Source: Nitrososphaerota archaeon
GTDB taxonomy: Archaea > Thermoproteota > Nitrososphaeria_A > Caldarchaeales > Caldarchaeaceae
Assembly: GCA_041641305.1 (NCBI GenBank)
Contig: JBEPYN010000001.1
Location: 512,001 to 576,000, forward strand
Direction: 5' to 3'
Length of the DNA: 64,000 bases
Shown piece after piece: positions 1 to 64,000 of the stretch. Within the stretch, counting starts at the first letter, position 1. Each line of letters begins with the position of its first letter. A program made the translations under genes and the position numbers. The notes below the pieces were generated by a model. The model worked only from the letters and a program-made list of their open reading frames with translations. It was not told where the DNA came from and made no database searches.

Positions 1-180
1 GCGCGTTGTGTGCATTAGCGGCCCAAACACCCGCCTCCAAAGCCTTTAAAACAACCTCGAAAGGAATCTCACCAACACCAAGGTTCTTCGAGCTCCGCCT
101 ACTCTTTATCATCGTGAGAAAATCCATCAAACAAGCAAACAGCAAAACCCTATTTATGTTAGCCGCTGAAATAAAACTGG

Positions 181-1245
181 ATGGTCGAGCTCTGGCTACG
201 CTATGGGCGGACAATGGTCTTCACAGACCTCGAGGACAACTTCGAGGTCCTACAGTCAGCGAAACAATGGAACGAACCTGAGAAACTGTCGGAGAATATT
301 GCGCCACTCATTTCTCCAGAAACACGAGCCATTATCATCGATTATGTGCATGGCTTGACAGGATTTGATAAAGTGGTTGAAACGGTTCTCGATGTGGTCA
401 GAAAAGCCGGGGCTGACTTGGATAGTTTGGAAGTATTTGCCTCGGGGTGGAGGTATTGCGACGAAAACATTGAGAGAGTATTAGTGAACATAGTGAAAAC
501 AATTGTTTCCGAACACGGTGTCGGGAAAATTTCGCCACTCACGTCCTATGATCCGGACAAGTATCCCGAAGCTGTCGTCATCTCTCCAGCCGTTTACTGG
601 AATGGCGAGGCTTTAACTCATGGAGATTTTCTCGAAGCTGTTGGGCTTGACGGTTTCAGCTGCTTCGTTGCGCCGGTTGTGGGTAGAGGTGGGGTGGTGT
701 CTGAGGTCTATTCAGGCGACGATGTTCTAGACTCTGTTGTCAGGGATGCGGCGATGAAGTTATCTGTGTACACACCTTCTAAAGAGCCGCAGGTTGTGGT
801 AGTTGGAGGCCCCGGCCACCCAGTTGACTCGAGGTTTCAAACATGTGTAAATATTGCCAGCGCTGGACTGGAGCTCTCTGAGAACAAGGTCCTTGTTTTT
901 GCGCTGGAATGCTCCGAGGGACTTGGAGGAAACGAGTTCATCAACACTCTTCTAAACAAGTCTCAGCCAAACAATCGTTGTTTGGCAAAGGACATCGAGT
1001 CGTGGCGTGTGGTTGCGGCCCGCCAAAAAATATGTCTCGTCACCGCTCTCCCTTCATCGCTTGTAAGCCATCTACTCGCCGCGAGACAGTTTGATACGCT
1101 GGACCAGGCCATGACCTATGCTAGGCGGCTCAAATCAAGGGAGGCCCATGTCCTTTTTGTGGAGAACGGTGTAGGGACGCGGATTTTAGAATATGCGGCT
1201 GAGAGGGACGAAGCTAAGGACAAACATGGCGGCAACGCCGAATAG
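181..1245 (+). CDS. LarA (lactate racemase)/DUF2088-like protein, divergent
   Basis: 354 aa ORF; N-terminal LxYG, GGPGHPVD and LECSEGLGG segments resemble the LarA family. Confidence 0.5.
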   Translation: MVELWLRYGRTMVFTDLEDNFEVLQSAKQWNEPEKLSENIAPLISPETRAIIIDYVHGLTGFDKVVETVLDVVRKAGADLDSLEVFASGWRYCDENIERVLVNIVKTIVSEHGVGKISPLTSYDPDKYPEAVVISPAVYWNGEALTHGDFLEAVGLDGFSCFVAPVVGRGGVVSEVYSGDDVLDSVVRDAAMKLSVYTPSKEPQVVVVGGPGHPVDSRFQTCVNIASAGLELSENKVLVFALECSEGLGGNEFINTLLNKSQPNNRCLAKDIESWRVVAARQKICLVTALPSSLVSHLLAARQFDTLDQAMTYARRLKSREAHVLFVENGVGTRILEYAAERDEAKDKHGGNAE

Positions 1246-2280
1246 CGATATTTTTCTCCAGAATGAGAGTGGGGAAACCTCATCCAGCGGTATGATGTCA
1301 ACGCTACGCCCCATCATCAGAATAAGCAGAAGAGCCATGAAATAATAGCCTGCGAAAACCAGAACAGCCAGCGCAACGTAAGATGCTATTAGGTGTTGTC
1401 TACGTGTGAGGAAGCTTCTAAATATTCTGCCGCCGTCGAGCTGCCAAATCGGCATAAGGTTCAAAGCAGTCACCACCATTCCGAGCCAAGCTGCAAATCC
1501 GACGGTCATGAAAAACGGGACATAGCCGGGTCTCTCATAAAACATCCCAATCAGGTAAAAGATCAGAGGTGGTTGCACGAAGGCGCCTTGACCAGCGATA
1601 GCTTCCAAAATTTGTTCATAACGGTTCTCAGGCACCCAGACGGCAGTCTCAAAAGCGAGGAAAGTAACCAAAACGGCCACAACAAAACCAGCAACAGGAC
1701 CACTAACACCCAAGTCAAACATATCGTCCCTGTTAGCCAGCGGCTCCTTCTGGAATATAACAGCCCCAAGAGTTGGTAAAATGCCGGGCAACCCCGGAAT
1801 AAAGTAGGGAAGGCTTGCGGCGACGCCGTCTATTTTGGCGGAAATCTTGTGACCCATTTCGTGGATAAAAATTATACCAAGCAACGCTAATGAAAAAAGC
1901 ACTCCGTTGGTGATGATGGAGTTTAGTCCAAACCCTTGGGAAATGATGCTGAAGATTGGGCTGCTTGACCTGAGGATGCCGTCCACGGTTACTGTTCCCA
2001 CGGTTGCGGCGGCGAGGACTAATGGTATCTTGACATCGTTTTTAGCCGGCCTGCTGTACGGAAAAACTCGCAACTTGATAACAGATTGTTCACGGCGTGC
2101 AGAGGCGAGAAAACCCATTTTCTTGAGCTCAGCCAAACAACTTTTGAACGCGGCCTTGATGTCGTTGTCGAGAACCTCAAACGTCAACACACCAGCCTCA
2201 AAATATGTGTTAGCCACGTTGAAGTGCCGCTCCACGGTCAGCTTCAACGAGTCGATGACGCCGTCGTAGACAAAACTCAT
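1186..2280 (-). CDS. Site-2 protease (M50) intramembrane metalloprotease
   Basis: HEMGH, GVSGPVAG and NLMPIWQLDGGR motifs; multiple TM segments. Confidence 0.9.
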   Translation of the reverse strand: MSFVYDGVIDSLKLTVERHFNVANTYFEAGVLTFEVLDNDIKAAFKSCLAELKKMGFLASARREQSVIKLRVFPYSRPAKNDVKIPLVLAAATVGTVTVDGILRSSSPIFSIISQGFGLNSIITNGVLFSLALLGIIFIHEMGHKISAKIDGVAASLPYFIPGLPGILPTLGAVIFQKEPLANRDDMFDLGVSGPVAGFVVAVLVTFLAFETAVWVPENRYEQILEAIAGQGAFVQPPLIFYLIGMFYERPGYVPFFMTVGFAAWLGMVVTALNLMPIWQLDGGRIFRSFLTRRQHLIASYVALAVLVFAGYYFMALLLILMMGRSVDIIPLDEVSPLSFWRKISLFGVAAMFVLSFVPLSRIF

Positions 2281-2550
2281 GAACAGATGACATGTAACAA
2301 TCCAATCTAAAAAGGTTACCGAGACATCGCTGATTGGTTAATGCGCTGACAAAGGGATAACATCCGCAACGAGGGATGCAAACTTGTCGGAGAATGTTAC
2401 CTAGCTGTATTGGCCGGGATATTGAGACTGGGTGGGCACCTCCATGCATTCAACCCTATTTAGGTCTAGAGACGTATCTCGTTGTATAAGCATATGTGCC
2501 TATTCTGCATGACACGAATCAGATTGCATAGCTCTCTATGATAAGAACCG

Positions 2551-2626
2551 TGGGGCCGGTGGGATTTGAACCCACGACCTCGCGGGCCCAAGCCGCGCAT
2601 CTTAGACCAAGCTGGACCACGGCCCC
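2551..2626 (-). tRNA. tRNA-Pro(TGG)
   Basis: Reverse complement GGGGCCG...CGCGG-CTTGGGC-CCGCG...GTGGG-TTCAAAT-CCCAC-CGGCCCCA folds as a cloverleaf. Confidence 0.95.
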
Positions 2627-2667
2627 TTGAGAAAAAGGCTCCATAACCCGAATAAATACCAGCCGTT

Positions 2668-3357
2668 TTAGGGCAGGAGTTCTATGCCGTGTAAGCCGAT
2701 GACGTATTCGCTCCATTCAGTTGGATGCCGCACTCCGCGTAGAAAACGTATTCGGAGAAAACGCCGCAGGTTGCCGCCCATCTCCTCCATCATCATCTCC
2801 ACGACGCCGTCCGAGAGGCTGTAGAGGAGATTGGTGAGTTTCTGCTCGAGAATGTCTGGAACAATAATTGCGACACAGGTGCCGCCGTTCCTTCTCACGT
2901 CTGATGCGACGGCCTGGTAGAACTTGAAGGCGTTCTCCGAAGGAATGTATGCGAGAAGCGTGCTCAGGTCATCGATGACGAGAAAATAGTTGGACGAGTA
3001 GTCGGCTGCTTCGAGGAAGGTCTGCCGTATCTCAAGCAGGCTCGCCTCGGGGCTTATGCTGTAACGTGCTGGATACGCGTTTTCTCCCCGGGTGTGACAG
3101 TCAACGATAACAAGTTTACCTGTCTCGAGGTGGTTGTCAAAATCGACGCCGATGGATTTGGCGAGTTCGATGAAGTTTTGGGGAGACATGGTTGTGAGGA
3201 CGTATACCGTTTTCCTATCCTTGGACAACGCGGTTTCAACGGCTTGTATCGATAGGAGGGTTTTTCCGACGCCGTTGGGGCCCGTGAAGATTATCGACCC
3301 TGTTTTGCCGAGAATTGTCTCAATTATCCACTCGACGCTTACCTGCATCTCCCCCAC
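2668..3357 (-). CDS. KaiC/RAD55-like RecA-superfamily ATPase
   Basis: Walker A GPNGVGKT, LVIDDLS, SLSDGVVE and RRFLRI motifs; start may be 3348. Confidence 0.8.
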   Translation of the reverse strand: MGEMQVSVEWIIETILGKTGSIIFTGPNGVGKTLLSIQAVETALSKDRKTVYVLTTMSPQNFIELAKSIGVDFDNHLETGKLVIVDCHTRGENAYPARYSISPEASLLEIRQTFLEAADYSSNYFLVIDDLSTLLAYIPSENAFKFYQAVASDVRRNGGTCVAIIVPDILEQKLTNLLYSLSDGVVEMMMEEMGGNLRRFLRIRFLRGVRHPTEWSEYVIGLHGIELLP

Positions 3358-3618
3358 CCCTCTTAACAGGCTCAGTCAGAGAAACTCTCCGCCAGTCGCG
3401 TAGAAGAGCCCAGAAAGCGGCCGTCAAGAAAATGAAGAAGACGAGGCCTGACACGATGTCTATGCCCTGCGGTATCCCCGTTAGACGGCCGCTTAGCTGC
3501 AGCAGGACTAACCCCCTCCCCGCAACCGACACCGCCGCGGCGACTATTATAACTTGTGGCCTAATTTGCTCGACTCTATGCCCTATTCTCCCGCCGCTCG
3601 CTCTCCTCCAGTAGGACT
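3320..3618 (-). pseudogene. Small membrane protein, apparently 5'-truncated at the island boundary
   Basis: The 3320..3532 frame stays open upstream (VLLEESERRRIGHRVEQIRPQVIIVAAAV) to about 3618 without a good start; two hydrophobic segments. Confidence 0.4.
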
Positions 3619-3630
3619 TAGAGGGGTGAG

Positions 3631-3731
3631 AGTGAAGGTAGGTCGTAAGCCTTACTGTTCATATGCAACCAACATTGAGACCTGAGAAGCGCCGAGACAA
3701 AGCCGTAGAAAGGCCTCGAAAACCGGAAAAG
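3631..3731. repeat. Dispersed ~100-bp non-coding repeat, copy 1 (copy 2 at 61550-61652)
   Basis: Colinear by-eye alignment AAGGTAGGYCGTAAG...GCAACCA...AGACAAAGCC..AGAAA. Confidence 0.7.
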
Positions 3732-3873
3732 TAAGAGAAGAAAAGGCATCTTTTAAGAGATTATCCTATCCTTACCAGCCTCTAATATACTCTCTTTATG
3801 CAACCAGTAAAGAAGTGAACATCAGGAAGAGTCATAAGGCATAAATAATTAAGGAAAAAATGAGGGGATGGTT

Positions 3874-4026
3874 GGCTGGCAGGCACCCAACCAACAACAT
3901 CTAGGAAACCCAAAAAGAAGCCGGCCGTTTAAGAGTTTAGCGAGGCGTAGACATCGCCCGTTTAATAGTCGGGCGTACCGGCTTCTGGGTTTTATCCTTG
4001 TTGTTGGGCCGGTACGCCTGCCAGCC
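3874..4026 (-). ncRNA. Putative guide (bridge-RNA/tigRNA-like) hairpin RNA overlapping the 3' end of the IS110-like gene
   Basis: Nested stems GGCTGGCAGGC/GCCTGCCAGCC, CCAACAACA/TGTTGTTGG, AAACCCA/TGGGTTT and GAAGCCGGT/GCCGGCTTC enclose an 18+18-nt internal loop capped by GGCG-ATGTCTA-CGCC. Confidence 0.55.
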
Positions 4027-4834
4027 TCTCCTGGGTTTCCCGTCTGATTGTCAGCCAGATTGTTTTTAGTAGTTCTTGTTGTTGTTTTCCTCGAGGTATC
4101 CCATGTAGGACCATTGTTAGCCTTGTCAGGGCCTGTCTGACACCATGGTTGTATCTCTTCTCCCGTCTATTGCCATGGAGTTTTAGATAGTTTCTCACCT
4201 TTGTGAAGGATTTGCTGAAGTCTATAAATGTCAAGAGCTCCGCCAAAGCCTCCCTAGACGTCAAATGATTGTCACCAGATAATCCAAGTTCTTCTACAAG
4301 CCTGTTGTAGACTGGGTATCTTATGCCAGCCTCCTCCGAAATAATTTCTGCCAGCTCTCTCATTCTCTCCTCGTTGAACCTTATCACCGTCCTCAGTATT
4401 CTTCTCTCCATCTCCGAGACTGCCTTAGACATGTTGAGTAGTCTTTGATGAGTTTTTAGGAGGCTTCGGAAAGCGGCTATCATCCTCCTCATTATGAGGA
4501 AGTCTTCATCAACTCTGCGGAACCACTTCTCTTCAATAGCCATCAGAGCCTTGATGTCAGCTCTCGCGGACTTGGATTTTATGTTCAGCCTCTGCCTCAC
4601 CACCTCAATCATCGATAATCTCCGAAGATAGTAGACCTCTGCGCCTCTCCTCAGAAGCATTATGAAACCATCTGTGTGGATTATTGGGATGGTGTCGACG
4701 AATACCTTGTCTCCCGGGCCTGCCGGTATATCCACCGGAGAATCAACATGCCTAAAGTTTTCACCGTCCGTAGTGTAGGTTACCCGGTATCCGGTGTCAT
4801 CCCTCTTCCTGTGAACATCGCAGTAGAACCTCAT
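3992..4834 (-). CDS. Compact IS110-family-derived protein (RuvC-like N-terminus, coiled coil, truncated Tnp/Nop-like domain; TasR-like)
   Basis: FYCDVH resembles GIDV; KSARADIKAL resembles KTDxxDA; ALAELLTFIDFSKSFTKVRNYLKL resembles LAEIGDxxRFxxxxxLxxYxGL; only 280 aa. Confidence 0.6.
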   Translation of the reverse strand: MRFYCDVHRKRDDTGYRVTYTTDGENFRHVDSPVDIPAGPGDKVFVDTIPIIHTDGFIMLLRRGAEVYYLRRLSMIEVVRQRLNIKSKSARADIKALMAIEEKWFRRVDEDFLIMRRMIAAFRSLLKTHQRLLNMSKAVSEMERRILRTVIRFNEERMRELAEIISEEAGIRYPVYNRLVEELGLSGDNHLTSREALAELLTFIDFSKSFTKVRNYLKLHGNRREKRYNHGVRQALTRLTMVLHGIPRGKQQQELLKTIWLTIRRETQERLAGVPAQQQG

Positions 4835-5209
4835 CTACACCACCTTCCTTAGGACTATGGCGTATTCGTGGTAGAGGTCGTGGTTATGACCCTTGACTGT
4901 ATGGTATTTGGCGAAGTGGCCGTTTGAAAGCCTGAACTTCAAGGCCTCGACATGCCGGAGACCAACGTATTCTGCGAGCTCCTTGGTAAGCTCTACGAGG
5001 TTCTTACCTCGTCTGCATCTGTCGCAATTCCTCATCCTGCTTCCGCAGTGGTCGCAGTATGTAGAGAGCCATCTCTGCAGCAAGTATTCTCCGTAGAATC
5101 CGCCTAGGATGCCCACAACCATCAGAAGAACACCCTCGAACAAACGCCCCTCATTGACCAACTGAATCCCGTAGACAAGAGCTATCGCAACCAGCGCAGG
5201 CATCAGCAT
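4835..5209 (-). CDS. Small membrane protein with CxxC-x5-CxxC zinc finger
   Basis: Likely ATG at 5209 after GAGGGTG; two TM helices, then CDHC..CDRC; its TAG stop abuts the ATG of the IS110-like gene. Confidence 0.6.
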   Translation of the reverse strand: MLMPALVAIALVYGIQLVNEGRLFEGVLLMVVGILGGFYGEYLLQRWLSTYCDHCGSRMRNCDRCRRGKNLVELTKELAEYVGLRHVEALKFRLSNGHFAKYHTVKGHNHDLYHEYAIVLRKVV

Positions 5210-6822
5210 ACTGCTGGACACCCTCTGCACCCCCACACCATTCCTCCGCGGCCGATGGGCAGTGTTTCCACGGATGGGTCGGACCCGCCCATCCGCAGAG
5301 TCCCTGGCCATCCAGACGACCTTACCCCCGGGAACCAGGGGTTTTGGAGGGCTTGGAGACACATATTCCCTCCCCATGAATGGGGGAGGCGGCCTATGAC
5401 AGCCGAGAAAATCTCCAAACCCTCTCAAAGCCGTCTGGAGAATGGTGTGGAGAACGTTAACAGAACATCGTAACCATCTGTCCCCGCCCACGGATTTGGA
5501 GCCGCTCCCACCAAGCGCCTCCATGACGCCATGATAGGGAGAACCCGTGGAGGAGACACCATGCCTCCCCCATGGAAAAACAGGCTCCAAGAATTCCCAG
5601 GCGGAGTATCTGAACAAACGTCTGACTATCTTCTGCCGGTCGCCTGTCCTGTCCACGGTGTCTAGGGGGCTGTGTAGTCATGCGTAGCACGGCCTACACA
5701 CCCCGCCATGCCAACCATGCGTAGCACGAGAAGGCATGCTTTGTCGAGACACCTGGACAGGCTTCAGCCGCATCGGCTCCGCCCCGGCTCCGTCATGCGT
5801 AGCACGGCCGAAGCCTTTCCCATCCCATGCATCCCGGAGAAGCCTGTCATGCGTAGCACGGCCAGGCAACTCCACAGAGACACCCGTCATGCATGGCACG
5901 GCCGGGTATCTGGGGCGGCAGATGCATGGGCTGGAGCGGAGCCGGAAGCCAGCCAACCACCCCCGCCACCCCACAAACAATTGAATGGGGTGGACGCCAT
6001 CTCTCAGGCGTATATGGGAAAAAACAAGGAGTGTTTGGATGGCTGGAGTTGTTCAGCTATGTTTGAATTAAAATTCTCCCGTTATGGGCTCAGGATGGCG
6101 GGGAGAGTCAGCCAACCTTCCCCCTCTATCCGGGCTTGTAGCCGTTTCTTCGACCCCTTTCCCCTGCTGCGGCTTGGGGATTTCCTTTGCGAGGGGTCTT
6201 TGGGCGAACGGCGGTCAGCCCGGCGCGGACGCCCAGCAAAACATGGAGAAGAGAAGGGTTCTAACGGGTTAGAATCATGTTATTGCCCCAGCCTATTCCA
6301 CCCCCTTGGATGAACCGTCCAGCACCCGTCTTTCCCCGGAGCGGTCTAGTGCCCAGGGCTTGGATAAATCATCCATGCACCGGAGCGTCCCCGAGCCTCA
6401 CCGGACCATGCCCTTAGCGGGCAAGCCATCAACCCGGAGAACCCTAGACCATATCCGGAGAGGCGGCAGCTCATCCAAGGGAGCAGCCCATCATCCCGCG
6501 GAGACGCTCAGGCAAAGCCTATAAGGAGGACTCTACTCCTCCCTATGGGCATCCCTGCCACGCCTCTGTGGTTCGGGGGGAACTCTGGGCGGCTGGGGTG
6601 CCCTCTCCACTCCATGTCCGCAGCGCTCCTATGCTTGCCGGCTTCGACGACCTGCGTGAATGTCGGGGGACTTTGGGGACAGGTTTGCCGGCACCCATCC
6701 CCTCGCCGCAGCCTTTTCAGGCTGTGGACCGGTTCCGCATCCGGCTCCCCAGCTCAGCCCCGTCGCCGGGGCTTCATGGGAAGCTCACGCAAGCCAGCCA
6801 ACCCCTTGGAGAGGCTGGTCTA
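5210..6822 (-). ncRNA. Putative large structured ncRNA or ssDNA structural region
   Basis: No credible ORF; many perfect stems, including 11-bp long-range pairings 5233-5243/5440-5450 and 6303-6313/6471-6481; lies downstream of a TATA at about 6847-6853. Confidence 0.45.
5671..5910 (-). repeat. Array of five hairpins with conserved apex (GGCCGTGCTACGCATGAC) and variable complementary flanks
   Basis: Cores at 5677-5694, 5716-5728 (partial), 5792-5809, 5846-5863 and 5886-5903 (variant). Confidence 0.85.
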
Positions 6823-6842
6823 ACATCATTTCCCCAACCTCC

Positions 6843-7051
6843 CCCATATAAAGTTTTGGTGGCAAACCTGAACGAGATTTGAACGAGAGTTGAACGAGAA
6901 ATGTACGACGGCGGCTAATATTGTTCAACGCCTCTCTGGTGAGCCAAAAATCCGGCGAATCAGGCTGACCATAATTGTTCAATCTCGTACAAATCTCGTT
7001 CAGTTCTCGTTCATTTCTCGTTCAAGTTTGCCACCAAAAGTTTATCTAGGG
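6843..7051. promoter_or_regulatory. Palindromic divergent promoter pair with 11-bp iterated TGAACGAGA sites (or plasmid-type origin)
   Basis: ~60-bp inverted arms, each with 3x TGAACGAGA(NN) plus TGTACGA, ending outward in GCCACCAAAA-(C/G)TTTAT (BRE-TATA-like). Confidence 0.7.
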
Positions 7052-7448
7052 TTCCTTACGTCTCAGACTAACCTATTTAAAGGTATATGGTTGAAAACCG
7101 CGGACAAGCAACCCCAATTCCAGGAAATTTCGGGGTTCTGGAGAGACCTAAAATTTCCTGTAAACGCTGTTTTTCAGCCAAGTGTCTATCGGTTGACAAA
7201 TTATAGTCAACCCCCTTCCGTAGAAGGGTGAAATTTCGGGGAATTAGGCGCGGTAATACGGTGACCAAAATTACTTGGCTATGGTAATGCCTCTTGTCTC
7301 TATGGCTTGTAGAGGCGATTTTTCAGCTTTCTGGGACGGGTTTTTGAGATTTTTTGTGGGCTGCTCGTCGTTTGTCGATTCTGAGGAGACGATATGTGGA
7401 GGCTCGTGGTTTATCCGTCTATATGCTTGCCGCCGTATCTGCTTCTAT

Positions 7449-8009
7449 GTGAAGAATAGGAAACAGGGTAGAGGGCGGTACATTGTTCTCGTCCCAGCGG
7501 TGTTGCTGATGGTTTTCACAATATACCTTATGCTGACCCCTCCTCAGACAACGGACTCAGTTAATGTGACGAACAGAGCCACAGCACCAGACTTCACGCT
7601 CGAAACAATAGACGGCAAAGGGTTGACAGGCGGAACACTATCCTTCTCAAGCCTGCGGGGAAAACCCATACTCATAGACTTCGTATTCGAATGGTGTCCA
7701 CACTGCAACAACATGGCGCCTATCATGGAGAGGCTCCACAAAGAGTATGGAGACAGGGTAACATTTGTCACGGTCATGGGCTCTCAGAACACCAATCCCG
7801 AGAAGTCTGCAGAGTTCCTAGCTAGACATGGCGTAAAATGGGCGGCGGTATACGACAAAACGATGAAGACATTCATTGACTACGGTGTGAGGGGGACGCC
7901 TACATACGTATTCATACGACCAGACGGGACAATACTACGCAAATTACCGGGAGAACCGCCATACGAGACACTCAAGCTCTCCGTAGAGGAGCTATTAACA
8001 GGGCTCTAA
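7449..8009 (+). CDS. TlpA/ResA-like membrane-anchored thiol-disulfide oxidoreductase
   Basis: TM anchor, APDFTL, WCPHC, YGVRGTPT; likely GTG start at 7449. Confidence 0.9.
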   Translation: MKNRKQGRGRYIVLVPAVLLMVFTIYLMLTPPQTTDSVNVTNRATAPDFTLETIDGKGLTGGTLSFSSLRGKPILIDFVFEWCPHCNNMAPIMERLHKEYGDRVTFVTVMGSQNTNPEKSAEFLARHGVKWAAVYDKTMKTFIDYGVRGTPTYVFIRPDGTILRKLPGEPPYETLKLSVEELLTGL

Positions 8010-8104
8010 ACGCCCTCTGAGTTAGCAGACAAGTTGAGAAAGAAATGGCTTCTGAGGTGGAGAAGAGGAAGACAATACGAGTCAGGCATTAAAACCATAT
8101 AAAC

Positions 8105-8830
8105 TTGGACAATAGCTCTTCGTCATTGGCGATGCCGAGGAAAACAAATCGCTCATATATACTGCATCGAGGTATTGGGAAAGTTGAGAAAAAAGCTACT
8201 TATGAGGAGCTAAACCTGAAACTGCTTGAACTCTTATCCGACTGCTGGGACAGAGTCATATCGCTCGATTTTGAGACATACGTTGTCGAAAACAGATTCT
8301 TGAACGATGAGAAAATACTGTCAGTTAGTTTCGCTAGGAGGGTTTCGGGGAAAACAATGCAGGCTGAAGGTATCGAGGTTAAGTCTAATGTTTTAAATAA
8401 AGAAGACAAAGACTCTGAAAAACAAATGCTTGATTGGTTGGATGAGGAGCTGGGGAAGATTAATCCTCTCGGAGTCGTAGGATATATGCTCAGAGCGTAC
8501 GATATTCCGCTTTTAATAATGAAAAAAGAGCGCAACAAGGTGGAAGGCTCACCGTACTGGAAAATAATAGACCTAACAGAGAACGCAGTACATGTGGACC
8601 TCTACCACCTGCTCAGGGACAGAGGTTACAATAATCTGTACGACGCCATATCATCACTATCCCAAAATCTTCCTCTAAAGAAAGTAGAAGATTACTTATC
8701 TCAAAATAGAGAAATGAAGGGAAAAGCTGTCAAAGAGTTATGGGAAAAAGGGGCACTCAAAGAATACAACGAAGGACATGCATATAACATGTTGCTGATT
8801 GCGGAATGGCTCACATTCGGAGGAGAGTAA
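8105..8830 (+). CDS. DnaQ/PolB-type 3'-5' exonuclease-like protein
   Basis: ISLDFETY (ExoI) and GYMLRAYDIPLL (ExoII); ExoIII is atypical (YNEGH); start may be 8131. Confidence 0.6.
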   Translation: MDNSSSSLAMPRKTNRSYILHRGIGKVEKKATYEELNLKLLELLSDCWDRVISLDFETYVVENRFLNDEKILSVSFARRVSGKTMQAEGIEVKSNVLNKEDKDSEKQMLDWLDEELGKINPLGVVGYMLRAYDIPLLIMKKERNKVEGSPYWKIIDLTENAVHVDLYHLLRDRGYNNLYDAISSLSQNLPLKKVEDYLSQNREMKGKAVKELWEKGALKEYNEGHAYNMLLIAEWLTFGGE

Positions 8831-9233
8831 TGACAACCGTATACTATTCCGATTGTCCATCCGAGAGGCTCGCTGTACTCCTTCACAATCTCGTCATATG
8901 TTGTGAAAACCCTTCTCTTCACCAACTTTGACCTGCTCTTCACCAACCCATCACATCATGTAATAATCCTCCCATATAACGCTAGGATGCCATCATATAG
9001 AAGTGCTTCCTTGACCATGTTTTGGCAGACTCAGCAGCCAAATATAGCCGTGTCTACCGCAGTCTCTTTCTCCAGGGTAGGTTAACGAGTCGGCTTCAGA
9101 TACACCAACACCGCCATATACTATCTATCAGCGTTTTCGATAACGCTTCTGCTCGCCAACATGGGTATGAGCTATGGGTTCTTCGGATTCTTCAAACTAT
9201 GAGGATGTAATCGCTCATCGGGCGAAACAATGA

Positions 9234-9587
9234 CTAGAGCCAGACTCCTTTCGCCCCGACGCATCTGAGAACCATCAAGTTTTTCTCGTTGTCGGGAATA
9301 TTTTTGCCAGAAACAGACGCTCTCTGCGGGGCCGAAAGCACGTAGAACAGCTCTTCACCAACCTCTGCTATGTCTCCTACAGTGAACTTCAGCAGCCACT
9401 TCCTCAGAAGCTCGAGCGTCGGAGCATGTCTGACGTATACGATGACTTTATCATATTTCTTAGCGTCGGCCGCGAGCTCATCGAGAGAAGAGCTGCTAAC
9501 CTGTATACAGAAGCTTGGAAAAAGGCTAGAGAAAGCTGACGGCGGCAAAGACGGCAACACCTTAAGGACATTCTTTCTCGCACTCAT
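9234..9587 (-). CDS. DUF1874 (STIV B116/AcrIII-1)-like protein
   Basis: 117 aa; SLDEL..VIVYVRHAPTLELL..YVLSAPQR..GK parallels the family pattern SLEE..SAIGHxxTAxLL..FQLxxRLxEGK. Confidence 0.45.
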   Translation of the reverse strand: MSARKNVLKVLPSLPPSAFSSLFPSFCIQVSSSSLDELAADAKKYDKVIVYVRHAPTLELLRKWLLKFTVGDIAEVGEELFYVLSAPQRASVSGKNIPDNEKNLMVLRCVGAKGVWL

Positions 9588-9715
9588 GAAGTCGATTTCT
9601 CAGCCGAAAAATAAAAGGCATCATCTGCATAATGGAACCGTCAGAAATTGTTGAATGCAACCTTGCCCGGGTGGTCTACGTTTGGCCGGAAACGGTTAAT
9701 ACTGGGAGAAGTTTT

Positions 9716-10354
9716 ATGATGGCGATGAATCCCGGCAAGGTATTGCCGGCTATCCTGCTTGTTGTAGGCCTGTTGGCCGGGTTCTTCAGCGGCTCGGTTC
9801 TAAGCCCCGTAACAGTCACCAGCACGTTGGTCAAAACCTCCATTTCGACAAGCGTAAGCACGGAGCAGGTGACAAAAACTGTGTCCACCACCGTGACTTC
9901 GTACGAGACCCTTAGATGGTCTACTACGCTTTTCGTAACGGCCCGCACCACGTTAACTTCGGTCTCAACCAGTATCTCCACCCGGACAACCACGGTTACA
10001 TCGACCACTACCGCAACCACTACAATGGTTTCAACCGTTTACCCCGCCGTCTCGGGAACCGTGCTGGTGAGAGACAGAGGCAGCGGCTCTAAGGAGACGC
10101 CGCCGTTCACGCTCGAGGCGACCTCAGACCTAAGGATAAAAATCACGATAAGGGCTACGGCCGACCTCCGATACGTCGGCTTATATTGGTACCTGTATGA
10201 AGTGGGCGATGACCTATCCTATAAGAGGGGCTCTATTCTAGAGGAGCAGGGGTCCTTCGAGTTCTACGCCGCAGCCATTCCGCCCGGTAACTGGTACATA
10301 CAGGTGAACGCCGCCAACTGCAACTGGGAAATCACTGTCGAAAAAGTTACTTGA
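9716..10354 (+). CDS. Membrane-anchored Thr/Ser-rich surface protein with C-terminal beta domain
   Basis: N-terminal TM, long T/S/V tract, PPC-like C-terminus (PPGNWYIQV). Confidence 0.7.
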   Translation: MMAMNPGKVLPAILLVVGLLAGFFSGSVLSPVTVTSTLVKTSISTSVSTEQVTKTVSTTVTSYETLRWSTTLFVTARTTLTSVSTSISTRTTTVTSTTTATTTMVSTVYPAVSGTVLVRDRGSGSKETPPFTLEATSDLRIKITIRATADLRYVGLYWYLYEVGDDLSYKRGSILEEQGSFEFYAAAIPPGNWYIQVNAANCNWEITVEKVT

Positions 10355-11957
10355 CAGATTCCGAGAACTCTCTCCATCTTTCCAGCATAATTTTCCGCCT
10401 CTCCTTCAGGAATTCTTCATAGTTCTCGCGTTTCCATAGCTCAGGGTCGAGCGGAATGCAGTGCTCCCGTAACAGAGCAGGGTCCTGGTCGTAGAGTTTG
10501 CTGAGATACTCCGACGGCTCTTTATCCCTCAGAGTCTTGTTACTCAGGCTTGAGAGAAATGTGATGTTTGCCGCATCATTCTCCAGCTCGGGGTCTAGCA
10601 ACTTCCTTTTGAAAAGGTATTGTGGGAAGATGTGGTGCTCGTTTATCTCACTATCTCTTAGCTCCCATATCTTATCCGGGTCACCCCCATCCCTGGGCGT
10701 CCAGTCACGGGCATTATAAGATTTGAGGAGAATAGATAGCAGGGTTCGGTGCTCGTCGGAGAATTCCCGCTCCAGATAGTCGGGCAAGAGCTCCTTCACC
10801 TTCAGATTTTCTACTAGTCGTCCAACATCCCAACTATTCTTCACCGATTCCAAGTCTTCTAAGAGGTCGCTCTCCAGCCGTCCAGTATATCTGCCATTGA
10901 ACGATGCCAGTACAAGCCACTTAACCAGCTCATGTTTAAACTTCTTGTCAACCAGCTTGCCCTGTGACAGATAGTTGTTATGCATGATTATCGCGGGCAT
11001 GACGGGGAGGTAATGCGATACCAAGAACTTCGGCCTGGCTCCGTATTCCTGGAATATGTCGAGAACACTCTGGATAGCCTTGAACGTATTGTTTAAGTAT
11101 TTGAGCAAAGTCTCGGAATTGTTCCTCATCAGCTCATTCAGAGCCGGCTTAAATTTTACCTGACCAGTTGCAATGGCTAAGTATGCCCGTATAAGAGGCG
11201 GGGCGTCGACATCATATCCCCTGGTTTGCAAGTCGCTCAGCAATGTTTCAAACTGGTCCCTGAACCTCTTTCCCTGTTCATGTATGATTTTACCGGACAG
11301 GAGCGCTAATACGAGGTCGTGTAGCTTCACCTTGGTTCCCTGGCTGTTCAAGGCCACGAACATCCGCGAGATATTCTCGAAGGCCTCGAGATGGTTATCC
11401 CTGCTCCACTTTATCGTAACCTCCATGAAGGTCACCTTGTAATCGTTGAAACGCTGCCAAAGCCTCGTCAGGCTATCGTAGATTTTCGGTTGTCTCACAG
11501 AATGCTTCTGAACCAATTCAGAATATTCCCTCGCCTGCAACACCTCTGACACTTTGTACAAGTTACCGCCTGGATTAGTTCTGCCTCGGCCAAGAATGAA
11601 TTTCTCGTTCAATGCATCGAATAGAAGGTTAATCCTTTTTGTTTCCTGGTTTATGGTTATTTCGCCATTATTTATCAGGAGTAGAGATGTCAGCCTCTGT
11701 CTGCCATCAATCACCATGTAGCGTCCGTTCTTTAAATTCATGTTATCGGCGATTGGCCTGAAAATGTTTTCGAGCTCCTCACGCACATCCGTAGGTATCT
11801 CGGCCACGCATATCGACCCTATTGGAAAACCGTTGTAAATAGACTCCGCGAGCTCCAGCACCTGCCTGTTACGCCATACAAAGGGTCTCTGAATATCAGG
11901 GACTATGAACTCACCCTGCTCAAGCTTAGACATCAAATCCCTAAGGAGCATATCCAT
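10347..11957 (-). CDS. gmrSD: GmrSD type IV restriction endonuclease (DUF262 + DUF1524)
   Basis: PDIQRPFVW, IDGRQRLTS, FVALNSQG and C-terminal EHHIFPQ...ANITFLSSLSN. Confidence 0.85.
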   Translation of the reverse strand: MDMLLRDLMSKLEQGEFIVPDIQRPFVWRNRQVLELAESIYNGFPIGSICVAEIPTDVREELENIFRPIADNMNLKNGRYMVIDGRQRLTSLLLINNGEITINQETKRINLLFDALNEKFILGRGRTNPGGNLYKVSEVLQAREYSELVQKHSVRQPKIYDSLTRLWQRFNDYKVTFMEVTIKWSRDNHLEAFENISRMFVALNSQGTKVKLHDLVLALLSGKIIHEQGKRFRDQFETLLSDLQTRGYDVDAPPLIRAYLAIATGQVKFKPALNELMRNNSETLLKYLNNTFKAIQSVLDIFQEYGARPKFLVSHYLPVMPAIIMHNNYLSQGKLVDKKFKHELVKWLVLASFNGRYTGRLESDLLEDLESVKNSWDVGRLVENLKVKELLPDYLEREFSDEHRTLLSILLKSYNARDWTPRDGGDPDKIWELRDSEINEHHIFPQYLFKRKLLDPELENDAANITFLSSLSNKTLRDKEPSEYLSKLYDQDPALLREHCIPLDPELWKRENYEEFLKERRKIMLERWREFSESVK

Positions 11958-12162
11958 GTCGTGGAAAAAATCAACGAGAAGTATAAATCTTAAGCGACAT
12001 TTTTCTCAACCCCTGCCTCCAATGCTTCGTTCTCCGCCACTAGACAGACTGAGCTGCCACCCATTATTCCACAGAATCATATGTTCCTACCGTTCCCATC
12101 AACCCTCTGAAACAGCCACGTTCTCTTAAAACTTAATTTTTAAGGTCAGGATTATAGTTTTC

Positions 12163-15100
12163 ATGAATTTTGGGCTTGATTTCTGGGTGGCTTGTTTATC
12201 TGAGAGAGGCTACCAACTTCATAGAGACAAGCTTGACATCGAAACTCTGTTCAAGACAAGGGTTCTTCTCAGCAGTGATGTGAAGGAGGCTTACCTACTC
12301 TATAGAGATGATTTTGTAGAGGTTGTGGCACTAATTTTTGACGAGCTTCCAGGCAGGGGTTATTGCGCTAGGATTGCTCGGCGATGGCGTGAAAAAAGAC
12401 TGCTTAGGCCTTTCCTGATATTTACCGACAATATTTCGTCTTATGCGGTGATTGTTAGAGGGCCGGGGCTGGGTGAGGAGGTTAGAGTGCTGCATTTAGA
12501 GGGGCAGTTGTATAGAACAGATTTGGAGGCTCTCGAGTCAGTAACCCATCCAGGAAAACCTGACGAGCTCAGGAAGAAATATGATACGGAGTTCTTCCCA
12601 TATGAAAAGGTTAGGGAAGAGTTTTTCCAGCAGTATAAGAAACTGTTTGAGAAAGTCATTGAAATCGTTAAACCCGTTTTCGGAGAGAACCGTGCTAAAG
12701 AATATGCTCAACGGTTTCTAGGCAGGCTGATGTTTCTCTACTTTCTCCAGAGAAAGGGGTGGTTAAACAACGATAGACAGTTCATAAACAAGTTGTCCGG
12801 TTTCAGAGAGCTTAACAGAGTCTTCTATGAGCTTTTAAACAAACCGGGGGGAGGAGACGGTGTACCATATCTAAACGGCAGCCTCTTTGACAGGGAGGAG
12901 TATCTAACAGCTGAGGCTGAGAGAAAGATAGAGAAGAAAATGGATAGTTTGTTTAATGAAGCTAGGGAGGTGTTTAACCGATACAACTTCACCGTCAACG
13001 AGACTTCGCCGCTGGAGGTTGAGGTAAGCGTAGACCCTCTGCTGCTGGGAACAGTTTTGGAGAACATGCTTCCCGAGCATGAGAGGGGAGCCAAAGGAAC
13101 CTTCTACACACCGGTCAACGAGATAAACTTCATCTGTAGAAAAGCTATACAGGCTTGGCTGGGCCTAGAGGACAGGGTAGACGAGACAGGGACCAGGCTA
13201 ATCGACGGGCTCGAGGAATACATCAACCAGTTAAAAGAAAGGCGGGACGAGGCGGAGATAAGAGAGTTCAGGAACAGGCTTCTATCTTTGAAAGTATGTG
13301 ATCCCGCCGTCGGCTCGGGAGGGTTCCTCGTGGTGATGATGCAGACGATACTGAGCCTTATTCAGGAGGTTGAGGAGGCTGTAGGCTGGCACGCCGACCC
13401 AGCTATCTACAAGTCGAGAATCCTACCCAACCTCTATGGATTCGACATAGAGCCCGAGGCCGTCGAGATAGCGAGACTCCGTCTATGGCTCTCCCTCGTA
13501 GTTGACCAGAAGAAACCCGAGCCACTCCCCAACCTAGACCTAAACATCATGGTGACAAGCGACTCCCTCAGCCTCCCACAAGGTGGACAATCCCTTATCG
13601 ACCAATACTACACATCTAGCAGGATTAGAGAACTGGTCGACAACCTGAACGAGCTTAAAAAGAAATACACAACCGAACACAATCCAACAGCGAAGAAAGA
13701 GCTTCAGAACCGCATCGAGAAAATCTGGCGAAAACTTGTGGAGGAATTTGGGAGCGAAGAATTAAAGACTCTACCGCTTGAGCTAATCATGATGAGCCGA
13801 CCAGACATAATAGTGATGAATCCACCCTACGTAAGACAGGAGAAAATACCTCCTAGAACAAAGGAGCACTATGTAAAGAGCTATAGACTGGACAGGACAT
13901 CGGACATCTACGCATTCTTCATGAAAAGAGCCCTTAACTTACTTAATGAGAAGGGTGCAGCATCCATAATATCATCCGACAAGTGGCTCGAGGTCGGGTA
14001 CGGCTTAAAGCTGCAGGAGACGCTGAAACCCCATCTCCTGGCTGTCTACGGCCAGCGTGAAAGAAGCTTCGGAGCAGACATAAACACAGTAATAACAGTG
14101 CTCAGAAAAGAAAAACTACCAGACAACCACAGCATACAGTTCATCTACCTAAGCAAATACGGCGAAAAAACAGTCATCAACCACAAATCCATACCAAGAG
14201 GAGAGCTCAAGCCAGGGAAATGGTACTACCTAAGAGCACCGAAAATATTCGAAGAAACCCTACTACCAAAACTAACCCACAAGCTGAAAGACTTCGCCGA
14301 AATAAAATTCGGCATTAAGACCGGTGCTAATGAGTTCTTCTACATGAAGGACGTCAGCCACCTATACGAGGCAGACTACCTAGCAAACCCAAGAAGATTC
14401 CACGAATGGGGAGTAAATGCACGAAACCAAAAAGAACTCGAAGAACAAGAACTTATATACATAGAGAATGAAGCAGGAAAAAGATTCGTGATAAATAAAA
14501 AAGATGTAAGACCTATTCTCCGGTCGCCAGAAGAAATTCACGAATATATGTTTTCACAATTCAAGAAACTCTGTCTGTATACAAGCAATCCAGGTTCATT
14601 AACCACAAAATACATTAGAAAATATGAAAAAGAGGGAATACACCGCCGATCCACTCTCAGAAATAGGTCACCTTGGTGGAAACTTCCAGAGTTAGAAACC
14701 ACTAGTATCGTTTTGATAAAGTCATTCCACAATGTAATTTATGAACCGATATGTCCTAAACCCGTTCTCGTGGACCAGAGAGCTTATGTATTTAAGCCCC
14801 GCAACCTCAAATCATTAGAAGATGTGTGGAAGTACTTCAACAGCACGATTTTTTACTTAACTATCGAACTTTATTGTGATAGGTTGGGCGGAGGAGCGAC
14901 AGATATCAGGGTCGAAGATTACAAAGAAATGCCAGTCCCCGACTTGTCCCGATTACATATAGCGTTTGACGCTAAAAGGTTGTGGAATAGAAAACCATTA
15001 CCTTACAATGAGGAGGTGCAGCAGGCTGATAGACGAGAATTAGACAAAGCTGTGCTTAGAGTCCTAGGCTTCCCCGAATCCGAACTAGATAGGCTTGTCG

Positions 15101-15210
15101 ATGAACTTCACAAGGCTTTTGTATGGGTTGTCGAGGACCGCTTGATAAAATCCGGCAGACCTCTACACGTAGAAGAAGAGGAAGGGGCTGTGGTTGACGA
15201 AGATAGTTGA
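12163..15210 (+). CDS. Large N6-adenine DNA methyltransferase (Eco57I/type IIG-like)
   Basis: GTFYTP, motif I DPAVGSGGF, motif IV MNPPY, YLNGSLF, C-terminal TRD-like region. Confidence 0.9.
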   Translation: MNFGLDFWVACLSERGYQLHRDKLDIETLFKTRVLLSSDVKEAYLLYRDDFVEVVALIFDELPGRGYCARIARRWREKRLLRPFLIFTDNISSYAVIVRGPGLGEEVRVLHLEGQLYRTDLEALESVTHPGKPDELRKKYDTEFFPYEKVREEFFQQYKKLFEKVIEIVKPVFGENRAKEYAQRFLGRLMFLYFLQRKGWLNNDRQFINKLSGFRELNRVFYELLNKPGGGDGVPYLNGSLFDREEYLTAEAERKIEKKMDSLFNEAREVFNRYNFTVNETSPLEVEVSVDPLLLGTVLENMLPEHERGAKGTFYTPVNEINFICRKAIQAWLGLEDRVDETGTRLIDGLEEYINQLKERRDEAEIREFRNRLLSLKVCDPAVGSGGFLVVMMQTILSLIQEVEEAVGWHADPAIYKSRILPNLYGFDIEPEAVEIARLRLWLSLVVDQKKPEPLPNLDLNIMVTSDSLSLPQGGQSLIDQYYTSSRIRELVDNLNELKKKYTTEHNPTAKKELQNRIEKIWRKLVEEFGSEELKTLPLELIMMSRPDIIVMNPPYVRQEKIPPRTKEHYVKSYRLDRTSDIYAFFMKRALNLLNEKGAASIISSDKWLEVGYGLKLQETLKPHLLAVYGQRERSFGADINTVITVLRKEKLPDNHSIQFIYLSKYGEKTVINHKSIPRGELKPGKWYYLRAPKIFEETLLPKLTHKLKDFAEIKFGIKTGANEFFYMKDVSHLYEADYLANPRRFHEWGVNARNQKELEEQELIYIENEAGKRFVINKKDVRPILRSPEEIHEYMFSQFKKLCLYTSNPGSLTTKYIRKYEKEGIHRRSTLRNRSPWWKLPELETTSIVLIKSFHNVIYEPICPKPVLVDQRAYVFKPRNLKSLEDVWKYFNSTIFYLTIELYCDRLGGGATDIRVEDYKEMPVPDLSRLHIAFDAKRLWNRKPLPYNEEVQQADRRELDKAVLRVLGFPESELDRLVDELHKAFVWVVEDRLIKSGRPLHVEEEEGAVVDEDS

Positions 15211-18200
15211 CAATTCAAAGGAAACTCTGCAGAGTGTTCTTTTGAAGGAGTTACAGGAGGTTTCTGAGGTTGCTATCGCGACAGCGTACTTCAACATCAC
15301 GGGCTTCGGCGACATAGAGCCCGGCTTAGCAGACAAACCTCTACGCCTCCTACTAGGCAGGCCTCCCACCGAGCAGATAGAATGGGAGGAAGAAGTTCTT
15401 AGAGAGCTTGAGGAATATGAGGATGACCCTCGATACTTCAGTCTTCTGCAGAGAGTGATAACGTTTTTTGAACATTATTCTAGGGAGGTGAGAATAGTTG
15501 ATGGAAAGTTTTTCCACGGCAAGGCGTTTCTGGGAGTTCACCCGTCTTTCCAAGACGTTAGGAGGGGGTTTGCATCCGTGGGCTCAAGCAACTTCACCCA
15601 TGGAGGACTGGTTACCAACAGGGAGCTGAACATGTTCACAACGGATAGGGAGACTGTTCAAGAGCTGGCGGAATGGTTTCAAAAACAGTGGAGCGATATG
15701 TTTTCAAGAGACTATAAGAACGAGTTCCTAAGCCTTCTAAAAACATACGTCACCTCATGGAGTCCATACGAGGTCGCGGCCAAAGCATTGTGGGAAACCT
15801 ATAAAAAAGATTGGGAAACCAAGAGGCCGAATATACTCAAAAACCTGTACCCGCATCAGCAGCTAACCTTCATAGACGCATTAGACAAGCTGGAAAAATA
15901 CGGCGGCGTAGTTATCGCCGATTCCACGGGTCTTGGAAAAACCCTTACGGCCTTGGCCATAGCTCACTACTATAAGGGTCTTGGTGTCAAGTCTCTGCTC
16001 ATAGCTCCCAAAAGCATACTCGACACTACTTGGATGACCGAGATGGATAGCTCCGACATATGGGTTAAGTGGATAAACTCCGAGAAACTTTCAGCAGACC
16101 CAGAAATAGTGGAACAATATGTAAACAATGATAAAAGCATTGGGTTGATTATCGTTGATGAGGCGCATTATTTCCGCAATCCTGCAACAAACCGTTACAA
16201 CGCACTAAGCAAGCTGATTAAACTTACCAGGTCCAAGGTGGTTCTGGTAACTGCCACACCTGTAAACACAAGCCTCATGGACCTGTACCACATAATGGCG
16301 CTCTATCTTCCAGACAACATCATATTTGACGAATACAGAACTACGCTGGGAGAATATTTCATACAGAGCCAGAAAAAATGGCTGAACAACGAGCCAGTAG
16401 ACATGGAAGATATTCTGAGGAAATTCGTGGTGAGACACTCTAGACAATTAGCAAAGGCGCTGGACAGGGAGGGCAGGATAAAATTCCCGGAGAGACAACT
16501 ACACACCATAAAATACGACCTGCCACTCGACGTGGAAAAACTATACAATCTCCTCGACAAACTTAACCTATATTTCTACGAGCTCAGCGTAGACAAGCTC
16601 TCTCAACAGTTCAGGCTACCTGATGGAACACCCGCCATAAAATATGAGAAACAAGCCGAAAACCTGAAAGACCTGATAAAGGTGATACAGAAGATAGGTC
16701 TTCTCAAAAGACTGGAAAGCAGCATACATGCGTTCAGAGAATCCATCAACAGAATTAAGAAATACATTGAGTACGCAACAATCTATGCAGAAAAAGAATC
16801 CATATTCATACCTCCCAAGCTCAAAGGGGACCTGTTCGCTCTGCTCGGCGAAGAAGAGGAACAGGCAACCCTTCCAACAATGGAGGACCTATTCTATAAA
16901 CATCGACACCTTCTCGAAAAATGCAGTCTAAGCAACCATGAGAAACAAAAACTTATCCAGAGCAACAGGGAAGACCTGAAGACAATTGAAGAAGTGATAT
17001 CGCTGCTACCCGCCAGAGACACAAAAATTGATGCTTTTCTAAAGGAAGTTAGCGATGTCGCCAAAAAATTGTCAAAAAGGAACGGCATAATAATATTCAC
17101 CCAATACATCGACACAGCAAAATACGTTTTCGATGCCCTCAGAAACAGCTACCCGTACTCTATCCTCGTAACAGGCGAGGGCGGAAGAGATAGCAGTGGT
17201 AAGAGAATTGAGGAGGCCGAGGCTGTTGAACACTTTCAGAAAAACGGAGGCATATTGGTTAGCACAGACGTTTTGAGCGCCGGGCAAAACCTCCAAAACG
17301 CTCAATACATAGTCAACTACGACTTCCCATGGAACCCCGTAATACTTATACAAAGGGCTGGGAGAGTTGACCGAATAGGCTCCCCCTATGACAGCGTCTA
17401 CCTCTTCAACGTTCTACCCCATCAAGGAGGCCCCGACGACCCAACCAGCCTCGAATACTTCCTGGGCCTCATGACGAGGCTCTACCAGAGACTTGAGGCC
17501 ATCAGAGCCACCATAGGGCTTGACGCATCAACCCTGGGTGAAGAAGCCATACCTAGAGACTATACAGAGCAGAGAAGAATAGCCGCCGAGGACAAAAAAG
17601 TTTTAGCGGAGCTTGAGAAAAAACTTGAGCAATTCACGAAAGACCCGTTGGACGACCTAGCCCAAATAATCAACGAGAGAGGAATAGACTGGGTTGAGAA
17701 GCTTCCCAACGGAATAGGAGCGTTGAAAAAAGACAGCTTCGACGCTGTTTTCGCCCTCTTCACAGACGGGCAACAGCACTACTGGAGGTTGAAAAACCTA
17801 GACACGGGCGAGACCTTGACGAAGCCGTCCGAGATAGTTCCTATCCTGCTCCGCGGGGACGTTCACAGCAAAGGAGAGAGGATAAACTACGACATATTAG
17901 TGGATAAGCTGAGACAATTAAAAGAGGAGCTCAGAACAGAGCTGTTGAAAAAACAGACAATAACCACAACCATAGAAGACATCCCAGTATCGGTTACCAA
18001 AATCGTTAAAGAAATATACGAGGCACTAGAGAGGTTGGGAGAGGAGGGAATAGTTTTAGCCGCAAGGTTCAGAAAACAAGCCAACAACCCAACCACCGTC
18101 AAAATACTGAAAAAAGCACTAGAGGAGGGAAAACTACTCGAAGAAGCAAGGAAAATCCTCAAAGAAGACACCCAAACCAAAGCATCAAACAACAACCAGA

Positions 18201-18265
18201 CACTAAAAATCAAAAGAATATGCTGGTGCTACATAAGGAAGGAAAACCAACCCAACAACCCGTAA
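15194..18265 (+). CDS. PLD nuclease domain fused to SNF2-like SF2 helicase
   Basis: FHGKAF..GSSNFT (PLD), ADSTGLGKT, DEAH, TATP, QRAGRVDRIG; overlaps the methyltransferase stop. Confidence 0.9.
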   Translation: MTKIVDNSKETLQSVLLKELQEVSEVAIATAYFNITGFGDIEPGLADKPLRLLLGRPPTEQIEWEEEVLRELEEYEDDPRYFSLLQRVITFFEHYSREVRIVDGKFFHGKAFLGVHPSFQDVRRGFASVGSSNFTHGGLVTNRELNMFTTDRETVQELAEWFQKQWSDMFSRDYKNEFLSLLKTYVTSWSPYEVAAKALWETYKKDWETKRPNILKNLYPHQQLTFIDALDKLEKYGGVVIADSTGLGKTLTALAIAHYYKGLGVKSLLIAPKSILDTTWMTEMDSSDIWVKWINSEKLSADPEIVEQYVNNDKSIGLIIVDEAHYFRNPATNRYNALSKLIKLTRSKVVLVTATPVNTSLMDLYHIMALYLPDNIIFDEYRTTLGEYFIQSQKKWLNNEPVDMEDILRKFVVRHSRQLAKALDREGRIKFPERQLHTIKYDLPLDVEKLYNLLDKLNLYFYELSVDKLSQQFRLPDGTPAIKYEKQAENLKDLIKVIQKIGLLKRLESSIHAFRESINRIKKYIEYATIYAEKESIFIPPKLKGDLFALLGEEEEQATLPTMEDLFYKHRHLLEKCSLSNHEKQKLIQSNREDLKTIEEVISLLPARDTKIDAFLKEVSDVAKKLSKRNGIIIFTQYIDTAKYVFDALRNSYPYSILVTGEGGRDSSGKRIEEAEAVEHFQKNGGILVSTDVLSAGQNLQNAQYIVNYDFPWNPVILIQRAGRVDRIGSPYDSVYLFNVLPHQGGPDDPTSLEYFLGLMTRLYQRLEAIRATIGLDASTLGEEAIPRDYTEQRRIAAEDKKVLAELEKKLEQFTKDPLDDLAQIINERGIDWVEKLPNGIGALKKDSFDAVFALFTDGQQHYWRLKNLDTGETLTKPSEIVPILLRGDVHSKGERINYDILVDKLRQLKEELRTELLKKQTITTTIEDIPVSVTKIVKEIYEALERLGEEGIVLAARFRKQANNPTTVKILKKALEEGKLLEEARKILKEDTQTKASNNNQTLKIKRICWCYIRKENQPNNP

Positions 18266-18316
18266 CAACATGAACCTGTGAAAAAACGTATAAAGCCACT
18301 GACCAAGTATTTAGAC

Positions 18317-18534
18317 GTGGCTGCTATCTAGGAAATTACCAGAATCTATCTTGAGACAGCTCAGACAGACTTGGGTGCGGCCAACTTCCTCTACCAGAAG
18401 GAATTCTACCCGCATGCTTTAGACAAGTATTCGAACTACGATAAACCTGGGGAAATAATCAGAGGCGCCAAACAGATTCTAAGGAGCCTGATTTTTAACC
18501 AGAATTTGAGCGCTGTACCTTCTCCACGCAATTA
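18317..18534 (+). pseudogene. HEPN-domain fragment with premature amber stop
   Basis: GTG-GCT-GCT-ATC-TAG, then EITRIYLETAQTDLGAANFLYQKEFYPHA, resembling a HEPN N-terminus. Confidence 0.5.
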
Positions 18535-18578
18535 GGCCTCATCCGTTTTTATGCCTGTATGTTTGGGTTACTATCTCG

Positions 18579-18956
18579 ATGAAGTGTGGTTTGGCTGTTT
18601 TGCTTGTTTTGCTGGCTTTTTTGCCTCTGGCAGCTGCTGAGCCGGGGTTCTTCTTCAGAGTAACCGACTGCGCCACCGGAGAGCCCATTGCCGGGGCGTT
18701 GGCGGCCATCATACGCGGAAGCTATGGCAACGGCGTGTCCACTAACGCAACCGTATACGCATACTTCGATTCACCTTACGGAGAATACACCTATTATATT
18801 TCCATGCAGGGCTACAGGATGGGAGGCGGGGAAGAAGTGAAAAGCATGAAGAAACCCTCCAGATACAGAAATACAGCAGATATTTCACCTCATCGAAGGT
18901 ACGGGCTGAGACATAATAGCTACTTGACAGGTTTTCATTCACGCCATGAAGCCTGA
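18579..18956 (+). pseudogene. Truncated paralog of the N-terminus of the 19786..22290 surface protein
   Basis: RVTDCATGEPIAGA/STNATVYA/YTYYISMQGYR vs RVTDCITGAPIQGA/ITNSTGYA/YSYYVTASGYR; similarity then stops. Confidence 0.6.
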
Positions 18957-19189
18957 GAATTTCAGATTTTCGTGGCCAAACATCCTTATTCCTTGAAATT
19001 TTGCCTCTCTAAGGTTTACGGATAGGGAATCTTCGACTTTAGTCCCTCTCGAAAGATTATATGCTGTTTAGCGGTGGTGTTTACGCTGGTGGGCTGAGTT
19101 TGACCCATCAGCATTGTATATCGGATTTCTTTCCCCGAGAGGGTTTTTGAGAATATTGAGACTCACCCGTCTATGAGGCCACGGGCACG

Positions 19190-19630
19190 ATGAGGCTAAA
19201 GGTGAGCAAAAAGGTCTGGAAAGAGCTTAACATCCCAGATAAGGGTGATTTCAAGGCTGTTGTAAGGGGTAGGATGTTTAAAAGCAGGTATGATACTACG
19301 GCTGGTCTAAGGCTGCGGATACCCAGCCACTATACATACCTGTTTAGGGAAAACGGCTTCATGGAGAATGGGGAAAATAATGGTCAAAGGAGTTTGTTTA
19401 TTGACCTTTGGGTTGAGGACGGTATGCTATGCATGTCATACAAGCCTGACGAGGAATATGACCATTACGAGAATATACCGATTTTTAAAGCACCTAATTA
19501 TGGGAAAGGAGTTGGTTTCTGCGCAAGATGCCAAATAGGATATATTATCGAATTTTCTCCTAAGTGTCCTATTCATGGTATAACTAAGAACAAAACCAAG
19601 AAAAAGAAAAACAACAACATAACTAATTAA
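19190..19630 (+). CDS. Hypothetical protein with C-terminal zinc ribbon
   Basis: 146 aa; CARC...CPIHG. Confidence 0.5.
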   Translation: MRLKVSKKVWKELNIPDKGDFKAVVRGRMFKSRYDTTAGLRLRIPSHYTYLFRENGFMENGENNGQRSLFIDLWVEDGMLCMSYKPDEEYDHYENIPIFKAPNYGKGVGFCARCQIGYIIEFSPKCPIHGITKNKTKKKKNNNITN

Positions 19631-19781
19631 TCATGCGGCGGGCGCCATTGAGTTTAAAGAAGCGTCTGAAGATACCCAGGTTCAGCTCCCTCGCTATGCC
19701 GTAAACCATCCAGGTCAGGACAAGCGTCAAAATGAGCGTGACGAAGACCATCACAAACTCCAAGTCGGTGGACGACGTCAT
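19623..19781 (-). CDS. Small single-TM protein (52 aa, not in ORF track)
   Basis: MTSSTDLEFVMVFVTLILTLVLTWMVYGIARELNLG... starts 4 nt after the upstream stop. Confidence 0.5.
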   Translation of the reverse strand: MTSSTDLEFVMVFVTLILTLVLTWMVYGIARELNLGIFRRFFKLNGARRMIN

Positions 19782-19785
19782 CTTT

Positions 19786-22290
19786 TCACACCATCCCCTT
19801 AGCCCTCTTTCTTCTCTGCCCAGCGGCCCTGCGCAGCCCTATCACCGAGGCCACAGCCACCGCAGCCACAGCTATCGGCATCAGCATGGTTAGGAGATCT
19901 GATGAGGACAAGGCGATGTTTCCCAGCACAAGCGTGACTGGAACCTTTATGACAAACTCCTGCCCATCGGCGAGGAGGTTAACCTGCTGCACGGCCTGCT
20001 TGGTTCCGACAGACGCTTTTAAGACATAGGGGCCGGGTGGGAGCAGAGGGTAGAATGCTTCGGAGCCTGTGAATGTTCCCAGAGAGACATCTCCCCTTGA
20101 AAGTGTGATGGATGCCTCTATGGGTGAACCAAGCTCGTTGACCGCGGCTGCCCTGAGGCCGTAGAGAGGCAGAGTAAACTCGGTTCTGTTCCCCGCTTTG
20201 GCCATGCCCTCGAAAACCGTGAACCCTCTGTAACGTGCGGTGAAGCCGTAGGAGCCGGCGGGTTTCTGGCCTAGCCTCACAACGCCGTCCGCGCCTGTTT
20301 TCTGGGAGCCGAGGCCGGCGGCCTCAACCTCTACACCGCTTATCGGCGCACCGTTTTGGTCATGGAAAAACAGCTCAACCCATCCAGCCTCCACGACAAC
20401 ACTCACTTCTTCAGCGGCCTTCACGGTGCCGTTGAAAACAGCTACGTCATCTAAAAAGATGATAAGCTGATGTGTACCAGCCGGCACTTGGTCAAAGACA
20501 GCCGACCCGTTTACAACAGGCTGCTGCTCCGATGACTGGCCCCGCCACAGCATGGCGGAGGCCTTTATCAAAGGCTGGCCATCGACGCCGAGAACAATTA
20601 GACGCATTTTGTAAACCTCAGCCTCAAGCCTCAGAGTCTCTCCCGGCATCGGCTCAACCACTGTGCCGAGGACTTTGTAGCCGTTCCAAGATGCTTCAAA
20701 CCTGTAGGGCCCGGGTGTGAGGTTGCTTAGGGTTGCTTTGCCGCCGCGAAGTGTGAGAGGTTTGCCCTCAACCGTCAACTCAGCATCTATGAGCCGACCC
20801 TCCTTATCCACCATCTCGACAACAGCGTCAAACACGTTCACCCTCATAACATGTTGTCCATGGTCGCGGGGAAGCGTGAAAACCTGCTCACCAACGTCAA
20901 CGTATCTCTCCCTGTAAAAGTCGTAAGCCTGCACCTGGACAACGTATTCGCCTCGTGGAAGCCTGTCGAAAACGGTTGATGAAATATTTTCAGCTAAACG
21001 GTTCAACGGCTTGAGCATGATTTTGACCGGTATGTTAACTTGTTTGCCCTCTACTGTCTCGAGCCTGACGCCGATGTCGCCGACGTCCACAGTTGCTTGG
21101 AGTTCTCCACCTGGGCTGTTGATTACCAGAGGTTCGGAGACACGTACCTGCGATGCATAGACTTCTACATCCATCCAGCGCACCGAGACGCTGTAATCGC
21201 CCGGCGGCACGTTGACAAACCTCGCTAAACCATTCTCTGAAAAAGCTCTCACACCGTTCAGGAAAACGTCCGTTTCCAAAGGCCTGTTGGCGAGGTCCCT
21301 CACCTCCACATGCACCTCATAGAGGGAAGATCTTAGGAAGGGTTGTTTGACAAGGTCTATGAGTATTGTGTATTGCTGTGAGACGAGGTAGACTTTTTCA
21401 TCGTATGGAGATAGGTATGTGATGCGGGTTAGGTAGGCCCCGTCATTCATTCTCCTGACATCTATGTATCCGTTTTCGTCGGCTTGGTAGGTGAATGAGC
21501 CCTGTATGTTGGGGAGTGTGGGGATGAATTCTACCACCGCTCCTGGCACGGGGTTCTGGCCCCACTTATCCATCACCTGTACCCTGAAGCTTCGGTAGGG
21601 AGTTATCACTACGTAGTCTAGGTCTGTGGAGATGGTCAGCGGCCCTATGCTTCTGCCATCAGCCCCTGTGAAAACCGCTCTGAACCGCAGCTCTGCCTTC
21701 AGCCTGCCCGTGGGGACGTCGGGACGCGGGTTGACGGATATGTTGAAGCTTTGTTCGACAAGCCTGTCCAAGACAGCTCCCCTGGGAACCGTGTATGTTA
21801 TGGCGGGGCCGTCGTATCCAGCCACCCATATCTGAAACTCCGTGATGTTGAACACACCAGCCTCCAAGTTCTTCAATCTGATGATTGCCCAGCCGCTTCC
21901 ACCGGCGTGTATATCTCCCTGCCATGCGAGAACATCGGCCACAACCCGCCAAAAACCAGCGGCCTCGGGAACCAGACACACATTAAACACCTCATCGAGC
22001 GAAAACCTTCTCTCACCGGCGTCTATACGGTAACCCGAGGCTGTCACATAATAGGAGTAAAACCATGCAAAAGCCTCGATAGACGCGTATCCGGTCGAGT
22101 TGGTGATTCCTCCGGTCTGATGGGTTGGGTTGTCGAGGTTGACAGACGCTCCCTGAATAGGTGCCCCTGTTATGCAGTCCGTGACACGGACGTAAACCGT
22201 GCCAAACGGTGTCCCGGGCGGAATAGGTTCAGCAGCATATGCTGAGAAGAGAAGCAGAAAAACACCTGTGATAAGAATCTTTGAGCGCAT
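19786..22290 (-). CDS. Large secreted/surface protein with carboxypeptidase-regulatory (Cna-B-like) repeats
   Basis: Signal peptide, repeated D..G.P..GA.V and PPGxY units, C-terminal TM and basic tail. Confidence 0.75.
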   Translation of the reverse strand: MRSKILITGVFLLLFSAYAAEPIPPGTPFGTVYVRVTDCITGAPIQGASVNLDNPTHQTGGITNSTGYASIEAFAWFYSYYVTASGYRIDAGERRFSLDEVFNVCLVPEAAGFWRVVADVLAWQGDIHAGGSGWAIIRLKNLEAGVFNITEFQIWVAGYDGPAITYTVPRGAVLDRLVEQSFNISVNPRPDVPTGRLKAELRFRAVFTGADGRSIGPLTISTDLDYVVITPYRSFRVQVMDKWGQNPVPGAVVEFIPTLPNIQGSFTYQADENGYIDVRRMNDGAYLTRITYLSPYDEKVYLVSQQYTILIDLVKQPFLRSSLYEVHVEVRDLANRPLETDVFLNGVRAFSENGLARFVNVPPGDYSVSVRWMDVEVYASQVRVSEPLVINSPGGELQATVDVGDIGVRLETVEGKQVNIPVKIMLKPLNRLAENISSTVFDRLPRGEYVVQVQAYDFYRERYVDVGEQVFTLPRDHGQHVMRVNVFDAVVEMVDKEGRLIDAELTVEGKPLTLRGGKATLSNLTPGPYRFEASWNGYKVLGTVVEPMPGETLRLEAEVYKMRLIVLGVDGQPLIKASAMLWRGQSSEQQPVVNGSAVFDQVPAGTHQLIIFLDDVAVFNGTVKAAEEVSVVVEAGWVELFFHDQNGAPISGVEVEAAGLGSQKTGADGVVRLGQKPAGSYGFTARYRGFTVFEGMAKAGNRTEFTLPLYGLRAAAVNELGSPIEASITLSRGDVSLGTFTGSEAFYPLLPPGPYVLKASVGTKQAVQQVNLLADGQEFVIKVPVTLVLGNIALSSSDLLTMLMPIAVAAVAVASVIGLRRAAGQRRKRAKGMV

Positions 22291-22406
22291 TCTATCGAGA
22301 TTCCGCCAACGTCTGCTTATATCTATTTTCTGTGTTTCAGTTCGGCGGCGGTGCGGTGGAGCGACGAGATTATATAGCGATGATTCCGTTGATTGGTAGG
22401 TAGGGT

Positions 22407-22595
22407 TTGGTTTCCGCGAGGAATGTTGTTAGGCTGTTGATTAAGGCCGTGGCTGGGCTGCTTCTCATAGGCTCCGCGATAATTGCCTACAATCTTTCCA
22501 CAACGCCGTTGGCCTCCATACCCGTCATAGGCACTTTAACGATTTTCTTCACCGCCCTCCTCGTCATCGGAGCCGTGCTGATACTTATCTACTGA
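22407..22595 (+). CDS. Small two-TM membrane protein
   Basis: 62 aa hydrophobic ORF after a TATA-like TTATAT, 8 nt upstream of thrC. Confidence 0.55.
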   Translation: MVSARNVVRLLIKAVAGLLLIGSAIIAYNLSTTPLASIPVIGTLTIFFTALLVIGAVLILIY

Positions 22596-22603
22596 CAACG
22601 GCC

Positions 22604-23815
22604 TTGAATCCTCCATACCTAAGATGCATATCATGCGGCGCCGAATGGAGCGGTGACGAAATAATCTACACATGCAGCAGATGCGGCGCTCTTCTCGAGG
22701 TTGTGCTGCCCAGTCTCGAGGAAATGGATGGAAGAAAGGTGGCGGCCAAATGGAGTGGAAGAGAGAGGACGATGTGGCGATACCGTGAGCTGCTTCCCGT
22801 TGACAAGGCTGTTGTCTCCTTGAGGGAGGGCGGCACACCTCTGTACGAGGCCCCTGCTGCCGCGAAATGGGCTGGTGTAAAGAGGCTATACGTCAAGTTT
22901 GAGGGGATGAACCCGACGGGTAGCTTCAAGGACCGCGGCATGAGCGTCGCAGTATCCAAGGCAGTTGAGCTCGGTAAACGTGTAGTGGTATGCGCTTCCA
23001 CCGGGAACACATCATCATCGATGGCGGCTTACGCTGCAGCGGCTGGGCTGAAAGCTGTGGTCGTGGTCCCCAAATCAGGAGTAGCCGCGGGAAAAATTTT
23101 CCAAACAATTCTACACGGCGCGCAGACTGTTCAGATACCTGAAGGGTTTGACAAGGCTTTGAGCACCGTGATCTCGGCGGCCCTAGGCTCCGAGGCTTAT
23201 CTGCTCAACTCAGTCAACCCATGGCGCATCGAGGGACAGAAAACCCTTGCCTACGAGCTTTGGAGCGACCTCGGCGACACCACGTTCCACCTCTCAGTCC
23301 CAGTAGGCAACTGCGGAAACATCTCAGCCATCTGGAAAGGCTTCAAAGAACTACAGACACTCGAGCTGGTAAACAATCCACCGCGTCTGATAGCTGTACA
23401 GGCGGAGGGTGCGTCACCCTTCGTCGACATGATGAAACGAGGTGACAACCTGTTGAGGCCTGTGGAGAAGCCCATGACCATCGCTTCAGCCATCAGGATA
23501 GGCAAGCCCGTCAACTGGACAAAAGCCCTCAAAGCCATGAAGGAGTCTGAGGGGCTCGCGGAAAAGGTTAGCGACCAGCTGATACTCGAGGCTCAGCGTG
23601 TCCTCGCATCATCCGTTGGAGTAGGTGTCGAACCCGCTTCAGCGGCATCTCTCGCAGGCGTTAAGAAGCTTGTAGAGAGCGGCGACCTAGACGCCTCCGA
23701 AACAGTTGTCTGTGTAGCAACTGGACACGCTCTCAAAGACCCGAACCCCGACATAATCGCACCATACCTCATCCGAGAAAACATTCCACTCGAGAAACTT
23801 CTAAAGAGCGTTTAA
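22604..23815 (+). CDS. thrC: Threonine synthase
   Basis: N-terminal Zn ribbon, PLP motif NPTGSFKDRG, CASTGNT, EGQKT. Confidence 0.95.
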   Translation: MNPPYLRCISCGAEWSGDEIIYTCSRCGALLEVVLPSLEEMDGRKVAAKWSGRERTMWRYRELLPVDKAVVSLREGGTPLYEAPAAAKWAGVKRLYVKFEGMNPTGSFKDRGMSVAVSKAVELGKRVVVCASTGNTSSSMAAYAAAAGLKAVVVVPKSGVAAGKIFQTILHGAQTVQIPEGFDKALSTVISAALGSEAYLLNSVNPWRIEGQKTLAYELWSDLGDTTFHLSVPVGNCGNISAIWKGFKELQTLELVNNPPRLIAVQAEGASPFVDMMKRGDNLLRPVEKPMTIASAIRIGKPVNWTKALKAMKESEGLAEKVSDQLILEAQRVLASSVGVGVEPASAASLAGVKKLVESGDLDASETVVCVATGHALKDPNPDIIAPYLIRENIPLEKLLKSV

Positions 23816-23852
23816 ATCCAACTACTCGGACACATCTATACAGGTGGTCTCC

Positions 23853-26732
23853 ATGGCACCTCCTCTCGAGAAAATAGGCAACAACACTTGGCGCATCCCC
23901 CAAACATACCGAAGAGACATGCGCGTCCCCGTCATAGTCTACGCGTCTGAGAAGCTTCTCGAAAAAATGAAAACCGACAGAACGCTTGAGCAGGCAGTTA
24001 ACGTCTCCACACTTCCCGGCATAGTGAAGCAGATGACGGTTCTCCCAGACGCGCATGAAGGATATGGTTTCCCAATAGGCGGCGTCGCAGCCATGGATGC
24101 TACCGAGGGCGTTATCTCACCAGGCGGAGTAGGATATGACATCAACTGCCTCCCTAGTGGAACACCAATACTCACAGAGCTAGGCTATACAAAACCAATA
24201 AAAAAGTTTGAAGGGCTAGAGAGAATTGTCGCCATACACGACGCTAAAGCAACAGATGCTGGGATCGACTTGATATTTAAGAAGGAGGAAAAGAGGCTTC
24301 TTAAGATAACGACAGAGTCTGGATTCACACTAAAAGTTACGACTGATCATCCAATATTAACCAAGAAGGGGATGCTGGAGGCGCATAGGCTTAAGGTAGG
24401 TGATTATGTAGCTCTACATCCATTCGAAGGCCTACCCTACGAAACACCTGCAGAATTTACGATACTAGACGGAAAAACATTACCTACTACAGTTGCAGCC
24501 CAACTCAGGAAACGTGGCCTACTTCCGTTGACTTCCAGAAACCCAAAACTACCTTACCTAATCCGTCTATTGGGATACTTCACGGGAGACGGTGCCTTCG
24601 ACGGGAAGTCAACAGTATTCTACGGAAGTATAGAAGGCCTTAAGTACATACGGCGAGACATAGAGAAGATAGGCTACAAACCATCAAAGATATACACTAG
24701 GAGAAGAAAAACAATCATTGGAGGGAAAACAACCGAAGGTCAGGAAAACTCTGTACGAGTCAACGCAAGGAGCTTTACAGCACTCCTCCAATACCTAGGC
24801 GCTCCAAAGAGGAGGAAAAAAGACACTGAATACCTAGTTCCAAGCTGGCTCTTCAACCTACCCAAATGGATGAAACGACTCTACTTAGCTGGTCTCTTCG
24901 GCGCCGAGCTTAACAAACCCCAAACAATAAACGGGTACAACTTCACCATTCCGCAGCTATCTCTAACCAAGACGATTGAACTTGAAGAAAATGGAAGAAA
25001 ATTCCTAAACGAGATAAGCATGTTGTTACAGGAGATCGGCGTAGAGACAACCGGCATAAACACTGTTATAGAAGGAAATTCAATAAGGTTGCGTTTACTA
25101 ATATCTGAGAAACCTGAGAACCTCAAGACTCTATGGAGCAGAGTAGGATACGAGTATAACCCAGCTAGGAGACGACTAGCGTTAGCCGCGGTGGTATGGA
25201 TAAGTTTGAAGCAGAAAATTGTAGAGGAACGTAGAAAAGCTCAGGAACTAGCAGTAATTCTACATAGCAACGGAGCACAAAAACAGGAGATAATGGAAGC
25301 GTTGAAATCAGAACATGTAAATGGGAGGTTTATAGAACGTTCACTCTACGAAGGTAGAAAAACAGGTCCCAGAGTCCCAAGAAGCCTTCCAGAATTTGAA
25401 AAATGGGTGAAGGAACACATGCATGGCGACATAATATGGGATAGCATTGAGAAGATAGAGGAGATAGAAGCAGAGGAGGAGGTATATGACTTCACAGTAG
25501 ACCATGAAAGCCATAACTTCATCGCCAACGGATTCGTAGTATCCAACTGTGGCGTCCGACTGATGGTGACGAACCTCACCATAGATGAGGTGCGGCCTAG
25601 AATAGTGGAGCTGGTTAACACAGTTTTCAGAAATGTTCCTGCTGGTCTTGGTTCGCGGCGTAAGGATTTCGTTGTCACCCACTCTGACTTGGATAGGGTG
25701 GCTTTGGAGGGCGCCCGCTACGTCATCGAAAAATATGGACTAGGCTGGGCCGACGACTATAAGAAGATGGAGGAGGAGGGCCGCTACCCCAGCTACAAAA
25801 CCGGAAACATCCCCGACCCAGACCCTTCCATAGTCTCGAGAGAAGCCAAAGCACGCGGAGAATCGCAGATAGGAACGCTTGGAAGCGGCAACCACTTCCT
25901 CGAGATACAGCGCGTCGACAAAATCTACGACCCACGAGCAGCCAAAGCCATGGGCATAACACAGGAGGGGCAGATAACGGTGTTGATACACTGTGGAAGC
26001 AGGGGATACGGCCATCAGATATGCAGCGACTTTCTCAGAATCATGGAGAGAGCTGTCAACAAGTATAACCTTAGACTGCCTGACAGGGAGCTGGCCTGCA
26101 CACCAGCCAGCAGCCCCGAAGCAACACAATATCTCAAAGCCTTCGGATGCGCGGTCAACTTCGCCTTCGCCAACAGACAAGCAATAAGCCACTGGGTTAG
26201 GCAGAGCTTTGAACAGGTCTTCAAACGCTCGGCCGACGACATGGGAATGCAGATTGTCTACGATGTCTGCCACAACATCGTCAAACTCGAGAAACACAAG
26301 GTAGACGGAAGCGATATAGACGTCTTCGTCCACCGCAAGGGCGCGACACGCAGCTTCCCAGCAGGCCATCCGCTCATCCCGCAGGTCTACCGCGAAATAG
26401 GACAGCCCGTCCTCATCCCAGGCTCCATGGGCACAGCAAGCTGGGTTCTCCTAGGCAACGAGAAAGCCATGACACTCAGCTTCGGAAGCACAGCCCACGG
26501 CGCGGGAAGAGAGATGAGCAGAAGCGGAGCCAAGAGACGATACCGCGGAGACCAGGTTCTCCGTGAGCTCGAGAGCCGCGGCATCTACGTCAAAGGCGAC
26601 AGCATGGAAACAGTCGTGGAGGAAGTTGACGCCGCATACAAATCAGTCGACGAAGTGGTTGAAGTCAGCCACCAAGTCGGGATAGGGACAAAGGTCGCGA
26701 GACTCGTCCCAATAGGCGTGGTCAAAGGATAA
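23853..26732 (+). CDS. rtcB: RNA-splicing ligase RtcB containing an intein
   Basis: LPDAHEGYGFPIGG, GYDIN-[intein]-CGVRL, GTLGSGNHFLE, HRKGAT, HGAGR. Confidence 0.95.
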   Translation: MAPPLEKIGNNTWRIPQTYRRDMRVPVIVYASEKLLEKMKTDRTLEQAVNVSTLPGIVKQMTVLPDAHEGYGFPIGGVAAMDATEGVISPGGVGYDINCLPSGTPILTELGYTKPIKKFEGLERIVAIHDAKATDAGIDLIFKKEEKRLLKITTESGFTLKVTTDHPILTKKGMLEAHRLKVGDYVALHPFEGLPYETPAEFTILDGKTLPTTVAAQLRKRGLLPLTSRNPKLPYLIRLLGYFTGDGAFDGKSTVFYGSIEGLKYIRRDIEKIGYKPSKIYTRRRKTIIGGKTTEGQENSVRVNARSFTALLQYLGAPKRRKKDTEYLVPSWLFNLPKWMKRLYLAGLFGAELNKPQTINGYNFTIPQLSLTKTIELEENGRKFLNEISMLLQEIGVETTGINTVIEGNSIRLRLLISEKPENLKTLWSRVGYEYNPARRRLALAAVVWISLKQKIVEERRKAQELAVILHSNGAQKQEIMEALKSEHVNGRFIERSLYEGRKTGPRVPRSLPEFEKWVKEHMHGDIIWDSIEKIEEIEAEEEVYDFTVDHESHNFIANGFVVSNCGVRLMVTNLTIDEVRPRIVELVNTVFRNVPAGLGSRRKDFVVTHSDLDRVALEGARYVIEKYGLGWADDYKKMEEEGRYPSYKTGNIPDPDPSIVSREAKARGESQIGTLGSGNHFLEIQRVDKIYDPRAAKAMGITQEGQITVLIHCGSRGYGHQICSDFLRIMERAVNKYNLRLPDRELACTPASSPEATQYLKAFGCAVNFAFANRQAISHWVRQSFEQVFKRSADDMGMQIVYDVCHNIVKLEKHKVDGSDIDVFVHRKGATRSFPAGHPLIPQVYREIGQPVLIPGSMGTASWVLLGNEKAMTLSFGSTAHGAGREMSRSGAKRRYRGDQVLRELESRGIYVKGDSMETVVEEVDAAYKSVDEVVEVSHQVGIGTKVARLVPIGVVKG
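24147..25547 (+). mobile_element. Intein (467 aa) with LAGLIDADG homing endonuclease
   Basis: Starts CLPSG; block B TTDHP; LGYFTGDG and LAGLFGAE; ends HNFIANGFVVSN/C; visibly A-rich versus flanks. Confidence 0.95.
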
Positions 26733-26764
26733 TTATATACAGCGGAGAAGCACATACTAAACAC

Positions 26765-28291
26765 ATGGGTATCTCGCTTAGCAGAATTTTTTCAGACCTC
26801 TACATAGAGGATGAGGATGGCGTACCTGTCTTCGGGAGCTTTGTAGGCGGCTCGTGGCATGTTTCCAAAGATAAGCCATCATTCAACGTCGTCACACCGA
26901 TAGACGGCACGGTTGTTGCCAAAGTTCAGAGGTGCGGAGCAGCCGAGGTTGCGGAGGCTGTTAAGACGGCGAAGGAGAACCAGCACAAAATACGCTCGCT
27001 CGCGGCAATCGACCGCGTCGAGATAATGGAGGAGGCCGCACAGATATTAAAGAACCACGTAGAAGACATCGCCTCAGTCATCACCCATGAAATGGGGAGA
27101 CCCTTGGCTGACTCGCCGGGCGAAGTGAACGCGGTCGTTGAACGGCTTGAGCTCTCAATGGAGGATGCGCGGAAGATAAGCGGCGAATACATTCCCGGCG
27201 ACTGGTCACCTGACACCGTGGGAAAGATAGCGGTTGTTCTCCGTGAACCCGTCGGCGTAGTCGGCGCAATCGGACCCTTCAACTACCCACTTTTCATCCC
27301 AGCAGCCAAGATTATTCCCGCAGTATTGGGCGCGAACTCTGTTGTAGCCAAGCCCGCAAGCGCTACACCAATATCCTTGCTTCTCTTCGCCCGTGTGCTG
27401 CAGCTTGCCGGACTTCCCGACGGTGTGTTGAACGTTGTCACAGGCCCTAGCGAGGTTGGCGCGGCTCTGGCTAGTCACCCCGACGTTGGGATGATAAGCT
27501 TCACGGGAAGCACCGAAGTGGGAAAGGAGATTGCCCGAAACGCGGTCAACAAGAGGCTGCATCTCGAACTGGGTGGAAAAGGCTATGCAATTGTATTGGA
27601 CGATGCTGACATCGATTTGGCTGCGAGGAAATGTGTGGACGGGGCTCTCCGCAACGCGGGCCAGAGATGCGACGCGGTGAGCATGGTTCTTGTCCAAGAA
27701 CAGGTGGCAGACGAATTTGTAGAAAAGGTGTTGCAGAATGTTGAGGCATGGAGGATGGGTGACCCGCGTGACATGTCCACACGGCTAGGCCCACTTGTCA
27801 GCGCCTCCGCAGCGAAAAGAGTGAACACGCTGGTGAAACAGTCTATAGAAAAAGGTGCCAAACTCGCCTACGGCGGAGAAGTGGACAACGCCTACCATCA
27901 GCCAACAGTTTTGACAAACGTCCCCGAGCAAGCGCCCATAGTTTGGGAGGAGACCTTCGGACCCGTTGTGCCAATCATGCCCGTCAAAAGCGACGCCGAC
28001 GCCCTCTCCATCGCATCGCGCTCCCGCTACGGCTTAGACGCAGCGGTCTTCACCAACAACTTCTACAGAATGTGGAAAGTTGCCAAGGCCTTGACAGTCG
28101 GCGAAGTAACGATAAACGATTATCCACGACACGGCGTCGGCTTCTTCCCCTTCGGCGGCGTCAAAGACTCGGGCATAGGACGGGAAGGAATCGGATACAG
28201 CATCGAGGAAATGATGGTCCTCAAAACCATCGTCTTCAACCTCGAGCCCGCAGGACTCGGAAAACTCCGCAGACCACGCCAAACCACCTAA
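26765..28291 (+). CDS. gapN: Non-phosphorylating glyceraldehyde-3-phosphate dehydrogenase (ALDH family)
   Basis: GEYIPGDW, PFNYPL, FTGSTEVG, ELGG, AGQRCDA, PRHGVGFFPFGG. Confidence 0.85.
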   Translation: MGISLSRIFSDLYIEDEDGVPVFGSFVGGSWHVSKDKPSFNVVTPIDGTVVAKVQRCGAAEVAEAVKTAKENQHKIRSLAAIDRVEIMEEAAQILKNHVEDIASVITHEMGRPLADSPGEVNAVVERLELSMEDARKISGEYIPGDWSPDTVGKIAVVLREPVGVVGAIGPFNYPLFIPAAKIIPAVLGANSVVAKPASATPISLLLFARVLQLAGLPDGVLNVVTGPSEVGAALASHPDVGMISFTGSTEVGKEIARNAVNKRLHLELGGKGYAIVLDDADIDLAARKCVDGALRNAGQRCDAVSMVLVQEQVADEFVEKVLQNVEAWRMGDPRDMSTRLGPLVSASAAKRVNTLVKQSIEKGAKLAYGGEVDNAYHQPTVLTNVPEQAPIVWEETFGPVVPIMPVKSDADALSIASRSRYGLDAAVFTNNFYRMWKVAKALTVGEVTINDYPRHGVGFFPFGGVKDSGIGREGIGYSIEEMMVLKTIVFNLEPAGLGKLRRPRQTT

Positions 28292-28375
28292 ACCCTACAA
28301 AGATTTGCCCCATAATTTGGAAGCCATAGCGCTGCACTTATAAGGAACTTCGATTACTTACCAAACAGGATAGAA

Positions 28376-28483
28376 ATGGAGAAAATCAGAATTGTTTCGT
28401 TAAGTGAAGAAGAGTTGAGGCGGTTTGTTCATAGAGAAATAAGTGAACATAAGAAAATTTTCGATGAGCTTGCTAAGCTTTGA
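28376..28483 (+). CDS. 35-aa putative antitoxin of Doc (not in ORF track)
   Basis: MEKIRIVSLSEEELRRFVHREISEHKKIFDELAKL; stop overlaps the Doc start (TTGA). Confidence 0.6.
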   Translation: MEKIRIVSLSEEELRRFVHREISEHKKIFDELAKL

Positions 28484-28971
28484 AGAGAGGCCCATATATC
28501 ACGCCATCTATTGAAAACGTACTCTTCCTACATCGACTAGTTGAGGAATATGGTGCTGAGAGAGGGTTTTCAAAAAGTTTAGTCGAGGCATGTCTTAACT
28601 TTCCATTCACAGAAACTTATCGACACACACCTTACAAAGACGTTTTTGCCAAGGCTGCAGCCCTGTTATACGCGGTGATAAGCTTCCATCCCTTCGTTGA
28701 TGGAAATAAACGAACCGCATTGCTGGTAACCTCTCCTTTTTTGGCGTTGAATGGTTATCAATTCAGATACCCAAGCGATACTGTTGAAAAGACAATAGCA
28801 ATAGCTGAGGGAAAAATAGACATTCCTGCCATAGCCAACTGGCTTAAGTCCAACTGTGTAAAACGAAGAAAAAATACGATCTTTTACATAGAGATAGGCA
28901 AAGATTATCCACGGCCTCAAATTGATCTAAAACACCTATTGAAGCGTAAGAGCGGCAAAAACAAAATTTGA
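28480..28971 (+). CDS. doc: Fic/Doc family toxin
   Basis: HPFVDGNKRTA motif. Confidence 0.9.
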   Translation: MKRGPYITPSIENVLFLHRLVEEYGAERGFSKSLVEACLNFPFTETYRHTPYKDVFAKAAALLYAVISFHPFVDGNKRTALLVTSPFLALNGYQFRYPSDTVEKTIAIAEGKIDIPAIANWLKSNCVKRRKNTIFYIEIGKDYPRPQIDLKHLLKRKSGKNKI

Positions 28972-29174
28972 AAAAGGATACAACAAGTTGGTACGTTTTG
29001 ACTTTTTCGAGGCTAGAGAAGATGTAGCCCGTATTTTCAGCCTATACCTAACAGTTCTAGCAGTGGTTCGGTAAAACCTGCCATAGGCTTAAATGTAGCT
29101 TTTGGTTTTTTAGCTACGGGGGTGCCGGCCCAGCGAACCCGCGCCTCCACAGCAAGCCGGTGTAACCTGCCCAT

Positions 29175-29249
29175 AGCGGGGTAGGGTAGCCAGGTTAACC
29201 CGCCGGGCTCATAACCCGGAGATCGGTGGTTCAAGTCCACCCCCCGCTA
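29175..29249 (+). tRNA. Initiator tRNA-Met(CAT)
   Basis: AGCGGGG...CCCCGCT with A1-U72; anticodon arm CCGGG-CTCATAA-CCCGG with consecutive G-C pairs. Confidence 0.95.
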
Positions 29250-29384
29250 AGTTATCCCTAGCGGGTGACGCTAGCTATAAACAAAATTTGCTAAACAATT
29301 GGTTGATGTCTCCATCCCCCTGTCCGCTATCGTCTTCATGCCGCATGAGCCTGGCCCAAGCCATCATCATCTAGAACAGATAGT

Positions 29385-29996
29385 TTATGGGGTGTATCCT
29401 AGCGCGGCTTTTTGGTCGAAGAGTTTTGCGCATGAGTTGCAGCATAGGTAGTATTCGTGTTCTTCTATCGTCCTCTTTATTGGACGCCCCTCTATCTCTT
29501 TGCCGCATATTATGCAGAATATTCTTATGCCTGTTCCGGGTTTGAGCCGTGGCCCGGGCTCGTCTTTGACCACGTTTACCACGATGTTTGTTTTTATCCC
29601 CTGTATGCCGTTGAGGGTTGAGAGCTTGCTGGCGATGAAGTCGTCCAGCTCGGCGTAGCTCTGGACTGAGAGCCTCACGAGTAGGTCGTGTTCTCCAACT
29701 GTGCGGTAGACGCCCAGAACCTCGTCAATGTTCCGCAGCTTCTCCACGACAGCCGCTATGTCTGATGGCTTGACGCTTAACCCTATGAAGATGTCATAGC
29801 CTGTCACACGTTTCGGGTTGAGCAATATCGTGAAACGCTGTATCACACCCTCTTTCACGAGCCTGTTGAGCCTCTGCCTCGCCGTGGGGACGCTGACCCT
29901 GGCTTTACGCGCAAGCTTGCTGACGGGTATTCTGCCATCCTCCTGAAGTATGGCCAGTATTCGGTAGTCTATCTGGTCCAGCTCCAAGGCATCCAT
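29385..29996 (-). CDS. copR: Lrp/AsnC regulator with C-terminal TRASH domain (archaeal copper regulator)
   Basis: LDQIDYRILAILQEDGR HTH; CIICGKEI...YYLCCNSC. Confidence 0.85.
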   Translation of the reverse strand: MDALELDQIDYRILAILQEDGRIPVSKLARKARVSVPTARQRLNRLVKEGVIQRFTILLNPKRVTGYDIFIGLSVKPSDIAAVVEKLRNIDEVLGVYRTVGEHDLLVRLSVQSYAELDDFIASKLSTLNGIQGIKTNIVVNVVKDEPGPRLKPGTGIRIFCIICGKEIEGRPIKRTIEEHEYYLCCNSCAKLFDQKAALGYTP

Positions 29997-30026
29997 TTAT
30001 CCACGGCCATCCCGTATATAGTTTGT

Positions 30027-30248
30027 CTATCCGCCCAGTCTGCGCTTTAGACGCGGCAGTAGAAGGGGCATGGATACGATGAATGAGATTGTGAAGAACC
30101 ATACAGCGCCTATCGCTATGTCCAGGAAATTGTATGTGCCGATTAGTGTGGCCGCGGCTATGAACAGGGCTGTTGTAGCAGTCGCCGATGCTAGACATGA
30201 GCCGAGCATGAGTACCGTGCGATATCTCTTCGACATCTCTTTTCTCAC
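30027..30248 (-). CDS. Small two-TM protein in the copper operon
   Basis: 73 aa, overlaps the copA stop. Confidence 0.6.
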
Positions 30249-32782
30249 CTCATCATGGGCTTGACCCTTGTGAGCGTCAAGCTGTTGAGTGTGACGGAGA
30301 CGCTGCTCAGGGCCATAAGCAGCGCGGCCAGCTCAGGGCTCACAATGAATCCTGTCGCGGGGTAGAGAGCGCCGGCAGCTATTGGGATGGCTGCGGCATT
30401 GTATCCAAACGCCCAGAGAAGGTTCTGCTTAATCTTCTGCATTGTCTTCCTGCTCAAGTGTATCGCGTTAACGACGTCGCGGAGGTCGTCTTTGACGAGG
30501 ACGATTTTGCCCGCCTCCATCGCTATGTCTGTGCCGCTTCCCAACGCTATTCCAACATCTGCCTGTGTGAGCGCCGGTGCGTCGTTTATGCCGTCGCCGA
30601 CGAAGCCGACCCTTTTACCCTCTTGCTGTAGCTTCTTCACCTCCTCCGCCTTTTCGCCGGGAAGCACCTCCGCCAAGACACGTGTAATCCCCAGCTGCCT
30701 CGCTATCGCACGCGCTGTCCGCTCGTTGTCTCCCGTGAGCATGGCGACCTCCACGCCCATGTCCCGGAGAGCTTTCACAGCATCAGCCGAGTTCTCCTTC
30801 AGCGTGTCGGCCACGGCCACAAGCCCAAGTGGGGCACCGTCGTAGGCAACTATCATCACAGTTTTACCCTCATCCTCCAACATCCGTATACTCTCCTCAA
30901 GCTCAGCAACATCCACACCATATCTCTCCATCAGCTTCCTATTCCCCACAAGTATCGTTTTTCCACCATAAGATGCTCGGACACCATGGCCCGGGATTGC
31001 CTCAAACTCCTCCGGCTCCGGTATCTCGAGACCAAGCATCCTCGCATGCTCCACTATTGCCTGCGCAAGCGGGTGCTCTGAACGTGTCTCCGCTATAGCC
31101 GCTATCAGTAGTAGGTCCCGCTCATCCTCGATTGGACGCGGGTTGGCAAACATCTTGATAGCAGGTTTCTGCAAAACCAGGTCGGTGACCGAGGGCTTAC
31201 CCCTTGTAAGCGTCCCAGTCTTATCGAAAATTATCACGTCAAGCTTGTGGCATATCTCCAAGGCGGCTCCATCGCGTATGAGTATGCCGTTCTCCGCTGC
31301 TTTCCCTGTACCTATCATTACAGCCGCTGGTGTGGCCATGCCTACGGCGCATGGACATGCTATGACGAGTATTGATGTTGCTATGATGAGTGCGAATATT
31401 CCTGCTGTCGTGTCTGGGGCCACGATTCTCCAGAACCCGGCCCACATCTCTCCACCGCGTGGAACAAAGTAGAGCTGGTGGCCTGCGAAGAACCAGAAGG
31501 CGAAGGCAAGCATCGAGATTATTAGTGAGGCTGTTATGAAGTGGCCTGCAACCCAGTCGGCCAGCCTCTGAATCGGGAGCTTCGTCTGCTGCGCCTCCTC
31601 CACCATCTTAACTATCTGGGCCAGCGCCGTGTCTTTCCCAACCTTCGTAGCTCTAACCTTCAGGAACCCTGTCTTATTCACAGTGGCGCCTATAACCTCA
31701 TCCCCAACCTTCTTTTCTACGGGTATGCTTTCGCCGGTGATCATGGACTGGTCGACAGAGGAGTAGCCCTCTATCACCACACCATCTACGGGAATTTTTT
31801 CGCCAGGTCTCACGAGGACTGTATCCCCTATTTGAACCTCGTCCGCAGGTATCTCTATCTCCTCGCCGTCCCTTATCACCCGCGCCGTCAAGGGCTTAAG
31901 CTCCATCAACCTTCTGACGGCCTCTGATGTCCTCCCTCTCGCAACTGTCTCCATCAACCTGCCCAGCACTATGAACGCTACTAGGAGGGCGACTTCCTTG
32001 AACCATGTTGGGAGACCTGGTGCGAGAGGGTAGAAGGCGTGAACAGAGCTGAATATGTATGCGGAGCCTATTCCTACGGCGTAGAGAAGGTTCATGTCAG
32101 CTGCGCCATGCATGAGGCTGCGGGCTGACCTGATGAAGAACTGTCTCGCCGGACCAAAGACAGCTATCGACGTAAGTATGAAGAGGAACAGCGGGCTCCC
32201 GAAAAACTCGGGAAGAGGTATGTATGGGACGAGGCGTTTGCTTAACTCTCCTAAAACCGCAATCGCCGCTATTGGCGCCGCTATTGCGAGGTTAATCATC
32301 TGGCTACGTATCTCGCGCTGCCTCTCCTGCTTCTCCCGCTCCGCCGCCGTCTCCGCTGAAACCTCCTCCCCCGCATCATAGCCAACACCCTTAACAGCCT
32401 TGATGAGAGCCTGCTTGCTTGTGCCAGGTAACGCATTTACAACAGCCCTTCCAGTCATAAGGTTAACCGAGACATCTACAACACCCTCGACCTCCTTCAA
32501 AGCGTTCTCAACACTCTGAACACATGAAGCACAGTGCATACCGCGCACAGTCAGCACAATGTGGTCCTTGAGAACCCTATACCCAATATCGTTGATCGCC
32601 CTCTCCATATCAGACAGGCTCACACGCGTCGGGTCATACTCAACAGAAGCACGCGAGGCAGCAAAGTTAACGCTCACATTATGCACACCGTCGAGGCTCT
32701 TGAGCATGCTCTCTACACTCTGTGCACAAGAGGCGCAGTGCATGCCACCAATCTGGAGAACAACCCTGCGACGCTCAGCCAA
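30245..32782 (-). CDS. copA: Cu(I)-exporting P1B ATPase
   Basis: Two GMHCASC HMA domains, TGES, CPC, DKTGT, HP, GDGIND, YN and MxxSS. Confidence 0.95.
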
Positions 32783-32829
32783 ACACCATCACCTGCGACA
32801 ACAAAAAAGGTGGGTAGGAGGGCGCGTCT

Positions 32830-32997
32830 CTAGTGGCTGTGCGCTTCCTTCATGTATTTGTGGGGGGTTTTCTCAAACTCTCTCTTGCAGCCCTCGGCGC
32901 AGAAGTAGAAAACCCTCCCCCCATGCTCAGACTTGTACTTGGCGGTTGCGGGGTCTATCTCCATGCCGCAAACAGGGTCAACCACTTTCCCAGCCAT
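32830..32997 (-). CDS. YHS/TRASH copper chaperone (55 aa, not in ORF track)
   Basis: MAGKVVDPVCGMEIDPATAKYKSEHGGRVFYFCAEGCKREFEKTPHKY. Confidence 0.9.
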   Translation of the reverse strand: MAGKVVDPVCGMEIDPATAKYKSEHGGRVFYFCAEGCKREFEKTPHKYMKEAHSH

Positions 32998-33235
32998 ATC
33001 CCATCAACCAATACAAGCAATTGCCGAAATTATAATATTCGCATACATAAAAAGAAACAAAACAACAAAAGAACTTTCCGAAAAAGAGGACATCGACTTC
33101 ACGATGTAATAAAAGAAAAAAAGATGTGGCGGTTCTTTCTAATCCGCTCCATGTTAGAGGACATTCGGCAACCATGAGAATCTTTTTGTAAACCTTTTTT
33201 ACCAACACCTCTTTACTACTAATAGGTAGACCCAA

Positions 33236-33466
33236 TTGGCCGAGTACGTAACAGTTTCCACAAAAGTCAAGAAGAAACTGAAGGAGGAGGCGGAACGCCT
33301 CGGTGTCAAGGTATCCGAGGTACTCAGAAATGCCTTGGAACAGGAGGTGAGAAGACGACAGCTTGAGGAGCTTGAGAAAAAACTCGAAAACCTCGGCACG
33401 GTCCTCGATAAACTCGACATAGACAGAATAGCTCGGCTGATCCGGGAAGACAGGAAATTCAGGTGA
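33236..33466 (+). CDS. vapB: VapB-type ribbon-helix-helix antitoxin
   Basis: YVTVSTKV..LKEEAERLGVKVSEVLRNALE..IREDR; directly upstream of a PIN gene. Confidence 0.85.
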   Translation: MAEYVTVSTKVKKKLKEEAERLGVKVSEVLRNALEQEVRRRQLEELEKKLENLGTVLDKLDIDRIARLIREDRKFR

Positions 33467-33473
33467 AAACTGA

Positions 33474-33872
33474 ATGGGAAATCTTCTATTCGACGCATCC
33501 TCCCTAGTATATTTGTTAAAACTTAGGAATCTAAAACCACTCAACCAAAACCATATACAATGGTTAACTGTCTACGAAGTTGCCAACGCATTGTGGAAAG
33601 AGACATTCTCGATAGGCGGCATAAGCGTTGATGAGGCGCGTAAAATCATAGATGTTCTGAGAGGCATTATTGATGTTATCAACGTGCTAGGTCCACATTC
33701 TCACGAACGCGAAATCCTTGAGACAGCGGGTGAACTGGGGATTACAGCCTATGATGCGTCATACATCGTTTTGGCTAAGGTTAATGGATTATCCCTGGTT
33801 ACAGAGGACGCTGAGTTGAGGGATAAAGCGAAAAGAATGATTGAAGTGTTTAGTGTGAGCGAAATATTGTAA
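33474..33872 (+). CDS. vapC: VapC PIN-domain toxin
   Basis: FDASS, YEVANALWK, ITAYDASY, LVTED. Confidence 0.9.
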   Translation: MGNLLFDASSLVYLLKLRNLKPLNQNHIQWLTVYEVANALWKETFSIGGISVDEARKIIDVLRGIIDVINVLGPHSHEREILETAGELGITAYDASYIVLAKVNGLSLVTEDAELRDKAKRMIEVFSVSEIL

Positions 33873-34389
33873 CCTGAAATTTTTTCGCAAGATCTTGCAC
33901 ATCCTCTTTGATTATGTTGGCTAGGGTTGTTAGTGTTTTGGCTGCTGTTTGGTTGGTTGGTTTGGCGAGGCGCAGTGTTGGGAGGAGATGTGTGTTCAGG
34001 AATCTGGTTAGGAGGCGCCAGAGTCTATCGGCTTCTCTCTCGTCTGTCAACTGCTTCACGTAGGCATCTATTGCGAGACGTGCCGCGAAAGCCGCCATGG
34101 TCAACAGACTGTCTGCAGTCTCCGGGACCTCGTAACCAGCCTGTGTCATGAAAGCCTTAACATGTTGTCGCAGCTGGTTTCTAGACGCTGGCGGCAGGTC
34201 GGTTCTAACCGCTGAGGCCGTGAGTGTTCCTATGTATTTGACCAGCTCATAGTCTGACTTGGGAACCTCCACCCCAACGGCCTCCAAAAACTCTGCAACC
34301 TCTACGGGAACCTCTTCGCCGCTGGAAATGTACCGGAGCATGACGTATATGGAGACATAGAGGTTGGCTCGTTGGAAGGCGTCGTCCAT
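33850..34389 (-). CDS. TorD/DmsD-like molybdoenzyme chaperone
   Basis: Last gene of the operon; PETADSL..FLNTHL resemble TorD motifs. Confidence 0.55.
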   Translation of the reverse strand: MDDAFQRANLYVSIYVMLRYISSGEEVPVEVAEFLEAVGVEVPKSDYELVKYIGTLTASAVRTDLPPASRNQLRQHVKAFMTQAGYEVPETADSLLTMAAFAARLAIDAYVKQLTDEREADRLWRLLTRFLNTHLLPTLRLAKPTNQTAAKTLTTLANIIKEDVQDLAKKFQVTIFRSH

Positions 34390-34394
34390 GTCTT

Positions 34395-37300
34395 TCACCA
34401 GACTACGCGATGTGGCTGGATTCTGTGGACGCGGCCTGTTTTCACAACTTTGACAGGGTTGCTGTAGTATGACTGTCCAGAGCCGAGCCACGATAGCATG
34501 GGCCAGTTGCCGATGGACGGGTCGCCTAACTCAACCGGGTTGGGTGAAACACCGTTGAACCGCCACTCGTCCACCGCGAGACCTTTCTCAAAATATTCAG
34601 CGGGCCTGTGGGTGAATAGTATCTTTTTAGCGATAGGTGGTAGGTGTTTCACGGGGTTGACGGCTGTCTCCGGTATCTCCACTTTATCGGGAAGGCTTGC
34701 AGCAATTTCCCCGCCGTTTTTGAGGCTGAAGTAACTGGGTTTAACGACCAAGGTCTCAGCCCATCTTCCCATTCCATAAGGCACTGCGACCACACCCCTG
34801 GCAATTGAGGCGGTGACAACCGCCGGGGCCTCAATACTTCCCTCCGGGCTCTCAACCAACACAACATCGCCTGTCTTCACTCCAAGCATAGCCGCATCCT
34901 CCCTATTGATCAGTACAAAGTTTTCGGGAAGAATCGATTTAATCCAGTAGTAGTTGCCGCTTCGATGCTTCGTGTAAAGTGGGCCTGATTCGAAGACGAG
35001 TTTGAGCGGATACTGCGACTGTGGGTAAAGCTCTTCAAGAGGTGTTCCGGCGAAGCTTAGCGACTTTAATCCTCCGACCGGGGCGTAGGTAGCCGGCTCA
35101 AAGTATGCGGGGCCTCCCCAAAACTTCTTTCCCGTGATGCTGTTACGTGTTTTCGCCAGCTTCTCATTCCACAGCAACAGAACACCTGTGCCGGGCACGC
35201 TTCTCTTCGAGAAGCCTTTTTCGTTGAAAGAGTCCTCGTATCTTGTGAAGACACCGCCTCTGGCCAGGCAATAGGCCGCTGCCTGCCACTCGTCCTCTGG
35301 GAGAATGTCCTTGAACTTGGCTATTGGATAGTTTTGCTCGACGAACCTAACATCTTCGACGGGAATCTCCTTGGGGAGGATTCCTCTGTCTTTGGCGCTT
35401 ATTCCGCCGTTTGCGAAGACTCGTAGAATGTAGTCCCAGAAGCTGTGAAGTGGGAACCATTTTCCGTCATATTTTTTATCCTTGACCCCTGGGATGCCTT
35501 TTTCCCCGAACCCGGGTGCTTTTAGTGCTTTGCCAACGTCGATGAAGAACTCCCACATAGATGCGTAACGTGGTTTCCCGTCGGGTGAATCGTTTATCCT
35601 CTGTGTAAGAGGCATGATTGCCGGCGACCTCCATGCCTCGGCTATGTACCTGCCCATGCCTCCGCTGTAGAGAAACTGAACACCGTTTGTACCTGTCTCG
35701 AGGTATGTTGTGTCTGGGACAAGGTAGTCGGCGTAGAGATAGGTCTCGTTGATGGTGGTTGTTATGCCGATGAAGAGAGGCAGCTTCTTGGTGTCGCGTA
35801 GCACTTCCGTGAACTTCAGTCCTTTGTTCGCCGAGAGCACTGGGTTGGCGAAGTAGAGTATGAGAGCCATGATTGGGTAGGGGTATGCAAGGTCTATTCC
35901 TGCGAAGAGCTCTGTGTAGCTCTCCTCGGGGCTGAACGGATACCACGGCCTCTTAGCCGGATACGGGTTCTCACCCGACTTCACCTTTCTGTAATACATT
36001 ATGGTTTTTTCGTACTCGGCTCTGTGTCTGTCGATTGGCGGCCCCCAGCTTATCGGCTCGCCGAAACCGCTTGCCGACAAGTTGTATAGATAGCTGTTGT
36101 ATGATGTGAGGGATGGCCGTGCCAGCAGCCCACCACTCCTGTGGAAGTTTCCCACTAGGATGTCGAGGCTCCTAATGGCCCAGACGGTGTATTCTCCGTT
36201 TGGATGCTGGGCAACCCCTCTGTGTATGTAGGTGGCCGCCCGTGGGGCAGCCTCCCCAAAATCCCTCGCCATCTCCTGTATCGTCTGAACAGGTATCCCG
36301 CATATGCGCGACCATTCCTCAACTGTTTTGCTGAAGACCGTCTCCTTGAACACGGTGAATACTGTTTTGACCGTTACCTCCTCGCCTGAGGCGAGTTTGA
36401 CCTTACCAGTGAACTCGAGGTCGGCCCTGTCAACAGAGTCATATGGGATAATCTCTTCACCAGCTTTGACAAGTGGTTTGTTGTCGCCGCCGATGCCGAG
36501 CATCGTGTCTGTAAGATGCGAGCCATAAAGGCTGTGATTCTCCTCCATGACCACTAGCCATGTGGCGTTGCTGTGGTAGGGATAGCCGAGCTTCTCGGCG
36601 GCTTTCTTAGACGGAGCCTCGAGGAACGCCTGGTTTATCCACCCGTTCTTTATCAGGAGCTGCGCTACGGCAAGGGCCCATGCGGCGTCCGTTCCAGGTT
36701 TAACGGGCACCCAGACGATGTTTTTCCGAGCCGCTGTTCTAGGGGCCAGAGGGTTGATGTAGTAAATCTTTAATCCGTTTTCCGCGGCTTTCTCAATAAG
36801 GGATCCCTGCCCTGTCGCACCTGGATGAACCCTGCCCATGGCTGCCCCTGCCATGAGAATGACTTTTGAACCCATTACGTCGGGGTTGATGTCATAGTAA
36901 CCTGACCACAGGTAGTTTCCGGTGTAGAATGCGAGCTGACACGCTGATGTGTGTCTCATCCAGTTAACGCTGCCAAAAGCTTTGATGAACCTGTTTGTGA
37001 AGGTGTCGGCGTTGTCCTGTCCACGGCCTCTCATGAATACAAGCATGTTGGCTTTTGTTCCGAGGTCAGGGTTTTCGGGGTCGATCAACACATCCTCCAG
37101 CCTAAGCCCCTTCTCACCCAAAATCTTGCTCCATTTTTCCTTGAAGCTTGTAAGAAGCGCCTCAAACTCTTCCATTGTTACTTTTTTGTCGGCAGCCTTT
37201 GCTACGAGCTCGTCCACATCTTTCTTGAGAGAAGATAGTATATCGTATGGGTTATCGAACCCTGCGTCCCGGAGAAGGCCGTAGACAAATATCTGCCGAA

Positions 37301-37841
37301 GCCCTGGCAGCCTCTCACCCGTCTCTTCGATAACTCCTCCGTCGACCACTTCGTTGATAAGCTGCTCCCATGAGATCTCCTTCCATTTTCCACGGCCCCT
37401 CGGCCCAGCTCGTTTCAGTGGCCTCGTTATCCTGTACGGGTCGTAGACATAGTGTATACCGTCTTGGCCTCTTGCGCAGAGAGTTCCCGTCACAGTCAGA
37501 GAGTCTGTTACAGGTGTTTGGTAGGTGAGCTCGCTGAAGCGGCTGAGCTGATGGTCTGGCGAGATGGCCCGGTTGTATGGATGGTAGGGGTTGCCCTCTA
37601 TCCTCTCCACCACCTCCATCCCATCGACCGTCGCTACCCTGACCCTGATGCCGCATCTGACGTTGCATCCGAGGCAGCTGGAGTAGACGTATCTCACGCC
37701 TGCTCCGCGGAGTTGGTCAGGGCTGTAGAGCTGGGTTGTTGGCCTAATGATTTTTTCTACTGTTCCCCAGTAACCCGCTAAGAAGACACCCGTCGACGCC
37801 GCCGCCAACACTCCCTTTACCGCTGTTCTCCTACTCACCAA
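34395..37841 (-). CDS. ttrA: Molybdopterin oxidoreductase, tetrathionate reductase subunit A-like
   Basis: Tat signal SRR; CLGCNVRCG..GNPYHP..CARG Fe-S motif; HTSAC; C-terminal molydopterin-binding domain. Confidence 0.8.
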   Translation of the reverse strand: MVSRRTAVKGVLAAASTGVFLAGYWGTVEKIIRPTTQLYSPDQLRGAGVRYVYSSCLGCNVRCGIRVRVATVDGMEVVERIEGNPYHPYNRAISPDHQLSRFSELTYQTPVTDSLTVTGTLCARGQDGIHYVYDPYRITRPLKRAGPRGRGKWKEISWEQLINEVVDGGVIEETGERLPGLRQIFVYGLLRDAGFDNPYDILSSLKKDVDELVAKAADKKVTMEEFEALLTSFKEKWSKILGEKGLRLEDVLIDPENPDLGTKANMLVFMRGRGQDNADTFTNRFIKAFGSVNWMRHTSACQLAFYTGNYLWSGYYDINPDVMGSKVILMAGAAMGRVHPGATGQGSLIEKAAENGLKIYYINPLAPRTAARKNIVWVPVKPGTDAAWALAVAQLLIKNGWINQAFLEAPSKKAAEKLGYPYHSNATWLVVMEENHSLYGSHLTDTMLGIGGDNKPLVKAGEEIIPYDSVDRADLEFTGKVKLASGEEVTVKTVFTVFKETVFSKTVEEWSRICGIPVQTIQEMARDFGEAAPRAATYIHRGVAQHPNGEYTVWAIRSLDILVGNFHRSGGLLARPSLTSYNSYLYNLSASGFGEPISWGPPIDRHRAEYEKTIMYYRKVKSGENPYPAKRPWYPFSPEESYTELFAGIDLAYPYPIMALILYFANPVLSANKGLKFTEVLRDTKKLPLFIGITTTINETYLYADYLVPDTTYLETGTNGVQFLYSGGMGRYIAEAWRSPAIMPLTQRINDSPDGKPRYASMWEFFIDVGKALKAPGFGEKGIPGVKDKKYDGKWFPLHSFWDYILRVFANGGISAKDRGILPKEIPVEDVRFVEQNYPIAKFKDILPEDEWQAAAYCLARGGVFTRYEDSFNEKGFSKRSVPGTGVLLLWNEKLAKTRNSITGKKFWGGPAYFEPATYAPVGGLKSLSFAGTPLEELYPQSQYPLKLVFESGPLYTKHRSGNYYWIKSILPENFVLINREDAAMLGVKTGDVVLVESPEGSIEAPAVVTASIARGVVAVPYGMGRWAETLVVKPSYFSLKNGGEIAASLPDKVEIPETAVNPVKHLPPIAKKILFTHRPAEYFEKGLAVDEWRFNGVSPNPVELGDPSIGNWPMLSWLGSGQSYYSNPVKVVKTGRVHRIQPHRVVW

Positions 37842-38940
37842 CTTCCCTCACCTCCAGAGGAAACAGTATCGAGAGAAATAGGAATAGGGCGACGCCGGCT
37901 GCCACAGGGGCCAGCGTCTCAAGCCACCAGAGTCCATGCAGCTCGGCTTCGAAGAAAGCGAGACCGGTTTTCGAGATGAGCTGGGCGTTTATCAGGATGT
38001 TCCACTTGTTGGCAAACGTGCCCACAAGAGCGACTACCGACACAGCCAAACTTGTCAACGGATAGCGTATGGAAGCCAGCGAGAGAAGGAAGCTTAGAAG
38101 CATCACTATTATCACTAGGTACATCAGCGTGTGGAGCGGCGCCGTCATCTCCGCGAACGATGGAGACCAGAATCCCCAGACAGCTAACTGCAGTCCTGTA
38201 AGAGCAGCCACCGAGATAGAGCCGGCCGCGTGTATCTTCAGCACGGGCACGACGACGTCTCTCTCTAGATTTCTTCCCCGCCAGAAAAAGTAGAAGAGAA
38301 GGAATAGGGCTGTAGCAACCACGAATGTGTCGGCGAAGTACACGACGGGAAGAAGACTCCAGTTTCTCCAGACGGGGTTCCATGTCTGCGCAAGCAGCAT
38401 GGAGGCAGGGTATATACCCCACATCACAAGTGGCACCAGCATAGCTATAGCAACCCCCTTAGCAACCTTCTCAGCAACGGCGTACCTCTCTTTAGTAGAG
38501 ACACCAAGTGAGAAAACTCTGTAAAAAGCGGCTCTGAGACCTTTCGCACTGATTGAGGCCTGATACGAGTAGTAGGAGAATGTTGAGACGGCGAAGACTA
38601 GGGCAAGGATTAGTGCAACGACCCATGCTATCCCTTGGATGGCTATCAACGAAATACCGGGGTTCTGGGCGGTTGCAGCTATGTGCGGGTTGCCGAAAAT
38701 AAGCCACGCTCTCTGCGGGGACCTGAGGTCCGCCAGAGGCCCCAGCAATACGACGGCGAAGAACCCTATGCCCATCATCGTCATCAGCGGAATGGCTTTT
38801 CTCAGCGAACCGGATAGGTATGCGAGGGCTGTGAGGATGAGCAGGTCGGCTCCCGATATGAGCAGTGTGTAGGTGAAGAGAACGGGATGCCAGAGAAGAG
38901 GTTCAGCAGCCTCGTTCGGGAAATAGTATTCCAGCACCAT
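37831..38940 (-). CDS. NrfD/TtrC-type membrane anchor subunit
   Basis: Multi-TM; GPLADLRSPQRAW; lies between the Fe-S and Mo subunits. Confidence 0.8.
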   Translation of the reverse strand: MVLEYYFPNEAAEPLLWHPVLFTYTLLISGADLLILTALAYLSGSLRKAIPLMTMMGIGFFAVVLLGPLADLRSPQRAWLIFGNPHIAATAQNPGISLIAIQGIAWVVALILALVFAVSTFSYYSYQASISAKGLRAAFYRVFSLGVSTKERYAVAEKVAKGVAIAMLVPLVMWGIYPASMLLAQTWNPVWRNWSLLPVVYFADTFVVATALFLLFYFFWRGRNLERDVVVPVLKIHAAGSISVAALTGLQLAVWGFWSPSFAEMTAPLHTLMYLVIIVMLLSFLLSLASIRYPLTSLAVSVVALVGTFANKWNILINAQLISKTGLAFFEAELHGLWWLETLAPVAAGVALFLFLSILFPLEVREVGE

Positions 38941-38942
38941 GG

Positions 38943-39587
38943 CTACCTGTTCACCTCGCTCGGTAAATCAAGATAGAAAATCATGGGCTTTGCCCCTGTC
39001 TCGGGCTTGAGGACCTGAGTTGGCCTACTGTTGATTATTCTCGTCAGCTCGTTATCCTCTGTAAGGGGTCCGAAGACACGGGCTCCTGTTGGGCACGCCT
39101 CTACGCATGCGGGCAACAACCCCTCGGCCAGTCTGTGGCTGCAGAACGTGCACTTATCGGCCACACCTTTGACAGGGTTGATGAAACGTGCTCCATACGG
39201 ACATGCCTTGACGCACGCTCCGCATCCGATGCAGAGGTTGTCGTTGACGAGCACGAGGCCGTCTGATGTGATGAAGGTCGCTTTGGTTGGACACGGTGGA
39301 ACGCATGGAGGGTCGTCGCAGTGGTTGCACTGCTTGGGGATAAATATCCGGGTGCCGTCAGGCTTCTCCAAATACTCAATCCATGTCCTAAAGAAGTCAA
39401 GGGGCACATTATTCTCAGCCGAGCACGCCACCACACAAGCCATGCAGCCGTAACACTTCTCAACATCCATCAACATCGCGTACCGTTTTCCTTGCTCACC
39501 AGTCGCCGACACGGTGAACACCGGCGCTGATAGCAACAAACAGCCGGCAACACCCTTTATGAAATCGCGTCGAGACTGCTCGATCAC
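38943..39587 (-). CDS. ttrB: Four-cluster Fe-S subunit (TtrB/NrfC)
   Basis: Tat SRRDFIK; CYGCMAC, CNHCDDPPC, CIGCGAC, CTFC..PACVEACP. Confidence 0.85.
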   Translation of the reverse strand: MIEQSRRDFIKGVAGCLLLSAPVFTVSATGEQGKRYAMLMDVEKCYGCMACVVACSAENNVPLDFFRTWIEYLEKPDGTRIFIPKQCNHCDDPPCVPPCPTKATFITSDGLVLVNDNLCIGCGACVKACPYGARFINPVKGVADKCTFCSHRLAEGLLPACVEACPTGARVFGPLTEDNELTRIINSRPTQVLKPETGAKPMIFYLDLPSEVNR

Positions 39588-39675
39588 GGATAGTATGCAT
39601 ACACTCGTATAGATAATGGTATCTGTACAAGTATGTACTTTTGTGTGATAGGCATTTACAATATTGTTAATAATC

Positions 39676-40104
39676 CTATCGCTTGGGTTTCTTGACCTCC
39701 CCTGTTACAAGTAGGTCGAGAGGAGCTCCGTTCACCATGGTTACTTTGTATCTGACGCCAGGCAGGTCTCCCATGGATTTGCCCATGGAGCCGCCGATGC
39801 CCTCGACGATTACTTCGTCGTGTTCGTCGACGACGTTGAGGGCCCCGTCTCCGGGCAGGAACGCGGTTATGGCTTTGCTGTTTTTGATGAGCTGGACGCG
39901 GACGCATTTGCGGACGGCCGAGTTGGGCTGACGGGACTCAATCCCTACTTTCTGTATAACTATGCCACGGGCCATGGGAGCGCCCTCCAGCGGGTCCGTT
40001 TTCTCCTTCAGCCGGAGCATCCTTATACGATAGTCTCTCTTCGCCCACCTAAACCTGTTCCTAACCTTTATCAGATGCCTCGCCGCGAACTCTCCGTTAC
40101 CCAT
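39676..40104 (-). CDS. rps12: 30S ribosomal protein uS12
   Basis: [36 protein letters not shown]. Confidence 0.97.
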
Positions 40105-40152
40105 ACCGGTCTCCGAGAAACAGCACCGAGCCGGTGTTTAATAAGGTTGAGC

Positions 40153-41196
40153 CTATCCACCTATGGTGTGCATAGGCCTCACGTGGGGCACAAGTTTCTT
40201 AGACTTGATAAGTGTCTCGACACCCGCAAACTTTTTCCTAAAACTTTGCCTAATGAAGTCAGCTATCTCCTCATCCGAGGCCCCGCCGCGTAAAAGCTGC
40301 TTCACATCATACTCATCCCTGCTGAAGAGGCAGGGGACGATTTTCCCGTCAGCGGTGAGCCTTATCCGGTCGCAGTCTCCGCAGAAGGGGTTGGTCATGC
40401 TCGTGATTATGGCGACGTTTCCGTCGGCTCCGTCGGCGAACTCGTAGACCGTTGCGGTGCTTCCAGGCTCACGCGGCAGCTCAACAAGCCTATACCGTTT
40501 GTTTATTTTCTCGATGATCTCGGAGCCGGGGACAAGCCGTGAAACATCCCATAGATGCCTTCCATCGAAAGGCATGTATTCTATGAACCTGATGGAGTAT
40601 CCTGACTGGCGGCCAAGCTCCACGAAGTCGAGTATTTCGTCGTCGTTGCATCCACGTGTCACGACACAGTTTATCTTGACGGGATTTAGCCCGGCTTTCT
40701 TCGCCTCCCTAAGCCCATCCAACACCTTCGAGAAAACATCCTTGCGACCAACTATTTCTTCAAACCGCTCAGGCTTTAGACTGTGGAGGCTTACCGTGAC
40801 GCTCTGGAGACCCGCCTCCTTGAGCAGAGCAGCCTTCTCCGCCAAGAAATAGCCGTTGGTGGTCATCGATATTGACTCGACACCCTTTATGCTGCTGATG
40901 AGCCTCACACCTTTCTCCAGATCACGTCTCATCAGTGGTTCGCCGCCGCTCAGCCGAACCTTGGTAACATTCATGCTTGCCAATAATCTGACAACACGCG
41001 CCATCTCCTCATATGTTAGAATCTCTTTGTGAGGTATCCAGACGGGGTGGAGAGGCATGCAGAAATCGCATCGAAAATTGCATCTATCCGTGACAGAAAG
41101 CCGTAGCTTCCTCGCCACCCTCCCGAAACCGTCGACAAGCGGCTCCAATCCAGCAAATAGTAAACCGGCTACGCTATAAAGAGATTTTTGATACAA
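40153..41196 (-). CDS. moaA: GTP 3',8-cyclase (molybdenum cofactor biosynthesis)
   Basis: LRLSVTDRCNFRCDFC, FCGDCDRIRLTADG, C-terminal IGG. Confidence 0.95.
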   Translation of the reverse strand: MYQKSLYSVAGLLFAGLEPLVDGFGRVARKLRLSVTDRCNFRCDFCMPLHPVWIPHKEILTYEEMARVVRLLASMNVTKVRLSGGEPLMRRDLEKGVRLISSIKGVESISMTTNGYFLAEKAALLKEAGLQSVTVSLHSLKPERFEEIVGRKDVFSKVLDGLREAKKAGLNPVKINCVVTRGCNDDEILDFVELGRQSGYSIRFIEYMPFDGRHLWDVSRLVPGSEIIEKINKRYRLVELPREPGSTATVYEFADGADGNVAIITSMTNPFCGDCDRIRLTADGKIVPCLFSRDEYDVKQLLRGGASDEEIADFIRQSFRKKFAGVETLIKSKKLVPHVRPMHTIGG

Positions 41197-41205
41197 GTGG
41201 TTGGC

Positions 41206-42555
41206 TTATTTGACCGCCTGCATCGCATGTCTGTAGATGTGCGCGATTGCGCCGAAGAGCATCACGACTACGCCGAGGTTGAAGAGGGCGAGGTTTTTGA
41301 GACCTTCGAGATAGTTCTGAAACGCTACGAGCGAGAGTATGCCTATGACTGCTAGAAGGCCCATGATTATACGCACAGCCCATGGATATGGGAGCTGGAA
41401 GGTTATTGGCCTTGTTCTGACAGGAGGTTTCTGTGGACGTGCATAGGGTGGGGGCGCGATGAATTTGTAGCTGACTATGAAGGATGCGGCCACGAGGAAA
41501 GCCAGCAGCGGATAAAAGATCAGTGGCTCGATGTAAACGGCGGTGAAGGCGTCAACACGAGGCGTCGTGTAGAAGCCCCACACAGTTGTCACAACTATGA
41601 GAACAATTGATGATATTCCCGCGGCTGTGAAGAAGGGCCTCTCTTTCCAGCTGAGCTTCTTGGAGCGGTCGACGAAGGGAACTATGAGGAAAAAGAGGAT
41701 GAACAACAGGGGGAGGAAAGCTCCCGCAGTAAACCTCTCAAGCCCCGTCCTAAGAAACGCATAGATACTGGTGAGGTACCATTCTGGCACCTCTACGATG
41801 CCCCGCGTCGGGTCATATTTTATTCCGAGGTCGACGGGGTAAAGTCCACCTGCTATCAAGATGGCTCCTATTACGCCTGCGACAACGGGTGGGTCGAAGA
41901 CGAGGTTGCGTGGGAAGTGGACGAGGGCAAGGAGAAGCATGACCATGGGAAGAATGAAGACATGTAATGCGTAGAACCTGATGATGAGGTCGTAGAGGCC
42001 TCCGCCGAGAAGCAGAGGAGCCAGCTGCGCCCCCAAAACAGGCGCAGAGTTCGTGAGACCTACCGCAATGTTGACCGCCAGCATAGCTCTCTGGTTGAGT
42101 ATGAGGTCGTATCCTGTGAAGGCCTCGATAACTGTCACAGTTCCGAGGATTACCCCGGTCACCCATATGACCTCGTTTTTGACTTTGAACCTTCCGCTAA
42201 AGTATTGGTAGAATAGGTGGGCGATGGCGAGAAAAACCATCGCATTTGATGCGTGGTAATGGATGTTTCTTATGAAGAAGCCGAAAGCTATCTCCTCCTG
42301 AATCTGTTTCACACTGTTATAGGCTTGTGTGACGTCGGGCCTGTAGTAGAACATGAGAAGCGCACCCGTTACTCCGAGGAGAAGAAAAACTATCGCGGTT
42401 AACGTGCCGAGGTATCCGAAGGGGCTTACCGCGACACGGGGAATCTGAAACCTGAAAGTGACAATCGGAGTCCGCTCAAGCCGCTCCACAAGCCATTTGA
42501 CAAACTCGTCAAACACACGCCCCAGCGGCCCAGCCTCACTCTTCTGCTGAGACAT
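41206..42555 (-). CDS. petB: Cytochrome b of a bc-type complex
   Basis: Four heme histidines (IHYH..AHLF; LHVF..VHFP) and PEWY; likely start 42555. Confidence 0.9.
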   Translation of the reverse strand: MSQQKSEAGPLGRVFDEFVKWLVERLERTPIVTFRFQIPRVAVSPFGYLGTLTAIVFLLLGVTGALLMFYYRPDVTQAYNSVKQIQEEIAFGFFIRNIHYHASNAMVFLAIAHLFYQYFSGRFKVKNEVIWVTGVILGTVTVIEAFTGYDLILNQRAMLAVNIAVGLTNSAPVLGAQLAPLLLGGGLYDLIIRFYALHVFILPMVMLLLALVHFPRNLVFDPPVVAGVIGAILIAGGLYPVDLGIKYDPTRGIVEVPEWYLTSIYAFLRTGLERFTAGAFLPLLFILFFLIVPFVDRSKKLSWKERPFFTAAGISSIVLIVVTTVWGFYTTPRVDAFTAVYIEPLIFYPLLAFLVAASFIVSYKFIAPPPYARPQKPPVRTRPITFQLPYPWAVRIIMGLLAVIGILSLVAFQNYLEGLKNLALFNLGVVVMLFGAIAHIYRHAMQAVK

Positions 42556-42642
42556 CAAAAGTAAAAATCCGTCTCGATATATAAGAGTAATTCCAAGTAA
42601 CGCTGCGGCCTCAAAGTTAAATAACAAAATCCGCTGCTCAGG

Positions 42643-43581
42643 TTGTTGAGACACGTCATCTCAGCGAAGCAGTTTGACCACGACACTCTTGCTGACATCT
42701 TCTCGACGGCTAAGATTTTGAAGAACAAGTTGTCAGAGAGGAGGGTTGTGAAACTAGCTGTTGACAGGATTTTGATGACGGTTTTTCTGGAGCCAAGCAC
42801 GAGGACGCGGCTGAGCTTTGTCTACGCCATGAAAAGGCTGGCTGGTGACGTGGTCGACTTCGGGCCCGAGGAAGTGACAAGCAGGGCTAAGGGCGAGAGT
42901 TTCGAAGATACCATGCGGATGCTCGATGGCTATGCTCCAGACGTGATTGTCCTCCGTAGCCGCGAAGTCGGAGCCGCTGAGAAAGCCTCGAAAATTGTCA
43001 GGTGCCCAGTTATAAACGCAGGCGATGGTTGGAACGAGCATCCGACACAGGCGCTGCTCGACGTCTACACAATTTGGGAGCAGCTGGGCAAAGTCGATGG
43101 ATTGAGGATAGCTATAATGGGTGACCTGAGATATGGCAGAACACCCAGCAGCCTCTCCTACCTTCTCGCAAAATACCGCGACATCACCTTCTACTATGTT
43201 GCTCCGCCTCAGCTGCAAATCCGCGAAGAAGTGCTAAAGGAAGTTTCACATCACACCGTTCATCAACTCAGCAGACTCGAGGAGATAAGGGATGAGGTTG
43301 ACGTGCTTTATGTAACACGGCTTCAGAAAGAGCGGCTTGGCGACGAAAACCTGTATCAGCAGCTTAGGGGAAGCTACGTCGTCACCGTCGACTTGTTGAA
43401 GAAGCTTAGGAAAATCCCGTTGATCATGCATCCCTTGCCCCGGGTAGATGAGCTCTCAACCGAGGTTGATGCACTTCCTCAGGCGAAATATTTTGTTCAG
43501 GCCGAGAACGGCGTCTACGTCCGCGCCGCCCTTCTCACCAAGCTGCTCAACCTCGACACATCGGTTCTACACAGCGGCTAA
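42643..43581 (+). CDS. pyrB: Aspartate carbamoyltransferase catalytic subunit
   Basis: FLEPSTRTRLSF, NAGDG..HPTQ, MHPLPR. Confidence 0.97.
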   Translation: MLRHVISAKQFDHDTLADIFSTAKILKNKLSERRVVKLAVDRILMTVFLEPSTRTRLSFVYAMKRLAGDVVDFGPEEVTSRAKGESFEDTMRMLDGYAPDVIVLRSREVGAAEKASKIVRCPVINAGDGWNEHPTQALLDVYTIWEQLGKVDGLRIAIMGDLRYGRTPSSLSYLLAKYRDITFYYVAPPQLQIREEVLKEVSHHTVHQLSRLEEIRDEVDVLYVTRLQKERLGDENLYQQLRGSYVVTVDLLKKLRKIPLIMHPLPRVDELSTEVDALPQAKYFVQAENGVYVRAALLTKLLNLDTSVLHSG

Positions 43582-44852
43582 ACCTTCACACTTTTCGAGA
43601 ACAACCATATTCCCTGGGCAGCCGAAACAGTCACAACAGCTGCGGGAAGCAAAGCCAGCAGCGTGAAAGGATCGGTTGATATCCGTATCAGTTGGAGAGC
43701 CGATGTAGCGGCGAAGTCGATGCCAAGAATGAGTAGGAGGCCGGCGAATAATTTTCTTTTGACGCCGCCGTTGATCAACACCGTTGATATTGTTATCATG
43801 TTTACTGCTCCGAGGCCTGTGAATAAGGCGTTGAGGGAGGCTGTGGATGTCGCCGCCGCGAGAGCGAGGAGGACCGCTAGCATGGGGAGCAGCTGGTTTG
43901 GAGCTCTTCCTCCAAACATCTTAACACCGTGGCCTGTTTTGACAGCGTCGCCGACGATGCTGACAGCTGCCGCGAGAGCGATTACTTGAACAACTCTCTG
44001 AATCAGGGCCGCTGAAGCATCCACGTTGGGGAGGCCGGTCAAAGGCGTCAGGAGATTTGCCAAACTTGTGTGGAAGACGACACCATGTATGGCAAGACCG
44101 GCGGCGGCCGAGGCCATGACAGCGTCGCCAAACCTGACACTGTTTCGACTCAGGGATGGGGAAAGGGCTGCGAACGCTGCGGGGATGATTAGCAGGCTCT
44201 CGGGGCCGAGTTCAGTGCGTATGGATGTCTGTGTCCCGGACAGGGGTGAGAGAAAGAGCCCGATGATGATGAAGAGGAGGACTGCGGCTCCCACGGCTGT
44301 GAAGGCCTGAGGATAGGTTGAAGCTGTTTTGACACTTGCAGAAGCCGCTGCCAAGAGAAGAATAGTGAACATGAGTGGAGTTATTTCAGCTGGGAAAAAT
44401 GAAGCGGAAAAGTTTGAAAGGGCGGCCAGCAGCACTAGAGTGGTAGAGGCGGCTACAGCCTGTGCAGTAACCTGGCCCATTCTCGCATAGACGAGGGTAT
44501 GAAAGACGAATGCGACCAAGAAGACTGATAGCATGGGGAATTCGAGCCCGCTTTCATAGATGGTTTTTACGACCAAGGTGAGCAACAAGGTTGTTGAAGC
44601 CAATTGTGGGATGGAGTTTTTTTGGAGGCTGGGCTGGAGACGTTTCAGCCAAGGTGTGAGCAACGCCGTCGCGAGAGCAAGTCCCGCAACTGCTCCGAGG
44701 ATGGAGAAGCTGCTAAAAAAAATGGATACGAAAACAAGATAAACGTAGAGCATTGAGTAGCTTGTTTCCAGAGTCGGCTTAAGGCGGCCAATCAGAAGAA
44801 AACCCGCCGCAGCCGCAGCCAGAATAGCGGCGAAAACAAGCAGCGGCAACAA
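43578..44852 (-). CDS. Polytopic membrane protein (possibly divergent CstA-like transporter)
   Basis: About 12 hydrophobic segments; family call is weak. Confidence 0.5.
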   Translation of the reverse strand: MLPLLVFAAILAAAAAGFLLIGRLKPTLETSYSMLYVYLVFVSIFFSSFSILGAVAGLALATALLTPWLKRLQPSLQKNSIPQLASTTLLLTLVVKTIYESGLEFPMLSVFLVAFVFHTLVYARMGQVTAQAVAASTTLVLLAALSNFSASFFPAEITPLMFTILLLAAASASVKTASTYPQAFTAVGAAVLLFIIIGLFLSPLSGTQTSIRTELGPESLLIIPAAFAALSPSLSRNSVRFGDAVMASAAAGLAIHGVVFHTSLANLLTPLTGLPNVDASAALIQRVVQVIALAAAVSIVGDAVKTGHGVKMFGGRAPNQLLPMLAVLLALAAATSTASLNALFTGLGAVNMITISTVLINGGVKRKLFAGLLLILGIDFAATSALQLIRISTDPFTLLALLPAAVVTVSAAQGIWLFSKSVKV

Positions 44853-44979
44853 CTCACGAAAACATCCAAAACCTCATGTAATAAACCACATGGATACAAT
44901 CAAGGCCTCCAAACCGGGGCCGCGGAATGCTCGTAACACAACCAATCTTTAAAAACACCTGAGCAAAACATCCTATACA

Positions 44980-45055
44980 GGGGCCGTGGTCTAGCTTGGT
45001 CTAAGACTCCAGCCTGGGGCGCTGGCAATCCTGGGTTCAAATCCCAGCGGCCCCA
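44980..45055 (+). tRNA. tRNA-Pro(GGG)
   Basis: GGGGCCG...CCAGC-CTGGGGC-GCTGG...CTGGG-TTCAAAT-CCCAG-CGGCCCCA; TTTAAA box upstream. Confidence 0.95.
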
Positions 45056-45158
45056 CATAATTCAAAAAAGTTTAAATTTGGATAAAATTTACGTTTCTCC
45101 AAATGTGCCGCAATTGTGTTGATGCGGGTATGATTCTCTGTTTTCATAGGTGTGGTCC

Positions 45159-45716
45159 ATGGAGTTAGTTGGTTTCCTAGGTCAGATAGAGCCCCCTCTT
45201 CCGCCGCCTTGGCTTGACCCCGCTGTTTTTCTGTCAAACCTTTTCTGGGTTTTCCTGCGAACGTTCACAACGTTTGTTGTCGTCTTCATTCTCGGCCTTG
45301 TCTCGCTCCGTGTAGTTGATTGGATAACTCCGGGAGTGAGGGAGATTCAGAGGATTAAGGGTCATCCGCTGGCCACCGCGCTCTTCGCCGCCGGATTCTT
45401 TGTCTACCTCTCCTTCGGCTACATCGCCTCGATGGCTTCACCCATACCCGTCGGTCTGGAGACAGGAATAGTTTCAGGCCCAAACCTCAGCCCCCTAGTC
45501 CTAATATCTTACAAACTCGTCACACTCCTCTTAGGCGTCGTCTTATCTTATGTTTTCGCAATAATCTACTACAGGGTTCTCGCGAAGGTTGAGCCGTTCG
45601 GCCTCGACTTGGACGATGTTGACAAGGAGCCTTTGGCTGTCGGCGTCTACCTCTTCGGCTACCTCGTCTTCCTGGGCGCGGTTGTCTACGTCGCGTTGAT
45701 GCTGCCGGCGGCTTGA
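45159..45716 (+). CDS. DUF350-like membrane protein
   Basis: Two internal repeats (DWITPG..LATALFAAG / EPFG..LAVGVYLFG). Confidence 0.55.
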   Translation: MELVGFLGQIEPPLPPPWLDPAVFLSNLFWVFLRTFTTFVVVFILGLVSLRVVDWITPGVREIQRIKGHPLATALFAAGFFVYLSFGYIASMASPIPVGLETGIVSGPNLSPLVLISYKLVTLLLGVVLSYVFAIIYYRVLAKVEPFGLDLDDVDKEPLAVGVYLFGYLVFLGAVVYVALMLPAA

Positions 45717-45719
45717 GCC

Positions 45720-46592
45720 ATGTCTCTTAGGGAAGGGTTTTCAACACTTTTCAAACGTCCACCGCCTATTGTGAAGCCAACCTCCGAAGTATACGCCGCA
45801 GGAGCCATAACCACCAAAACATCGAGGCTAATCATAGCCGGTGTCGCTGTCCTTTTTCTCTCGGGTTTGGCCGCATTTATCGCCCAGGGATTTTTCCAAC
45901 CACTTGCCCTTCTGGCTTATTCCCTGCTTCCGGTTGCGCTCCTGCTAGGATGGGCCATGAGGACAGACAGGTATGAGCCAGAGCCAAAGTCACTTATCCT
46001 GATGGTCATCGGCCTCGGTGGCGCCTTATCGGCTCTCTTCACGGTTGTAACCATTCCGGGCGGACTGCTCGGATACATGGTGAAAGTCTTTCTTGCTGAG
46101 CTGGTGTTTTTCCTAATCTTGGCTGGGCTGGACTCCAACAGAGTGACTGGCAGGGAGTTTAACGATCATTTGGACGGCGCGGTCTATGGCCTGGCTCTTG
46201 GAGCAGGGTTCATAGCCTACTCAAACTACTTAACGATACTGGCTGGTGGATACGCGGCACCGTTGGCGGCCACAGCTTTTGCTTTGGAGAGGCTCTTCAC
46301 CATGGTCTTCCCAGGGCTGACAGGCTGGTGGATAGGATACGTAAAGGCAAAGTATGTTTCCATTAATTTTGCATCACTTTTCGCAGGCTTTGTCCCCGTT
46401 CTGGTTCTTAGGCTTTTTTATGAGGGGTTGTTGACGGCTTTCGCCGGCTTCAGCCTCCCCGTCAGAGCTGTCTTGACGACGGTGGTGGGTGTGTTGTTTG
46501 TAGCTGTTTTGGCGAGGAGGGTTCGCTGGGCTGTTGAGGACGAGAAAATCTGGGGATATGCCGCGGGATTAGCGCCGGTGGAGAAGAAATGA
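45720..46592 (+). CDS. PrsW-family intramembrane protease homolog with degenerate active site
   Basis: DRYEPEP and FNDHLDGAVYG retained; EExxK, EN and H motifs absent. Confidence 0.7.
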   Translation: MSLREGFSTLFKRPPPIVKPTSEVYAAGAITTKTSRLIIAGVAVLFLSGLAAFIAQGFFQPLALLAYSLLPVALLLGWAMRTDRYEPEPKSLILMVIGLGGALSALFTVVTIPGGLLGYMVKVFLAELVFFLILAGLDSNRVTGREFNDHLDGAVYGLALGAGFIAYSNYLTILAGGYAAPLAATAFALERLFTMVFPGLTGWWIGYVKAKYVSINFASLFAGFVPVLVLRLFYEGLLTAFAGFSLPVRAVLTTVVGVLFVAVLARRVRWAVEDEKIWGYAAGLAPVEKK

Positions 46593-47605
46593 GGAAAGTA
46601 AAACCCGTAGCTATTCTCGCTTTGGCGGTTGTTTCGATGATGATTCTTACAACCGCATATGCCCAGGCGCCTCCACCATACATCCAGCCCGGCCTAGTCT
46701 TCGTATACCAGGTTATCAATGTTGAGAAGAACCAGCCTGAAAACGCTTTCCAGCGCTACATAATCGAGTCTGTCACCTCCCAGGCCATAACAATATCCAT
46801 AATGTCTGACATAGCTCAGTCCGGTAGGATTACCGTTAACGCCAACGGCGAGTTCAGGCCAGGCGAGAGAATAGATCTTTGGATTCCGCCGGATGTCACT
46901 GCGGGGACTCGGTTTAAGATGATGGGAGTTGACGCATACGTGGCCCGGAGAGGATATGAGATGCAAGGGTTTAAACTCACAGTTGTGGTTTCCGCCGACC
47001 AGTCAATCTTCTGGACGTTTATAGAAGATGGCCCGTCCCCATACAACCAGCTGAAAGGCCTTCTACTTTACGTATTGTTTACTTCCAGCAAGAAGGCCCT
47101 AGGCCTGGCAAGTGTTGAGCAGGCTGGGTCTGTGACGACGACTTCGACGTATAGCACGACGGTTAGGACGACCACAGCGAGGCCTGTGACCACTTCGAGG
47201 ACCACCATGATGGGAGGATCAACAGTCACAGTCGTGGAGACGGAGACGGTTACAGAAACGGTTGTAGTGACCAGAACGGTTGGCACAGCCTCTACCTACG
47301 TCACGACATCTACCCAAACAGTTAGCTTCCAAGCTGAGAGCCCACCCATCTCGCTGCCCCTAACAATCGCTATCCCAGTTGCAGCCGTCATTGTCGGAGG
47401 TGGCTTGTTCTATGTAAGGTCGAGGAGAAGGCCGCTTCCACCTACTTACCCCTATCCGAGCTATCCTCCTCCCTCACCATCGGGCGGATACTATCCGCAG
47501 CCACAGCCAGCAGTAGCCCATCCCGTCGGAGCCTGCCCAGCCTGCAGATTCCCCATTTACCCGGGTGACGCCTTCTGCAGGAGGTGCGGCTACCGCTTTG
47601 CGTAA
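46589..47605 (+). CDS. Membrane-anchored protein with Thr-rich stalk, Pro/Tyr-rich tail and zinc ribbon
   Basis: Signal peptide, T-rich linker, TM, RRR, P/Y-rich segment, CPAC..FCRRCG. Confidence 0.75.
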   Translation: MRKVKPVAILALAVVSMMILTTAYAQAPPPYIQPGLVFVYQVINVEKNQPENAFQRYIIESVTSQAITISIMSDIAQSGRITVNANGEFRPGERIDLWIPPDVTAGTRFKMMGVDAYVARRGYEMQGFKLTVVVSADQSIFWTFIEDGPSPYNQLKGLLLYVLFTSSKKALGLASVEQAGSVTTTSTYSTTVRTTTARPVTTSRTTMMGGSTVTVVETETVTETVVVTRTVGTASTYVTTSTQTVSFQAESPPISLPLTIAIPVAAVIVGGGLFYVRSRRRPLPPTYPYPSYPPPSPSGGYYPQPQPAVAHPVGACPACRFPIYPGDAFCRRCGYRFA

Positions 47606-49265
47606 AACACTCACCATGACCATTCTCGTCTTCTTTCTTGCCATGCCCTCTATTCCAGTCATTGCAGCTCAGCAAAGCGACGAGGACCCATTTGCTGGAG
47701 CCGAGCTGTGGAAGCAGAGACCTGTTTTAGGTGCTCAGCCTACTCTCGTAGCCATGGTTGAATTTTCCGACCAGAAGTTTAGACATTCACGTGCACAGGT
47801 AGAGGAAATAATAAAAATCGTGGACAACTTTGTCAGGTCCGGCTCATACGGGAGAGCCTGGCTCGAGTACTACATTCATCCAAAGGTGATAACACTTCCC
47901 AAACCACATTCATACTACGGTGCACCTTCACCTGGCGCGCAGAGAGGAGACGACCCCGCCAGACTCATAGAGTATATGAAAACGTCGATCGATATTCTTA
48001 AGACAAGAGAGAAAATAGACATAACAAAATACAAACACGTGATATTGATTCATGCTGGAGAAGATGAGGCGGATGGAACATCTCCCACCAACATCTGGTC
48101 AGTATGTTACATGGGTTTGGATTTTCAAATATTGCTGGAAAAAGGCTATAGATTCGAGGAACTCAAGGAGGTTTATAAGAAAACGCAATGGGCAGTGTAC
48201 GCCGACGCAATAGACTTTTTACTTCATAAAAAACCTGATGGCTCTTGGCATCTGCTCAATGGAGTTGAGACAGTGGCCGCTGAAGCGGGTCCTTTTCTAG
48301 CATCCACTATAGCTCATGAGTTCACACACAGCATGTGGATAAGTGACCATTATGTTTATGGGAAGGATGGATACGGCGTCGGAAACGAGGTTGGTGTATG
48401 GACTAACATGGACTACGGACCTTTCCTCGACCCGCCGGTGGACATAGACGGCTGGAGCAAGTATTTGCTTGGATGGGTTGAGGCGGTTACCGTGGAAAAA
48501 GACGGCGAATACACTATACATACCTTGGACAAGCCTGACGAACCCCACGCGCTGATAATCCCGATAAACGACAAAGAATACTATTTCATACATGCACGCA
48601 GACCCGTGAAGAATGACGCAGCCCTACCATCACCAGGCATCCTCGTCTTTAGAGTAAACAAATACATGTGGGGTAATGTTGTTGGAGAGCCTTTCATGGT
48701 CCAGCTTATGGACGCCAACCAAGGTCCACCAGAATGCGAAGAAAAAAGTAAACAATATTCAGATTCTGAAGGTTACATGACTTTATGCGTCAAGTTTGAC
48801 GCCGCCTACTTCTCCGCACCGGGGATAACAAAATCTTGGACCCTAAAGTATGTCGACGGGTCTTCGGATGGCCCATTCACCATCAATTTAAGTGGTTTCG
48901 AGTTTGTTTCTGAGGAGGGGTTCCGTGTAGCTGTTGTATCTTTTGACCCCGACGCTGGTGTTGCGAGGCTGAGAGTTGGACTTGGTGGAAAAAGTGGCGG
49001 GGAGACCTCTGTTGTAACTGTTACCCGCACAGTCACGGGAACGGTGACAAACACGTTATACACAACATCCTCCGTTGTCGGCACCGAGACAAGAACAGTT
49101 GTCGTCACAGTCACCACCAAACAAACACCCGCCCCCACATACGAGGGATACATCTCGATAGCAATAATCCTCGCGGCCCTCGTGATGATGTTAGGCCTAA
49201 TCGCTTCTAGACGTAGAAGAACACTCCCACCCCCACCACCGCCTCCACCACCCCAAGCGAGGTGA
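47598..49265 (+). CDS. M6 family (immune inhibitor A-like) metalloprotease, paralog 1
   Basis: Signal peptide, IHAGEDEA, AHEFTH, WSKYLLGW, T-rich stalk, TM, poly-Pro tail; likely TTG start 47598. Confidence 0.85.
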   Translation: MRKTLTMTILVFFLAMPSIPVIAAQQSDEDPFAGAELWKQRPVLGAQPTLVAMVEFSDQKFRHSRAQVEEIIKIVDNFVRSGSYGRAWLEYYIHPKVITLPKPHSYYGAPSPGAQRGDDPARLIEYMKTSIDILKTREKIDITKYKHVILIHAGEDEADGTSPTNIWSVCYMGLDFQILLEKGYRFEELKEVYKKTQWAVYADAIDFLLHKKPDGSWHLLNGVETVAAEAGPFLASTIAHEFTHSMWISDHYVYGKDGYGVGNEVGVWTNMDYGPFLDPPVDIDGWSKYLLGWVEAVTVEKDGEYTIHTLDKPDEPHALIIPINDKEYYFIHARRPVKNDAALPSPGILVFRVNKYMWGNVVGEPFMVQLMDANQGPPECEEKSKQYSDSEGYMTLCVKFDAAYFSAPGITKSWTLKYVDGSSDGPFTINLSGFEFVSEEGFRVAVVSFDPDAGVARLRVGLGGKSGGETSVVTVTRTVTGTVTNTLYTTSSVVGTETRTVVVTVTTKQTPAPTYEGYISIAIILAALVMMLGLIASRRRRTLPPPPPPPPPQAR

Positions 49266-49271
49266 CAAAAT

Positions 49272-50912
49272 ATTAAAAAGAGCCTCGTCACATGCCTACT
49301 ATTAATAGCGGCCCTTCTCACATTGCCGTACTCAGCAGCCCAACAGGATGAGATCGAGTGGAATAGGCAGATACCGTTTCTCGGGGCGCAGCCGACACTT
49401 GTTATCCTCGTCCAGTTCACAGACGTGAAGCTTTCCATAACGAGGGCCCAGGCCGAGCAAATAGTCAAGATAGTTGACGACTTTGTCAGAACCGCTTCCT
49501 ATGGGAGAACATGGCTCGAATACACCATACACCCACGTGTGATAACATTGCCCAAGCCCATGTCACACTATGGAGCACCAGCCCAAGGAGCACAAAGAGG
49601 AGACGATAACCAACGTATTCTTGAGTACCATTTAACCACTATTCAGCTCGTCAAAAGGGACGGGGTAGACCTCAGCCAGTACAAACACGTCATCGTTATC
49701 CACGCTGGGAAGGATGAGGCTGTCGGCGGCACAGCCAACGATATATGGAGCCACTGCAGCTGTGTTCTTCCTAAGGTTCTTTATTTTTGGATTGAACAGG
49801 GTGGGTTTGACGCTGTAGAGTCCGGGCTTAAGAAGCAGGGGTATGATTGGGTTGTTGAGCTTTTCATGCATAGAACGCCGAACGGCGAAGGCCGTCTACT
49901 ATCGGGCATAGAGACTGTCGCAGAATATGATTTTCCCAGCGTAATGTCCCACGAGTTCACACACAGCATGTGGATAAGTGACCACTATGTTTATGAGAAG
50001 GATGGATACAGCGCGGGTAGCGAGGTTGGTGTATGGTCTAACATGGACTACGGCGCTTTCCTTGACCCGCCGGTGGACATAGACGGCTGGAGCAAATACC
50101 TATTGGGCTGGATAGAGGCCGTCACGGTTGAGAGAGACGGAGAATACATCATCCACACCCTCGACAAACCGGATGAACCCCATGCATTACTCATCCCGAT
50201 AAACGACAAAGAATACTACTTCATACACGCACGCAGACCCGTGAAAAATGATGCTGCACTGCCCGGCCCCGGTGTCCTGATCATGAAGGTTAACAAATTC
50301 AAAATCAAAAATGCTGAAGGGGAGCCTTTTATGGTGCAGCTTTTCGACGCCAACCCCGATACCCCAAATGAATGCGAACAGTATGCGGGCCAATCCAGAG
50401 ACCCGAGGAGTTTCATGTCTCTGTGTGTAAAGTTTGACGCAGCCTTCTACAGCCATGAAGGCTACAGCAATTCATGGGCCTTTAAAACTCTTGGGGGAAC
50501 CCGTGGAACTTATCAGATAGACTTGGCCAACTCCGAGTATGTTACGGAGGAGGGCTTCAGGATATCTGTAGAGTCTTTTGACGAGGGCGGCGGGGTTGCG
50601 AGGATAAGGGTGTCGCTTGGTGGACAACCTCATGATGGAGAGGGAGGAGAAACAACGGTAACCACCGTCACCCGCACAGTCACTGGAACAGCCACCGAGA
50701 CACTCTACACAACCACAACAGTCGTCGGAACACAGACGAGAACAGTCGTCGTAACCGTAACAACAGCCCAGCTCCCACACTCAACAGGAGAAGAATACAC
50801 ATCCATAGCCATCATACTCGCAGCACTCCTCTTCACCATGGCTATAATCGCGATGGGAAGAAGAAGACCGAGAACAGCTCCTCCGCCGCCTCCTCCACCT
50901 CCTACATGGTAG
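49272..50912 (+). CDS. M6 family metalloprotease, paralog 2 (signal peptide needs a non-canonical ATT start)
   Basis: IHAGKDEA, SHEFTH, WSKYLLGW; in-frame signal peptide IKKSLVTCLLLIAALLTLPYSAA upstream of the ORF-track start. Confidence 0.85.
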   Translation: MKKSLVTCLLLIAALLTLPYSAAQQDEIEWNRQIPFLGAQPTLVILVQFTDVKLSITRAQAEQIVKIVDDFVRTASYGRTWLEYTIHPRVITLPKPMSHYGAPAQGAQRGDDNQRILEYHLTTIQLVKRDGVDLSQYKHVIVIHAGKDEAVGGTANDIWSHCSCVLPKVLYFWIEQGGFDAVESGLKKQGYDWVVELFMHRTPNGEGRLLSGIETVAEYDFPSVMSHEFTHSMWISDHYVYEKDGYSAGSEVGVWSNMDYGAFLDPPVDIDGWSKYLLGWIEAVTVERDGEYIIHTLDKPDEPHALLIPINDKEYYFIHARRPVKNDAALPGPGVLIMKVNKFKIKNAEGEPFMVQLFDANPDTPNECEQYAGQSRDPRSFMSLCVKFDAAFYSHEGYSNSWAFKTLGGTRGTYQIDLANSEYVTEEGFRISVESFDEGGGVARIRVSLGGQPHDGEGGETTVTTVTRTVTGTATETLYTTTTVVGTQTRTVVVTVTTAQLPHSTGEEYTSIAIILAALLFTMAIIAMGRRRPRTAPPPPPPPPTW

Positions 50913-50961
50913 CCGTCGATGACCTTTATATCAACCAAGTCCGCCTCAAAAAGCGGAAAAA

Positions 50962-51816
50962 TTGGTCGGAAAACCCGTTATCGAAATAGCTTTCGACACC
51001 CCGAGGGTTGAGGAGAAGCTGCTGGCTAAGGCTGTGGCCGCAAAAGGAGCTGAGCTGAGGCTGACAAACGTCAAACAGAATGTCTTCACTTTACAGAAGA
51101 CCGCGGTAGATGTTTGTCTCGTGAGATGCGTCTCGCTCTACGGCGCCATACATACAGCCGCGTTGAGAGAGGGGGCAGGTGTGCGGAGCATAAACAGCTC
51201 CGAAGCCATTTTCCTCGCGGGCGACAAGGTTTTGACCGTTTCACGTCTCAAGTTGGTGAACCTGCCCATTCCGAGAACTGCCGTGGGCCTAAACACGAAA
51301 GCGGCTGAGAAGGCCCTCGAGAAGGTCGGGCTACCCGCTGTAGACAAACCACCCATCGGAAGCTGGGGCAGACTCGTCGCCCTTCTGAGAGACATCGACG
51401 ACTTCAAGCTCGTCACCGAACACCGCGAAATGCTGCCCAGCAGCTACATGAAAACCCACATCATACAGGAATACATCGACCTCCCCAATAGAGACATCAG
51501 AACACTCGTCATTGGCGAAGAGGTCGTAGGAGCCATCTACCGCTACAGGGCCACGGGCGACTGGAGGACAAACGTCGCCCTCGGAGGCGAGCCAGTCCAA
51601 GCTTTTCTCAACGACGAGCTAGTGGAAATCAGCCTCAGAGCCGCTAAAGCCGTGAAAGGAGAAGTCGTCAGCATAGATGTCTTCGAGACAACAGATGGCA
51701 GCTATCTCGTCAACGAGGTCAACGGCGTCCCCGAGTTCAAGGGACTGATGAAAGCAACAGGGGTGAACGTCCCCGAGAAAATCATCGACTACGTCATCGA
51801 CTCAACAAGGAAATAG
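50962..51816 (+). CDS. lysX: LysX/ArgX (RimK-family) ATP-grasp ligase
   Basis: KPPIGSWGRLV, IQEYI..RDIR, WRTNVALGG, NEVNGVPEFKG. Confidence 0.85.
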   Translation: MVGKPVIEIAFDTPRVEEKLLAKAVAAKGAELRLTNVKQNVFTLQKTAVDVCLVRCVSLYGAIHTAALREGAGVRSINSSEAIFLAGDKVLTVSRLKLVNLPIPRTAVGLNTKAAEKALEKVGLPAVDKPPIGSWGRLVALLRDIDDFKLVTEHREMLPSSYMKTHIIQEYIDLPNRDIRTLVIGEEVVGAIYRYRATGDWRTNVALGGEPVQAFLNDELVEISLRAAKAVKGEVVSIDVFETTDGSYLVNEVNGVPEFKGLMKATGVNVPEKIIDYVIDSTRK

Positions 51817-52312
51817 CTCTCGACCTACATTTTCCGCACAAGTCGCCGCTTTTGGCGTCCACCTCCGCGACAGAGTTGCTAAAACTCATCACACACCTCT
51901 CCGTCGAGCAGTGGTGGAGACCGATCAAGTGGCCAAACTCGTGAACAGTCTCCTTCAAAACCCTATCAAGGAGCAAAAGCCTACCAGACGCGCCTGCTTC
52001 TGGAGAAGGCTTCAGCCTATGAATTGAGACCACGCCGACAGGCGGTGGAGCATATCCGAAGACAAAGTTCAGCCCCTCGACATAAAGGTCCCTATCTGTC
52101 AGGATGAGGACAAGGCTCTCTTCCGGCTTGACATGTTTCACAAGCTTTTCGGCGTCGTATTGGCGTCTCAGAGGGTTCCAAGCCTTCTCAGCAAATGGCA
52201 CAAAACCATTCTCAACCAAAGTATCAACCCCGTAAACCTGTGCAATCCCTGCGGCTACGGCTTCGCCGAGGGCGGTGTCACCTGTCTCGTTCAAAACCTT
52301 TAATCGCAACAT
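51794..52312 (-). CDS. Archaemetzincin (M54) zinc metalloprotease
   Basis: RRQYDA, NFVFG, HEFGHLIGLHHC..CVMSFSNS..LCGKC. Confidence 0.9.
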   Translation of the reverse strand: MLRLKVLNETGDTALGEAVAAGIAQVYGVDTLVENGFVPFAEKAWNPLRRQYDAEKLVKHVKPEESLVLILTDRDLYVEGLNFVFGYAPPPVGVVSIHRLKPSPEAGASGRLLLLDRVLKETVHEFGHLIGLHHCSTERCVMSFSNSVAEVDAKSGDLCGKCRSRAISLLSR

Positions 52313-52334
52313 CCCCCACAACCCGCGGGTCACG

Positions 52335-52910
52335 TTGATAATATGGGTGACGGGGACACCTGGCGTAGGAAAAACAGCGACGGGAAAAACTCTTGCGAAA
52401 CGACTCGGCATAGATTTCATAGACCTTCCCGAACTCGTATCCACATATAGCCTGTATGAGGAAAGGATGGATGATGGCACAATGGTCGTGGAGACGCGGA
52501 GGCTTGCACGTCATCTGCAAAAACAGGTCAGGGGCGACACGGTCATAGCTGGGCACATCCCTGTCAGGGTTCGAGGACACGAAAACAGGTGCATAGTTCT
52601 TCGCCTAAACCCTCTCCAGCTCAGAAAACGACTTGAGGAAAGAGGCTACAGCGCAGAGAAGGTGGCGGAAAACGTTGAAGCAGAGTTTCTTGGAGTGATA
52701 TATCTTGACGCGATGCGTGTCTTCGGAAAGAAACACGTGACTCAGATAGATGTGACGGGGAAGGAGCTCGGCGAAGTGGTTGACCTATGTATTGAGGCTG
52801 TTGAGCGAGGAAATGCTGGAGAAGATGTTGAATGGATGAGCCGCCTGGATGAGAGTTCTCTCTCTGAGCTTTTACGCCATCTCTCCTCAGCGAAAAAGGG
52901 TAAGCTGTGA
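52335..52910 (+). CDS. Adenylate kinase 6 (Fap7/hCINAP-like)
   Basis: TGTPGVGKT, IAGH, RLEERGY..KVAENVEAE. Confidence 0.85.
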   Translation: MIIWVTGTPGVGKTATGKTLAKRLGIDFIDLPELVSTYSLYEERMDDGTMVVETRRLARHLQKQVRGDTVIAGHIPVRVRGHENRCIVLRLNPLQLRKRLEERGYSAEKVAENVEAEFLGVIYLDAMRVFGKKHVTQIDVTGKELGEVVDLCIEAVERGNAGEDVEWMSRLDESSLSELLRHLSSAKKGKL

Positions 52911-52978
52911 TATCTTTTTTACCGGCTTGCGTGGAGATGCGTCGGAGAAACACTTCATTCGATGGTCTGGTGAGGTAG

Positions 52979-54766
52979 ATGGTTTCCGACCACCGTGTAG
53001 CGGTTCTCGACAGAGACAGGTGTGACTCTAGAAAATGCGGAAACTGGCCATGCATAACATACTGCCCACCCGTCCGAAACAACATCGAGGCCATCAAGAT
53101 GGGTGAGGACGGTTTCCCGATAATCAGCGAAACACTCTGCATAAGCTGCGGAATCTGTGTCAAAAAATGCCCCTTCGAAGCCATCACCATAATCAACCTC
53201 CCAACCGAGCTGCGCAAGGATGTGGCCCATCACTATGGTGTCAACAGGTTTAAGCTCTTCAGGCTTCCATACCCAGAAGTCGGGAAGGTAGTCGGCCTGC
53301 TGGGGAAAAACGGAATCGGAAAATCCACGGCACTCAAAATCCTCGCCGGGCAGCTGATCCCCAACTTCGGTATCCTCGATAGACCTGTTACATGGGAGGA
53401 GGCTTCACGGTTTTTCAGAGGCTCGCTCATCCAAGAACATCTCAGCAGCATCTCCAAAGGTGATGTGAAGATCTCCTACAAGCCTCAAAACATCGCCGAA
53501 ATACCAAAGGTGGTTTCGGGGACTGTTAAGCAGGTTTTGGCCAGGCTCGGCGACCCAGCAGCAGTTGAGGACGTTATTGAGAAGCTGGAGCTGACGAAGC
53601 TAGGCGACCGGGACATCCGTTTCCTCAGCGGAGGGGAGCTGCAGAGGCTTGCCATCGCCGCATGCCTTCTCAGAAAAGCAGATGTCTACATCCTCGACGA
53701 GCCGTCAAGCTTCCTCGACATAAGGCAGAGGCTGAGGATGGTGGAGACGGTGCGAGCTGCTCTACGGGACAACGTAAAAATCGTCGTAGCAGACCACGAC
53801 CTCGCGGTTCTCGACTATTTCTCTGACACAATTTTCCTCTTCTACGGCGAGCCATCTGTCTACGGCGTTGTAGCAGGCCCCTACGGTGTGAGAGAAGGAA
53901 TTAACATCTTCATCGAGGGATACATTCCCGACGAAAACATGAGGTTCAGGAGCGAGCGGATAGATTTTCAGGTGAAGCCTCCGACACGTGAGCAGACAAG
54001 TGCCGAAAAGCTGATGTGGCCCAGCTTCACTAAAACATTTGAAGGATTTAGGCTCGAGGTGGAGGAGGGATGGGTCTACAGAGGCGAGGTGCTTGGCATC
54101 GTCGGACCAAACGGGATAGGGAAGACGACTTTCGCATCAATCATCGCAGGCGTGCAGCAAACCGATCAGGGATTCACCTTCGACCCAAAGGCTGTTAGCT
54201 ACAAGCCACAGTATCCACAAGCCGACGACAAAACAGTGGAGGAACATCTCAGAGAAGCTGCGGGACAGGAATACGACACATCGCTTTACCAATCTCTTAT
54301 ACTTCGGCCCTTCGGCCTCGAGAAGCTGCTGGAGAGAAGCATGAAGGAGCTGAGCGGAGGAGAGCTGCAGAAGGTCGTCGTCGCAGAATGTCTTTCGAGG
54401 AAGGCCGACATCTATGTCCTCGATGAGCCGAGCGCTTTTCTCGACGTCGAGGAAAGATACCATATGGCGAAGATTCTAAAGAGATTGGCGCTGGAGAAGA
54501 GGGCATATGTTCTTTTGGTTGAGCATGATTTCACGGTTCTCGACTTCGCTTCATCGGCTTTGATGATTTTCAGCGGCGAGCCCGGTGTATATGGGCGCGG
54601 CAGCAGCCCCACCGACCTAAGGACAGGTTTCAACATGTTTCTCGAGCAAATGGACGTCACCTTCCGCCGCGATCAGGCGACTAAACGCCCCCGTATAAAC
54701 AAGAGAGACAGCCAGCTTCATAGACTCCAGAAAAAGATGGGCGAATACTACTATCTCTCTGCGTGA
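52979..54766 (+). CDS. rli: Ribosome recycling ATPase ABCE1/RLI
   Basis: N-terminal Fe-S cysteines; two ABC domains (GKNGIGKS, GPNGIGKT, LSGGELQ). Confidence 0.97.
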   Translation: MVSDHRVAVLDRDRCDSRKCGNWPCITYCPPVRNNIEAIKMGEDGFPIISETLCISCGICVKKCPFEAITIINLPTELRKDVAHHYGVNRFKLFRLPYPEVGKVVGLLGKNGIGKSTALKILAGQLIPNFGILDRPVTWEEASRFFRGSLIQEHLSSISKGDVKISYKPQNIAEIPKVVSGTVKQVLARLGDPAAVEDVIEKLELTKLGDRDIRFLSGGELQRLAIAACLLRKADVYILDEPSSFLDIRQRLRMVETVRAALRDNVKIVVADHDLAVLDYFSDTIFLFYGEPSVYGVVAGPYGVREGINIFIEGYIPDENMRFRSERIDFQVKPPTREQTSAEKLMWPSFTKTFEGFRLEVEEGWVYRGEVLGIVGPNGIGKTTFASIIAGVQQTDQGFTFDPKAVSYKPQYPQADDKTVEEHLREAAGQEYDTSLYQSLILRPFGLEKLLERSMKELSGGELQKVVVAECLSRKADIYVLDEPSAFLDVEERYHMAKILKRLALEKRAYVLLVEHDFTVLDFASSALMIFSGEPGVYGRGSSPTDLRTGFNMFLEQMDVTFRRDQATKRPRINKRDSQLHRLQKKMGEYYYLSA

Positions 54767-54813
54767 TATAGGCTAAGGTTTTATACCTGCTATATAGAAT
54801 TGGCAGACAGGTC

Positions 54814-56994
54814 ATGTCAAGCTCGTCACCAACTAAGAAAAAAGAGCTAAGCCTTAGGGTCGCCGAGGCTCGTCAAAGAGACATAGGCCGGAAAATTGCT
54901 CGTGTCGACAGTCAGGGAATGAGGGAGCTTGAGCTGAGCCCCGGCGACCTGATAGAGATAATTGGTAGGAGAGGCACCGTCGCCATAGTTTGGCCGCCCT
55001 ATAAGGAGGATGATGGACAGGGGATAATCAGGATTGATGGCGAGATTAGGCGGAACGCGGGCGTTAGCGTGGGCGAGTTTGTCCGTGTCTCCAAAACAGC
55101 AGCAAAGCCTGCTACGAAGATTGTTCTCGCACCCTTCGAGCCTCTCCCATTTGTGGGGGATTTCGGCAGGATTGTGAGAAGCCAGCTGCTCAACATGCCC
55201 GTCGCCAAGGGAGACATCATCGTGGTGCCGGTCCTCGGAATGGGTGTTGAGCTTAAGGTCAGCTCTACAAGCCCCTCGCCAATAGTCATGGTAACGGAAA
55301 GCACAGTCGTCGAAATCAGTTCAACAACAGCCAAAAGAATAGAGGAGGTCTCAGGCGTCACATACGAGGACATCGGAGGTCTTCACGACGAGCTTCAACG
55401 GATAAGGGAAATGATTGAGCTGCCCCTCAAGCATCCCGAGCTCTTCAGACACCTCGGCATAGAACCGCCAAAAGGCGTGATTCTCTATGGGCCGCCAGGC
55501 ACCGGCAAAACACTCATCGCCAAGGCAATAGCCAACGAGACCGGAGCCCACTTCGTCTCCATAAACGGACCCGAGATAATGAGCAAGTTTTACGGCGAAT
55601 CAGAGGCGCGGCTTAGGGAGGTGTTTCAGGAGGCTGAGCAGAACGCTCCCTCGATAATTTTCATCGATGAGCTGGATGCTATAGCGCCGAAGAGAGGCGA
55701 AGTCACGGGGGAGGTTGAGCGCAGGGTTGTCTCACAGCTTTTGACGTTGATGGATGGGTTGAAGAGCCGTGGACAAGTTGTTGTCATCGGCGCCACTAAC
55801 CGCATAGAGGCGATAGACCCGGCTCTCCGTCGACCTGGCAGGTTCGACAGAGAAATACGCATAGGTGTCCCAGATAAAAATGGGCGGAAAGAGATCCTAC
55901 TCATACACACGAGGCGAATGCCTTTAGCCGAGGACGTGAACATAGACGAGCTTGCTGAAATAACACATGGTTTCGTCGGCGCCGACATAGCGGCGCTCAC
56001 ACGCGAAGCCGCGATGAACGCTTTGCGGAGATTTCTACCTCAGATAGATTTGGAGAAGGAGATTATCCCTGCTGAGGTGTTGGAGAAGATTAAGGTGACG
56101 CGTGAGGATTTCGCCAACGCCTTGAAAACGATTCAGCCGTCGGCGCTTAGGGAGGTTGTCCTCGAGGTGCCTAACGTGAAGTGGGAGGACATAGGCGGAC
56201 TTGAATCCGTTAAGCAGGAGCTGAGGGAGGCTGTTGAATGGCCACTCAAATACCCCGATGTCTTCAAACGCCTCGGAATAAGGCCTCCGCGGGGAATACT
56301 ACTCTATGGCCCACCCGGAACGGGTAAAACACTCCTGGCCAAGGCAGTCGCCACCGAGAGCCAGGCCAACTTCATCAGCGTCAAGGGTCCGGAGATACTT
56401 TCGAAATGGGTCGGTGAGTCTGAGAAAGCCGTCCGCGAGATATTCAGGAAAGCGAGGGAAACCGCGCCATGCATCATTTTCTTCGACGAGCTCGACTCCA
56501 TCGCACCGCGTAGGGGTATCCACACCGATGCAGGTGTCACCGACAGGATAGTGAACCAGCTTCTGACAGAGATGGATGGGATGCAGTCTCTGAAGGGTGT
56601 GGTCGTCTTAGGCGCCACAAACAGGCCCGACATCCTCGACCCCGCGCTTCTGAGACCAGGCAGGTTTGACAGAGTGCTCTACGTTCCTCCGCCTGACAAA
56701 AGCGCCCGCCTAGCCATATTCAAGATACATACAAGGGAGATGCCTCTCGACAAGGATGTGGACCTTGAGCAGTTGGCCGCTGTCACCGAGGGCTACACGG
56801 GCGCGGACATCGAGGCAGTTGTCCGCGAAGCCGCCTTGATAGCTGCGAGGGAAAACATCAACGCCCAGGTTGTATCGATGAGACATTTCGAGTTGGCGCT
56901 TCAGAAGATTAAGCCAAGCGTCGGCACCGAGGAGAAGGCTGAATACGAGAGAATAGTCAGCAACTTCAAGAAATCCATGGCTTACATCGGGTAA
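54814..56994 (+). CDS. cdc48: CDC48/VCP AAA+ ATPase
   Basis: N domain, two GPPGTGKT modules, RPGRFDR, C-terminal YIG. Confidence 0.97.
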
Positions 56995-57103
56995 CAGAAT
57001 ACAGGTGTAACACCCCGACACTATCCACATATTCTTTAACCCGCGGCAGAAATTCAACCGATAAATATGCCGACACATAGCCTCGCTCTCGAGGTTAGAA
57101 AAA

Positions 57104-57727
57104 ATGAAGATGCCATGGAGTAGGGAACCAGCGCAGAACCCGTCTGCCTACGTGCGACCCGTCAACTACCAAGACCGAATGCTGGAGATACTGACGCAGC
57201 TGAAGATTCAGAACGAGAAGCTGAACCGCACGATCGAGAGGCTTAAGCACCGGGGCAAAGAGCTTTTCGAACAATGTGTTAGAGCTGAGCAGGAGAAGGA
57301 CACGGCGCGTGCAACAATCTACGCCAACGAGATAGCCCAGCTCCGTAAGATGACTAGGACGCTGCTAGCCAGCCACATGTCGCTCGACAAGGTTGTTCTA
57401 CGCCTTGAGACGGTTAAGGAGTTCGGCGACGTAATGCATGTCCTCGGCCCGGCGACACAGATAATCAAGCAGGTGCAGCACGAGATCTCGGGAATCGTTC
57501 CAGAAGTGGCCCACAGCCTTAGAAGAGTTGATGAGATGCTGGAGAGCATAATCATAGAGGCTGGCAACGTAACCGGCGGAAGCGTCTACGTCTCTGTCTC
57601 AGACCCTGAGGCCCAGAAAATCATGGAGGAGGCCGCTGAGGTAGCTGCGCAGAGGATGAAGAGCAGCTTCCCCGAGCTGCCTGAAACCTATCAGCACCTC
57701 GAGTCAGCCGCCAACAGGGCTGACTAA
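57104..57727 (+). CDS. ESCRT-III (Snf7/CdvB-like) protein
   Basis: D..RATIYANEIAQLRK..LRLETV..GD; EAQKIMEEA..FPELP. Confidence 0.85.
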   Translation: MKMPWSREPAQNPSAYVRPVNYQDRMLEILTQLKIQNEKLNRTIERLKHRGKELFEQCVRAEQEKDTARATIYANEIAQLRKMTRTLLASHMSLDKVVLRLETVKEFGDVMHVLGPATQIIKQVQHEISGIVPEVAHSLRRVDEMLESIIIEAGNVTGGSVYVSVSDPEAQKIMEEAAEVAAQRMKSSFPELPETYQHLESAANRAD

Positions 57728-57739
57728 ACATCCTATTTT

Positions 57740-58630
57740 TTACAACATTTTTTTGAAAGTTTTCGGTGGAGCTTTTCCTCGGAAAACTTCTGGGTGCAGT
57801 ATCTCTGCGAGTATTAACGCTGTGTCACCTATCTGTGGACCGTGTCTACTGAAGTATCGATCTGCCTCGGCCGCGTATATTTCGCCCAATCGGTATGCCG
57901 GCAGCTGTTGAACCCAGCTCATTCCACAAAATCTCTCAACCTCCGCCGCGGCTTTTTCCAAACTGTATCCACATGGAGCCGCCACCAGTTTCTCAGGCCC
58001 ATGTGCAGAGACCTCCTCAACCCTGATCCTACGTGATGGCTTTCCAGCGACGCCGAGGTCATTTCCCCCAGCCAGTTCAACAAGCTCCGGAACCCAGTGG
58101 CCGCTGCAAAAAGGAGGATAAAGCCACTCGAGAACAGCCGTCCTGACGCAGGGAAGACCAGCCGCATACTCTCTCACATACTCTAAATTAGCTGAAATAG
58201 CTGAAACAAGCTCAGCAGCTTCTTTCTCTCTCTTCACAAGCTTTCCGACATGGAGCATGTCGTCGAGAATCTCCTTTACCGTGTGTGGGTTGAGGGTGCA
58301 TATTGGCGCCACGTTTCTCAGCTTTTCGGTGACTGTGTCGCCTGTTATGCCGCAGACCTCGCAGAGGCCCTGCGCCAAGATGAGATCGGGTTTTAGAGAC
58401 GCGATTAACCCATAGTCGACCACATATAGCTGTTCACCGTTCGCGGCAGCCGTTGAAACAACATGGTCGACTTCCTCGGGTGAGAGGTTCTCAGTGTTGA
58501 TGCGAGGCTTCACCACAACTGGTTTCGACGCAACTCCGCAGGCATAGGTGACCGCCGCCAATTCATCAACCGCGCCCAGCTCCACCAAGATGTCGGTTGC
58601 GCTGGGGACAAGCGAGACTATCCGCATCAC
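57740..58630 (-). CDS. BtuF-like (cobalamin/iron) substrate-binding protein without signal peptide
   Basis: RIVSLVPSATDI, KPDLILAQGLCEVC, EWLYPPFCSGHWVPE. Confidence 0.8.
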   Translation of the reverse strand: MMRIVSLVPSATDILVELGAVDELAAVTYACGVASKPVVVKPRINTENLSPEEVDHVVSTAAANGEQLYVVDYGLIASLKPDLILAQGLCEVCGITGDTVTEKLRNVAPICTLNPHTVKEILDDMLHVGKLVKREKEAAELVSAISANLEYVREYAAGLPCVRTAVLEWLYPPFCSGHWVPELVELAGGNDLGVAGKPSRRIRVEEVSAHGPEKLVAAPCGYSLEKAAAEVERFCGMSWVQQLPAYRLGEIYAAEADRYFSRHGPQIGDTALILAEILHPEVFRGKAPPKTFKKML

Positions 58631-58685
58631 AGAGTCGGAGATGAGGCTTGCATATATTTTTATACGGGATGGGAAAGCTGGTTGC

Positions 58686-59453
58686 GTGGATTTAGGCGAA
58701 GCTGTTTTCCTCGGCGTTGTTCAGGGTTTGGGTGAGTGGCTTCCCGTGAGCAGCGAGGGGCTGGTGACCCTCTTCTCGAGGCTGGTGTTCGGCAAGAGCT
58801 TCGAGTATGCTCTCGCGGTCGCCATATGGCTGCACACGGGGACGCTCTTCGCAGCGCTTCTGTATCTTCGAAAAGATGTGCGGCTTGCTTTAAGGGGGTT
58901 CACGCGCGACGTTGAGGGGCGGAGGCTTCTACGGTTTCTCATAGTGGCAACCCTGTCCTCCGCCGTGTCCGCGGCTCCTCTTCTCCTGCTTCTACGTGGT
59001 CTAGAGTTATCCGACAAACCTTTCACAATAGCCGTAGGCCTTTTACTTGTTGTTACTGCTCTTGTTCAGCGGAGGGAACCGTCTGGTGAACAGAGGATAG
59101 ATACATGGAGCGCGTTTGTGGCAGGGCTGCTGCAGGGCCTTTCCATAATGCCGGGAATAAGCAGGTCGGGGATAACCTTAGCCGCCCTAGTGGGCCTCGG
59201 GTTCAGGGTCAGGGAAGCTCTCCGTCTAAGCTTCCTGATGAGCATACCCGCAGTAGCGGCTGCACAGGTTCTACCCCCGCTACTTATGGGGGGATTTTCA
59301 ACGAGCCTTGAAATGTTTGCAGGAGCCTTTGCAGCCTTTGCCATGGGAATTGCCACTATGAAGATGTTGTTGTCGGCTGCGGAGCGTCTCGACCTACGCC
59401 TCTTCATGATACCTCTTGGCGTGGCGATAGTTTTGCTTGGTCTGCTACTCTAA
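58686..59453 (+). CDS. uppP: Undecaprenyl-diphosphate phosphatase-like
   Basis: GVVQGLGEWLPVSSEG, LHTGT, PGISRSG, SFLMSIP. Confidence 0.9.
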   Translation: MDLGEAVFLGVVQGLGEWLPVSSEGLVTLFSRLVFGKSFEYALAVAIWLHTGTLFAALLYLRKDVRLALRGFTRDVEGRRLLRFLIVATLSSAVSAAPLLLLLRGLELSDKPFTIAVGLLLVVTALVQRREPSGEQRIDTWSAFVAGLLQGLSIMPGISRSGITLAALVGLGFRVREALRLSFLMSIPAVAAAQVLPPLLMGGFSTSLEMFAGAFAAFAMGIATMKMLLSAAERLDLRLFMIPLGVAIVLLGLLL

Positions 59454-60055
59454 AACCGTGGACGCGGCGGATAAAGGCCTCCGGTCTTCCTCCTTCTAGC
59501 GTATTCGTTGAGCATCCGGTAGACTGCTCCATGGGGAGCCCCTTTCACAAGTGTTACGACAGCCTCCTCCGCCGCTCTCACGTTCTCGTATTCTCCGATG
59601 ATTGAGACGGTGTCGCCGTATATGGAGACGTCGACTAGGCATGTTTCCTCGATTATGCGGCGTGTTTTGCCCTGTGTGCCTATCACACGGGCCTTTACTC
59701 TGGTCAGGTGGTTGGGGTTGTCGCCGACGTAGTCGGTTAGGTCAATCACGGTGAGAACTGTTCCGTCGTTGACGAGTTTCAGAGCTTTTTCGGGTGAGAA
59801 GCCTCTTCCGATCGCTGTGACTATGTCCCGTGCCTTGAACAAGGACGCCGGGTCGCCGCCCTCCTGCACGGGCTTCGCCAAGCTTATGACAACGGTGCCC
59901 TCGCGGCTGTCAACCTGAAGCGAGACACCGAGAAGCCGCTCAATCTCCGCCTTAACCGAGCCACCCTCACCGATCAAGACACCGACACGTTCTTTCGGAA
60001 TGTTGACGACGAAGCTCGAATGCGTAACATGTGGAAAACCTTTCCCATCCACCAC
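59450..60055 (-). CDS. KH-domain rRNA processing protein Dim2/Pno1
   Basis: RVGVLIG, AIGRGFSPE, RVIGTQGKTR, GAPHGAVY. Confidence 0.9.
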   Translation of the reverse strand: MVDGKGFPHVTHSSFVVNIPKERVGVLIGEGGSVKAEIERLLGVSLQVDSREGTVVISLAKPVQEGGDPASLFKARDIVTAIGRGFSPEKALKLVNDGTVLTVIDLTDYVGDNPNHLTRVKARVIGTQGKTRRIIEETCLVDVSIYGDTVSIIGEYENVRAAEEAVVTLVKGAPHGAVYRMLNEYARRRKTGGLYPPRPRF

Positions 60056-60061
60056 AGTAGA

Positions 60062-60859
60062 TCACCCCGACTTAATCATGCGAAGCGTCTCATCAACATC
60101 AACGCTCACCCCACGTTTACTGATAAATTTTGACAAAGTTTCAACACCCTTGGCCAGCAAGGGTTCCGCGAGAGGGTGACCAAGCTTCACAGCCTGTGCA
60201 AAATCTATTATGTAGACCGTGGGCCCTCGGGCGACGACCACGTTGTATTCGCTCAAGTCGCCGTGCACGATAGAGGCCTTTCTATACATCTTCGCCATGT
60301 TATCCACCAGCTGCTCCCAAATCATCCTCAACTCATCCAGCTCAAAATCCTCTTCCACAAGAAGTGGATATCTTACACCGTTTTCTCCGAGAAACTGCAT
60401 AACCAATATGTTCTCCTTCTGGACGATGGGCTTGGGAACCGAGACACCAGCGTTGTATACATCGACGAGGTTAGCGAACTCCCTCTTCGCCCATAGGTAC
60501 ACAAATTTTCTAAAGTCGCGCGGAATGGATTTGAATCTCGGGTCGTCGACAACATACTGGAGCCTGTTGCGCCTAAACTCCGCCGAAGAAGTTAGGTAGA
60601 TTTTCACGGCTGTTTCTGACCCGTCGCCGGCCACGCCGTGGTATACACGAGACTCTTTCCCCGCGCTAATCACGCCCATAACCTCCCTAAGCCTACCCGT
60701 GTTGAGAAGGTCGTAGAGGGCCAGGAGAGTCCGCTGATCAAACACCTCCTCCAAGCTCTCGTCAAGCTCCGACCTCTTCTCAAGATAACGCTGCATCCTC
60801 TCCTTTCTATACTCGCGTTGACGCAGACGCTCCTCGACTTCGTCAAAACCCCCCTTCAA
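60062..60859 (-). CDS. rio1: RIO1 atypical protein kinase
   Basis: SAGKESRVY, AVKIY, HGDLSEYN, IDFAQAV. Confidence 0.95.
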   Translation of the reverse strand: MKGGFDEVEERLRQREYRKERMQRYLEKRSELDESLEEVFDQRTLLALYDLLNTGRLREVMGVISAGKESRVYHGVAGDGSETAVKIYLTSSAEFRRNRLQYVVDDPRFKSIPRDFRKFVYLWAKREFANLVDVYNAGVSVPKPIVQKENILVMQFLGENGVRYPLLVEEDFELDELRMIWEQLVDNMAKMYRKASIVHGDLSEYNVVVARGPTVYIIDFAQAVKLGHPLAEPLLAKGVETLSKFISKRGVSVDVDETLRMIKSG

Positions 60860-61153
60860 CCAACCACCATAAAAAAGTCCCGCGGGCAGGATTAGTATTT
60901 AAGCCAGCACTGGCATAATGAAAATAAGCGTAGAGATGGTTGCGGTGAGGATGGTTAGGAGACCCTTCAATTCTAAGCTACATCCCGGTCGCGATCATTT
61001 ATAGATTATATGATGGCCTAAACATGTACTGTCGACAAGTAATATTATTGAATTGTCTCAACCGCTCTTTATCAGTATGTTGCGGGTTGCCATATCGTCT
61101 GATTCTCTTTGTTCTCTGCCCCCTTCTCCTGCTGGTCTTCCTCTGTCTTGGGT

Positions 61154-61545
61154 TTATGCTGCGTTGAGGGGGATGTTGTATATGAATGTCTTATGTATCA
61201 TCTCTATGCTCATCCATCTGGGCTTCTTTGACTGCATCTCTTCACCGAATATCGACTTTCCCCGCGATCCAACGCTTGCTATATCCTACTACTCTCCTTC
61301 GTAAGTCGTATCCTAGGTCCATTATCATCTTGGCGGGGGATCTCCTAGACCGAGGCCCTCTATCAGTCCTAGCATTCCCCTAGGAACTCGACGTAGCTAT
61401 GGGTAATCTTGTATGGTCTGCCCCTCTTACCGTCGTTGAGCTCCCTGTTCTCATCAGCGTAACGCCTTACGAACTTCAAGTATCAGAGTACCCCTCCTTA
61501 TGAGCCTCCCATCAACCCTCCCCCGATAAAACATCATCTTGAATG
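61154..61545 (-). pseudogene. Internally deleted IS5-family transposase remnant
   Basis: Fragments RLIRRGTLIL, NDGKRGRPYKI, LGYDLRRRVVGYSKRWIA and KSIFGEE..IYN across frameshifts. Confidence 0.7.
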
Positions 61546-61549
61546 GGGA

Positions 61550-61652
61550 AGTAAAGGTAGGCCGTAAGGCATTACCCTTTATAAGCAACCACCATCAAAA
61601 CCAGAGAAACACCAAGACAAAGCCAGAGAAAAGACTCAAGAACGTAGAAAAG
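61550..61652. repeat. Dispersed ~100-bp repeat, copy 2 (upstream of the IS5 remnant)
   Basis: Aligns with 3631-3731. Confidence 0.7.
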
Positions 61653-61776
61653 CCTATGAATTAAGCCACAAGGCAACGTATATGTCAAACGATTTTACAT
61701 GAAACTTACGTAAAAACCAAAAGTAACATATTTTAAGCCTGCGTCTTACCTATTTGTGCTTAACGGGTGGCAGTAG

Positions 61777-62811
61777 TTGAGAATAGAGTACAGGCGGCTC
61801 CAGCTCTCGGCCATGGGTAGTTATCTCGTGACGATTCCGCGGCAGTGGGTTGAGGAGCTGGGCTGGGATTAGGGTAGTAGGCTTGTGCTGGGCCTTGAGG
61901 GGGGTAGGATTACAATAGCATCCGAGACCAAGTCGGCGCAGCCGCGTAGGTCTACGCACACGATATACATAGAGGACTTTCCAAACCATAAGTTTCTGGA
62001 ACTATGCATAAACGCCTCCTACATACAGGGGAATGACGTAACTGATATTCTCTCGCGCGAGAAGCTGAGGTCTGAGCATCGTAAGTGGATTCGCGACGCT
62101 CTGGATAGTGTTGTGGGCGCTGAGATTGCCGAGGAGTACTCGGATAGGGTTATACTCCCGAGCCTTGTTGACCCGCTGAAGTTCCATATCAACGCGGTGG
62201 TGAGCAGGTTCTCTGTGGTGGCTATGGCTGTTTATACCGACGCCGTGAAGGCTCTCTACATAGGAGACCGCGACCTTGCGTTAGATGCTTATGAGCGGGG
62301 CAAGGACAGCGCGAAGCTCTACCGCCTCCTCATGAGGCAGGTCGTAGAATGCGCGCGGAACCCAGAGCTTGCGGCGCGTATGGAGATGCCAGACCTAGGT
62401 GAGGTGATAGTCATGGGGCTCACGGTGCGGGAGCTGAGCAGGATAGCATACTACGCCATGCGCATAGCGGAACACGCGGCGGAGATAGCGGAGGCAGGCC
62501 TTGACGACGAGATACTAAACATAATCTCAGAAACACACGCCGCCGCTATGAGCCTGCATAGGAACGGGATGCAGGCACTGCAGGAGAAGAGCCTACACCT
62601 CGCGAGCAAGGTGATAGATGATATGGAAACGCTCCGCGAGGTGTTTGACAGGGGGCTGAGCTACATCATGTCTGGGAAGCTCAAGCCAGAGGTGGCTAGG
62701 CATGTGCTGTTCATACTGAGGAACTTCAGGGCGATAGGTGGCTATGCCGTTGGACTCGCCGACAACGCGACGCTCAGAATATTCTCGCGGAGCGTTTCAT
62801 CTGAACCTTAG
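61777..62811 (+). pseudogene. AbrB-PhoU phosphate uptake regulator interrupted by an in-frame TAG at 61870
   Basis: MRIEYRRLQLSAMGSYLVTIPRQWVEELGWD*GSRLVLG continues in frame into the PhoU-like ORF (RELSRIAYYAMRIAE). Confidence 0.75.
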
Positions 62812-64000
62812 CAGATGGAGAGCCAGAGCTATTATCGCGAGCGTTACCCCGTCATCGCCCAGCACGCCCACCCAGAGGGGTATCAGGCCAGCTATTCCAA
62901 GCGTGATGAGAGACAGCTTCAGCCCTATAGCGAGCAGTAGGTTTGCCTTGAGTGTCTTCACAAGCCTCCTGCTCAGCCTGATTAGATACTCAACTATGCG
63001 GAGGTCGTTTCCCATTAGGGCTACGTCGGCAGCCTCTATCGCTATGTCATTACCAGCAGTACCCACGGCTACGCCGACATCAGCGGCCGCCAACACTGCG
63101 GCGTCATTAACGCCATCGCCAACCATCATCACTGGCCCATAACGCTGACGAAGCTCCCTGACCACGCGAACCTTATCCTCTGGTAGTAGGCCGGCATAAT
63201 ACTCGTCTATCCCCAGATGCTCGGCCACCTCGCGCGCCGCGCGCTCGTCATCGCCCGTGAGCATGACAACCCTAATGCCCAGGCGCTTAATCTTCTGAAC
63301 AGCCTCGCGCGCCTCTGGCCGCGGGGTGTCGGAGAGGCTTATCGTCCCAGCAAACCTGTTATTCACGGCAACGTCAACGACTGAGCCGCGCAGCTCCTCA
63401 TGAACCACGTGGCTATGGTTTGCCTGTGAATTCACGAATGAGTGGCGGCCAATAATTATCAGCTGGCCATCCGTTGTCAGGGCGATCACACCCATCCCTG
63501 GCCTCTCCTCAGCCTTCACATCGCCGTGAAGGCTTATCCCGTTGGACTTTGCCGCCTCAACAATAGCATTAGCTATCGGATGCGTTGAGCGCGAGGCTGC
63601 AAGGGCTGAGAGCTTCAGAAGCTCCCTCTCGCTGAAGCCGCTTGTGGGCTTAACACCAACAACGCGAAGCACACCCTTCGTTAATGTCCCAGTCTTGTCA
63701 AATGCAACGACGCGCGTACGCGCCATATTCTCCATGTATATCCCGCCCTTGACCAGTGAGGAGCTCCACATGGCGCGCGTAAGCCCCAGCATCACGGTAA
63801 CTGGTGTTGCTATCACGATTGCGCTTGGGCAGGCTATGATGAGGACGACCAGCGCCCTATACACCCATTTCATCAGGGGCTGGGCTAGCATTAGCGGCGG
63901 GACAACAGCCACGAGGGCTGCCAGAACAGTAGTAGCTGGGGTGTAGTATCTGGAGAACCTGTCTATGAAGCGCTCCAGCCTAATCTTCTTCTCGCGCGCC
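62797..64000 (-). CDS. Heavy-metal (Zn/Cd-type) P1B ATPase, 3' part only
   Basis: IIACPSAIVIATP, DKTGT, STHP, GDGVND, D..G; runs off the window end. Confidence 0.9.
   Translation of the reverse strand, partial: AREKKIRLERFIDRFSRYYTPATTVLAALVAVVPPLMLAQPLMKWVYRALVVLIIACPSAIVIATPVTVMLGLTRAMWSSSLVKGGIYMENMARTRVVAFDKTGTLTKGVLRVVGVKPTSGFSERELLKLSALAASRSTHPIANAIVEAAKSNGISLHGDVKAEERPGMGVIALTTDGQLIIIGRHSFVNSQANHSHVVHEELRGSVVDVAVNNRFAGTISLSDTPRPEAREAVQKIKRLGIRVVMLTGDDERAAREVAEHLGIDEYYAGLLPEDKVRVVRELRQRYGPVMMVGDGVNDAAVLAAADVGVAVGTAGNDIAIEAADVALMGNDLRIVEYLIRLSRRLVKTLKANLLLAIGLKLSLITLGIAGLIPLWVGVLGDDGVTLAIIALALHLLRFR

What the first reader, a model, noticed from the sequence alone, without database searches (positions are those of the whole stretch)
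3864..4834. Minimal IS110-derived (TasR-like) protein lacking the recombinase serine loop: candidate new RNA-guided DNA-targeting system
Seen: a 280-aa ORF with IS110-like N-terminal acidic motifs (FYCDVH, VFVDT, KSARAD), a coiled coil, and a region matching the start of the IS110 Tnp domain (ALAELL..F..VRNYLKL). It then passes directly to a GNxxLRxAL-like segment (YNHGVRQAL) with no QSG serine loop. Established: IS110 recombinases need the DEDD RuvC domain, this serine and a bridge RNA; TIGR-Tas proteins are related Nop-domain RNA-guided binders or nucleases. Inference: this is a compact RNA-guided nuclease or binder, not a working recombinase. Its guide would be a single hairpin overlapping the gene's 3' end, placed like the TnpB omega-RNA rather than in a TIGR array.
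Basis: partly seen in the sequence, partly recalled or inferred. Interest (0 to 1): 0.9.

Follow-up and report, generated by a model that had tools for sequence, protein, structure and literature searches.

The report
RNA-guided mobile island targeting module
A small archaeal protein related to IS110 recombinases and TasR nucleases sits beside one hairpin RNA whose two short guides spell out both halves of the site where a 16-kb defence island is inserted, pointing to an undescribed RNA-guided way of placing mobile DNA.

Summary
Window 3992-4834 (-) encodes a 280-aa protein with no Pfam or NCBIfam family. Its predicted fold (pLDDT 93) matches IS621/ISCro4 recombinases and TIGR-TasR over the full length. 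The IS110 serine domain is not detected. A stable, covarying hairpin (3874-4026) overlaps the gene's 3' end.

New here: the hairpin's internal loop carries two guides of about 8-9 nt. Read on opposite strands, they spell a 17-bp site, CGACTA-TTAA-GAGTTTA. That site is intact in four related genomes and in one metagenome allele. In this genome a 16.1-kb island (3550-19649) carrying GmrSD, an Eco57I-type methylase and a PLD-SNF2 helicase splits it. A 24-kb island splits the same site in another species.

A second island in this genome (14.7 kb) follows the same rule with different guides. Across 42 copies, 45% match their own downstream flank in antisense, against 3% for other copies' guides. 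The family is patchy and multi-copy (up to 33 scored matches per genome), and many copies are decayed.

I read it as the targeting module of a site-specific mobile element: single guide unit, target-only, no serine. Whether it cuts, recombines or only binds is open. No RNA or activity was measured. Earlier first-reader notes on this window had predicted an 18-bp target.

The parts
3992..4834 (-). Gene for the 280-aa RuvC + coiled-coil + Nop-like protein (P0001)
   Evidence: ORF and translation. AF2 pLDDT 93.1. Fold matches IS621, ISCro4 and TasR. No Pfam or NCBIfam family.
3874..4026 (-). Single guide-RNA hairpin: a long outer stem, an internal loop with two guides, and an inner hairpin. It overlaps the last 11 codons and the stop.
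   Evidence: Fold z = -6.3. Conserved in all four genomic copies. Covariance model hit of 193 bits. Covariation.
3960..3971 (-). Guide A plus core (CGACUAU-UAAAC), 5' side of the internal loop
   Evidence: Matches the left flank 3541-3549 and the empty sites.
3927..3939 (-). Guide B plus core (UAAACUCU-UAAAC), 3' side of the internal loop
   Evidence: Its reverse complement TTAAGAGTTTA is present in the empty sites and at the G011 right junction.
3940..3959 (-). Inner hairpin separating the two guides
3853..3867 (-). Pyrimidine/T run after the outer stem, a likely archaeal terminator. Homology between copies ends here.
   Evidence: Loose ends at 3852-3855 in metagenome contigs.
3541..3549 (+). 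Left attachment half-site in host DNA (CGACTATTA), same sequence as guide A
   Evidence: Homology with G011, G003, G010 and G006 ends here.
3550..19649 (.). 16.1-kb inserted island bounded by the two half-sites
   Evidence: A metagenome contig joins 3549 to about 19650. The flanks are contiguous in G001 and G003. G010 and G006 carry the same undisrupted site sequence.
19650..19656 (+). Right attachment half-site in host DNA (GAGTTTA), reverse complement of guide B
19190..19630 (+). 146-aa zinc-ribbon-like ORF at the far end of the island. Conserved at the far end of the second island and next to the gene in several shorter elements.
   Evidence: tblastn. No Pfam or PHROG family.
4835..5020 (-). 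C-terminal remnant of a methyltransferase-like gene whose stop overlaps the start codon (TAGATG). Longer in copy L004, which has an SPPY motif.
   Evidence: Only a weak N6_N4_Mtase match.
10347..11957 (-). Cargo: GmrSD-like restriction endonuclease
   Evidence: PF03235, E 1.4e-26
12163..15210 (+). Cargo: Eco57I/MmeI-type DNA methyltransferase, 1015 aa
   Evidence: PF07669, E 1e-27
15194..18265 (+). Cargo: PLD nuclease + SNF2 helicase, 1023 aa
   Evidence: PF00271, PF00176 and PF13091

Best explanation
The gene and its 3' hairpin RNA form the targeting module of a site-specific mobile element, here a 16.1-kb defence island.

A protein dimer held by its coiled coil is proposed to bind one hairpin RNA. 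The two roughly 9-nt guides in the RNA's internal loop pair with opposite strands of a 17-18-bp attachment site and meet on a central TTAA.

Shown: the guide-to-site match, the presence/absence of the island exactly at that site, and the same rule at other copies.

Inferred: the RNP recognises the unoccupied site. Because the protein lacks the IS110 serine domain and resembles TasR, it most likely makes a staggered hydrolytic cut there. The element would then be installed or restored by host repair or homologous copying (homing and retention, as proposed for TnpB), not by serine-mediated strand exchange.
For: 1. Fold: IS621/ISCro4 and TasR are the only strong full-length matches. The profile matches the TasH Nop domain (E 8.6e-4).

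2. Dimer: the homodimer prediction gives ipSAE 0.81 against a best control of 0.00. Runs agree in at least 97% of contacts, partner pLDDT is 86, and the interface is residues 117-164. In calibration the mark was reached by 20 of 30 solved homodimers and 1 of 23 solved monomers. This may reflect memory of solved relatives.

3. RNA: one hairpin per gene with strong covariation. The same layout is seen in a 28%-identical homolog.

4. Window site: guides A and B spell CGACTATTAAGAGTTTA. Four congeneric genomes and a metagenome allele carry it (or a version 1-2 nt different) undisrupted. The island interrupts it here, and a 24-kb island interrupts it in G011, whose own guide A (CGGCUAU) matches the consensus site.

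5. Second island (C1:439870-454532): guides GUCACAAU and AAAUUAAA; the empty site in G011 is GTCACAATTTAATTT.

6. Two further copies have a guide match exactly at the boundary of host homology.

7. Statistics: 19 of 42 copies have a 9-nt or longer antisense match to their own guides within 450 nt downstream, against 3.3% for non-self guides. In sense orientation it is 5% against 3.7%. In 5 of 5 clean cases the upstream and downstream matches use the two different guides.

8. Mobility: present in 23 of 75 genomes of the order, up to 33 scored matches per genome, with many stops, fragments and contig-end copies. The shortest elements hold no other matched gene.

9. No PF02371 in this genome or in most carriers.
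Against: - No RNA, binding or cleavage was measured.
- The third acidic residue of the DEDD tetrad is Ala in 40 of 44 Caldarchaeales copies, this one included, so nuclease activity is not assured.
- Homing by homologous copying does not explain spread to dozens of different sites with different guides (G032). It also does not explain an insertion at a near-cognate site (L037), or the 5-7-bp TTAA-containing direct repeats at junctions.
- How a new copy acquires guides that match its new flanks is unexplained.
- The window's own junctions are slightly eroded relative to the empty site.
- The left ends of the shorter elements are mosaic and poorly defined.
Confidence: 0.45

Rival explanations
1. 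The RNP is itself an RNA-guided integrase or transposase. It recognises the site through the guides and directly joins the element's ends to a staggered cut or TTAA core, using RuvC-type chemistry without the IS110 serine. The donor ends would be recognised by protein, by the small zinc-ribbon ORF, or by other parts of the RNA.
For: It is the only matched gene found in the 1.5-2.7-kb elements. TTAA-containing direct repeats of 5-7 bp flank the insertions. Dozens of copies lie at different sites in single genomes. L037 shares its guides with L045 and sits at a site with a 6 of 8 match. Homology between sister copies stops exactly at the TTAA/half-site boundary. The N-terminal domain leans to the IS110 DEDD type.
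Against: No conserved Ser, Thr or Tyr nucleophile and no PF02371. There is a single loop and therefore no donor-binding loop. The acidic tetrad is incomplete. Element ends are not conserved across subfamilies.
Confidence: 0.3
2. The protein is a catalytically weak RNA-guided binder that marks or protects the attachment site or regulates the element. Movement would be carried out by another enzyme supplied in trans, as TnpA does for TnpB-only elements.
For: Ala replaces one catalytic acidic residue. Stem-loop TasR clades with dead RuvC act as repressors (bioRxiv 10.64898/2026.09.09.750476). The left ends are mosaic.
Against: No integrase or transposase family was matched in the island ORFs scanned. 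D6, D47 and D93 stay nearly invariant across the family. Canonical IS110 is absent from most carrier genomes.
Confidence: 0.15
3. A chromosomal TIGR-Tas-like defence or plasmid-exclusion system whose guides target invaders.
For: TasR-like fold. The island cargo is defence genes.
Against: The guides match the host attachment site, not foreign DNA. There is no array. No relative was found in viral contigs with this query. Copy number and decay fit a selfish element.
Confidence: 0.03
4. The guide-to-flank matches are a cis RNA structure (the loop pairing with a read-through 3' tail) or chance.
For: The downstream matches are antisense and so could pair within one transcript.
Against: The second half-site lies 14-16 kb away, is in sense orientation, and sits at the other junction. 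The two halves are adjacent only in genomes without the island. A T run follows the hairpin.
Confidence: 0.01

Closest known systems
IS110/IS1111 bridge-RNA (seekRNA) recombinases, e.g. IS621 and ISCro4
   Same: The RuvC-like DEDD-type N-terminal domain, coiled coil and helical RNA-binding C-terminal domain match. IS621 and ISCro4 are the best Foldseek matches. The K-S/T-D-x-x-D-A motif is present in distant members. The non-coding RNA is encoded beside the gene. Its internal loop has two guides that read opposite strands around a short core, as in the target-binding loop. The element sits exactly at the guide-specified site.
   Different: No Transposase_20 domain and no conserved serine. There is one loop, not two, so no donor-binding loop. 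Each copy or lineage has its own guides and its own site. Cargo reaches 16-24 kb. Ala replaces the third acidic residue in this clade.
TIGR-Tas, RuvC-bearing TasR (PDB 9mty; PMC12045711)
   Different: There is no tandem array: a single unit is fused to the gene's 3' end. The system is chromosomal in free-living Caldarchaeales, not in phages or CPR bacteria. The guides target the element's own insertion site. The element is multi-copy and decaying like a transposon. The N-terminal domain leans to the IS110 type.
TnpB/IscB (OMEGA) with omega-RNA
   Same: The guide RNA overlaps the 3' end of the nuclease gene. The guide corresponds to DNA flanking the element. A retention or homing role is plausible. 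This rests on my own knowledge of the family and on the review PMC13565253 listed, which I did not read.
   Different: Unrelated protein fold. Here the guides are internal to the RNA and DNA-encoded, not read-through flank, and both flanks are read.
Archaeal box C/D sRNP (Nop5 with C/D sRNA)
   Different: Acidic residues are retained in the RuvC-like domain. The target is DNA flanking a mobile element. Fibrillarin or L7Ae partnership was not tested.

Membership tests
IS110 family recombinase | N-terminal DEDD RuvC-like domain (PF01548) with four acidic residues | tested here: inconclusive
   The fold matches. PF01548 is matched only weakly, below its cut-off, by 4 of 27 members (best E 0.0098) and not by the window protein. 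D6, D47 and D93 are conserved, but the third position is Ala in this clade.
IS110 family recombinase | C-terminal Transposase_20 domain (PF02371) with the catalytic serine | tested here: not met
   No PF02371 match at E up to 1 in any of 27 members. No conserved Ser, Thr or Tyr column in the C-terminal domain. The linker between the GL and N..R.AL motifs is 9 residues, against 18 in a canonical archaeal IS110 (motif-anchored reading). A residue-by-residue map to IS621 S241 could not be obtained.
IS110 family recombinase | Bridge RNA with separate target-binding and donor-binding loops | tested here: not met
   There is one internal loop with two guides per RNA, and both guides match target flanks. 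The only second hit in the window is weak (17.9 bits at 5999-6130).
IS110 family recombinase | Element inserted at the guide-specified target around a short core | tested here: met
   Empty and occupied sites for two islands. Family-wide statistics.
TIGR-Tas (TasR) | Nop domain with coiled coil and RuvC domain | tested here: met
TIGR-Tas (TasR) | Tandem interspaced guide RNA array next to the gene | tested here: not met
   One unit per gene in all loci and in the 64-kb window.
TIGR-Tas (TasR) | Two spacers pairing with opposite strands of one site of about 18 bp | tested here: met
   By sequence only: the guides cover 10 and 11 nt of a 17-bp site and overlap on TTAA. They cover 9 + 9 nt at L046 and at the second island.
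TIGR-Tas (TasR) | RNA-guided DNA cleavage by the RuvC site | not testable with these tools
   Needs biochemistry. The acidic tetrad is incomplete.
Box C/D Nop5 | Inactive N-terminal domain recruiting fibrillarin, and K-turn RNA bound by L7Ae | not tested

The most novel reading that the evidence does not exclude
This is a self-sufficient, programmable RNA-guided DNA insertion system of a new type. A 280-aa serine-less IS110/TasR-like dimer and one roughly 150-nt hairpin RNA with two 9-nt guides would be enough to place 1.5-24 kb of DNA at a chosen TTAA-centred site. The family would also be the long-sought archaeal lineage linking IS110 elements, TIGR-Tas and Nop5 box C/D RNPs.
Probability: 0.3. 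Interest if true: 0.95.

Novelty: new variant of a known kind. Interest (0 to 1): 0.85.

Why it matters
Known RNA-guided mobile systems fall into a few types:
- two-loop bridge RNAs with a serine recombinase (IS110);
- CRISPR effectors recruiting Tn7 machinery;
- flank-derived guides for a retention nuclease (TnpB/IscB).

Here a much simpler unit appears to define where islands of 1.5-24 kb sit, including defence islands, in thermophilic archaea. It has one short protein without the serine domain and one hairpin with two short guides that read both halves of the empty site.

If the RNP alone cuts or integrates, it would be among the smallest programmable DNA-targeting or insertion systems, and it comes from a hot-spring organism.

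It also bears on evolution. Vaysset et al. (PMC11213020) found no archaeal IS110 clade from which Nop5 could descend. This archaeal family has an IS110-like N-terminus, a Tas-like Nop domain and a C/D-like dual-guide RNA, which makes it a candidate for that gap.

Finally, the natural pairs of guide and attachment site found here give ready-made substrates for experiments.

Tried and rejected
- Pfam, NCBIfam and PHROGs on the protein gave no family.
- Rfam on window 1-12000 gave only a tRNA.
- Whole-genome search for exact 12-13-mers of the guides found nothing outside the guides themselves. The sites became clear only from local flanks and empty sites.
- An exact scan of JGI metagenome contigs for the 20-nt empty site gave 0 matches.
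- Viral contigs searched with the single protein gave no relative. The alignment was too divergent for that tool.
- hhalign against one canonical IS110 sequence, a C-terminal profile against PDB, and a pairwise alignment were all uninformative for placing IS621 S241.
- Automatic parsing of the loops from MFE folds failed for about half the copies. It was replaced by covariance-model columns.
- L036 (G032): the flanks in relatives are not contiguous, so no empty site was obtained.
- L003: the right junction could not be matched to guide B, because the intergenic site is too diverged between species.
- L004: the left flank was not found.
- Metatranscriptome run X18 holds only contigs of relatives at 85-95% identity, so it is no evidence that this RNA is expressed.
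That junction is an internal gene overlap; the element's boundaries are 3549/3550 and 19649/19650.

Full report
**The object**

Window 3992-4834 (-) is a 280-aa ORF. It matches no Pfam, NCBIfam or PHROG family.

A word-indexed search found 537 relatives, all labelled hypothetical. Those with a source name are mostly Caldarchaeum or Calditenuaceae, and there are several per genome. An exhaustive search of 1.84 billion representatives found only 103 clusters, so the family is narrow.

This genome holds four full copies at 61-77% protein identity to the window copy, plus one fragment. Across the order, 23 of 75 genomes carry the family, in a patchy pattern. One genome has up to 33 scored matches. 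Many copies have in-frame stops, are fragments, or lie at contig ends. That is the behaviour of a mobile element.

**Fold and family**

An AlphaFold2 model built from a 27-sequence alignment has pLDDT 93.1 and pTM 0.87.
- Foldseek against the PDB returns only IS621, ISCro4 and TIGR-TasR as strong full-length matches: E 7.6e-7 to 2e-4, TM about 0.6.
- By sequence profile, the best PDB match is the Nop domain of TasH (E 8.6e-4). IS621 is at E 0.67.
- Four of 27 members weakly match the IS110 DEDD domain PF01548. None matches the serine-bearing PF02371.
- Canonical PF02371 genes are absent from this genome and from almost all carriers.

D6, D47 and D93 are nearly invariant. Distant members read KSDENDA. 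In 40 of 44 Caldarchaeales copies, including the proliferating ones, the third acidic residue is Ala followed by Arg or Lys.

No Ser, Thr or Tyr column is conserved in the C-terminal domain. The link where IS110 carries its serine hairpin is 9 residues, against 18 in a canonical archaeal IS110. This is a motif-anchored reading, and I could not obtain a residue-level map to S241.

A symmetric homodimer through residues 117-164 is predicted. ipSAE is 0.81 against a best control of 0.00, with at least 97% contact agreement and pLDDT 86. In calibration the mark was reached by 20 of 30 solved homodimers and 1 of 23 monomers. This may reflect likeness to solved relatives.

**The RNA**

DNA homology between the four genomic copies runs about 140 nt past the stop codon. 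The region folds into a long hairpin at 3874-4026: -85.9 kcal/mol, z = -6.3.

A covariance model built from 22 copies finds one such hairpin 3' of essentially every copy in 50 loci, and only one strong hit in the 64-kb window. Of 27 modelled pairs, 23 show compensatory changes. 88.6% of cells are paired, against 74.5% in shuffles and 30-52% with slid partners. That alignment includes antisense rows of the same hairpins and is fitted to the model.

Reading 5' to 3', the layout is constant:
1. outer stem;
2. a short motif (UAUGNC or GGGCU);
3. about 8 variable nt;
4. a UUAAAC-like motif;
5. an inner hairpin;
6. the same three elements again (motif, variable nt, UUAAAC-like motif);
7. the closing stem;
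8. a T run.

A 28%-identical homolog on an unrelated contig has the same design, with a canonical GUGAUGA box. The variable stretches differ completely between copies whose scaffolds are 85-94% identical.

**What the guides match**

Each copy's two variable stretches match DNA flanking that copy. One appears in sense orientation upstream. The other appears as a reverse complement downstream. Each is next to a TTAA.

| Test on each copy's own guides | Own guides | Other copies' guides |
|---|---|---|
| 9-nt or longer antisense match within 450 nt downstream | 19 of 42 (45%) | 3.3% |
| Same, sense orientation | 5% | 3.7% |
| Upstream, sense | 29% | 12% |

In five of five clean cases the two flanks use the two different guides. 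Homology between sister copies stops exactly at the TTAA/half-site boundary, so the half-sites are host DNA.

**The window copy**

Guide A (CGACUAU-UAAAC) matches window 3541-3549. A hot-spring metagenome contig follows the window up to 3549. It then continues with a sequence whose first bases are the reverse complement of guide B, and which matches window 19650-19670.

A search with window 2600-20600 shows the two flanks contiguous in G001. Local alignment shows the same in G003. G010 and G006 carry the same junction sequence.
- The undisrupted sites read GC(C/G)GCTATTA-AGA(G/T)TTTAAAG.
- The metagenome allele reads CGACTATTA-AGAGTTTAAAG.

The two guides together therefore specify CGACTA-TTAA-GAGTTTA, overlapping on TTAA.

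In G011 the same site holds a 24.4-kb island with its own copy of the gene at the same end. That copy's guide A (CGGCUAU) fits the consensus site, and the right junction keeps TTAAGAGTTTA.

The window island (3550-19649) carries a GmrSD-like nuclease, an Eco57I/MmeI-type methylase, a PLD-SNF2 helicase, a thioredoxin-fold protein and a PolB-exo-like protein. No integrase family was matched in the ORFs scanned.

**Other copies**

- A second island in this genome (C1:439870-454532, 14.7 kb) has the paralog L002 at its end. G011, G001, G003 and G005 have the flanks contiguous. The G011 site, GTCACAATTTAATTT, is spelled by L002's guides GUCACAAU and AAAUUAAA, and ATTTAA is repeated at both junctions.
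- The L003 element is a 3.6-3.7-kb insertion absent from five relatives. Its left boundary coincides with guide A. The right side is unresolved.
- For L004, the reverse complement of guide A lies exactly where host homology with G011 begins.
- L037 carries the same guides as L045 but sits at a site matching 6 of 8 positions, which suggests insertion at a near-cognate site.
- A 146-aa zinc-ribbon-like ORF marks the far end of both islands. It lies divergently next to the gene in several shorter elements, but it was not found in the G032 copies.

**Interpretation**

I regard the guide-to-site relation and the presence/absence polymorphism as established by sequence. The system works like the target-binding half of an IS110 bridge RNA, or like a single stem-loop tigRNA. 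However, it fails defining features of both families:
- no serine domain and no donor loop, so it is not IS110;
- no array, so it is not TIGR-Tas.

The step after recognition is inferred, not shown. I favour a staggered hydrolytic cut of the empty site followed by repair-driven installation or retention. The reasons are that the serine domain is missing and the closest serine-less relative is a nuclease. A self-sufficient integrase remains a serious rival, given the minimal one-gene elements, the TTAA-containing direct repeats and the spread to many sites.

Two things remain unexplained: how new copies acquire guides matching their new flanks, and why the left ends are mosaic.

**Literature**

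In the library searched I found no description of this family.
- The TIGR-Tas papers place these systems mainly in phages, archaeal viruses and CPR bacteria, with arrays.
- Vaysset et al. report no further archaeal IS110-like families and no archaeal clade ancestral to Nop5.

**Earlier notes**

Earlier first-reader notes on this window had predicted an 18-bp target from the symmetric loop and had flagged the defence module. The target prediction is borne out here.

Noticed in passing
window 5000-7200: GC-rich, non-coding, repeat-rich stretch just upstream of the gene. Window 5462-6010 is 90% identical to the equivalent position in the second island (C1:441168-441709). Pieces recur at C2:450221-452405 and beside G011 copies. 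It also holds a weak hit of the guide-RNA model at 5999-6130 (-), 17.9 bits. It could be a second structured RNA of these islands.
   Followed up: partly
window 19190-19630 (+): 146-aa ORF with a CxxC...CPxH zinc-ribbon-like end and no known family. It is conserved at the far end of both islands and lies divergently beside the gene in elements L003, L019, L007, L012 and L005. It may be an accessory factor.
   Followed up: partly
window 10347-18265: Defence cargo: a GmrSD-like nuclease divergent from an Eco57I/MmeI-type methylase that overlaps a PLD-SNF2 helicase. G011 has 74%-identical homologs at C1:715-721 kb, outside its island at this site.
   Followed up: partly
L072:7986-8464 (G000 C2:462985-463463): A 480-nt repeat sits between the guide RNA of copy L004 and its half-site. 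Copies at 87-92% identity lie at C1:747812-748289 and in G011 (824066-824544, 129721-130135). It may be another small mobile element or part of a variant right end.
   Followed up: no
window 3751-3763 (+): TTTTAAGAGATTA, a 2-mismatch look-alike of the guide-B target, lies inside the island's near-end tail, about 100 nt from the RNA. It may be a relic site or chance.
   Followed up: no
G032 (loci L034-L050, L057): One genome of about 2 Mb gave 64 DNA matches to one element region, with at least three guide-RNA scaffold variants. It also has repeated left-end segments (S1 about 90 nt, S2 about 80 nt) at variable spacing, a sign of a recent burst and nested insertions.
   Followed up: partly
G000 C2:514700-515020 (L005): A decayed element: the first 40 codons of the gene (93% identical) lie next to a fragment of the 146-aa ORF, 3.3 kb from copy L003.
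   Followed up: no
L081:1285-1410: The guide hairpin of a 28%-identical homolog carries a canonical box C (GUGAUGA) next to one guide. This hints at a direct link to C/D-box RNAs.
   Followed up: no
window 2285-2551: Contigs from two hot-spring metagenomes (X3, X5) skip 265 nt just beside the tRNA gene at 2551-2626. This is a second presence/absence difference near the island.
   Followed up: no
No Pfam or PHROG family matched it here.
   Followed up: partly

Follow-up and report, generated by a model that had tools for sequence, protein, structure and literature searches.

A symmetric internal loop, encoded just past the stop codon of a gene whose product is a 280-aa IS110/TasR-like protein, is very likely the target-reading part of a mobile element's guide RNA, and the element would be an RNA-guided one that stands between the TIGR-Tas and IS110 systems. 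The locus lies in a 64,000-nt stretch of DNA from a hot-spring Nitrososphaerota archaeon (here called the window; table 1), in a genome of 1.66 Mb on four contigs that carries four full paralogues of the gene (61–77% amino acid identity) and one fragment. Because the two strands of the loop spell the two halves of the site into which the element has inserted, the system looks like a compact, serine-less, RNA-programmed machinery for DNA insertion. What was observed or computed comprises a structured RNA with covariation, the fold of the protein, a one-gene-one-RNA layout, matches between guides and insertion sites at four copies, and a short repeat at the junctions of two of them.

Architecture and Covariation of the Probable Guide RNA

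In minus-strand order, the module begins with the stem strand GAAGCCGG, continues through U, A, CGC, the 11-nt loop strand CCGACUAUUAA, and ACG into the central hairpin, and then runs through U, CGC, the second 11-nt loop strand UAAACUCUUAA, ACG, and G to the stem partner, which can be written CCGGCUUC. The symmetric loop reported at this locus in a preliminary description of the DNA is real: its sequence is as described, and the architecture is kept in all four paralogues of this genome and in 15 further copies. The extent then proposed captured the core correctly but only the tip of a longer covarying hairpin (4026–3874), whose outer stem is formed by GGCTGGCAGGC (4026–4016) and GCCTGCCAGCC (3884–3874) on the minus strand, or GGCUGGCAGGC and GCCUGCCAGCC over the same positions when read as RNA. 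The guide RNA shares 35 nt with the end of the gene, and the inner module starts 6 nt past the stop codon (3992–3994); the contigs carrying the paralogues cease to match at 3851–3853 and at 4846–4847, in agreement with blastn comparisons among copies. The RNA probably forms the 3′ terminus of the mRNA that encodes the protein.

Table 1. Positions of the features discussed, in window coordinates.
Feature	Position	Strand	Basis or remark
Whole structured guide RNA, long outer hairpin, ~153 nt	3874..4026	-	Conservation and covariation
Inner module (basal stem, two guide loop strands, central hairpin)	3917..3985	-	Sequence, fold, comparison
Basal stem, 5′ strand GAAGCCGG(T)	3985-3977	-	Sequence
Basal stem, 3′ strand (G)CCGGCTTC	3925-3917	-	Sequence
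5′ framing motif A-CGC (family consensus A-UGU/UGA)	3973..3976; second copy 3940-3942	-
Guide strand A CCGACUAUUAA, 11-nt loop strand	3962..3972	-	Parsed by comparison
3′ framing motif ACG (consensus ACR, invariant A before)	3959..3961; second copy 3926-3928	-
Central hairpin GGCG(AUGUCUA)CGCC	3944..3958	-	Eight aligned pairs covary
Guide strand B UAAACUCUUAA, 11-nt loop strand	3929..3939	-	Parsed by comparison
T-run (3855-3860) and 3′ limit of the unit common to paralogues	3852..3860	-	Sequence; match ends
Gene for 280-aa IS110/TasR-like protein	3992..4834	-	ORF, structure model
C-terminal 57 codons of upstream ORF	4838..5008	-	Homology to methyltransferase-like end
Near junction, host half-site CGACTATTA; inserted DNA from 3550 (TAACTTG...)	3541..3549	+
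DNA between half-sites, 16.1 kb	3550..19646	.	Guide module at one end
TTAAGAGATTA, 10/11 match	3753..3763	+	Inside inserted DNA, 199 nt from near junction
Far junction ATT-GAGTTTA	19647..19656	+	Other half-site, two TTAA core bases missing

A 101-nt stretch folds at −36.1 kcal/mol (z −3.85) and beats 200 of 200 shuffles. The minimum-free-energy structure of the single sequence does use the alternative CGCCCG/CGGGCG pairing against which the preliminary description had cautioned, and the choice of fold is settled by comparison across copies. This comparison rests on 18–19 copies from a dozen genomes. The long hairpin is conserved in the four paralogues and in other genomes, with 26 pairs by RNAalifold, eight of which show compensatory changes, and in the central hairpin all eight pairs are changed on both sides in the 19-sequence alignment. 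Such two-sided changes affect 47 cells, compared with 17.1 ± 3.5 in shuffled alignments (reached by 0 of 500) and 17–23 in slid controls. The central hairpin of the window copy, at 4 bp, is a shortened form of one that spans 7–8 bp in most copies.

Each copy in the family follows one layout, in which a basal stem is succeeded by A-YGN, an 11-nt loop, ACR, and the covarying hairpin, after which frame and loop are repeated; the 11-nt loop itself consists of C, six to seven variable nucleotides, a T-rich part, and an invariant A. At both ends of the loop the 5′ frame partly pairs with the 3′ frame (ACA/ACG), and UGU:ACA switches in concert to CGU:ACG (pair 12–72: UA six times, UG five, CG three), while the framing positions A11, G13, A25, G56, and A69 are invariant. 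Fixed frames around variable 9-mers had been predicted for homologues, and this is the pattern that we find: column entropy is close to zero in the frames and at the A that ends the loop, reaches 1.4–1.9 bits at loop positions 2–7, and is intermediate in the T-rich triplet. In a genome with about 40 copies of 80–94% mutual identity, the scaffold GGGCU-N9-UAAU-hairpin-GGCU-N9-UAAU is constant and the first six bases of each N9 vary from copy to copy. There is one RNA per gene and there are no orphans, as nhmmer recovers exactly four copies genome-wide, each beside its own gene, and the same layout is repeated at 19 loci of other genomes. A search of the window against Rfam returned three tRNAs only, with no known RNA family at the guide-RNA locus.

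Correspondence between Guide Strands and Insertion Sites

The two loop strands together predict the duplex CCGACTATTAAGAGTTTA with a TTAA core, an 18-bp target that had been proposed from the reading of opposite DNA strands by the two guides. This target is found as an empty site in related genomes without the insertion: it stands uninterrupted in G010 (GCCGCTATTAAGAGTTTA), exactly at the break in synteny, and at the same syntenic position in G001, G005, and G008 (GCGGCTATTAAGATTTTA). The proposed register of the 9-mers needed correction, since they lie one base further 3′ (CGACTATTA and AAACTCTTA, within strands 3972–3962 and 3939–3929; CGACUAUUA and AAACUCUUA in the comparative parse at the RNA level), and the duplex is unchanged by this shift. 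The homology of these four genomes with the window stops at 3549, where the G000–G009 synteny resumes, and past this point the relatives read on as GCCGCTATTAAGAGTTTAAAG (G010) or GCGGCTATTAAGATTTTAAAG (G001, G005, and G008). On the plus strand, the host flank 3539–3549 is GGCGACTATTA, followed at 3549/3550 by TAACTTG, and the reverse complement of guide strand A matches the core plus this host flank.

The other half of the site lies at the far end of the inserted DNA. The plus strand at 19636–19659 reads ...GCGGCGGGCGCCATT-GAGTTTAAAG, in which the right half GAGTTTA occupies 19650–19656 and is preceded by an imperfect repeat of the left flank (19636–19649), such that an imperfect direct repeat of ~15 bp flanks the 16-kb insertion. 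In the sense of the gene the far junction GAGTTTAAAG becomes CTTTAAACTC, and guide strand B has the same sense as this target half and the core. The right flank of the relatives (the next 1.5 kb past the empty site) maps to window ~19650 onward, and the site rebuilt from the two window junctions agrees with the 18-mer as first read at 17 of 18 positions (15 of 18 for the sites of the relatives). The site CCGACTA-TTAA-GAGTTTA was hit here, and its halves are now 16.1 kb apart. When genomes of the genus are searched with the 18-mer at three mismatches, the syntenic sites are returned together with chance and control matches; the pattern alone is not significant, and its position is. The match at 3753–3763 noted earlier exists, but it is not supported as the target: it sits within inserted DNA and not at a junction, and two such 10/11 matches arise by chance in the window in 23 of 100 shuffles. 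An exact 9-nt register of the guides is likewise unsupported.

Besides the guide module, the 16.1 kb hold the remnant of a methyltransferase-like gene, a G+C-rich structured stretch, and defense-type genes, with Pfam matches to GmrSD_N, an Eco57I/MmeI-type methylase, an SNF2+PLD helicase, and a thioredoxin-like protein; a 201-aa ORF at 5708–6313 has no Pfam match, and no integrase domain was found in nine of the ORFs of at least 110 aa in the interval. Part of this DNA may have accreted later rather than represent cargo. Given the degraded far junction, the 4-bp hairpin, and the 16 kb between the halves, the window copy may be immobile, despite an intact ORF. Relative to the syntenic orthologue in G009, its guides are identical at 17 of 18 positions, compared with 61% identity between the proteins and 90% for the neighboring KaiC. 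Upstream of the gene, the tail of the adjoining ORF matches the gene that precedes copy c4 with 67% identity across 57 aa (tblastn). In copies c4, G031a, and G013b, a conserved 148-aa ORF lies ahead of the TasR-like gene, together with a split methyltransferase-like gene that carries DPMxGxGG and SPPY motifs and extends to the TasR-like start codon; of this methyltransferase-like gene the window retains the last 57 codons alone, fused to a membrane/zinc-ribbon ORF.

The rule that relates guides to sites held at four independent synteny breaks, those of the window copy, c4, G009b, and G004a. Copy c4 occupies 461971–462816 of contig 2, and homology of its flank to the related complete genome G009 has its exact start at TTTATAACATC, which agrees with the reverse-complemented guide A at 10 of 11 positions; G009 itself reads CACCAACCTTTATAACATC at the break point with no interruption. 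Overlapped on TTTA, guide B of c4 (CCCAACCUUUA) and the reverse complement of guide A (TTTATAACATG) yield the composite CCAACCTTTATAACAT, which matches the G009 break point at 16 of 16 positions (0 of 200 shuffles match), and the halves lie in this genome at C2:346800 (left) and C2:463468 (right) with TTTAT at each. For G009b, homology with this genome downstream of the copy starts exactly at the guide-A match, and the empty site is present here without interruption at C1:22607 (TAAACTCTTATAGAAGA vs. the predicted CAAACTCTTATAGAAGG; 15/17). This element is 1298 bp long, has both junctions in the locus with TCTT on both sides, and contains the TasR-like gene and its RNA but no other gene. The composite of G004a (CCTGCTTCGTAAGAGCG) matches TCTGCTTCGTAAGAGCA (15/17), centered on the anticodon of tRNA-Val(UAC) in this genome, and in G004 the 5′ half of tRNA-Val ends at the G004a junction. 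The strand that faces the near junction is A in three copies and B in one (G004a), and on the validated targets the guides overlap by 3–5 nt.

Other loci were less complete. Copies L017 and L036, beside tRNA halves, have a partial guide match only; the flanks of the G037 copy are separated in G017 by 1.4 kb of other DNA, with no clean empty site; and a search reaching 5 kb upstream and 3 kb downstream of c2 and c3 located no junction for either. The joint of G009b, AGCCT-TCTT-TTGGGGCT, resembles the 3′ stem strand of the RNA (GGCCTCTTTTGGGG), a resemblance that by eye is weaker and in another register at the c4 joint, and G009b, the clean 1.3-kb insertion, has a donor joint unlike its target.

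Searches that did not use synteny gave results near chance. Intact composite targets (A+rcB or rcB+A, gaps of −3 to +3, at most three mismatches) occur in this genome at chance level, as expected if the sites are occupied. Pairs of half-sites within 60 bp in any orientation do not exceed the shuffled expectation for three copies, and number 17 against 9.4 expected for c4, none of them in the validated arrangement. The best complementarity of the guides to SSU and LSU rRNA (8–9/11) is at chance level, and the guides of this genome have no complementarity to tRNAs. Matches of single guides at 10/11 or better within ±1.5-kb flanks are weakly enriched (5 of 48 cognate vs. 11 of 528 noncognate), an enrichment that is meaningful only once junctions have been found by synteny.

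The Protein and Its Relation to Known Systems

The 280-aa protein combines an RuvC-like N-terminal domain, a coiled coil (~residues 110–172), and an all-helical, Nop-like C-terminal domain with a low-confidence loop at 217–229. It has no match in Pfam or NCBIfam (E ≤ 0.1) or in PADLOC, Pfam finds no domains in ten distant full-length relatives, and a sequence profile run against the PDB gives chance coiled-coil matches only. A profile search of 1.84 billion representatives matched 193 clusters, many of them fragments, and with so few matches there is no link to the very large IS110 family at E ≤ 0.001. More than 537 homologues, all annotated as hypothetical, come from Caldarchaeum, related MAGs, and metagenomes, and those that are named belong to Candidatus Caldarchaeum. 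Among Caldarchaeales the number of copies per genome ranges from one to more than 40, with fragments, in-frame stops, and a patchy spread; these are the features of a mobile element.

The AF2 model (pLDDT 90.7, built on 35 homologues) has its best Foldseek matches in ISCro4/IS621 and TasR (IS110 fold E 2.7e-7, TM 0.64). Under VIA-align, TIGR-TasR (9mty_A) is the closest structure (Z 16.0, rmsd 3.5, 240 residues), followed by the IS110 recombinases IS621 and ISCro4 (Z 14.4–14.6, 252–253 residues), the C-terminal parts of TasH (Z 12.7–13.5), and Nop5 (Z 7.2, ~142 residues). The N-terminal domain has the invariant acidic residues D6 (on strand 1), D47, E66, D93, and E110, and where IS110 enzymes have their serine the 35 homologues carry N, S, H, or K (YNH here), with no invariant serine. 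The protein is predicted to dimerize through its coiled coil (residues 117–164; ipSAE 0.81 vs. 0.00 for the best control), with at least 97% of contacts agreeing between runs and a partner pLDDT of at least 85. Of 30 proteins solved as same-chain pairs, 20 reach this mark, as does 1 among 23 single-chain structures, and the result may partly reflect likeness to the TasR and IS110 dimers that have already been solved.

The build of an RuvC domain, a coiled coil, and a helical RNA-binding domain is that of the IS110/IS1111 recombinases (IS621, ISCro4; 8WT6, 8WT9, 9T56; PMC11208160). The resemblance extends to the RNA, in that one loop strand reads the left half of the target and the other the right half, on opposite DNA strands and with an overlap at the core; this core recurs on either side of the inserted DNA, and the RNA lies 3′ of the gene as in IS1111. 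However, DEDD_Tnp_IS110 (PF01548) and Transposase_20 (PF02371) are not matched, the conserved serine is absent together with its beta-hairpin, and the RNA has one loop where bridge RNAs have a target loop and a donor loop, with no donor loop found. Furthermore, the core is copy-specific and 3–5 nt long rather than a fixed dinucleotide, guides and site are particular to each copy, and cargo of up to ~16 kb may be carried. With signatures, serine, and second loop missing, the protein is not a member of IS110.

TIGR-TasR (TaTasR, 9MTY; PMC12045711; bioRxiv 10.64898/2026.09.09.750476), the best structural match, shares the all-helical, serine-less C-terminal domain and the dimer predicted here, and the tigRNA is likewise a pseudosymmetric unit with two ~9-nt guides, mutually pairing frames, and a secondary hairpin between them. 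In contrast to TIGR-Tas, there is a single unit that overlaps the end of the gene and no tandem array; the frames are A-YGN...A-ACR around 11 nt instead of CNA (box C)...YG (box D); the guides overlap by a few nucleotides instead of reading adjacent, nonoverlapping 9-bp halves (PMC12045711); and what is targeted is the insertion site in the host's own DNA, in a free-living archaeon, with the behavior of a mobile element. Array, frames, guide overlap, and targets together mean that the system is not TIGR-Tas. The preliminary description had derived its target from the tigRNA and bridge-RNA rules alike; the bridge rule, with guides that overlap on the core, is the better fit, and the abutting spacers of tigRNAs are not.

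Archaeal box C/D sRNPs (Nop5, L7Ae, fibrillarin; 3PLA) offer a comparable symmetric RNA layout and a Nop-like C-terminal domain with a coiled coil, but the RUGAUGA/CUGA boxes are absent here, and the targets are DNA, with no rRNA or tRNA complementarity. Vaysset et al. are said to have traced Nop5 to IS110-like ancestors without finding an archaeal relative, and the present family, as an archaeal lineage whose RNA layout is box-C/D-like, could be a relative of that kind.

The element has probably been encountered before. In Candidatus Caldiarchaeum subterraneum, the "a+b" insertion includes an 813-bp ORF with seven homologues and lies beside and splits tRNA-Thr (PMC3293823); Sugahara et al. 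(2012) described it as a plasmid-derived element with a "putative DNA recombinase," and proposed a tyrosine integrase of the pNOB8/SSV type (PMC3293823). This insertion very probably belongs to the same family, nine copies of which are present in G009, a genome that appears to be that of Ca. Caldiarchaeum subterraneum. The RNA, the IS110/TasR fold, and the guide–target code were not seen in that work (PMC3293823), and the literature searched gave no description of the guide RNA or of such a code. Elements of the pNOB8/SSV type differ in that they rely on a tyrosine integrase, none of which occurs among the scanned ORFs of at least 110 aa in the 16-kb stretch or in the 1298-bp copy.

Proposed Mechanism and Alternative Explanations

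The two loop strands match opposite strands of a single DNA site: strand B reads in the sense of the left half with the 3–5-nt core, and strand A complements this core together with the right half. The guides therefore overlap on the core, as in the target loop of a bridge RNA. The element sits inserted at the core, which stands at both junctions (TCTT, TTTAT). We hypothesize that the guide RNA is expressed and bound by the protein; the ribonucleoprotein would itself cut and join DNA, probably with its RuvC-type center, since the IS110 serine is absent. New specificities would arise by mutation of the loop, as suggested by the more than 40 differently guided copies within one genome. In its strongest form, which we advance tentatively as a possibility not far from an even chance, this would amount to a third mechanistic class in the Nop/IS110/Tas superfamily: a serine-less, 280-aa enzyme with a single-loop RNA that inserts, rather than just cuts, DNA, at sites of ~2 × 7 bases plus a core, retargetable by loop mutation and able to carry kilobases of cargo.

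The same correspondence between guide and empty site would be predicted equally well if the ribonucleoprotein were a homing or retention nuclease, which cuts only empty sites and leaves host repair to copy the element from an occupied allele, so that it spreads or is kept, insertion not being performed by the protein. Such a nuclease accords with TasR as the closest structure and with the absence of the recombinase serine; insertion would destroy the site and thereby render the carrier immune, in keeping with the lack of an intact composite site in this genome, and there is precedent in TasR, which cuts its targets, and in TnpB, which cuts vacated donor sites. Nevertheless, homologous repair leaves no short duplication, yet TCTT and TTTAT flank insertions, and the presence of each copy in a different site that its own guides specify requires a first insertion chosen by the guide and not just copying between alleles; the 1.3-kb element encodes no other enzyme. 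We regard the nuclease explanation as unlikely but deserving of serious attention, an assessment that reflects the best match being a nuclease and the missing serine.

Far less probable are two explanations that detach the loop from insertion altogether. Were the locus a TIGR-Tas-like defense or regulatory system, in which the 9-mers are spacers directed at foreign DNA or at host promoters and the gene family amounts to an "array" scattered as single units, one would account for the tigRNA-like anatomy of the stem-loop (stem, box, ~9 nt, box, hairpin, box, ~9 nt, box, stem; bioRxiv 10.64898/2026.09.09.750476), the TasR-like fold, the defense genes nearby, and the likeness of the T/A-rich 3′ ends of the guides to TATA boxes. 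The guides, however, correspond at synteny breaks to insertion sites in the host's DNA rather than to foreign DNA, an array is absent, the guides overlap on the core unlike tigRNA spacers (PMC12045711), and the copies decay like mobile elements, all of which make this function very improbable. We give as little weight to the idea that another recombinase, a tyrosine integrase of the pNOB8/SSV type, moves the element and that the hairpin serves as an attachment structure at the DNA level, resembling the target only as a consequence of recombination. The targeting of tRNA genes, the tRNA halves that remain, and the imperfect direct repeat of ~15 bp at the 16-kb insertion would suit an integrase, but the scanned ORFs of at least 110 aa lack an integrase domain and the 1.3-kb copy has no second gene. 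Moreover, a left half in direct orientation and a right half in inverted orientation with a covarying hairpin between them is not a recombination product, and the structure covaries as a single strand.

If insertion guided by the loop is indeed the activity of this family, it would constitute a very small, thermophile-derived, RNA-programmable insertion system, consisting of a 280-aa protein and one ~150-nt RNA at the 3′ end of its gene, in which the serine chemistry of all characterized bridge recombinases is missing. Because the guide–target code can be read from genomes, its specificity rules are testable at once by computation, for which hundreds of natural copies are available, and by reprogramming at the bench. 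For the biology of these archaea, the family offers a mechanism for the splitting of tRNA genes in the anticodon loop (Sugahara et al. 2012) and for gene islands at fixed sites without an integrase. It would also provide a link, in archaea, between two recently discovered kinds of system, the TIGR-Tas nucleases and the IS110 bridge recombinases, and would bear on a possible origin of the RNA-guided box C/D machinery from such elements.

Half-site-like sequences and a short repeat

The DNA carried within the 16-kb insertion contains a 10/11 copy of the half-site read by guide B, one of the two loop strands of the guide RNA (window 3753-3763). Read in gene sense, the module is succeeded by this B-like half-site and then, after 199 nt, by the A-type half-site at the near junction and the host; the inner copy might be left over from an earlier event. 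Beside the paralogous copy c4, a 478-bp fragment corresponding to the 5' part of gatD shares 87% identity with the real gatD of the same genome (G000, C1:747812-748289). The fragment starts at TTTATATCATG, and TTTATAACATC comes after it, each of which matches the reverse complement of guide A at 10/11 positions; its placement looks as if a look-alike target site had been used.

Guide sequences of another paralogue, c2, occur side by side at G000:C1:454522-454540, where a single strand carries A next to B (AAATTAAAT-A-TCACAATAA; one mismatch over 18 positions), a same-strand layout at odds with the validated geometry of guides on opposite strands overlapping on the core. This pair lies 13.6 kb upstream of c2 and ~190 nt from a ~47-nt repeat that contains the TATA-box-like CAGGTTTATAAG. 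Within the 16-kb stretch the repeat recurs ~200 nt from the far end. Elsewhere it lies upstream of the paralogous copy c3 and of the family's gene fragment, by ~200 nt in each case, and a further occurrence is on the inner side of the c4 far junction, 1.4 kb from it.

Genes and hairpins associated with the elements

The G+C-rich stretch of the 16-kb insertion (chiefly 5671-5907, minus strand) has no convincing gene and contains five hairpins that share the constant 15-nt loop CCGUGCUACGCAUGA on self-complementary but differing stems. A 550-bp part (5462-6010) recurs upstream of c2 with 90% identity, higher than that between the element genes themselves. Between the two half-sites, window 10350-18262 holds genes of defence type.

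The conserved cassette upstream of certain family copies comprises a 148-aa ORF followed by a methyltransferase-like gene (motifs DPMxGxGG and SPPY), the end of which falls at the ATG of the TasR-like gene. This methyltransferase-like gene is broken at an identical point in two genomes, by an in-frame stop in one and a frameshift in the other; it was not detected by Pfam and has a weak MTase_II match in PADLOC.

Coordinates of features in and around the elements
Feature	Location	Strand	Context
A-type half-site	window 3543-3553		near junction
G+C-rich stretch	window 5250-6820, chiefly 5671-5907	minus	within 16-kb insertion
Thioredoxin-like gene	window 7275-8006		
RNase H-like exonuclease	window 8105-8827		
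GmrSD_N gene	window 10350-11957	minus	
Eco57I/MmeI-type methylase, 1015 aa	window 12163-15207		
SNF2/ResIII helicase with PLD domain, 1023 aa	window 15194-18262		
~47-nt repeat	window 19401-19453; G000:C2:518081-518127, C2:514770-514815, C2:348184-348230, C1:454292-454342		
Conserved cassette	L004 150-1500 (= G000:C2:460620-461970); L011 and L035 likewise		upstream of certain family copies
Partial gatD copy, 478 bp	G000:C2:462985-463467 (L063 5986-6464)		between c4 element and c4 host junction

Possibly interrupted rRNA genes and orphan tRNA halves

The rRNA matches in G000 span 3146 nt against a 1478-position model for the SSU (C2:678829-681974) and 4897 nt against 2987 positions for the LSU (C1:388887-393783); these spans suggest that both genes carry large insertions (introns).

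At three family loci, intact tRNA genes (Val, Thr) adjoin orphan tRNA halves (L020 1245-1400, L017 2554-2720 and L036 1140-1293), and these halves, located beside the elements, end within the anticodon loop. This juxtaposition ties the element family to archaeal tRNA gene splitting (cf. PMC3293823).

What the first reader, a model, noticed from the sequence alone, without database searches (positions are those of the whole stretch)
5210..6822. About 1.6 kb of densely base-paired non-coding DNA: candidate large structured RNA
Seen: unusual for a gene-dense archaeal genome, with no plausible protein. Nested stems include CCACACCATTC/GAATGGTGTGG (5233/5440), CGGATGGG/CCCATCCG, CCTCCCC/GGGGAGG, CCCTTGGATGA/TCATCCAAGGG (6303/6471), GGTCTAG/CTAGACC and AGCCCCG/CGGGGCT. 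A 5' hairpin sits about 25 nt downstream of the leftward TATA. G-U polarity favours the minus strand at 5230-5910 and 6800-6820, but is mixed at 6300-6700. Inference: a large ncRNA (in the spirit of GOLLD/ROOL/OLE, no homology claimed) or a single-strand origin or leading region of an integrated element.
Basis: partly seen in the sequence, partly recalled or inferred. Interest (0 to 1): 0.7.

Follow-up and report, generated by a model that had tools for sequence, protein, structure and literature searches.

The report
Giant leader RNA of archaeal island
The 1.6-kb stretch is the long, intricately folded front end of the message that a mobile DNA island of a hot-spring archaeon uses for its RNA-guided DNA-cutting gene; it matches no catalogued RNA family and most likely keeps that dangerous gene switched off until needed.

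Summary
Observation confirmed: all named stems exist, the minus strand folds far better than shuffles (z -10, -6) and Rfam has no match. It is not a free-standing RNA gene or a DNA origin. It is the 5' leader, from about 25-30 nt after a TATA box to a buried ribosome-binding site, of the operon orf2 / TasR-IS110-like gene / guide hairpin in a 16-kb island whose insertion site the guide spells. Homologs occur in 13 of 75 Caldarchaeales genomes, with conserved modules: a K-turn (16/22 sense, 1/22 antisense), a covarying pseudoknot, five hairpins with a shared apex whose loops switch in concert between elements, and a G-rich arm whose best partner, 0.6-11.7 kb downstream, is the transcript's 3' tail (26 of 30 complete loci). 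The same leader also heads LAGLIDADG endonuclease genes. Best reading (0.55): a cis-regulatory leader that holds a homing-nuclease message folded, end-closed and silent. Expression and trigger are untested. The scan had noted the guide system and the hairpin arrays on other DNA; the K-turn, pseudoknot, cross-locus arm-tail test, loop switching and endonuclease cargo are added here.

The parts
6845..6852 (-). TATA box of the leader promoter
   Evidence: the same TATA-like box precedes the leader in 11 of 12 homologs listed
5237..6822 (-). Whole structured 5' leader (about 1.6 kb); 5' end inferred from the TATA position
   Evidence: homologs
6554..6820 (-). Module 1: 5' hairpin (6820-6794) and multibranch domain with a box C/D-type K-turn (6779-6752), predicted L7Ae site
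   Evidence: K-turn in 16/22 leaders, 1/22 antisense, 3.9 expected from shuffles
6262..6553 (-). Module 2: variable long rods; two copies of a 16-nt motif shared only with the C2 copy (L022)
6130..6236 (-). Module 3: conserved pseudoknotted domain (three helices; a 5-bp helix crosses two stacked 6-bp helices)
   Evidence: 94.8% of cells paired, 9 of 17 pairs with double changes, 0/500 shuffles, slid controls 25-49%
6108..6124 (-). Arm 1, a weaker G-rich copy of the arm
6017..6046 (-). Internal tail-like C/A-rich stretch plus U-tract (possible internal terminator); local partner of arm 2
5948..6011 (-). Module 4: two hairpins, then arm 2 (5964-5948), 17 nt complementary to the 3' tail of the operon
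5640..5935 (-). Module 5: multibranch domain with five hairpins sharing one apex (5903-5887, 5863-5847, 5809-5793, about 5730-5715, 5694-5678)
5480..5606 (-). Module 6: conserved two-hairpin junction
   Evidence: 27 pairs, 7 with double changes
5233..5450 (-). Module 7: hairpin burying the ribosome-binding site (5392-5372), AUG at 5364, closing helix burying the orf2 start
5203..5364 (-). 53-codon uORF overlapping the orf2 start; in other loci the same AUG starts the Tas or LAGLIDADG protein
4835..5236 (-). orf2, 133 aa: membrane and zinc-ribbon N-half fused to the C-terminal remnant of another gene (two separate genes in L022)
   Evidence: no Pfam hit
3992..4834 (-). 280-aa RuvC + Nop protein with IS110/TasR fold
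   Evidence: TM 0.60-0.65 to IS621, ISCro4, TasR
3881..3991 (-). Guide hairpin with two 7-nt spacers (3971-3965, 3938-3932)
3853..3880 (-). 3' tail (3880-3864) complementary to arm 2, followed by the U-tract terminator
3541..3547 (+). Left island junction: half-site identical to spacer A
   Evidence: empty site in G002 and G004
19649..19655 (+). Right island junction: half-site complementary to spacer B (6 of 7)
6842..7051 (.). Divergent control region: 67-nt inverted repeat with 11-bp repeats between two TATA boxes
   Evidence: analogous blocks with other repeat sequences in L022, L057, L091
19190..19630 (+). Small beta-rich, zinc-ribbon protein; a core gene that lies divergent from the leader promoter in eight shorter elements
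   Evidence: only weak B3-type DNA-binding matches

Best explanation
The region is the cis-acting 5' leader RNA of the main operon of a family of integrated elements in hot-spring Caldarchaeales. SHOWN from sequence comparison: it lies between a TATA box and a buried ribosome-binding site; it has conserved, covarying RNA modules (K-turn, pseudoknot, arm, repeated-apex hairpins); its arm is complementary to the last bases before the terminator of whatever operon follows; and the operon ends in a candidate site-specific nuclease, either the RNA-guided Tas-like protein whose guide spells the element's empty insertion site or a LAGLIDADG endonuclease. INFERRED: host L7Ae binds the K-turn; the pseudoknot and the arm-tail duplex protect the two ends, giving a long-lived message whose start sites are buried, so the nuclease is made only on a trigger; an element-specific factor that binds the five identical hairpin apices is the likeliest trigger; the nuclease then cuts element-free copies of the site and the element spreads or is retained by homing repair.
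For: Folding z -10.4 and -6.1. TATA-leader-RBS-gene order in homologs. K-turn 16/22 sense, 1/22 antisense, 3.9 expected. Pseudoknot covariation with both controls passed. The arm's best downstream partner is the 3' tail in 26 of 30 untruncated loci, at 0.6-11.7 kb; cognate pairs beat permuted ones, -32.8 versus -28.2 kcal/mol. Arm-tail cofolding is favoured at 37 and 70 C, and the tail pairs with the leader in the full-length fold. Start sites are paired in the fold. All five loops change together in L135 on a 93-96% identical scaffold. The leader heads LAGLIDADG genes in L024 and L028. The guide matches the empty site.
Against: Removing the tail does not open any ribosome-binding site in the computed fold, so a direct hok-like coupling is not shown. 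Arm-tail mismatches show no G-U bias once base composition is allowed for (22/356 versus 6/68), so the duplex could be a DNA-level repeat. Within lineages cognate pairing is only marginally better than permuted (p 0.017), the 26 loci were chosen after seeing the match, and kin are not independent. Only 17 of 69 tas loci have the leader within 3.5 kb, and several recent leader-less copies exist in a complete genome. No partner for the hairpin apices was identified. Nuclease activity of the Tas-like protein is untested.
Confidence: 0.55

Rival explanations
1. The leader is (also) a structural RNA of the effector complex: it is cut out or terminated at the internal U-tract and captures the guide's 3' tail through the 17-bp arm, in cis or in trans, like a tracrRNA or scaffold, for guide maturation or for insertion of the island.
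For: The arm invades the tail through an unpaired toehold and displaces the guide's basal helix. Arm and tail covary by lineage more than by locus. Leader-less tas copies keep an intact tail. One locus (L157) has leader plus guide with no tas gene between them. Faure et al. found no accessory RNA for tigRNA maturation (PMC12045711).
Against: The same arm-tail pair closes LAGLIDADG units that have no guide. The repeated apices do not follow the Tas Nop domain or guide scaffold: L141 and L051 share both but differ in apex. Most tas loci lack an adjacent leader.
Confidence: 0.17
2. The leader is an RNA-based processive antiterminator, like conAn2, EAR or put, that lets polymerase read through U-tract terminators inside the element's long operon.
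For: It starts right after the promoter; the 11.7-kb version (L022) has C-run plus U-tract sites between gene blocks; U-tracts are the archaeal termination signal read by aCPSF1 (bioRxiv 10.1101/2021.05.26.445813); conjugation operons of Gram-positive plasmids begin with such RNAs (PMC8191782).
Against: Internal U-tracts were found in only 2 of 24 units. The arm matches best the final terminator, which must stay active. No ConAn1-like partner was found, and RNA antiterminators are described only for bacterial polymerase in the paper read.
Confidence: 0.11
3. The structure acts as single-stranded or cruciform DNA (single-strand origin, transfer leading region, or inverted repeats for a recombinase), not as RNA.
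For: The large version carries helicase, primase and transfer-like genes; arm-tail mismatches have no strand bias; an iteron-like repeat block lies next to it; most apex motifs contain GTG, the trinucleotide read by pRN1-type primases (own knowledge).
Against: A sense-strand K-turn and a pseudoknot with an A-rich loop are RNA features. The element ends are set by the guide target, 43-521 bp beyond the tail in the loci where a half-site was found, and the upstream modules lie outside the arm, so the arm and tail are not terminal repeats.
Confidence: 0.08
4. Module 3 is a ribozyme core (its helix order recalls P3-P7-P8 of group I introns) that cuts or splices the transcript.
For: Compact pseudoknot with an invariant G-C pair beside a variable bulge and a conserved AAGA joiner; association with LAGLIDADG genes.
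Against: No P4-P6 domain, no splice-site features, joiner one base shorter than in group I (comparison from own knowledge); no Rfam ribozyme or intron hit even at E 10 or 5; module 3 is missing from many leaders.
Confidence: 0.05
5. Neutral GC-rich remnant of decayed genes or repeats.
For: Module 2 has almost no homologs; module content varies widely.
Against: Compensatory changes, conserved K-turn position, concerted loop change.
Confidence: 0.02

Closest known systems
TIGR-Tas stem-loop arrays with TasR (Faure et al. 2025, PMC12045711; TIGRFinder preprint 10.64898/2026.09.09.750476)
   Same: The downstream protein has the RuvC + Nop fold and a dual-spacer hairpin guide; tandem hairpins lie next to the gene.
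   Different: The leader hairpins carry no spacers and keep one apex on different stems. Neither paper, in the passages read, describes a leader, K-turn, pseudoknot or 5'-3' pairing.
IS110/IS1111 non-coding ends (bridge RNA, seekRNA) and IS1111 sub-terminal inverted repeats
   Same: Non-coding structured flanks around an IS110-fold gene; an inverted repeat encloses the gene.
   Different: The guide is downstream and single-looped; the upstream RNA is up to 1.6 kb, has no variable guide loops, and also serves LAGLIDADG genes; the repeat is not at the element ends.
hok/sok-type mRNAs (tac, mok uORF, 3' fold-back inhibition; terms as in PMC3562002, mechanism from own knowledge)
   Same: 5'-3' pairing across the message, buried start site, a uORF overlapping a small membrane-protein gene, mobile-element context.
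   Different: Ten times larger, no antisense RNA identified, and removing the 3' tail does not expose the start sites in the computed fold.
conAn2, EAR and put antiterminator RNAs (PMC8191782)
   Same: Large structured RNA at the head of a mobile-element operon that can contain internal terminators.
   Different: Archaeal, U-tract/aCPSF1 termination, no ConAn1 homolog found, internal terminators in few units.
GOLLD, ROOL, OLE large ncRNAs (own knowledge; Rfam scan)
   Same: Very large, multibranched, pseudoknotted, mobile-element-linked RNA of unknown biochemistry.
   Different: No Rfam match; not an independent gene; length and module content vary.
CsrB/RsmZ sponges and RNA-phage operator hairpins (own knowledge)
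   Same: Several hairpins with different stems display one apex, as multivalent protein sites do.
   Different: The apex is element-specific and switches in concert; no binding protein is known.

Membership tests
Any Rfam 15 family (including GOLLD, ROOL, OLE, introns, ribozymes) | Covariance-model match at gathering score | tested here: not met
   only tRNAs and sub-threshold chance hits
GOLLD/ROOL/OLE-type large ncRNA | Independent gene with its own terminator and stable length | tested here: not met
   Runs into RBS and gene; about 0.4-1.6 kb; modules gained or lost. An internal U-tract exists in the window copy only among short units
GOLLD/ROOL/OLE-type large ncRNA | Abundant discrete transcript | not testable with these tools
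TIGR stem-loop array | Units with two 8-12 nt variable spacers between box C and box D | tested here: not met
   Module 5 hairpins have paired variable stems and a constant apex, no spacers (definition)
TIGR stem-loop array | Adjacent Nop-domain Tas protein | tested here: met
   but the leader also precedes LAGLIDADG genes
TIGR stem-loop array | Repeat motif matches the boxes bound by the cognate Tas protein | tested here: inconclusive
   Some apices resemble the guide's C/D junction (L024, window family) but the apex does not follow the Nop domain or guide scaffold
IS110 bridge RNA / seekRNA | Target- and donor-binding loops matching element junctions | tested here: not met
   The junction match lies in the downstream guide, none in the leader
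IS1111 sub-terminal inverted repeats | Repeats within a few bases of both element ends | tested here: not met
   Island ends at about 3548 and 19648; arm at 5964, tail at 3864
Group I intron | P4-P6 domain plus P3-P7 core, splice sites | tested here: not met
   Only 16 nt between the P3-like and P7-like strands; no Rfam hit
hok/sok-type addiction mRNA | 3' end pairs with the 5' leader | tested here: met
   (computed, not probed)
hok/sok-type addiction mRNA | Loss of the 3' end opens the translation start | tested here: not met
   start sites stay paired with or without the tail (minimum-energy fold only)
hok/sok-type addiction mRNA | cis-encoded antisense RNA | not tested
   Needs RNA data
conAn-type antiterminator | Multiple internal terminators downstream, and a partner protein gene | tested here: inconclusive
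   Internal U-tracts in 2 of 24 units; no partner identified
K-turn (box C/D type) | 3-nt bulge, tandem G-A pairs, flanking stems | tested here: met
   L7Ae binding itself not testable here

The most novel reading that the evidence does not exclude
The leader is a large scaffold RNA of a new kind of RNA-guided mobile system: it closes the whole element transcript end to end (up to 11.7 kb), docks the guide's tail, and carries a switchable five-fold identity tag by which co-resident elements tell self from non-self, and it is needed for programmed insertion or homing of islands that encode no recognisable integrase.
Probability: 0.17. Interest if true: 0.85.

Novelty: new variant of a known kind. 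Interest (0 to 1): 0.62.

Why it matters
It defines an uncatalogued archaeal RNA family of up to 1.6 kb with testable parts, tied to an uncharacterised RNA-guided TasR/IS110 relative. How TIGR-type guides mature and how such nucleases are kept from harming the host are stated open questions (PMC12045711), and this leader offers a concrete candidate for both. That one leader drives either an RNA-guided or a LAGLIDADG nuclease suggests the Tas-like protein acts as a homing nuclease rather than the recombinase. The concerted change of five loops on an otherwise unchanged scaffold is unexplained and points to a co-evolving partner or a templated homogenising process.

Tried and rejected
Rfam at gathering and E-value thresholds: nothing. 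Viral contigs: no leader motif and no close tas relative. Two bacterial pattern hits in GTDB are chance (model scores 21.5 bits or none). Protein-coding reading of the region: rejected. Kissing partner for the apex loops within about 3 kb in cis: none. Apex as a decoy for the cognate Tas Nop domain: not supported. G-U strand bias in the arm-tail duplex as proof of RNA pairing: fails after normalising. Bulge-helix-bulge at the arm-tail duplex (circularisation by the splicing endonuclease): not seen on inspection. Tail-dependent opening of start sites: not seen. RNA as transposition intermediate: rejected because both island ends lie outside the transcription unit. Resemblance of module 3 to RNase P, twister, HDV, group I and group II cores was considered from memory and does not hold beyond short motifs. 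The divergent small protein as RNA-binding partner: fold gives only weak B3-type DNA-binding matches. Literature searches found no description of this RNA; subscription journals are largely not covered.

Full report
1. Observation. Folded as RNA, the minus strand of 5200-6000 gives -423 kcal/mol against -347 for shuffles (z -10.4) and 6000-6830 gives z -6.1. Over the whole region the minus strand is about 100 kcal/mol more stable than the plus strand and uses 67 rather than 40 G-U pairs; only around 5900-6300 does the plus strand fold lower. Rfam has no match at any threshold tried. The long ORFs are shadows: no Pfam hit, and homologs differ by frame-breaking indels with substitutions mostly even across codon positions, unlike the neighbouring gene.

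2. Context. The host is a Caldarchaeum relative, judged from the names of the closest protein hits. Downstream on the minus strand lie orf2 (5236-4835), a 280-aa gene (4834-3992) and a hairpin with two 7-nt variable stretches ending in a U-tract. The 280-aa protein folds with pLDDT 91 and matches IS621, ISCro4 and TasR (TM 0.60-0.65). The two spacers spell the two half-sites at 3541-3547 and 19649-19655, and relatives G002 and G004 have these flanks joined. So the region lies in a 16.1-kb island with restriction-modification cargo. Earlier scan notes had claimed this; I checked it here. Upstream are a TATA box (6852-6845), a 67-nt inverted repeat with 11-bp repeats and a second, divergent TATA box.

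3. Family. The genome holds two more copies. A covariance model of module 4 finds 32 places in 13 of 75 genomes of the order and a model of module 3 finds 16 places in 9. Outside the order there were only two archaeal MAG contigs. In homologs the RNA starts 25-30 nt after a TATA-like box and ends in a hairpin that buries the ribosome-binding site of the first gene. That AUG starts an N-terminally extended Tas protein (L021, L051, L135), a LAGLIDADG endonuclease (L024; also L028 by context) or, here, a 53-codon uORF overlapping orf2. Length from promoter to first gene varies from roughly 0.4 to 1.6 kb, and in L022 and L144 pilin-like genes sit between modules 3 and 4. Only 17 of 69 tas loci have the leader within 3.5 kb; some have it far upstream (10.7 kb in L022), others lack it.

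4. Modules. (a) A box C/D-type K-turn lies about 50-90 nt after the TATA box: 16 of 22 leaders on the sense strand, 1 on the antisense strand, 3.9 expected from shuffles. This is the best evidence that selection acts on RNA. (b) Module 3 has two stacked 6-bp helices crossed by a 5-bp helix; 94.8% of cells pair, 9 of 17 pairs show double changes, no shuffle reaches this and slid controls give 25-49%. One homolog has lost a base from both strands of the crossing helix. (c) Module 4 is two hairpins with compensatory changes followed by a G-rich arm. (d) Module 5 holds five hairpins with one apex on different stems. The apex differs between element families, which carry 2-8 copies each. In L135 all five loops read GGU where the window has UAC four times and CAU once, on a scaffold otherwise 93-96% identical. 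(e) Module 6 covaries. (f) Module 7 buries the start sites.

5. The arm and the tail. Scanning all downstream sequence for the best duplex with the arm returns the bases just before the final U-tract in 26 of 30 untruncated loci, from 0.6 to 11.7 kb away, whether the unit ends in a guide or a LAGLIDADG gene. Cognate pairs average -32.8 kcal/mol against -28.2 for permuted pairs, but within lineages the excess is small (p 0.017) and the loci are related. In cofolding, the arm takes the tail from the guide's basal helix at 37 and 70 C; in the full 2.97-kb fold the tail pairs with the leader's first arm copy. Mismatch types do not show whether the pairing is in RNA or DNA. The pair is not the element's terminal repeat, since the ends lie elsewhere.

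6. Mechanism. Shown: position, conserved RNA structure, buried start sites, end-to-end complementarity and nuclease cargo aimed at the empty site. Inferred: L7Ae on the K-turn, the pseudoknot and the terminal duplex stabilise a folded, silent message; a factor recognising the repeated apex releases translation; the nuclease cuts element-free alleles so that the island, in which I recognised no integrase gene, is kept or copied by homing repair. I give this 0.55; the leader identity alone is about 0.85. The logic resembles hok mRNA, but the computed fold does not couple tail loss to start-site opening. Rivals: a tracr-like or scaffold role in guide maturation or insertion (0.17), processive antitermination (0.11; internal U-tracts in only 2 of 24 units), a DNA-level structure (0.08), a ribozyme (0.05).

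7. Comparison with what is known. It is not a TIGR array (no spacers), not a bridge RNA, not an Rfam family, and not an independent GOLLD/ROOL-like gene. It works most like the regulatory leaders of mobile-element operons (hok-type messages, conAn2). I found no description in the held literature. Earlier scan agents reported the guide system and the hairpin arrays in other genomes; their reading of the hairpins as spacer-less guides for Tas is only weakly supported, because the apex does not follow the Nop domain or guide scaffold and the leader also serves LAGLIDADG genes.

8. Verdict. Real, conserved, uncatalogued RNA leader of an archaeal RNA-guided mobile element; function inferred, expression untested. 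Interest 0.62; new variant of a known kind, with a 0.17 chance of being a new kind of scaffold RNA.

Noticed in passing
window 7170-7345: A second conserved non-coding motif, always divergent from the leader, with copies at C2:81175, C2:365684-365963, L024, L027, L028, L036 and L135; possible origin, transfer origin or operator.
   Followed up: partly
window 6842-7051: Inverted repeat with three 11-bp repeats per arm between divergent TATA boxes; other elements have the same layout with different repeat sequences (L022, L057, L091), probably an operator array.
   Followed up: partly
window 19190-19630: Small beta-rich zinc-ribbon protein that is a core gene of these elements; it has lost its N-terminus relative to 166-194 aa homologs and is separated from the leader promoter by the cargo.
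   Followed up: partly
L141 and L051, Tas C-terminal third: The Nop domain is mosaic: distant Tas proteins share a nearly identical C-terminus together with the same guide scaffold, suggesting swapping of Nop domain plus guide as a unit.
   Followed up: partly
L022 5300-17000 (G000 C2 about 450-462 kb): Large version of the element: pilin-like, HerA/VirB4-like, helicase and primase genes all on one strand, with C-run plus U-tract and hairpin cassettes between gene blocks; orf2 of the window is a fusion of its first and last genes.
   Followed up: partly
L157 (G016 C4): Leader followed directly by a guide hairpin with no tas gene: a likely non-autonomous unit.
   Followed up: no
G009 C1 130650, 151734, 503729, 690380, 1084522: Five near-identical leader-less tas cassettes of 1.3-1.6 kb with different spacers in Ca. 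Caldarchaeum subterraneum.
   Followed up: partly
L025 (G009 C1 about 18-27 kb): An independent element with almost the same spacers and similar restriction-modification cargo sits at the same site in another species, but with a different apex family.
   Followed up: partly
window 8105-8830, 10347-18265: Cargo: PolB-type 3'-5' exonuclease, GmrSD-domain protein, large methyltransferase and helicase, i.e. a defence island.
   Followed up: no
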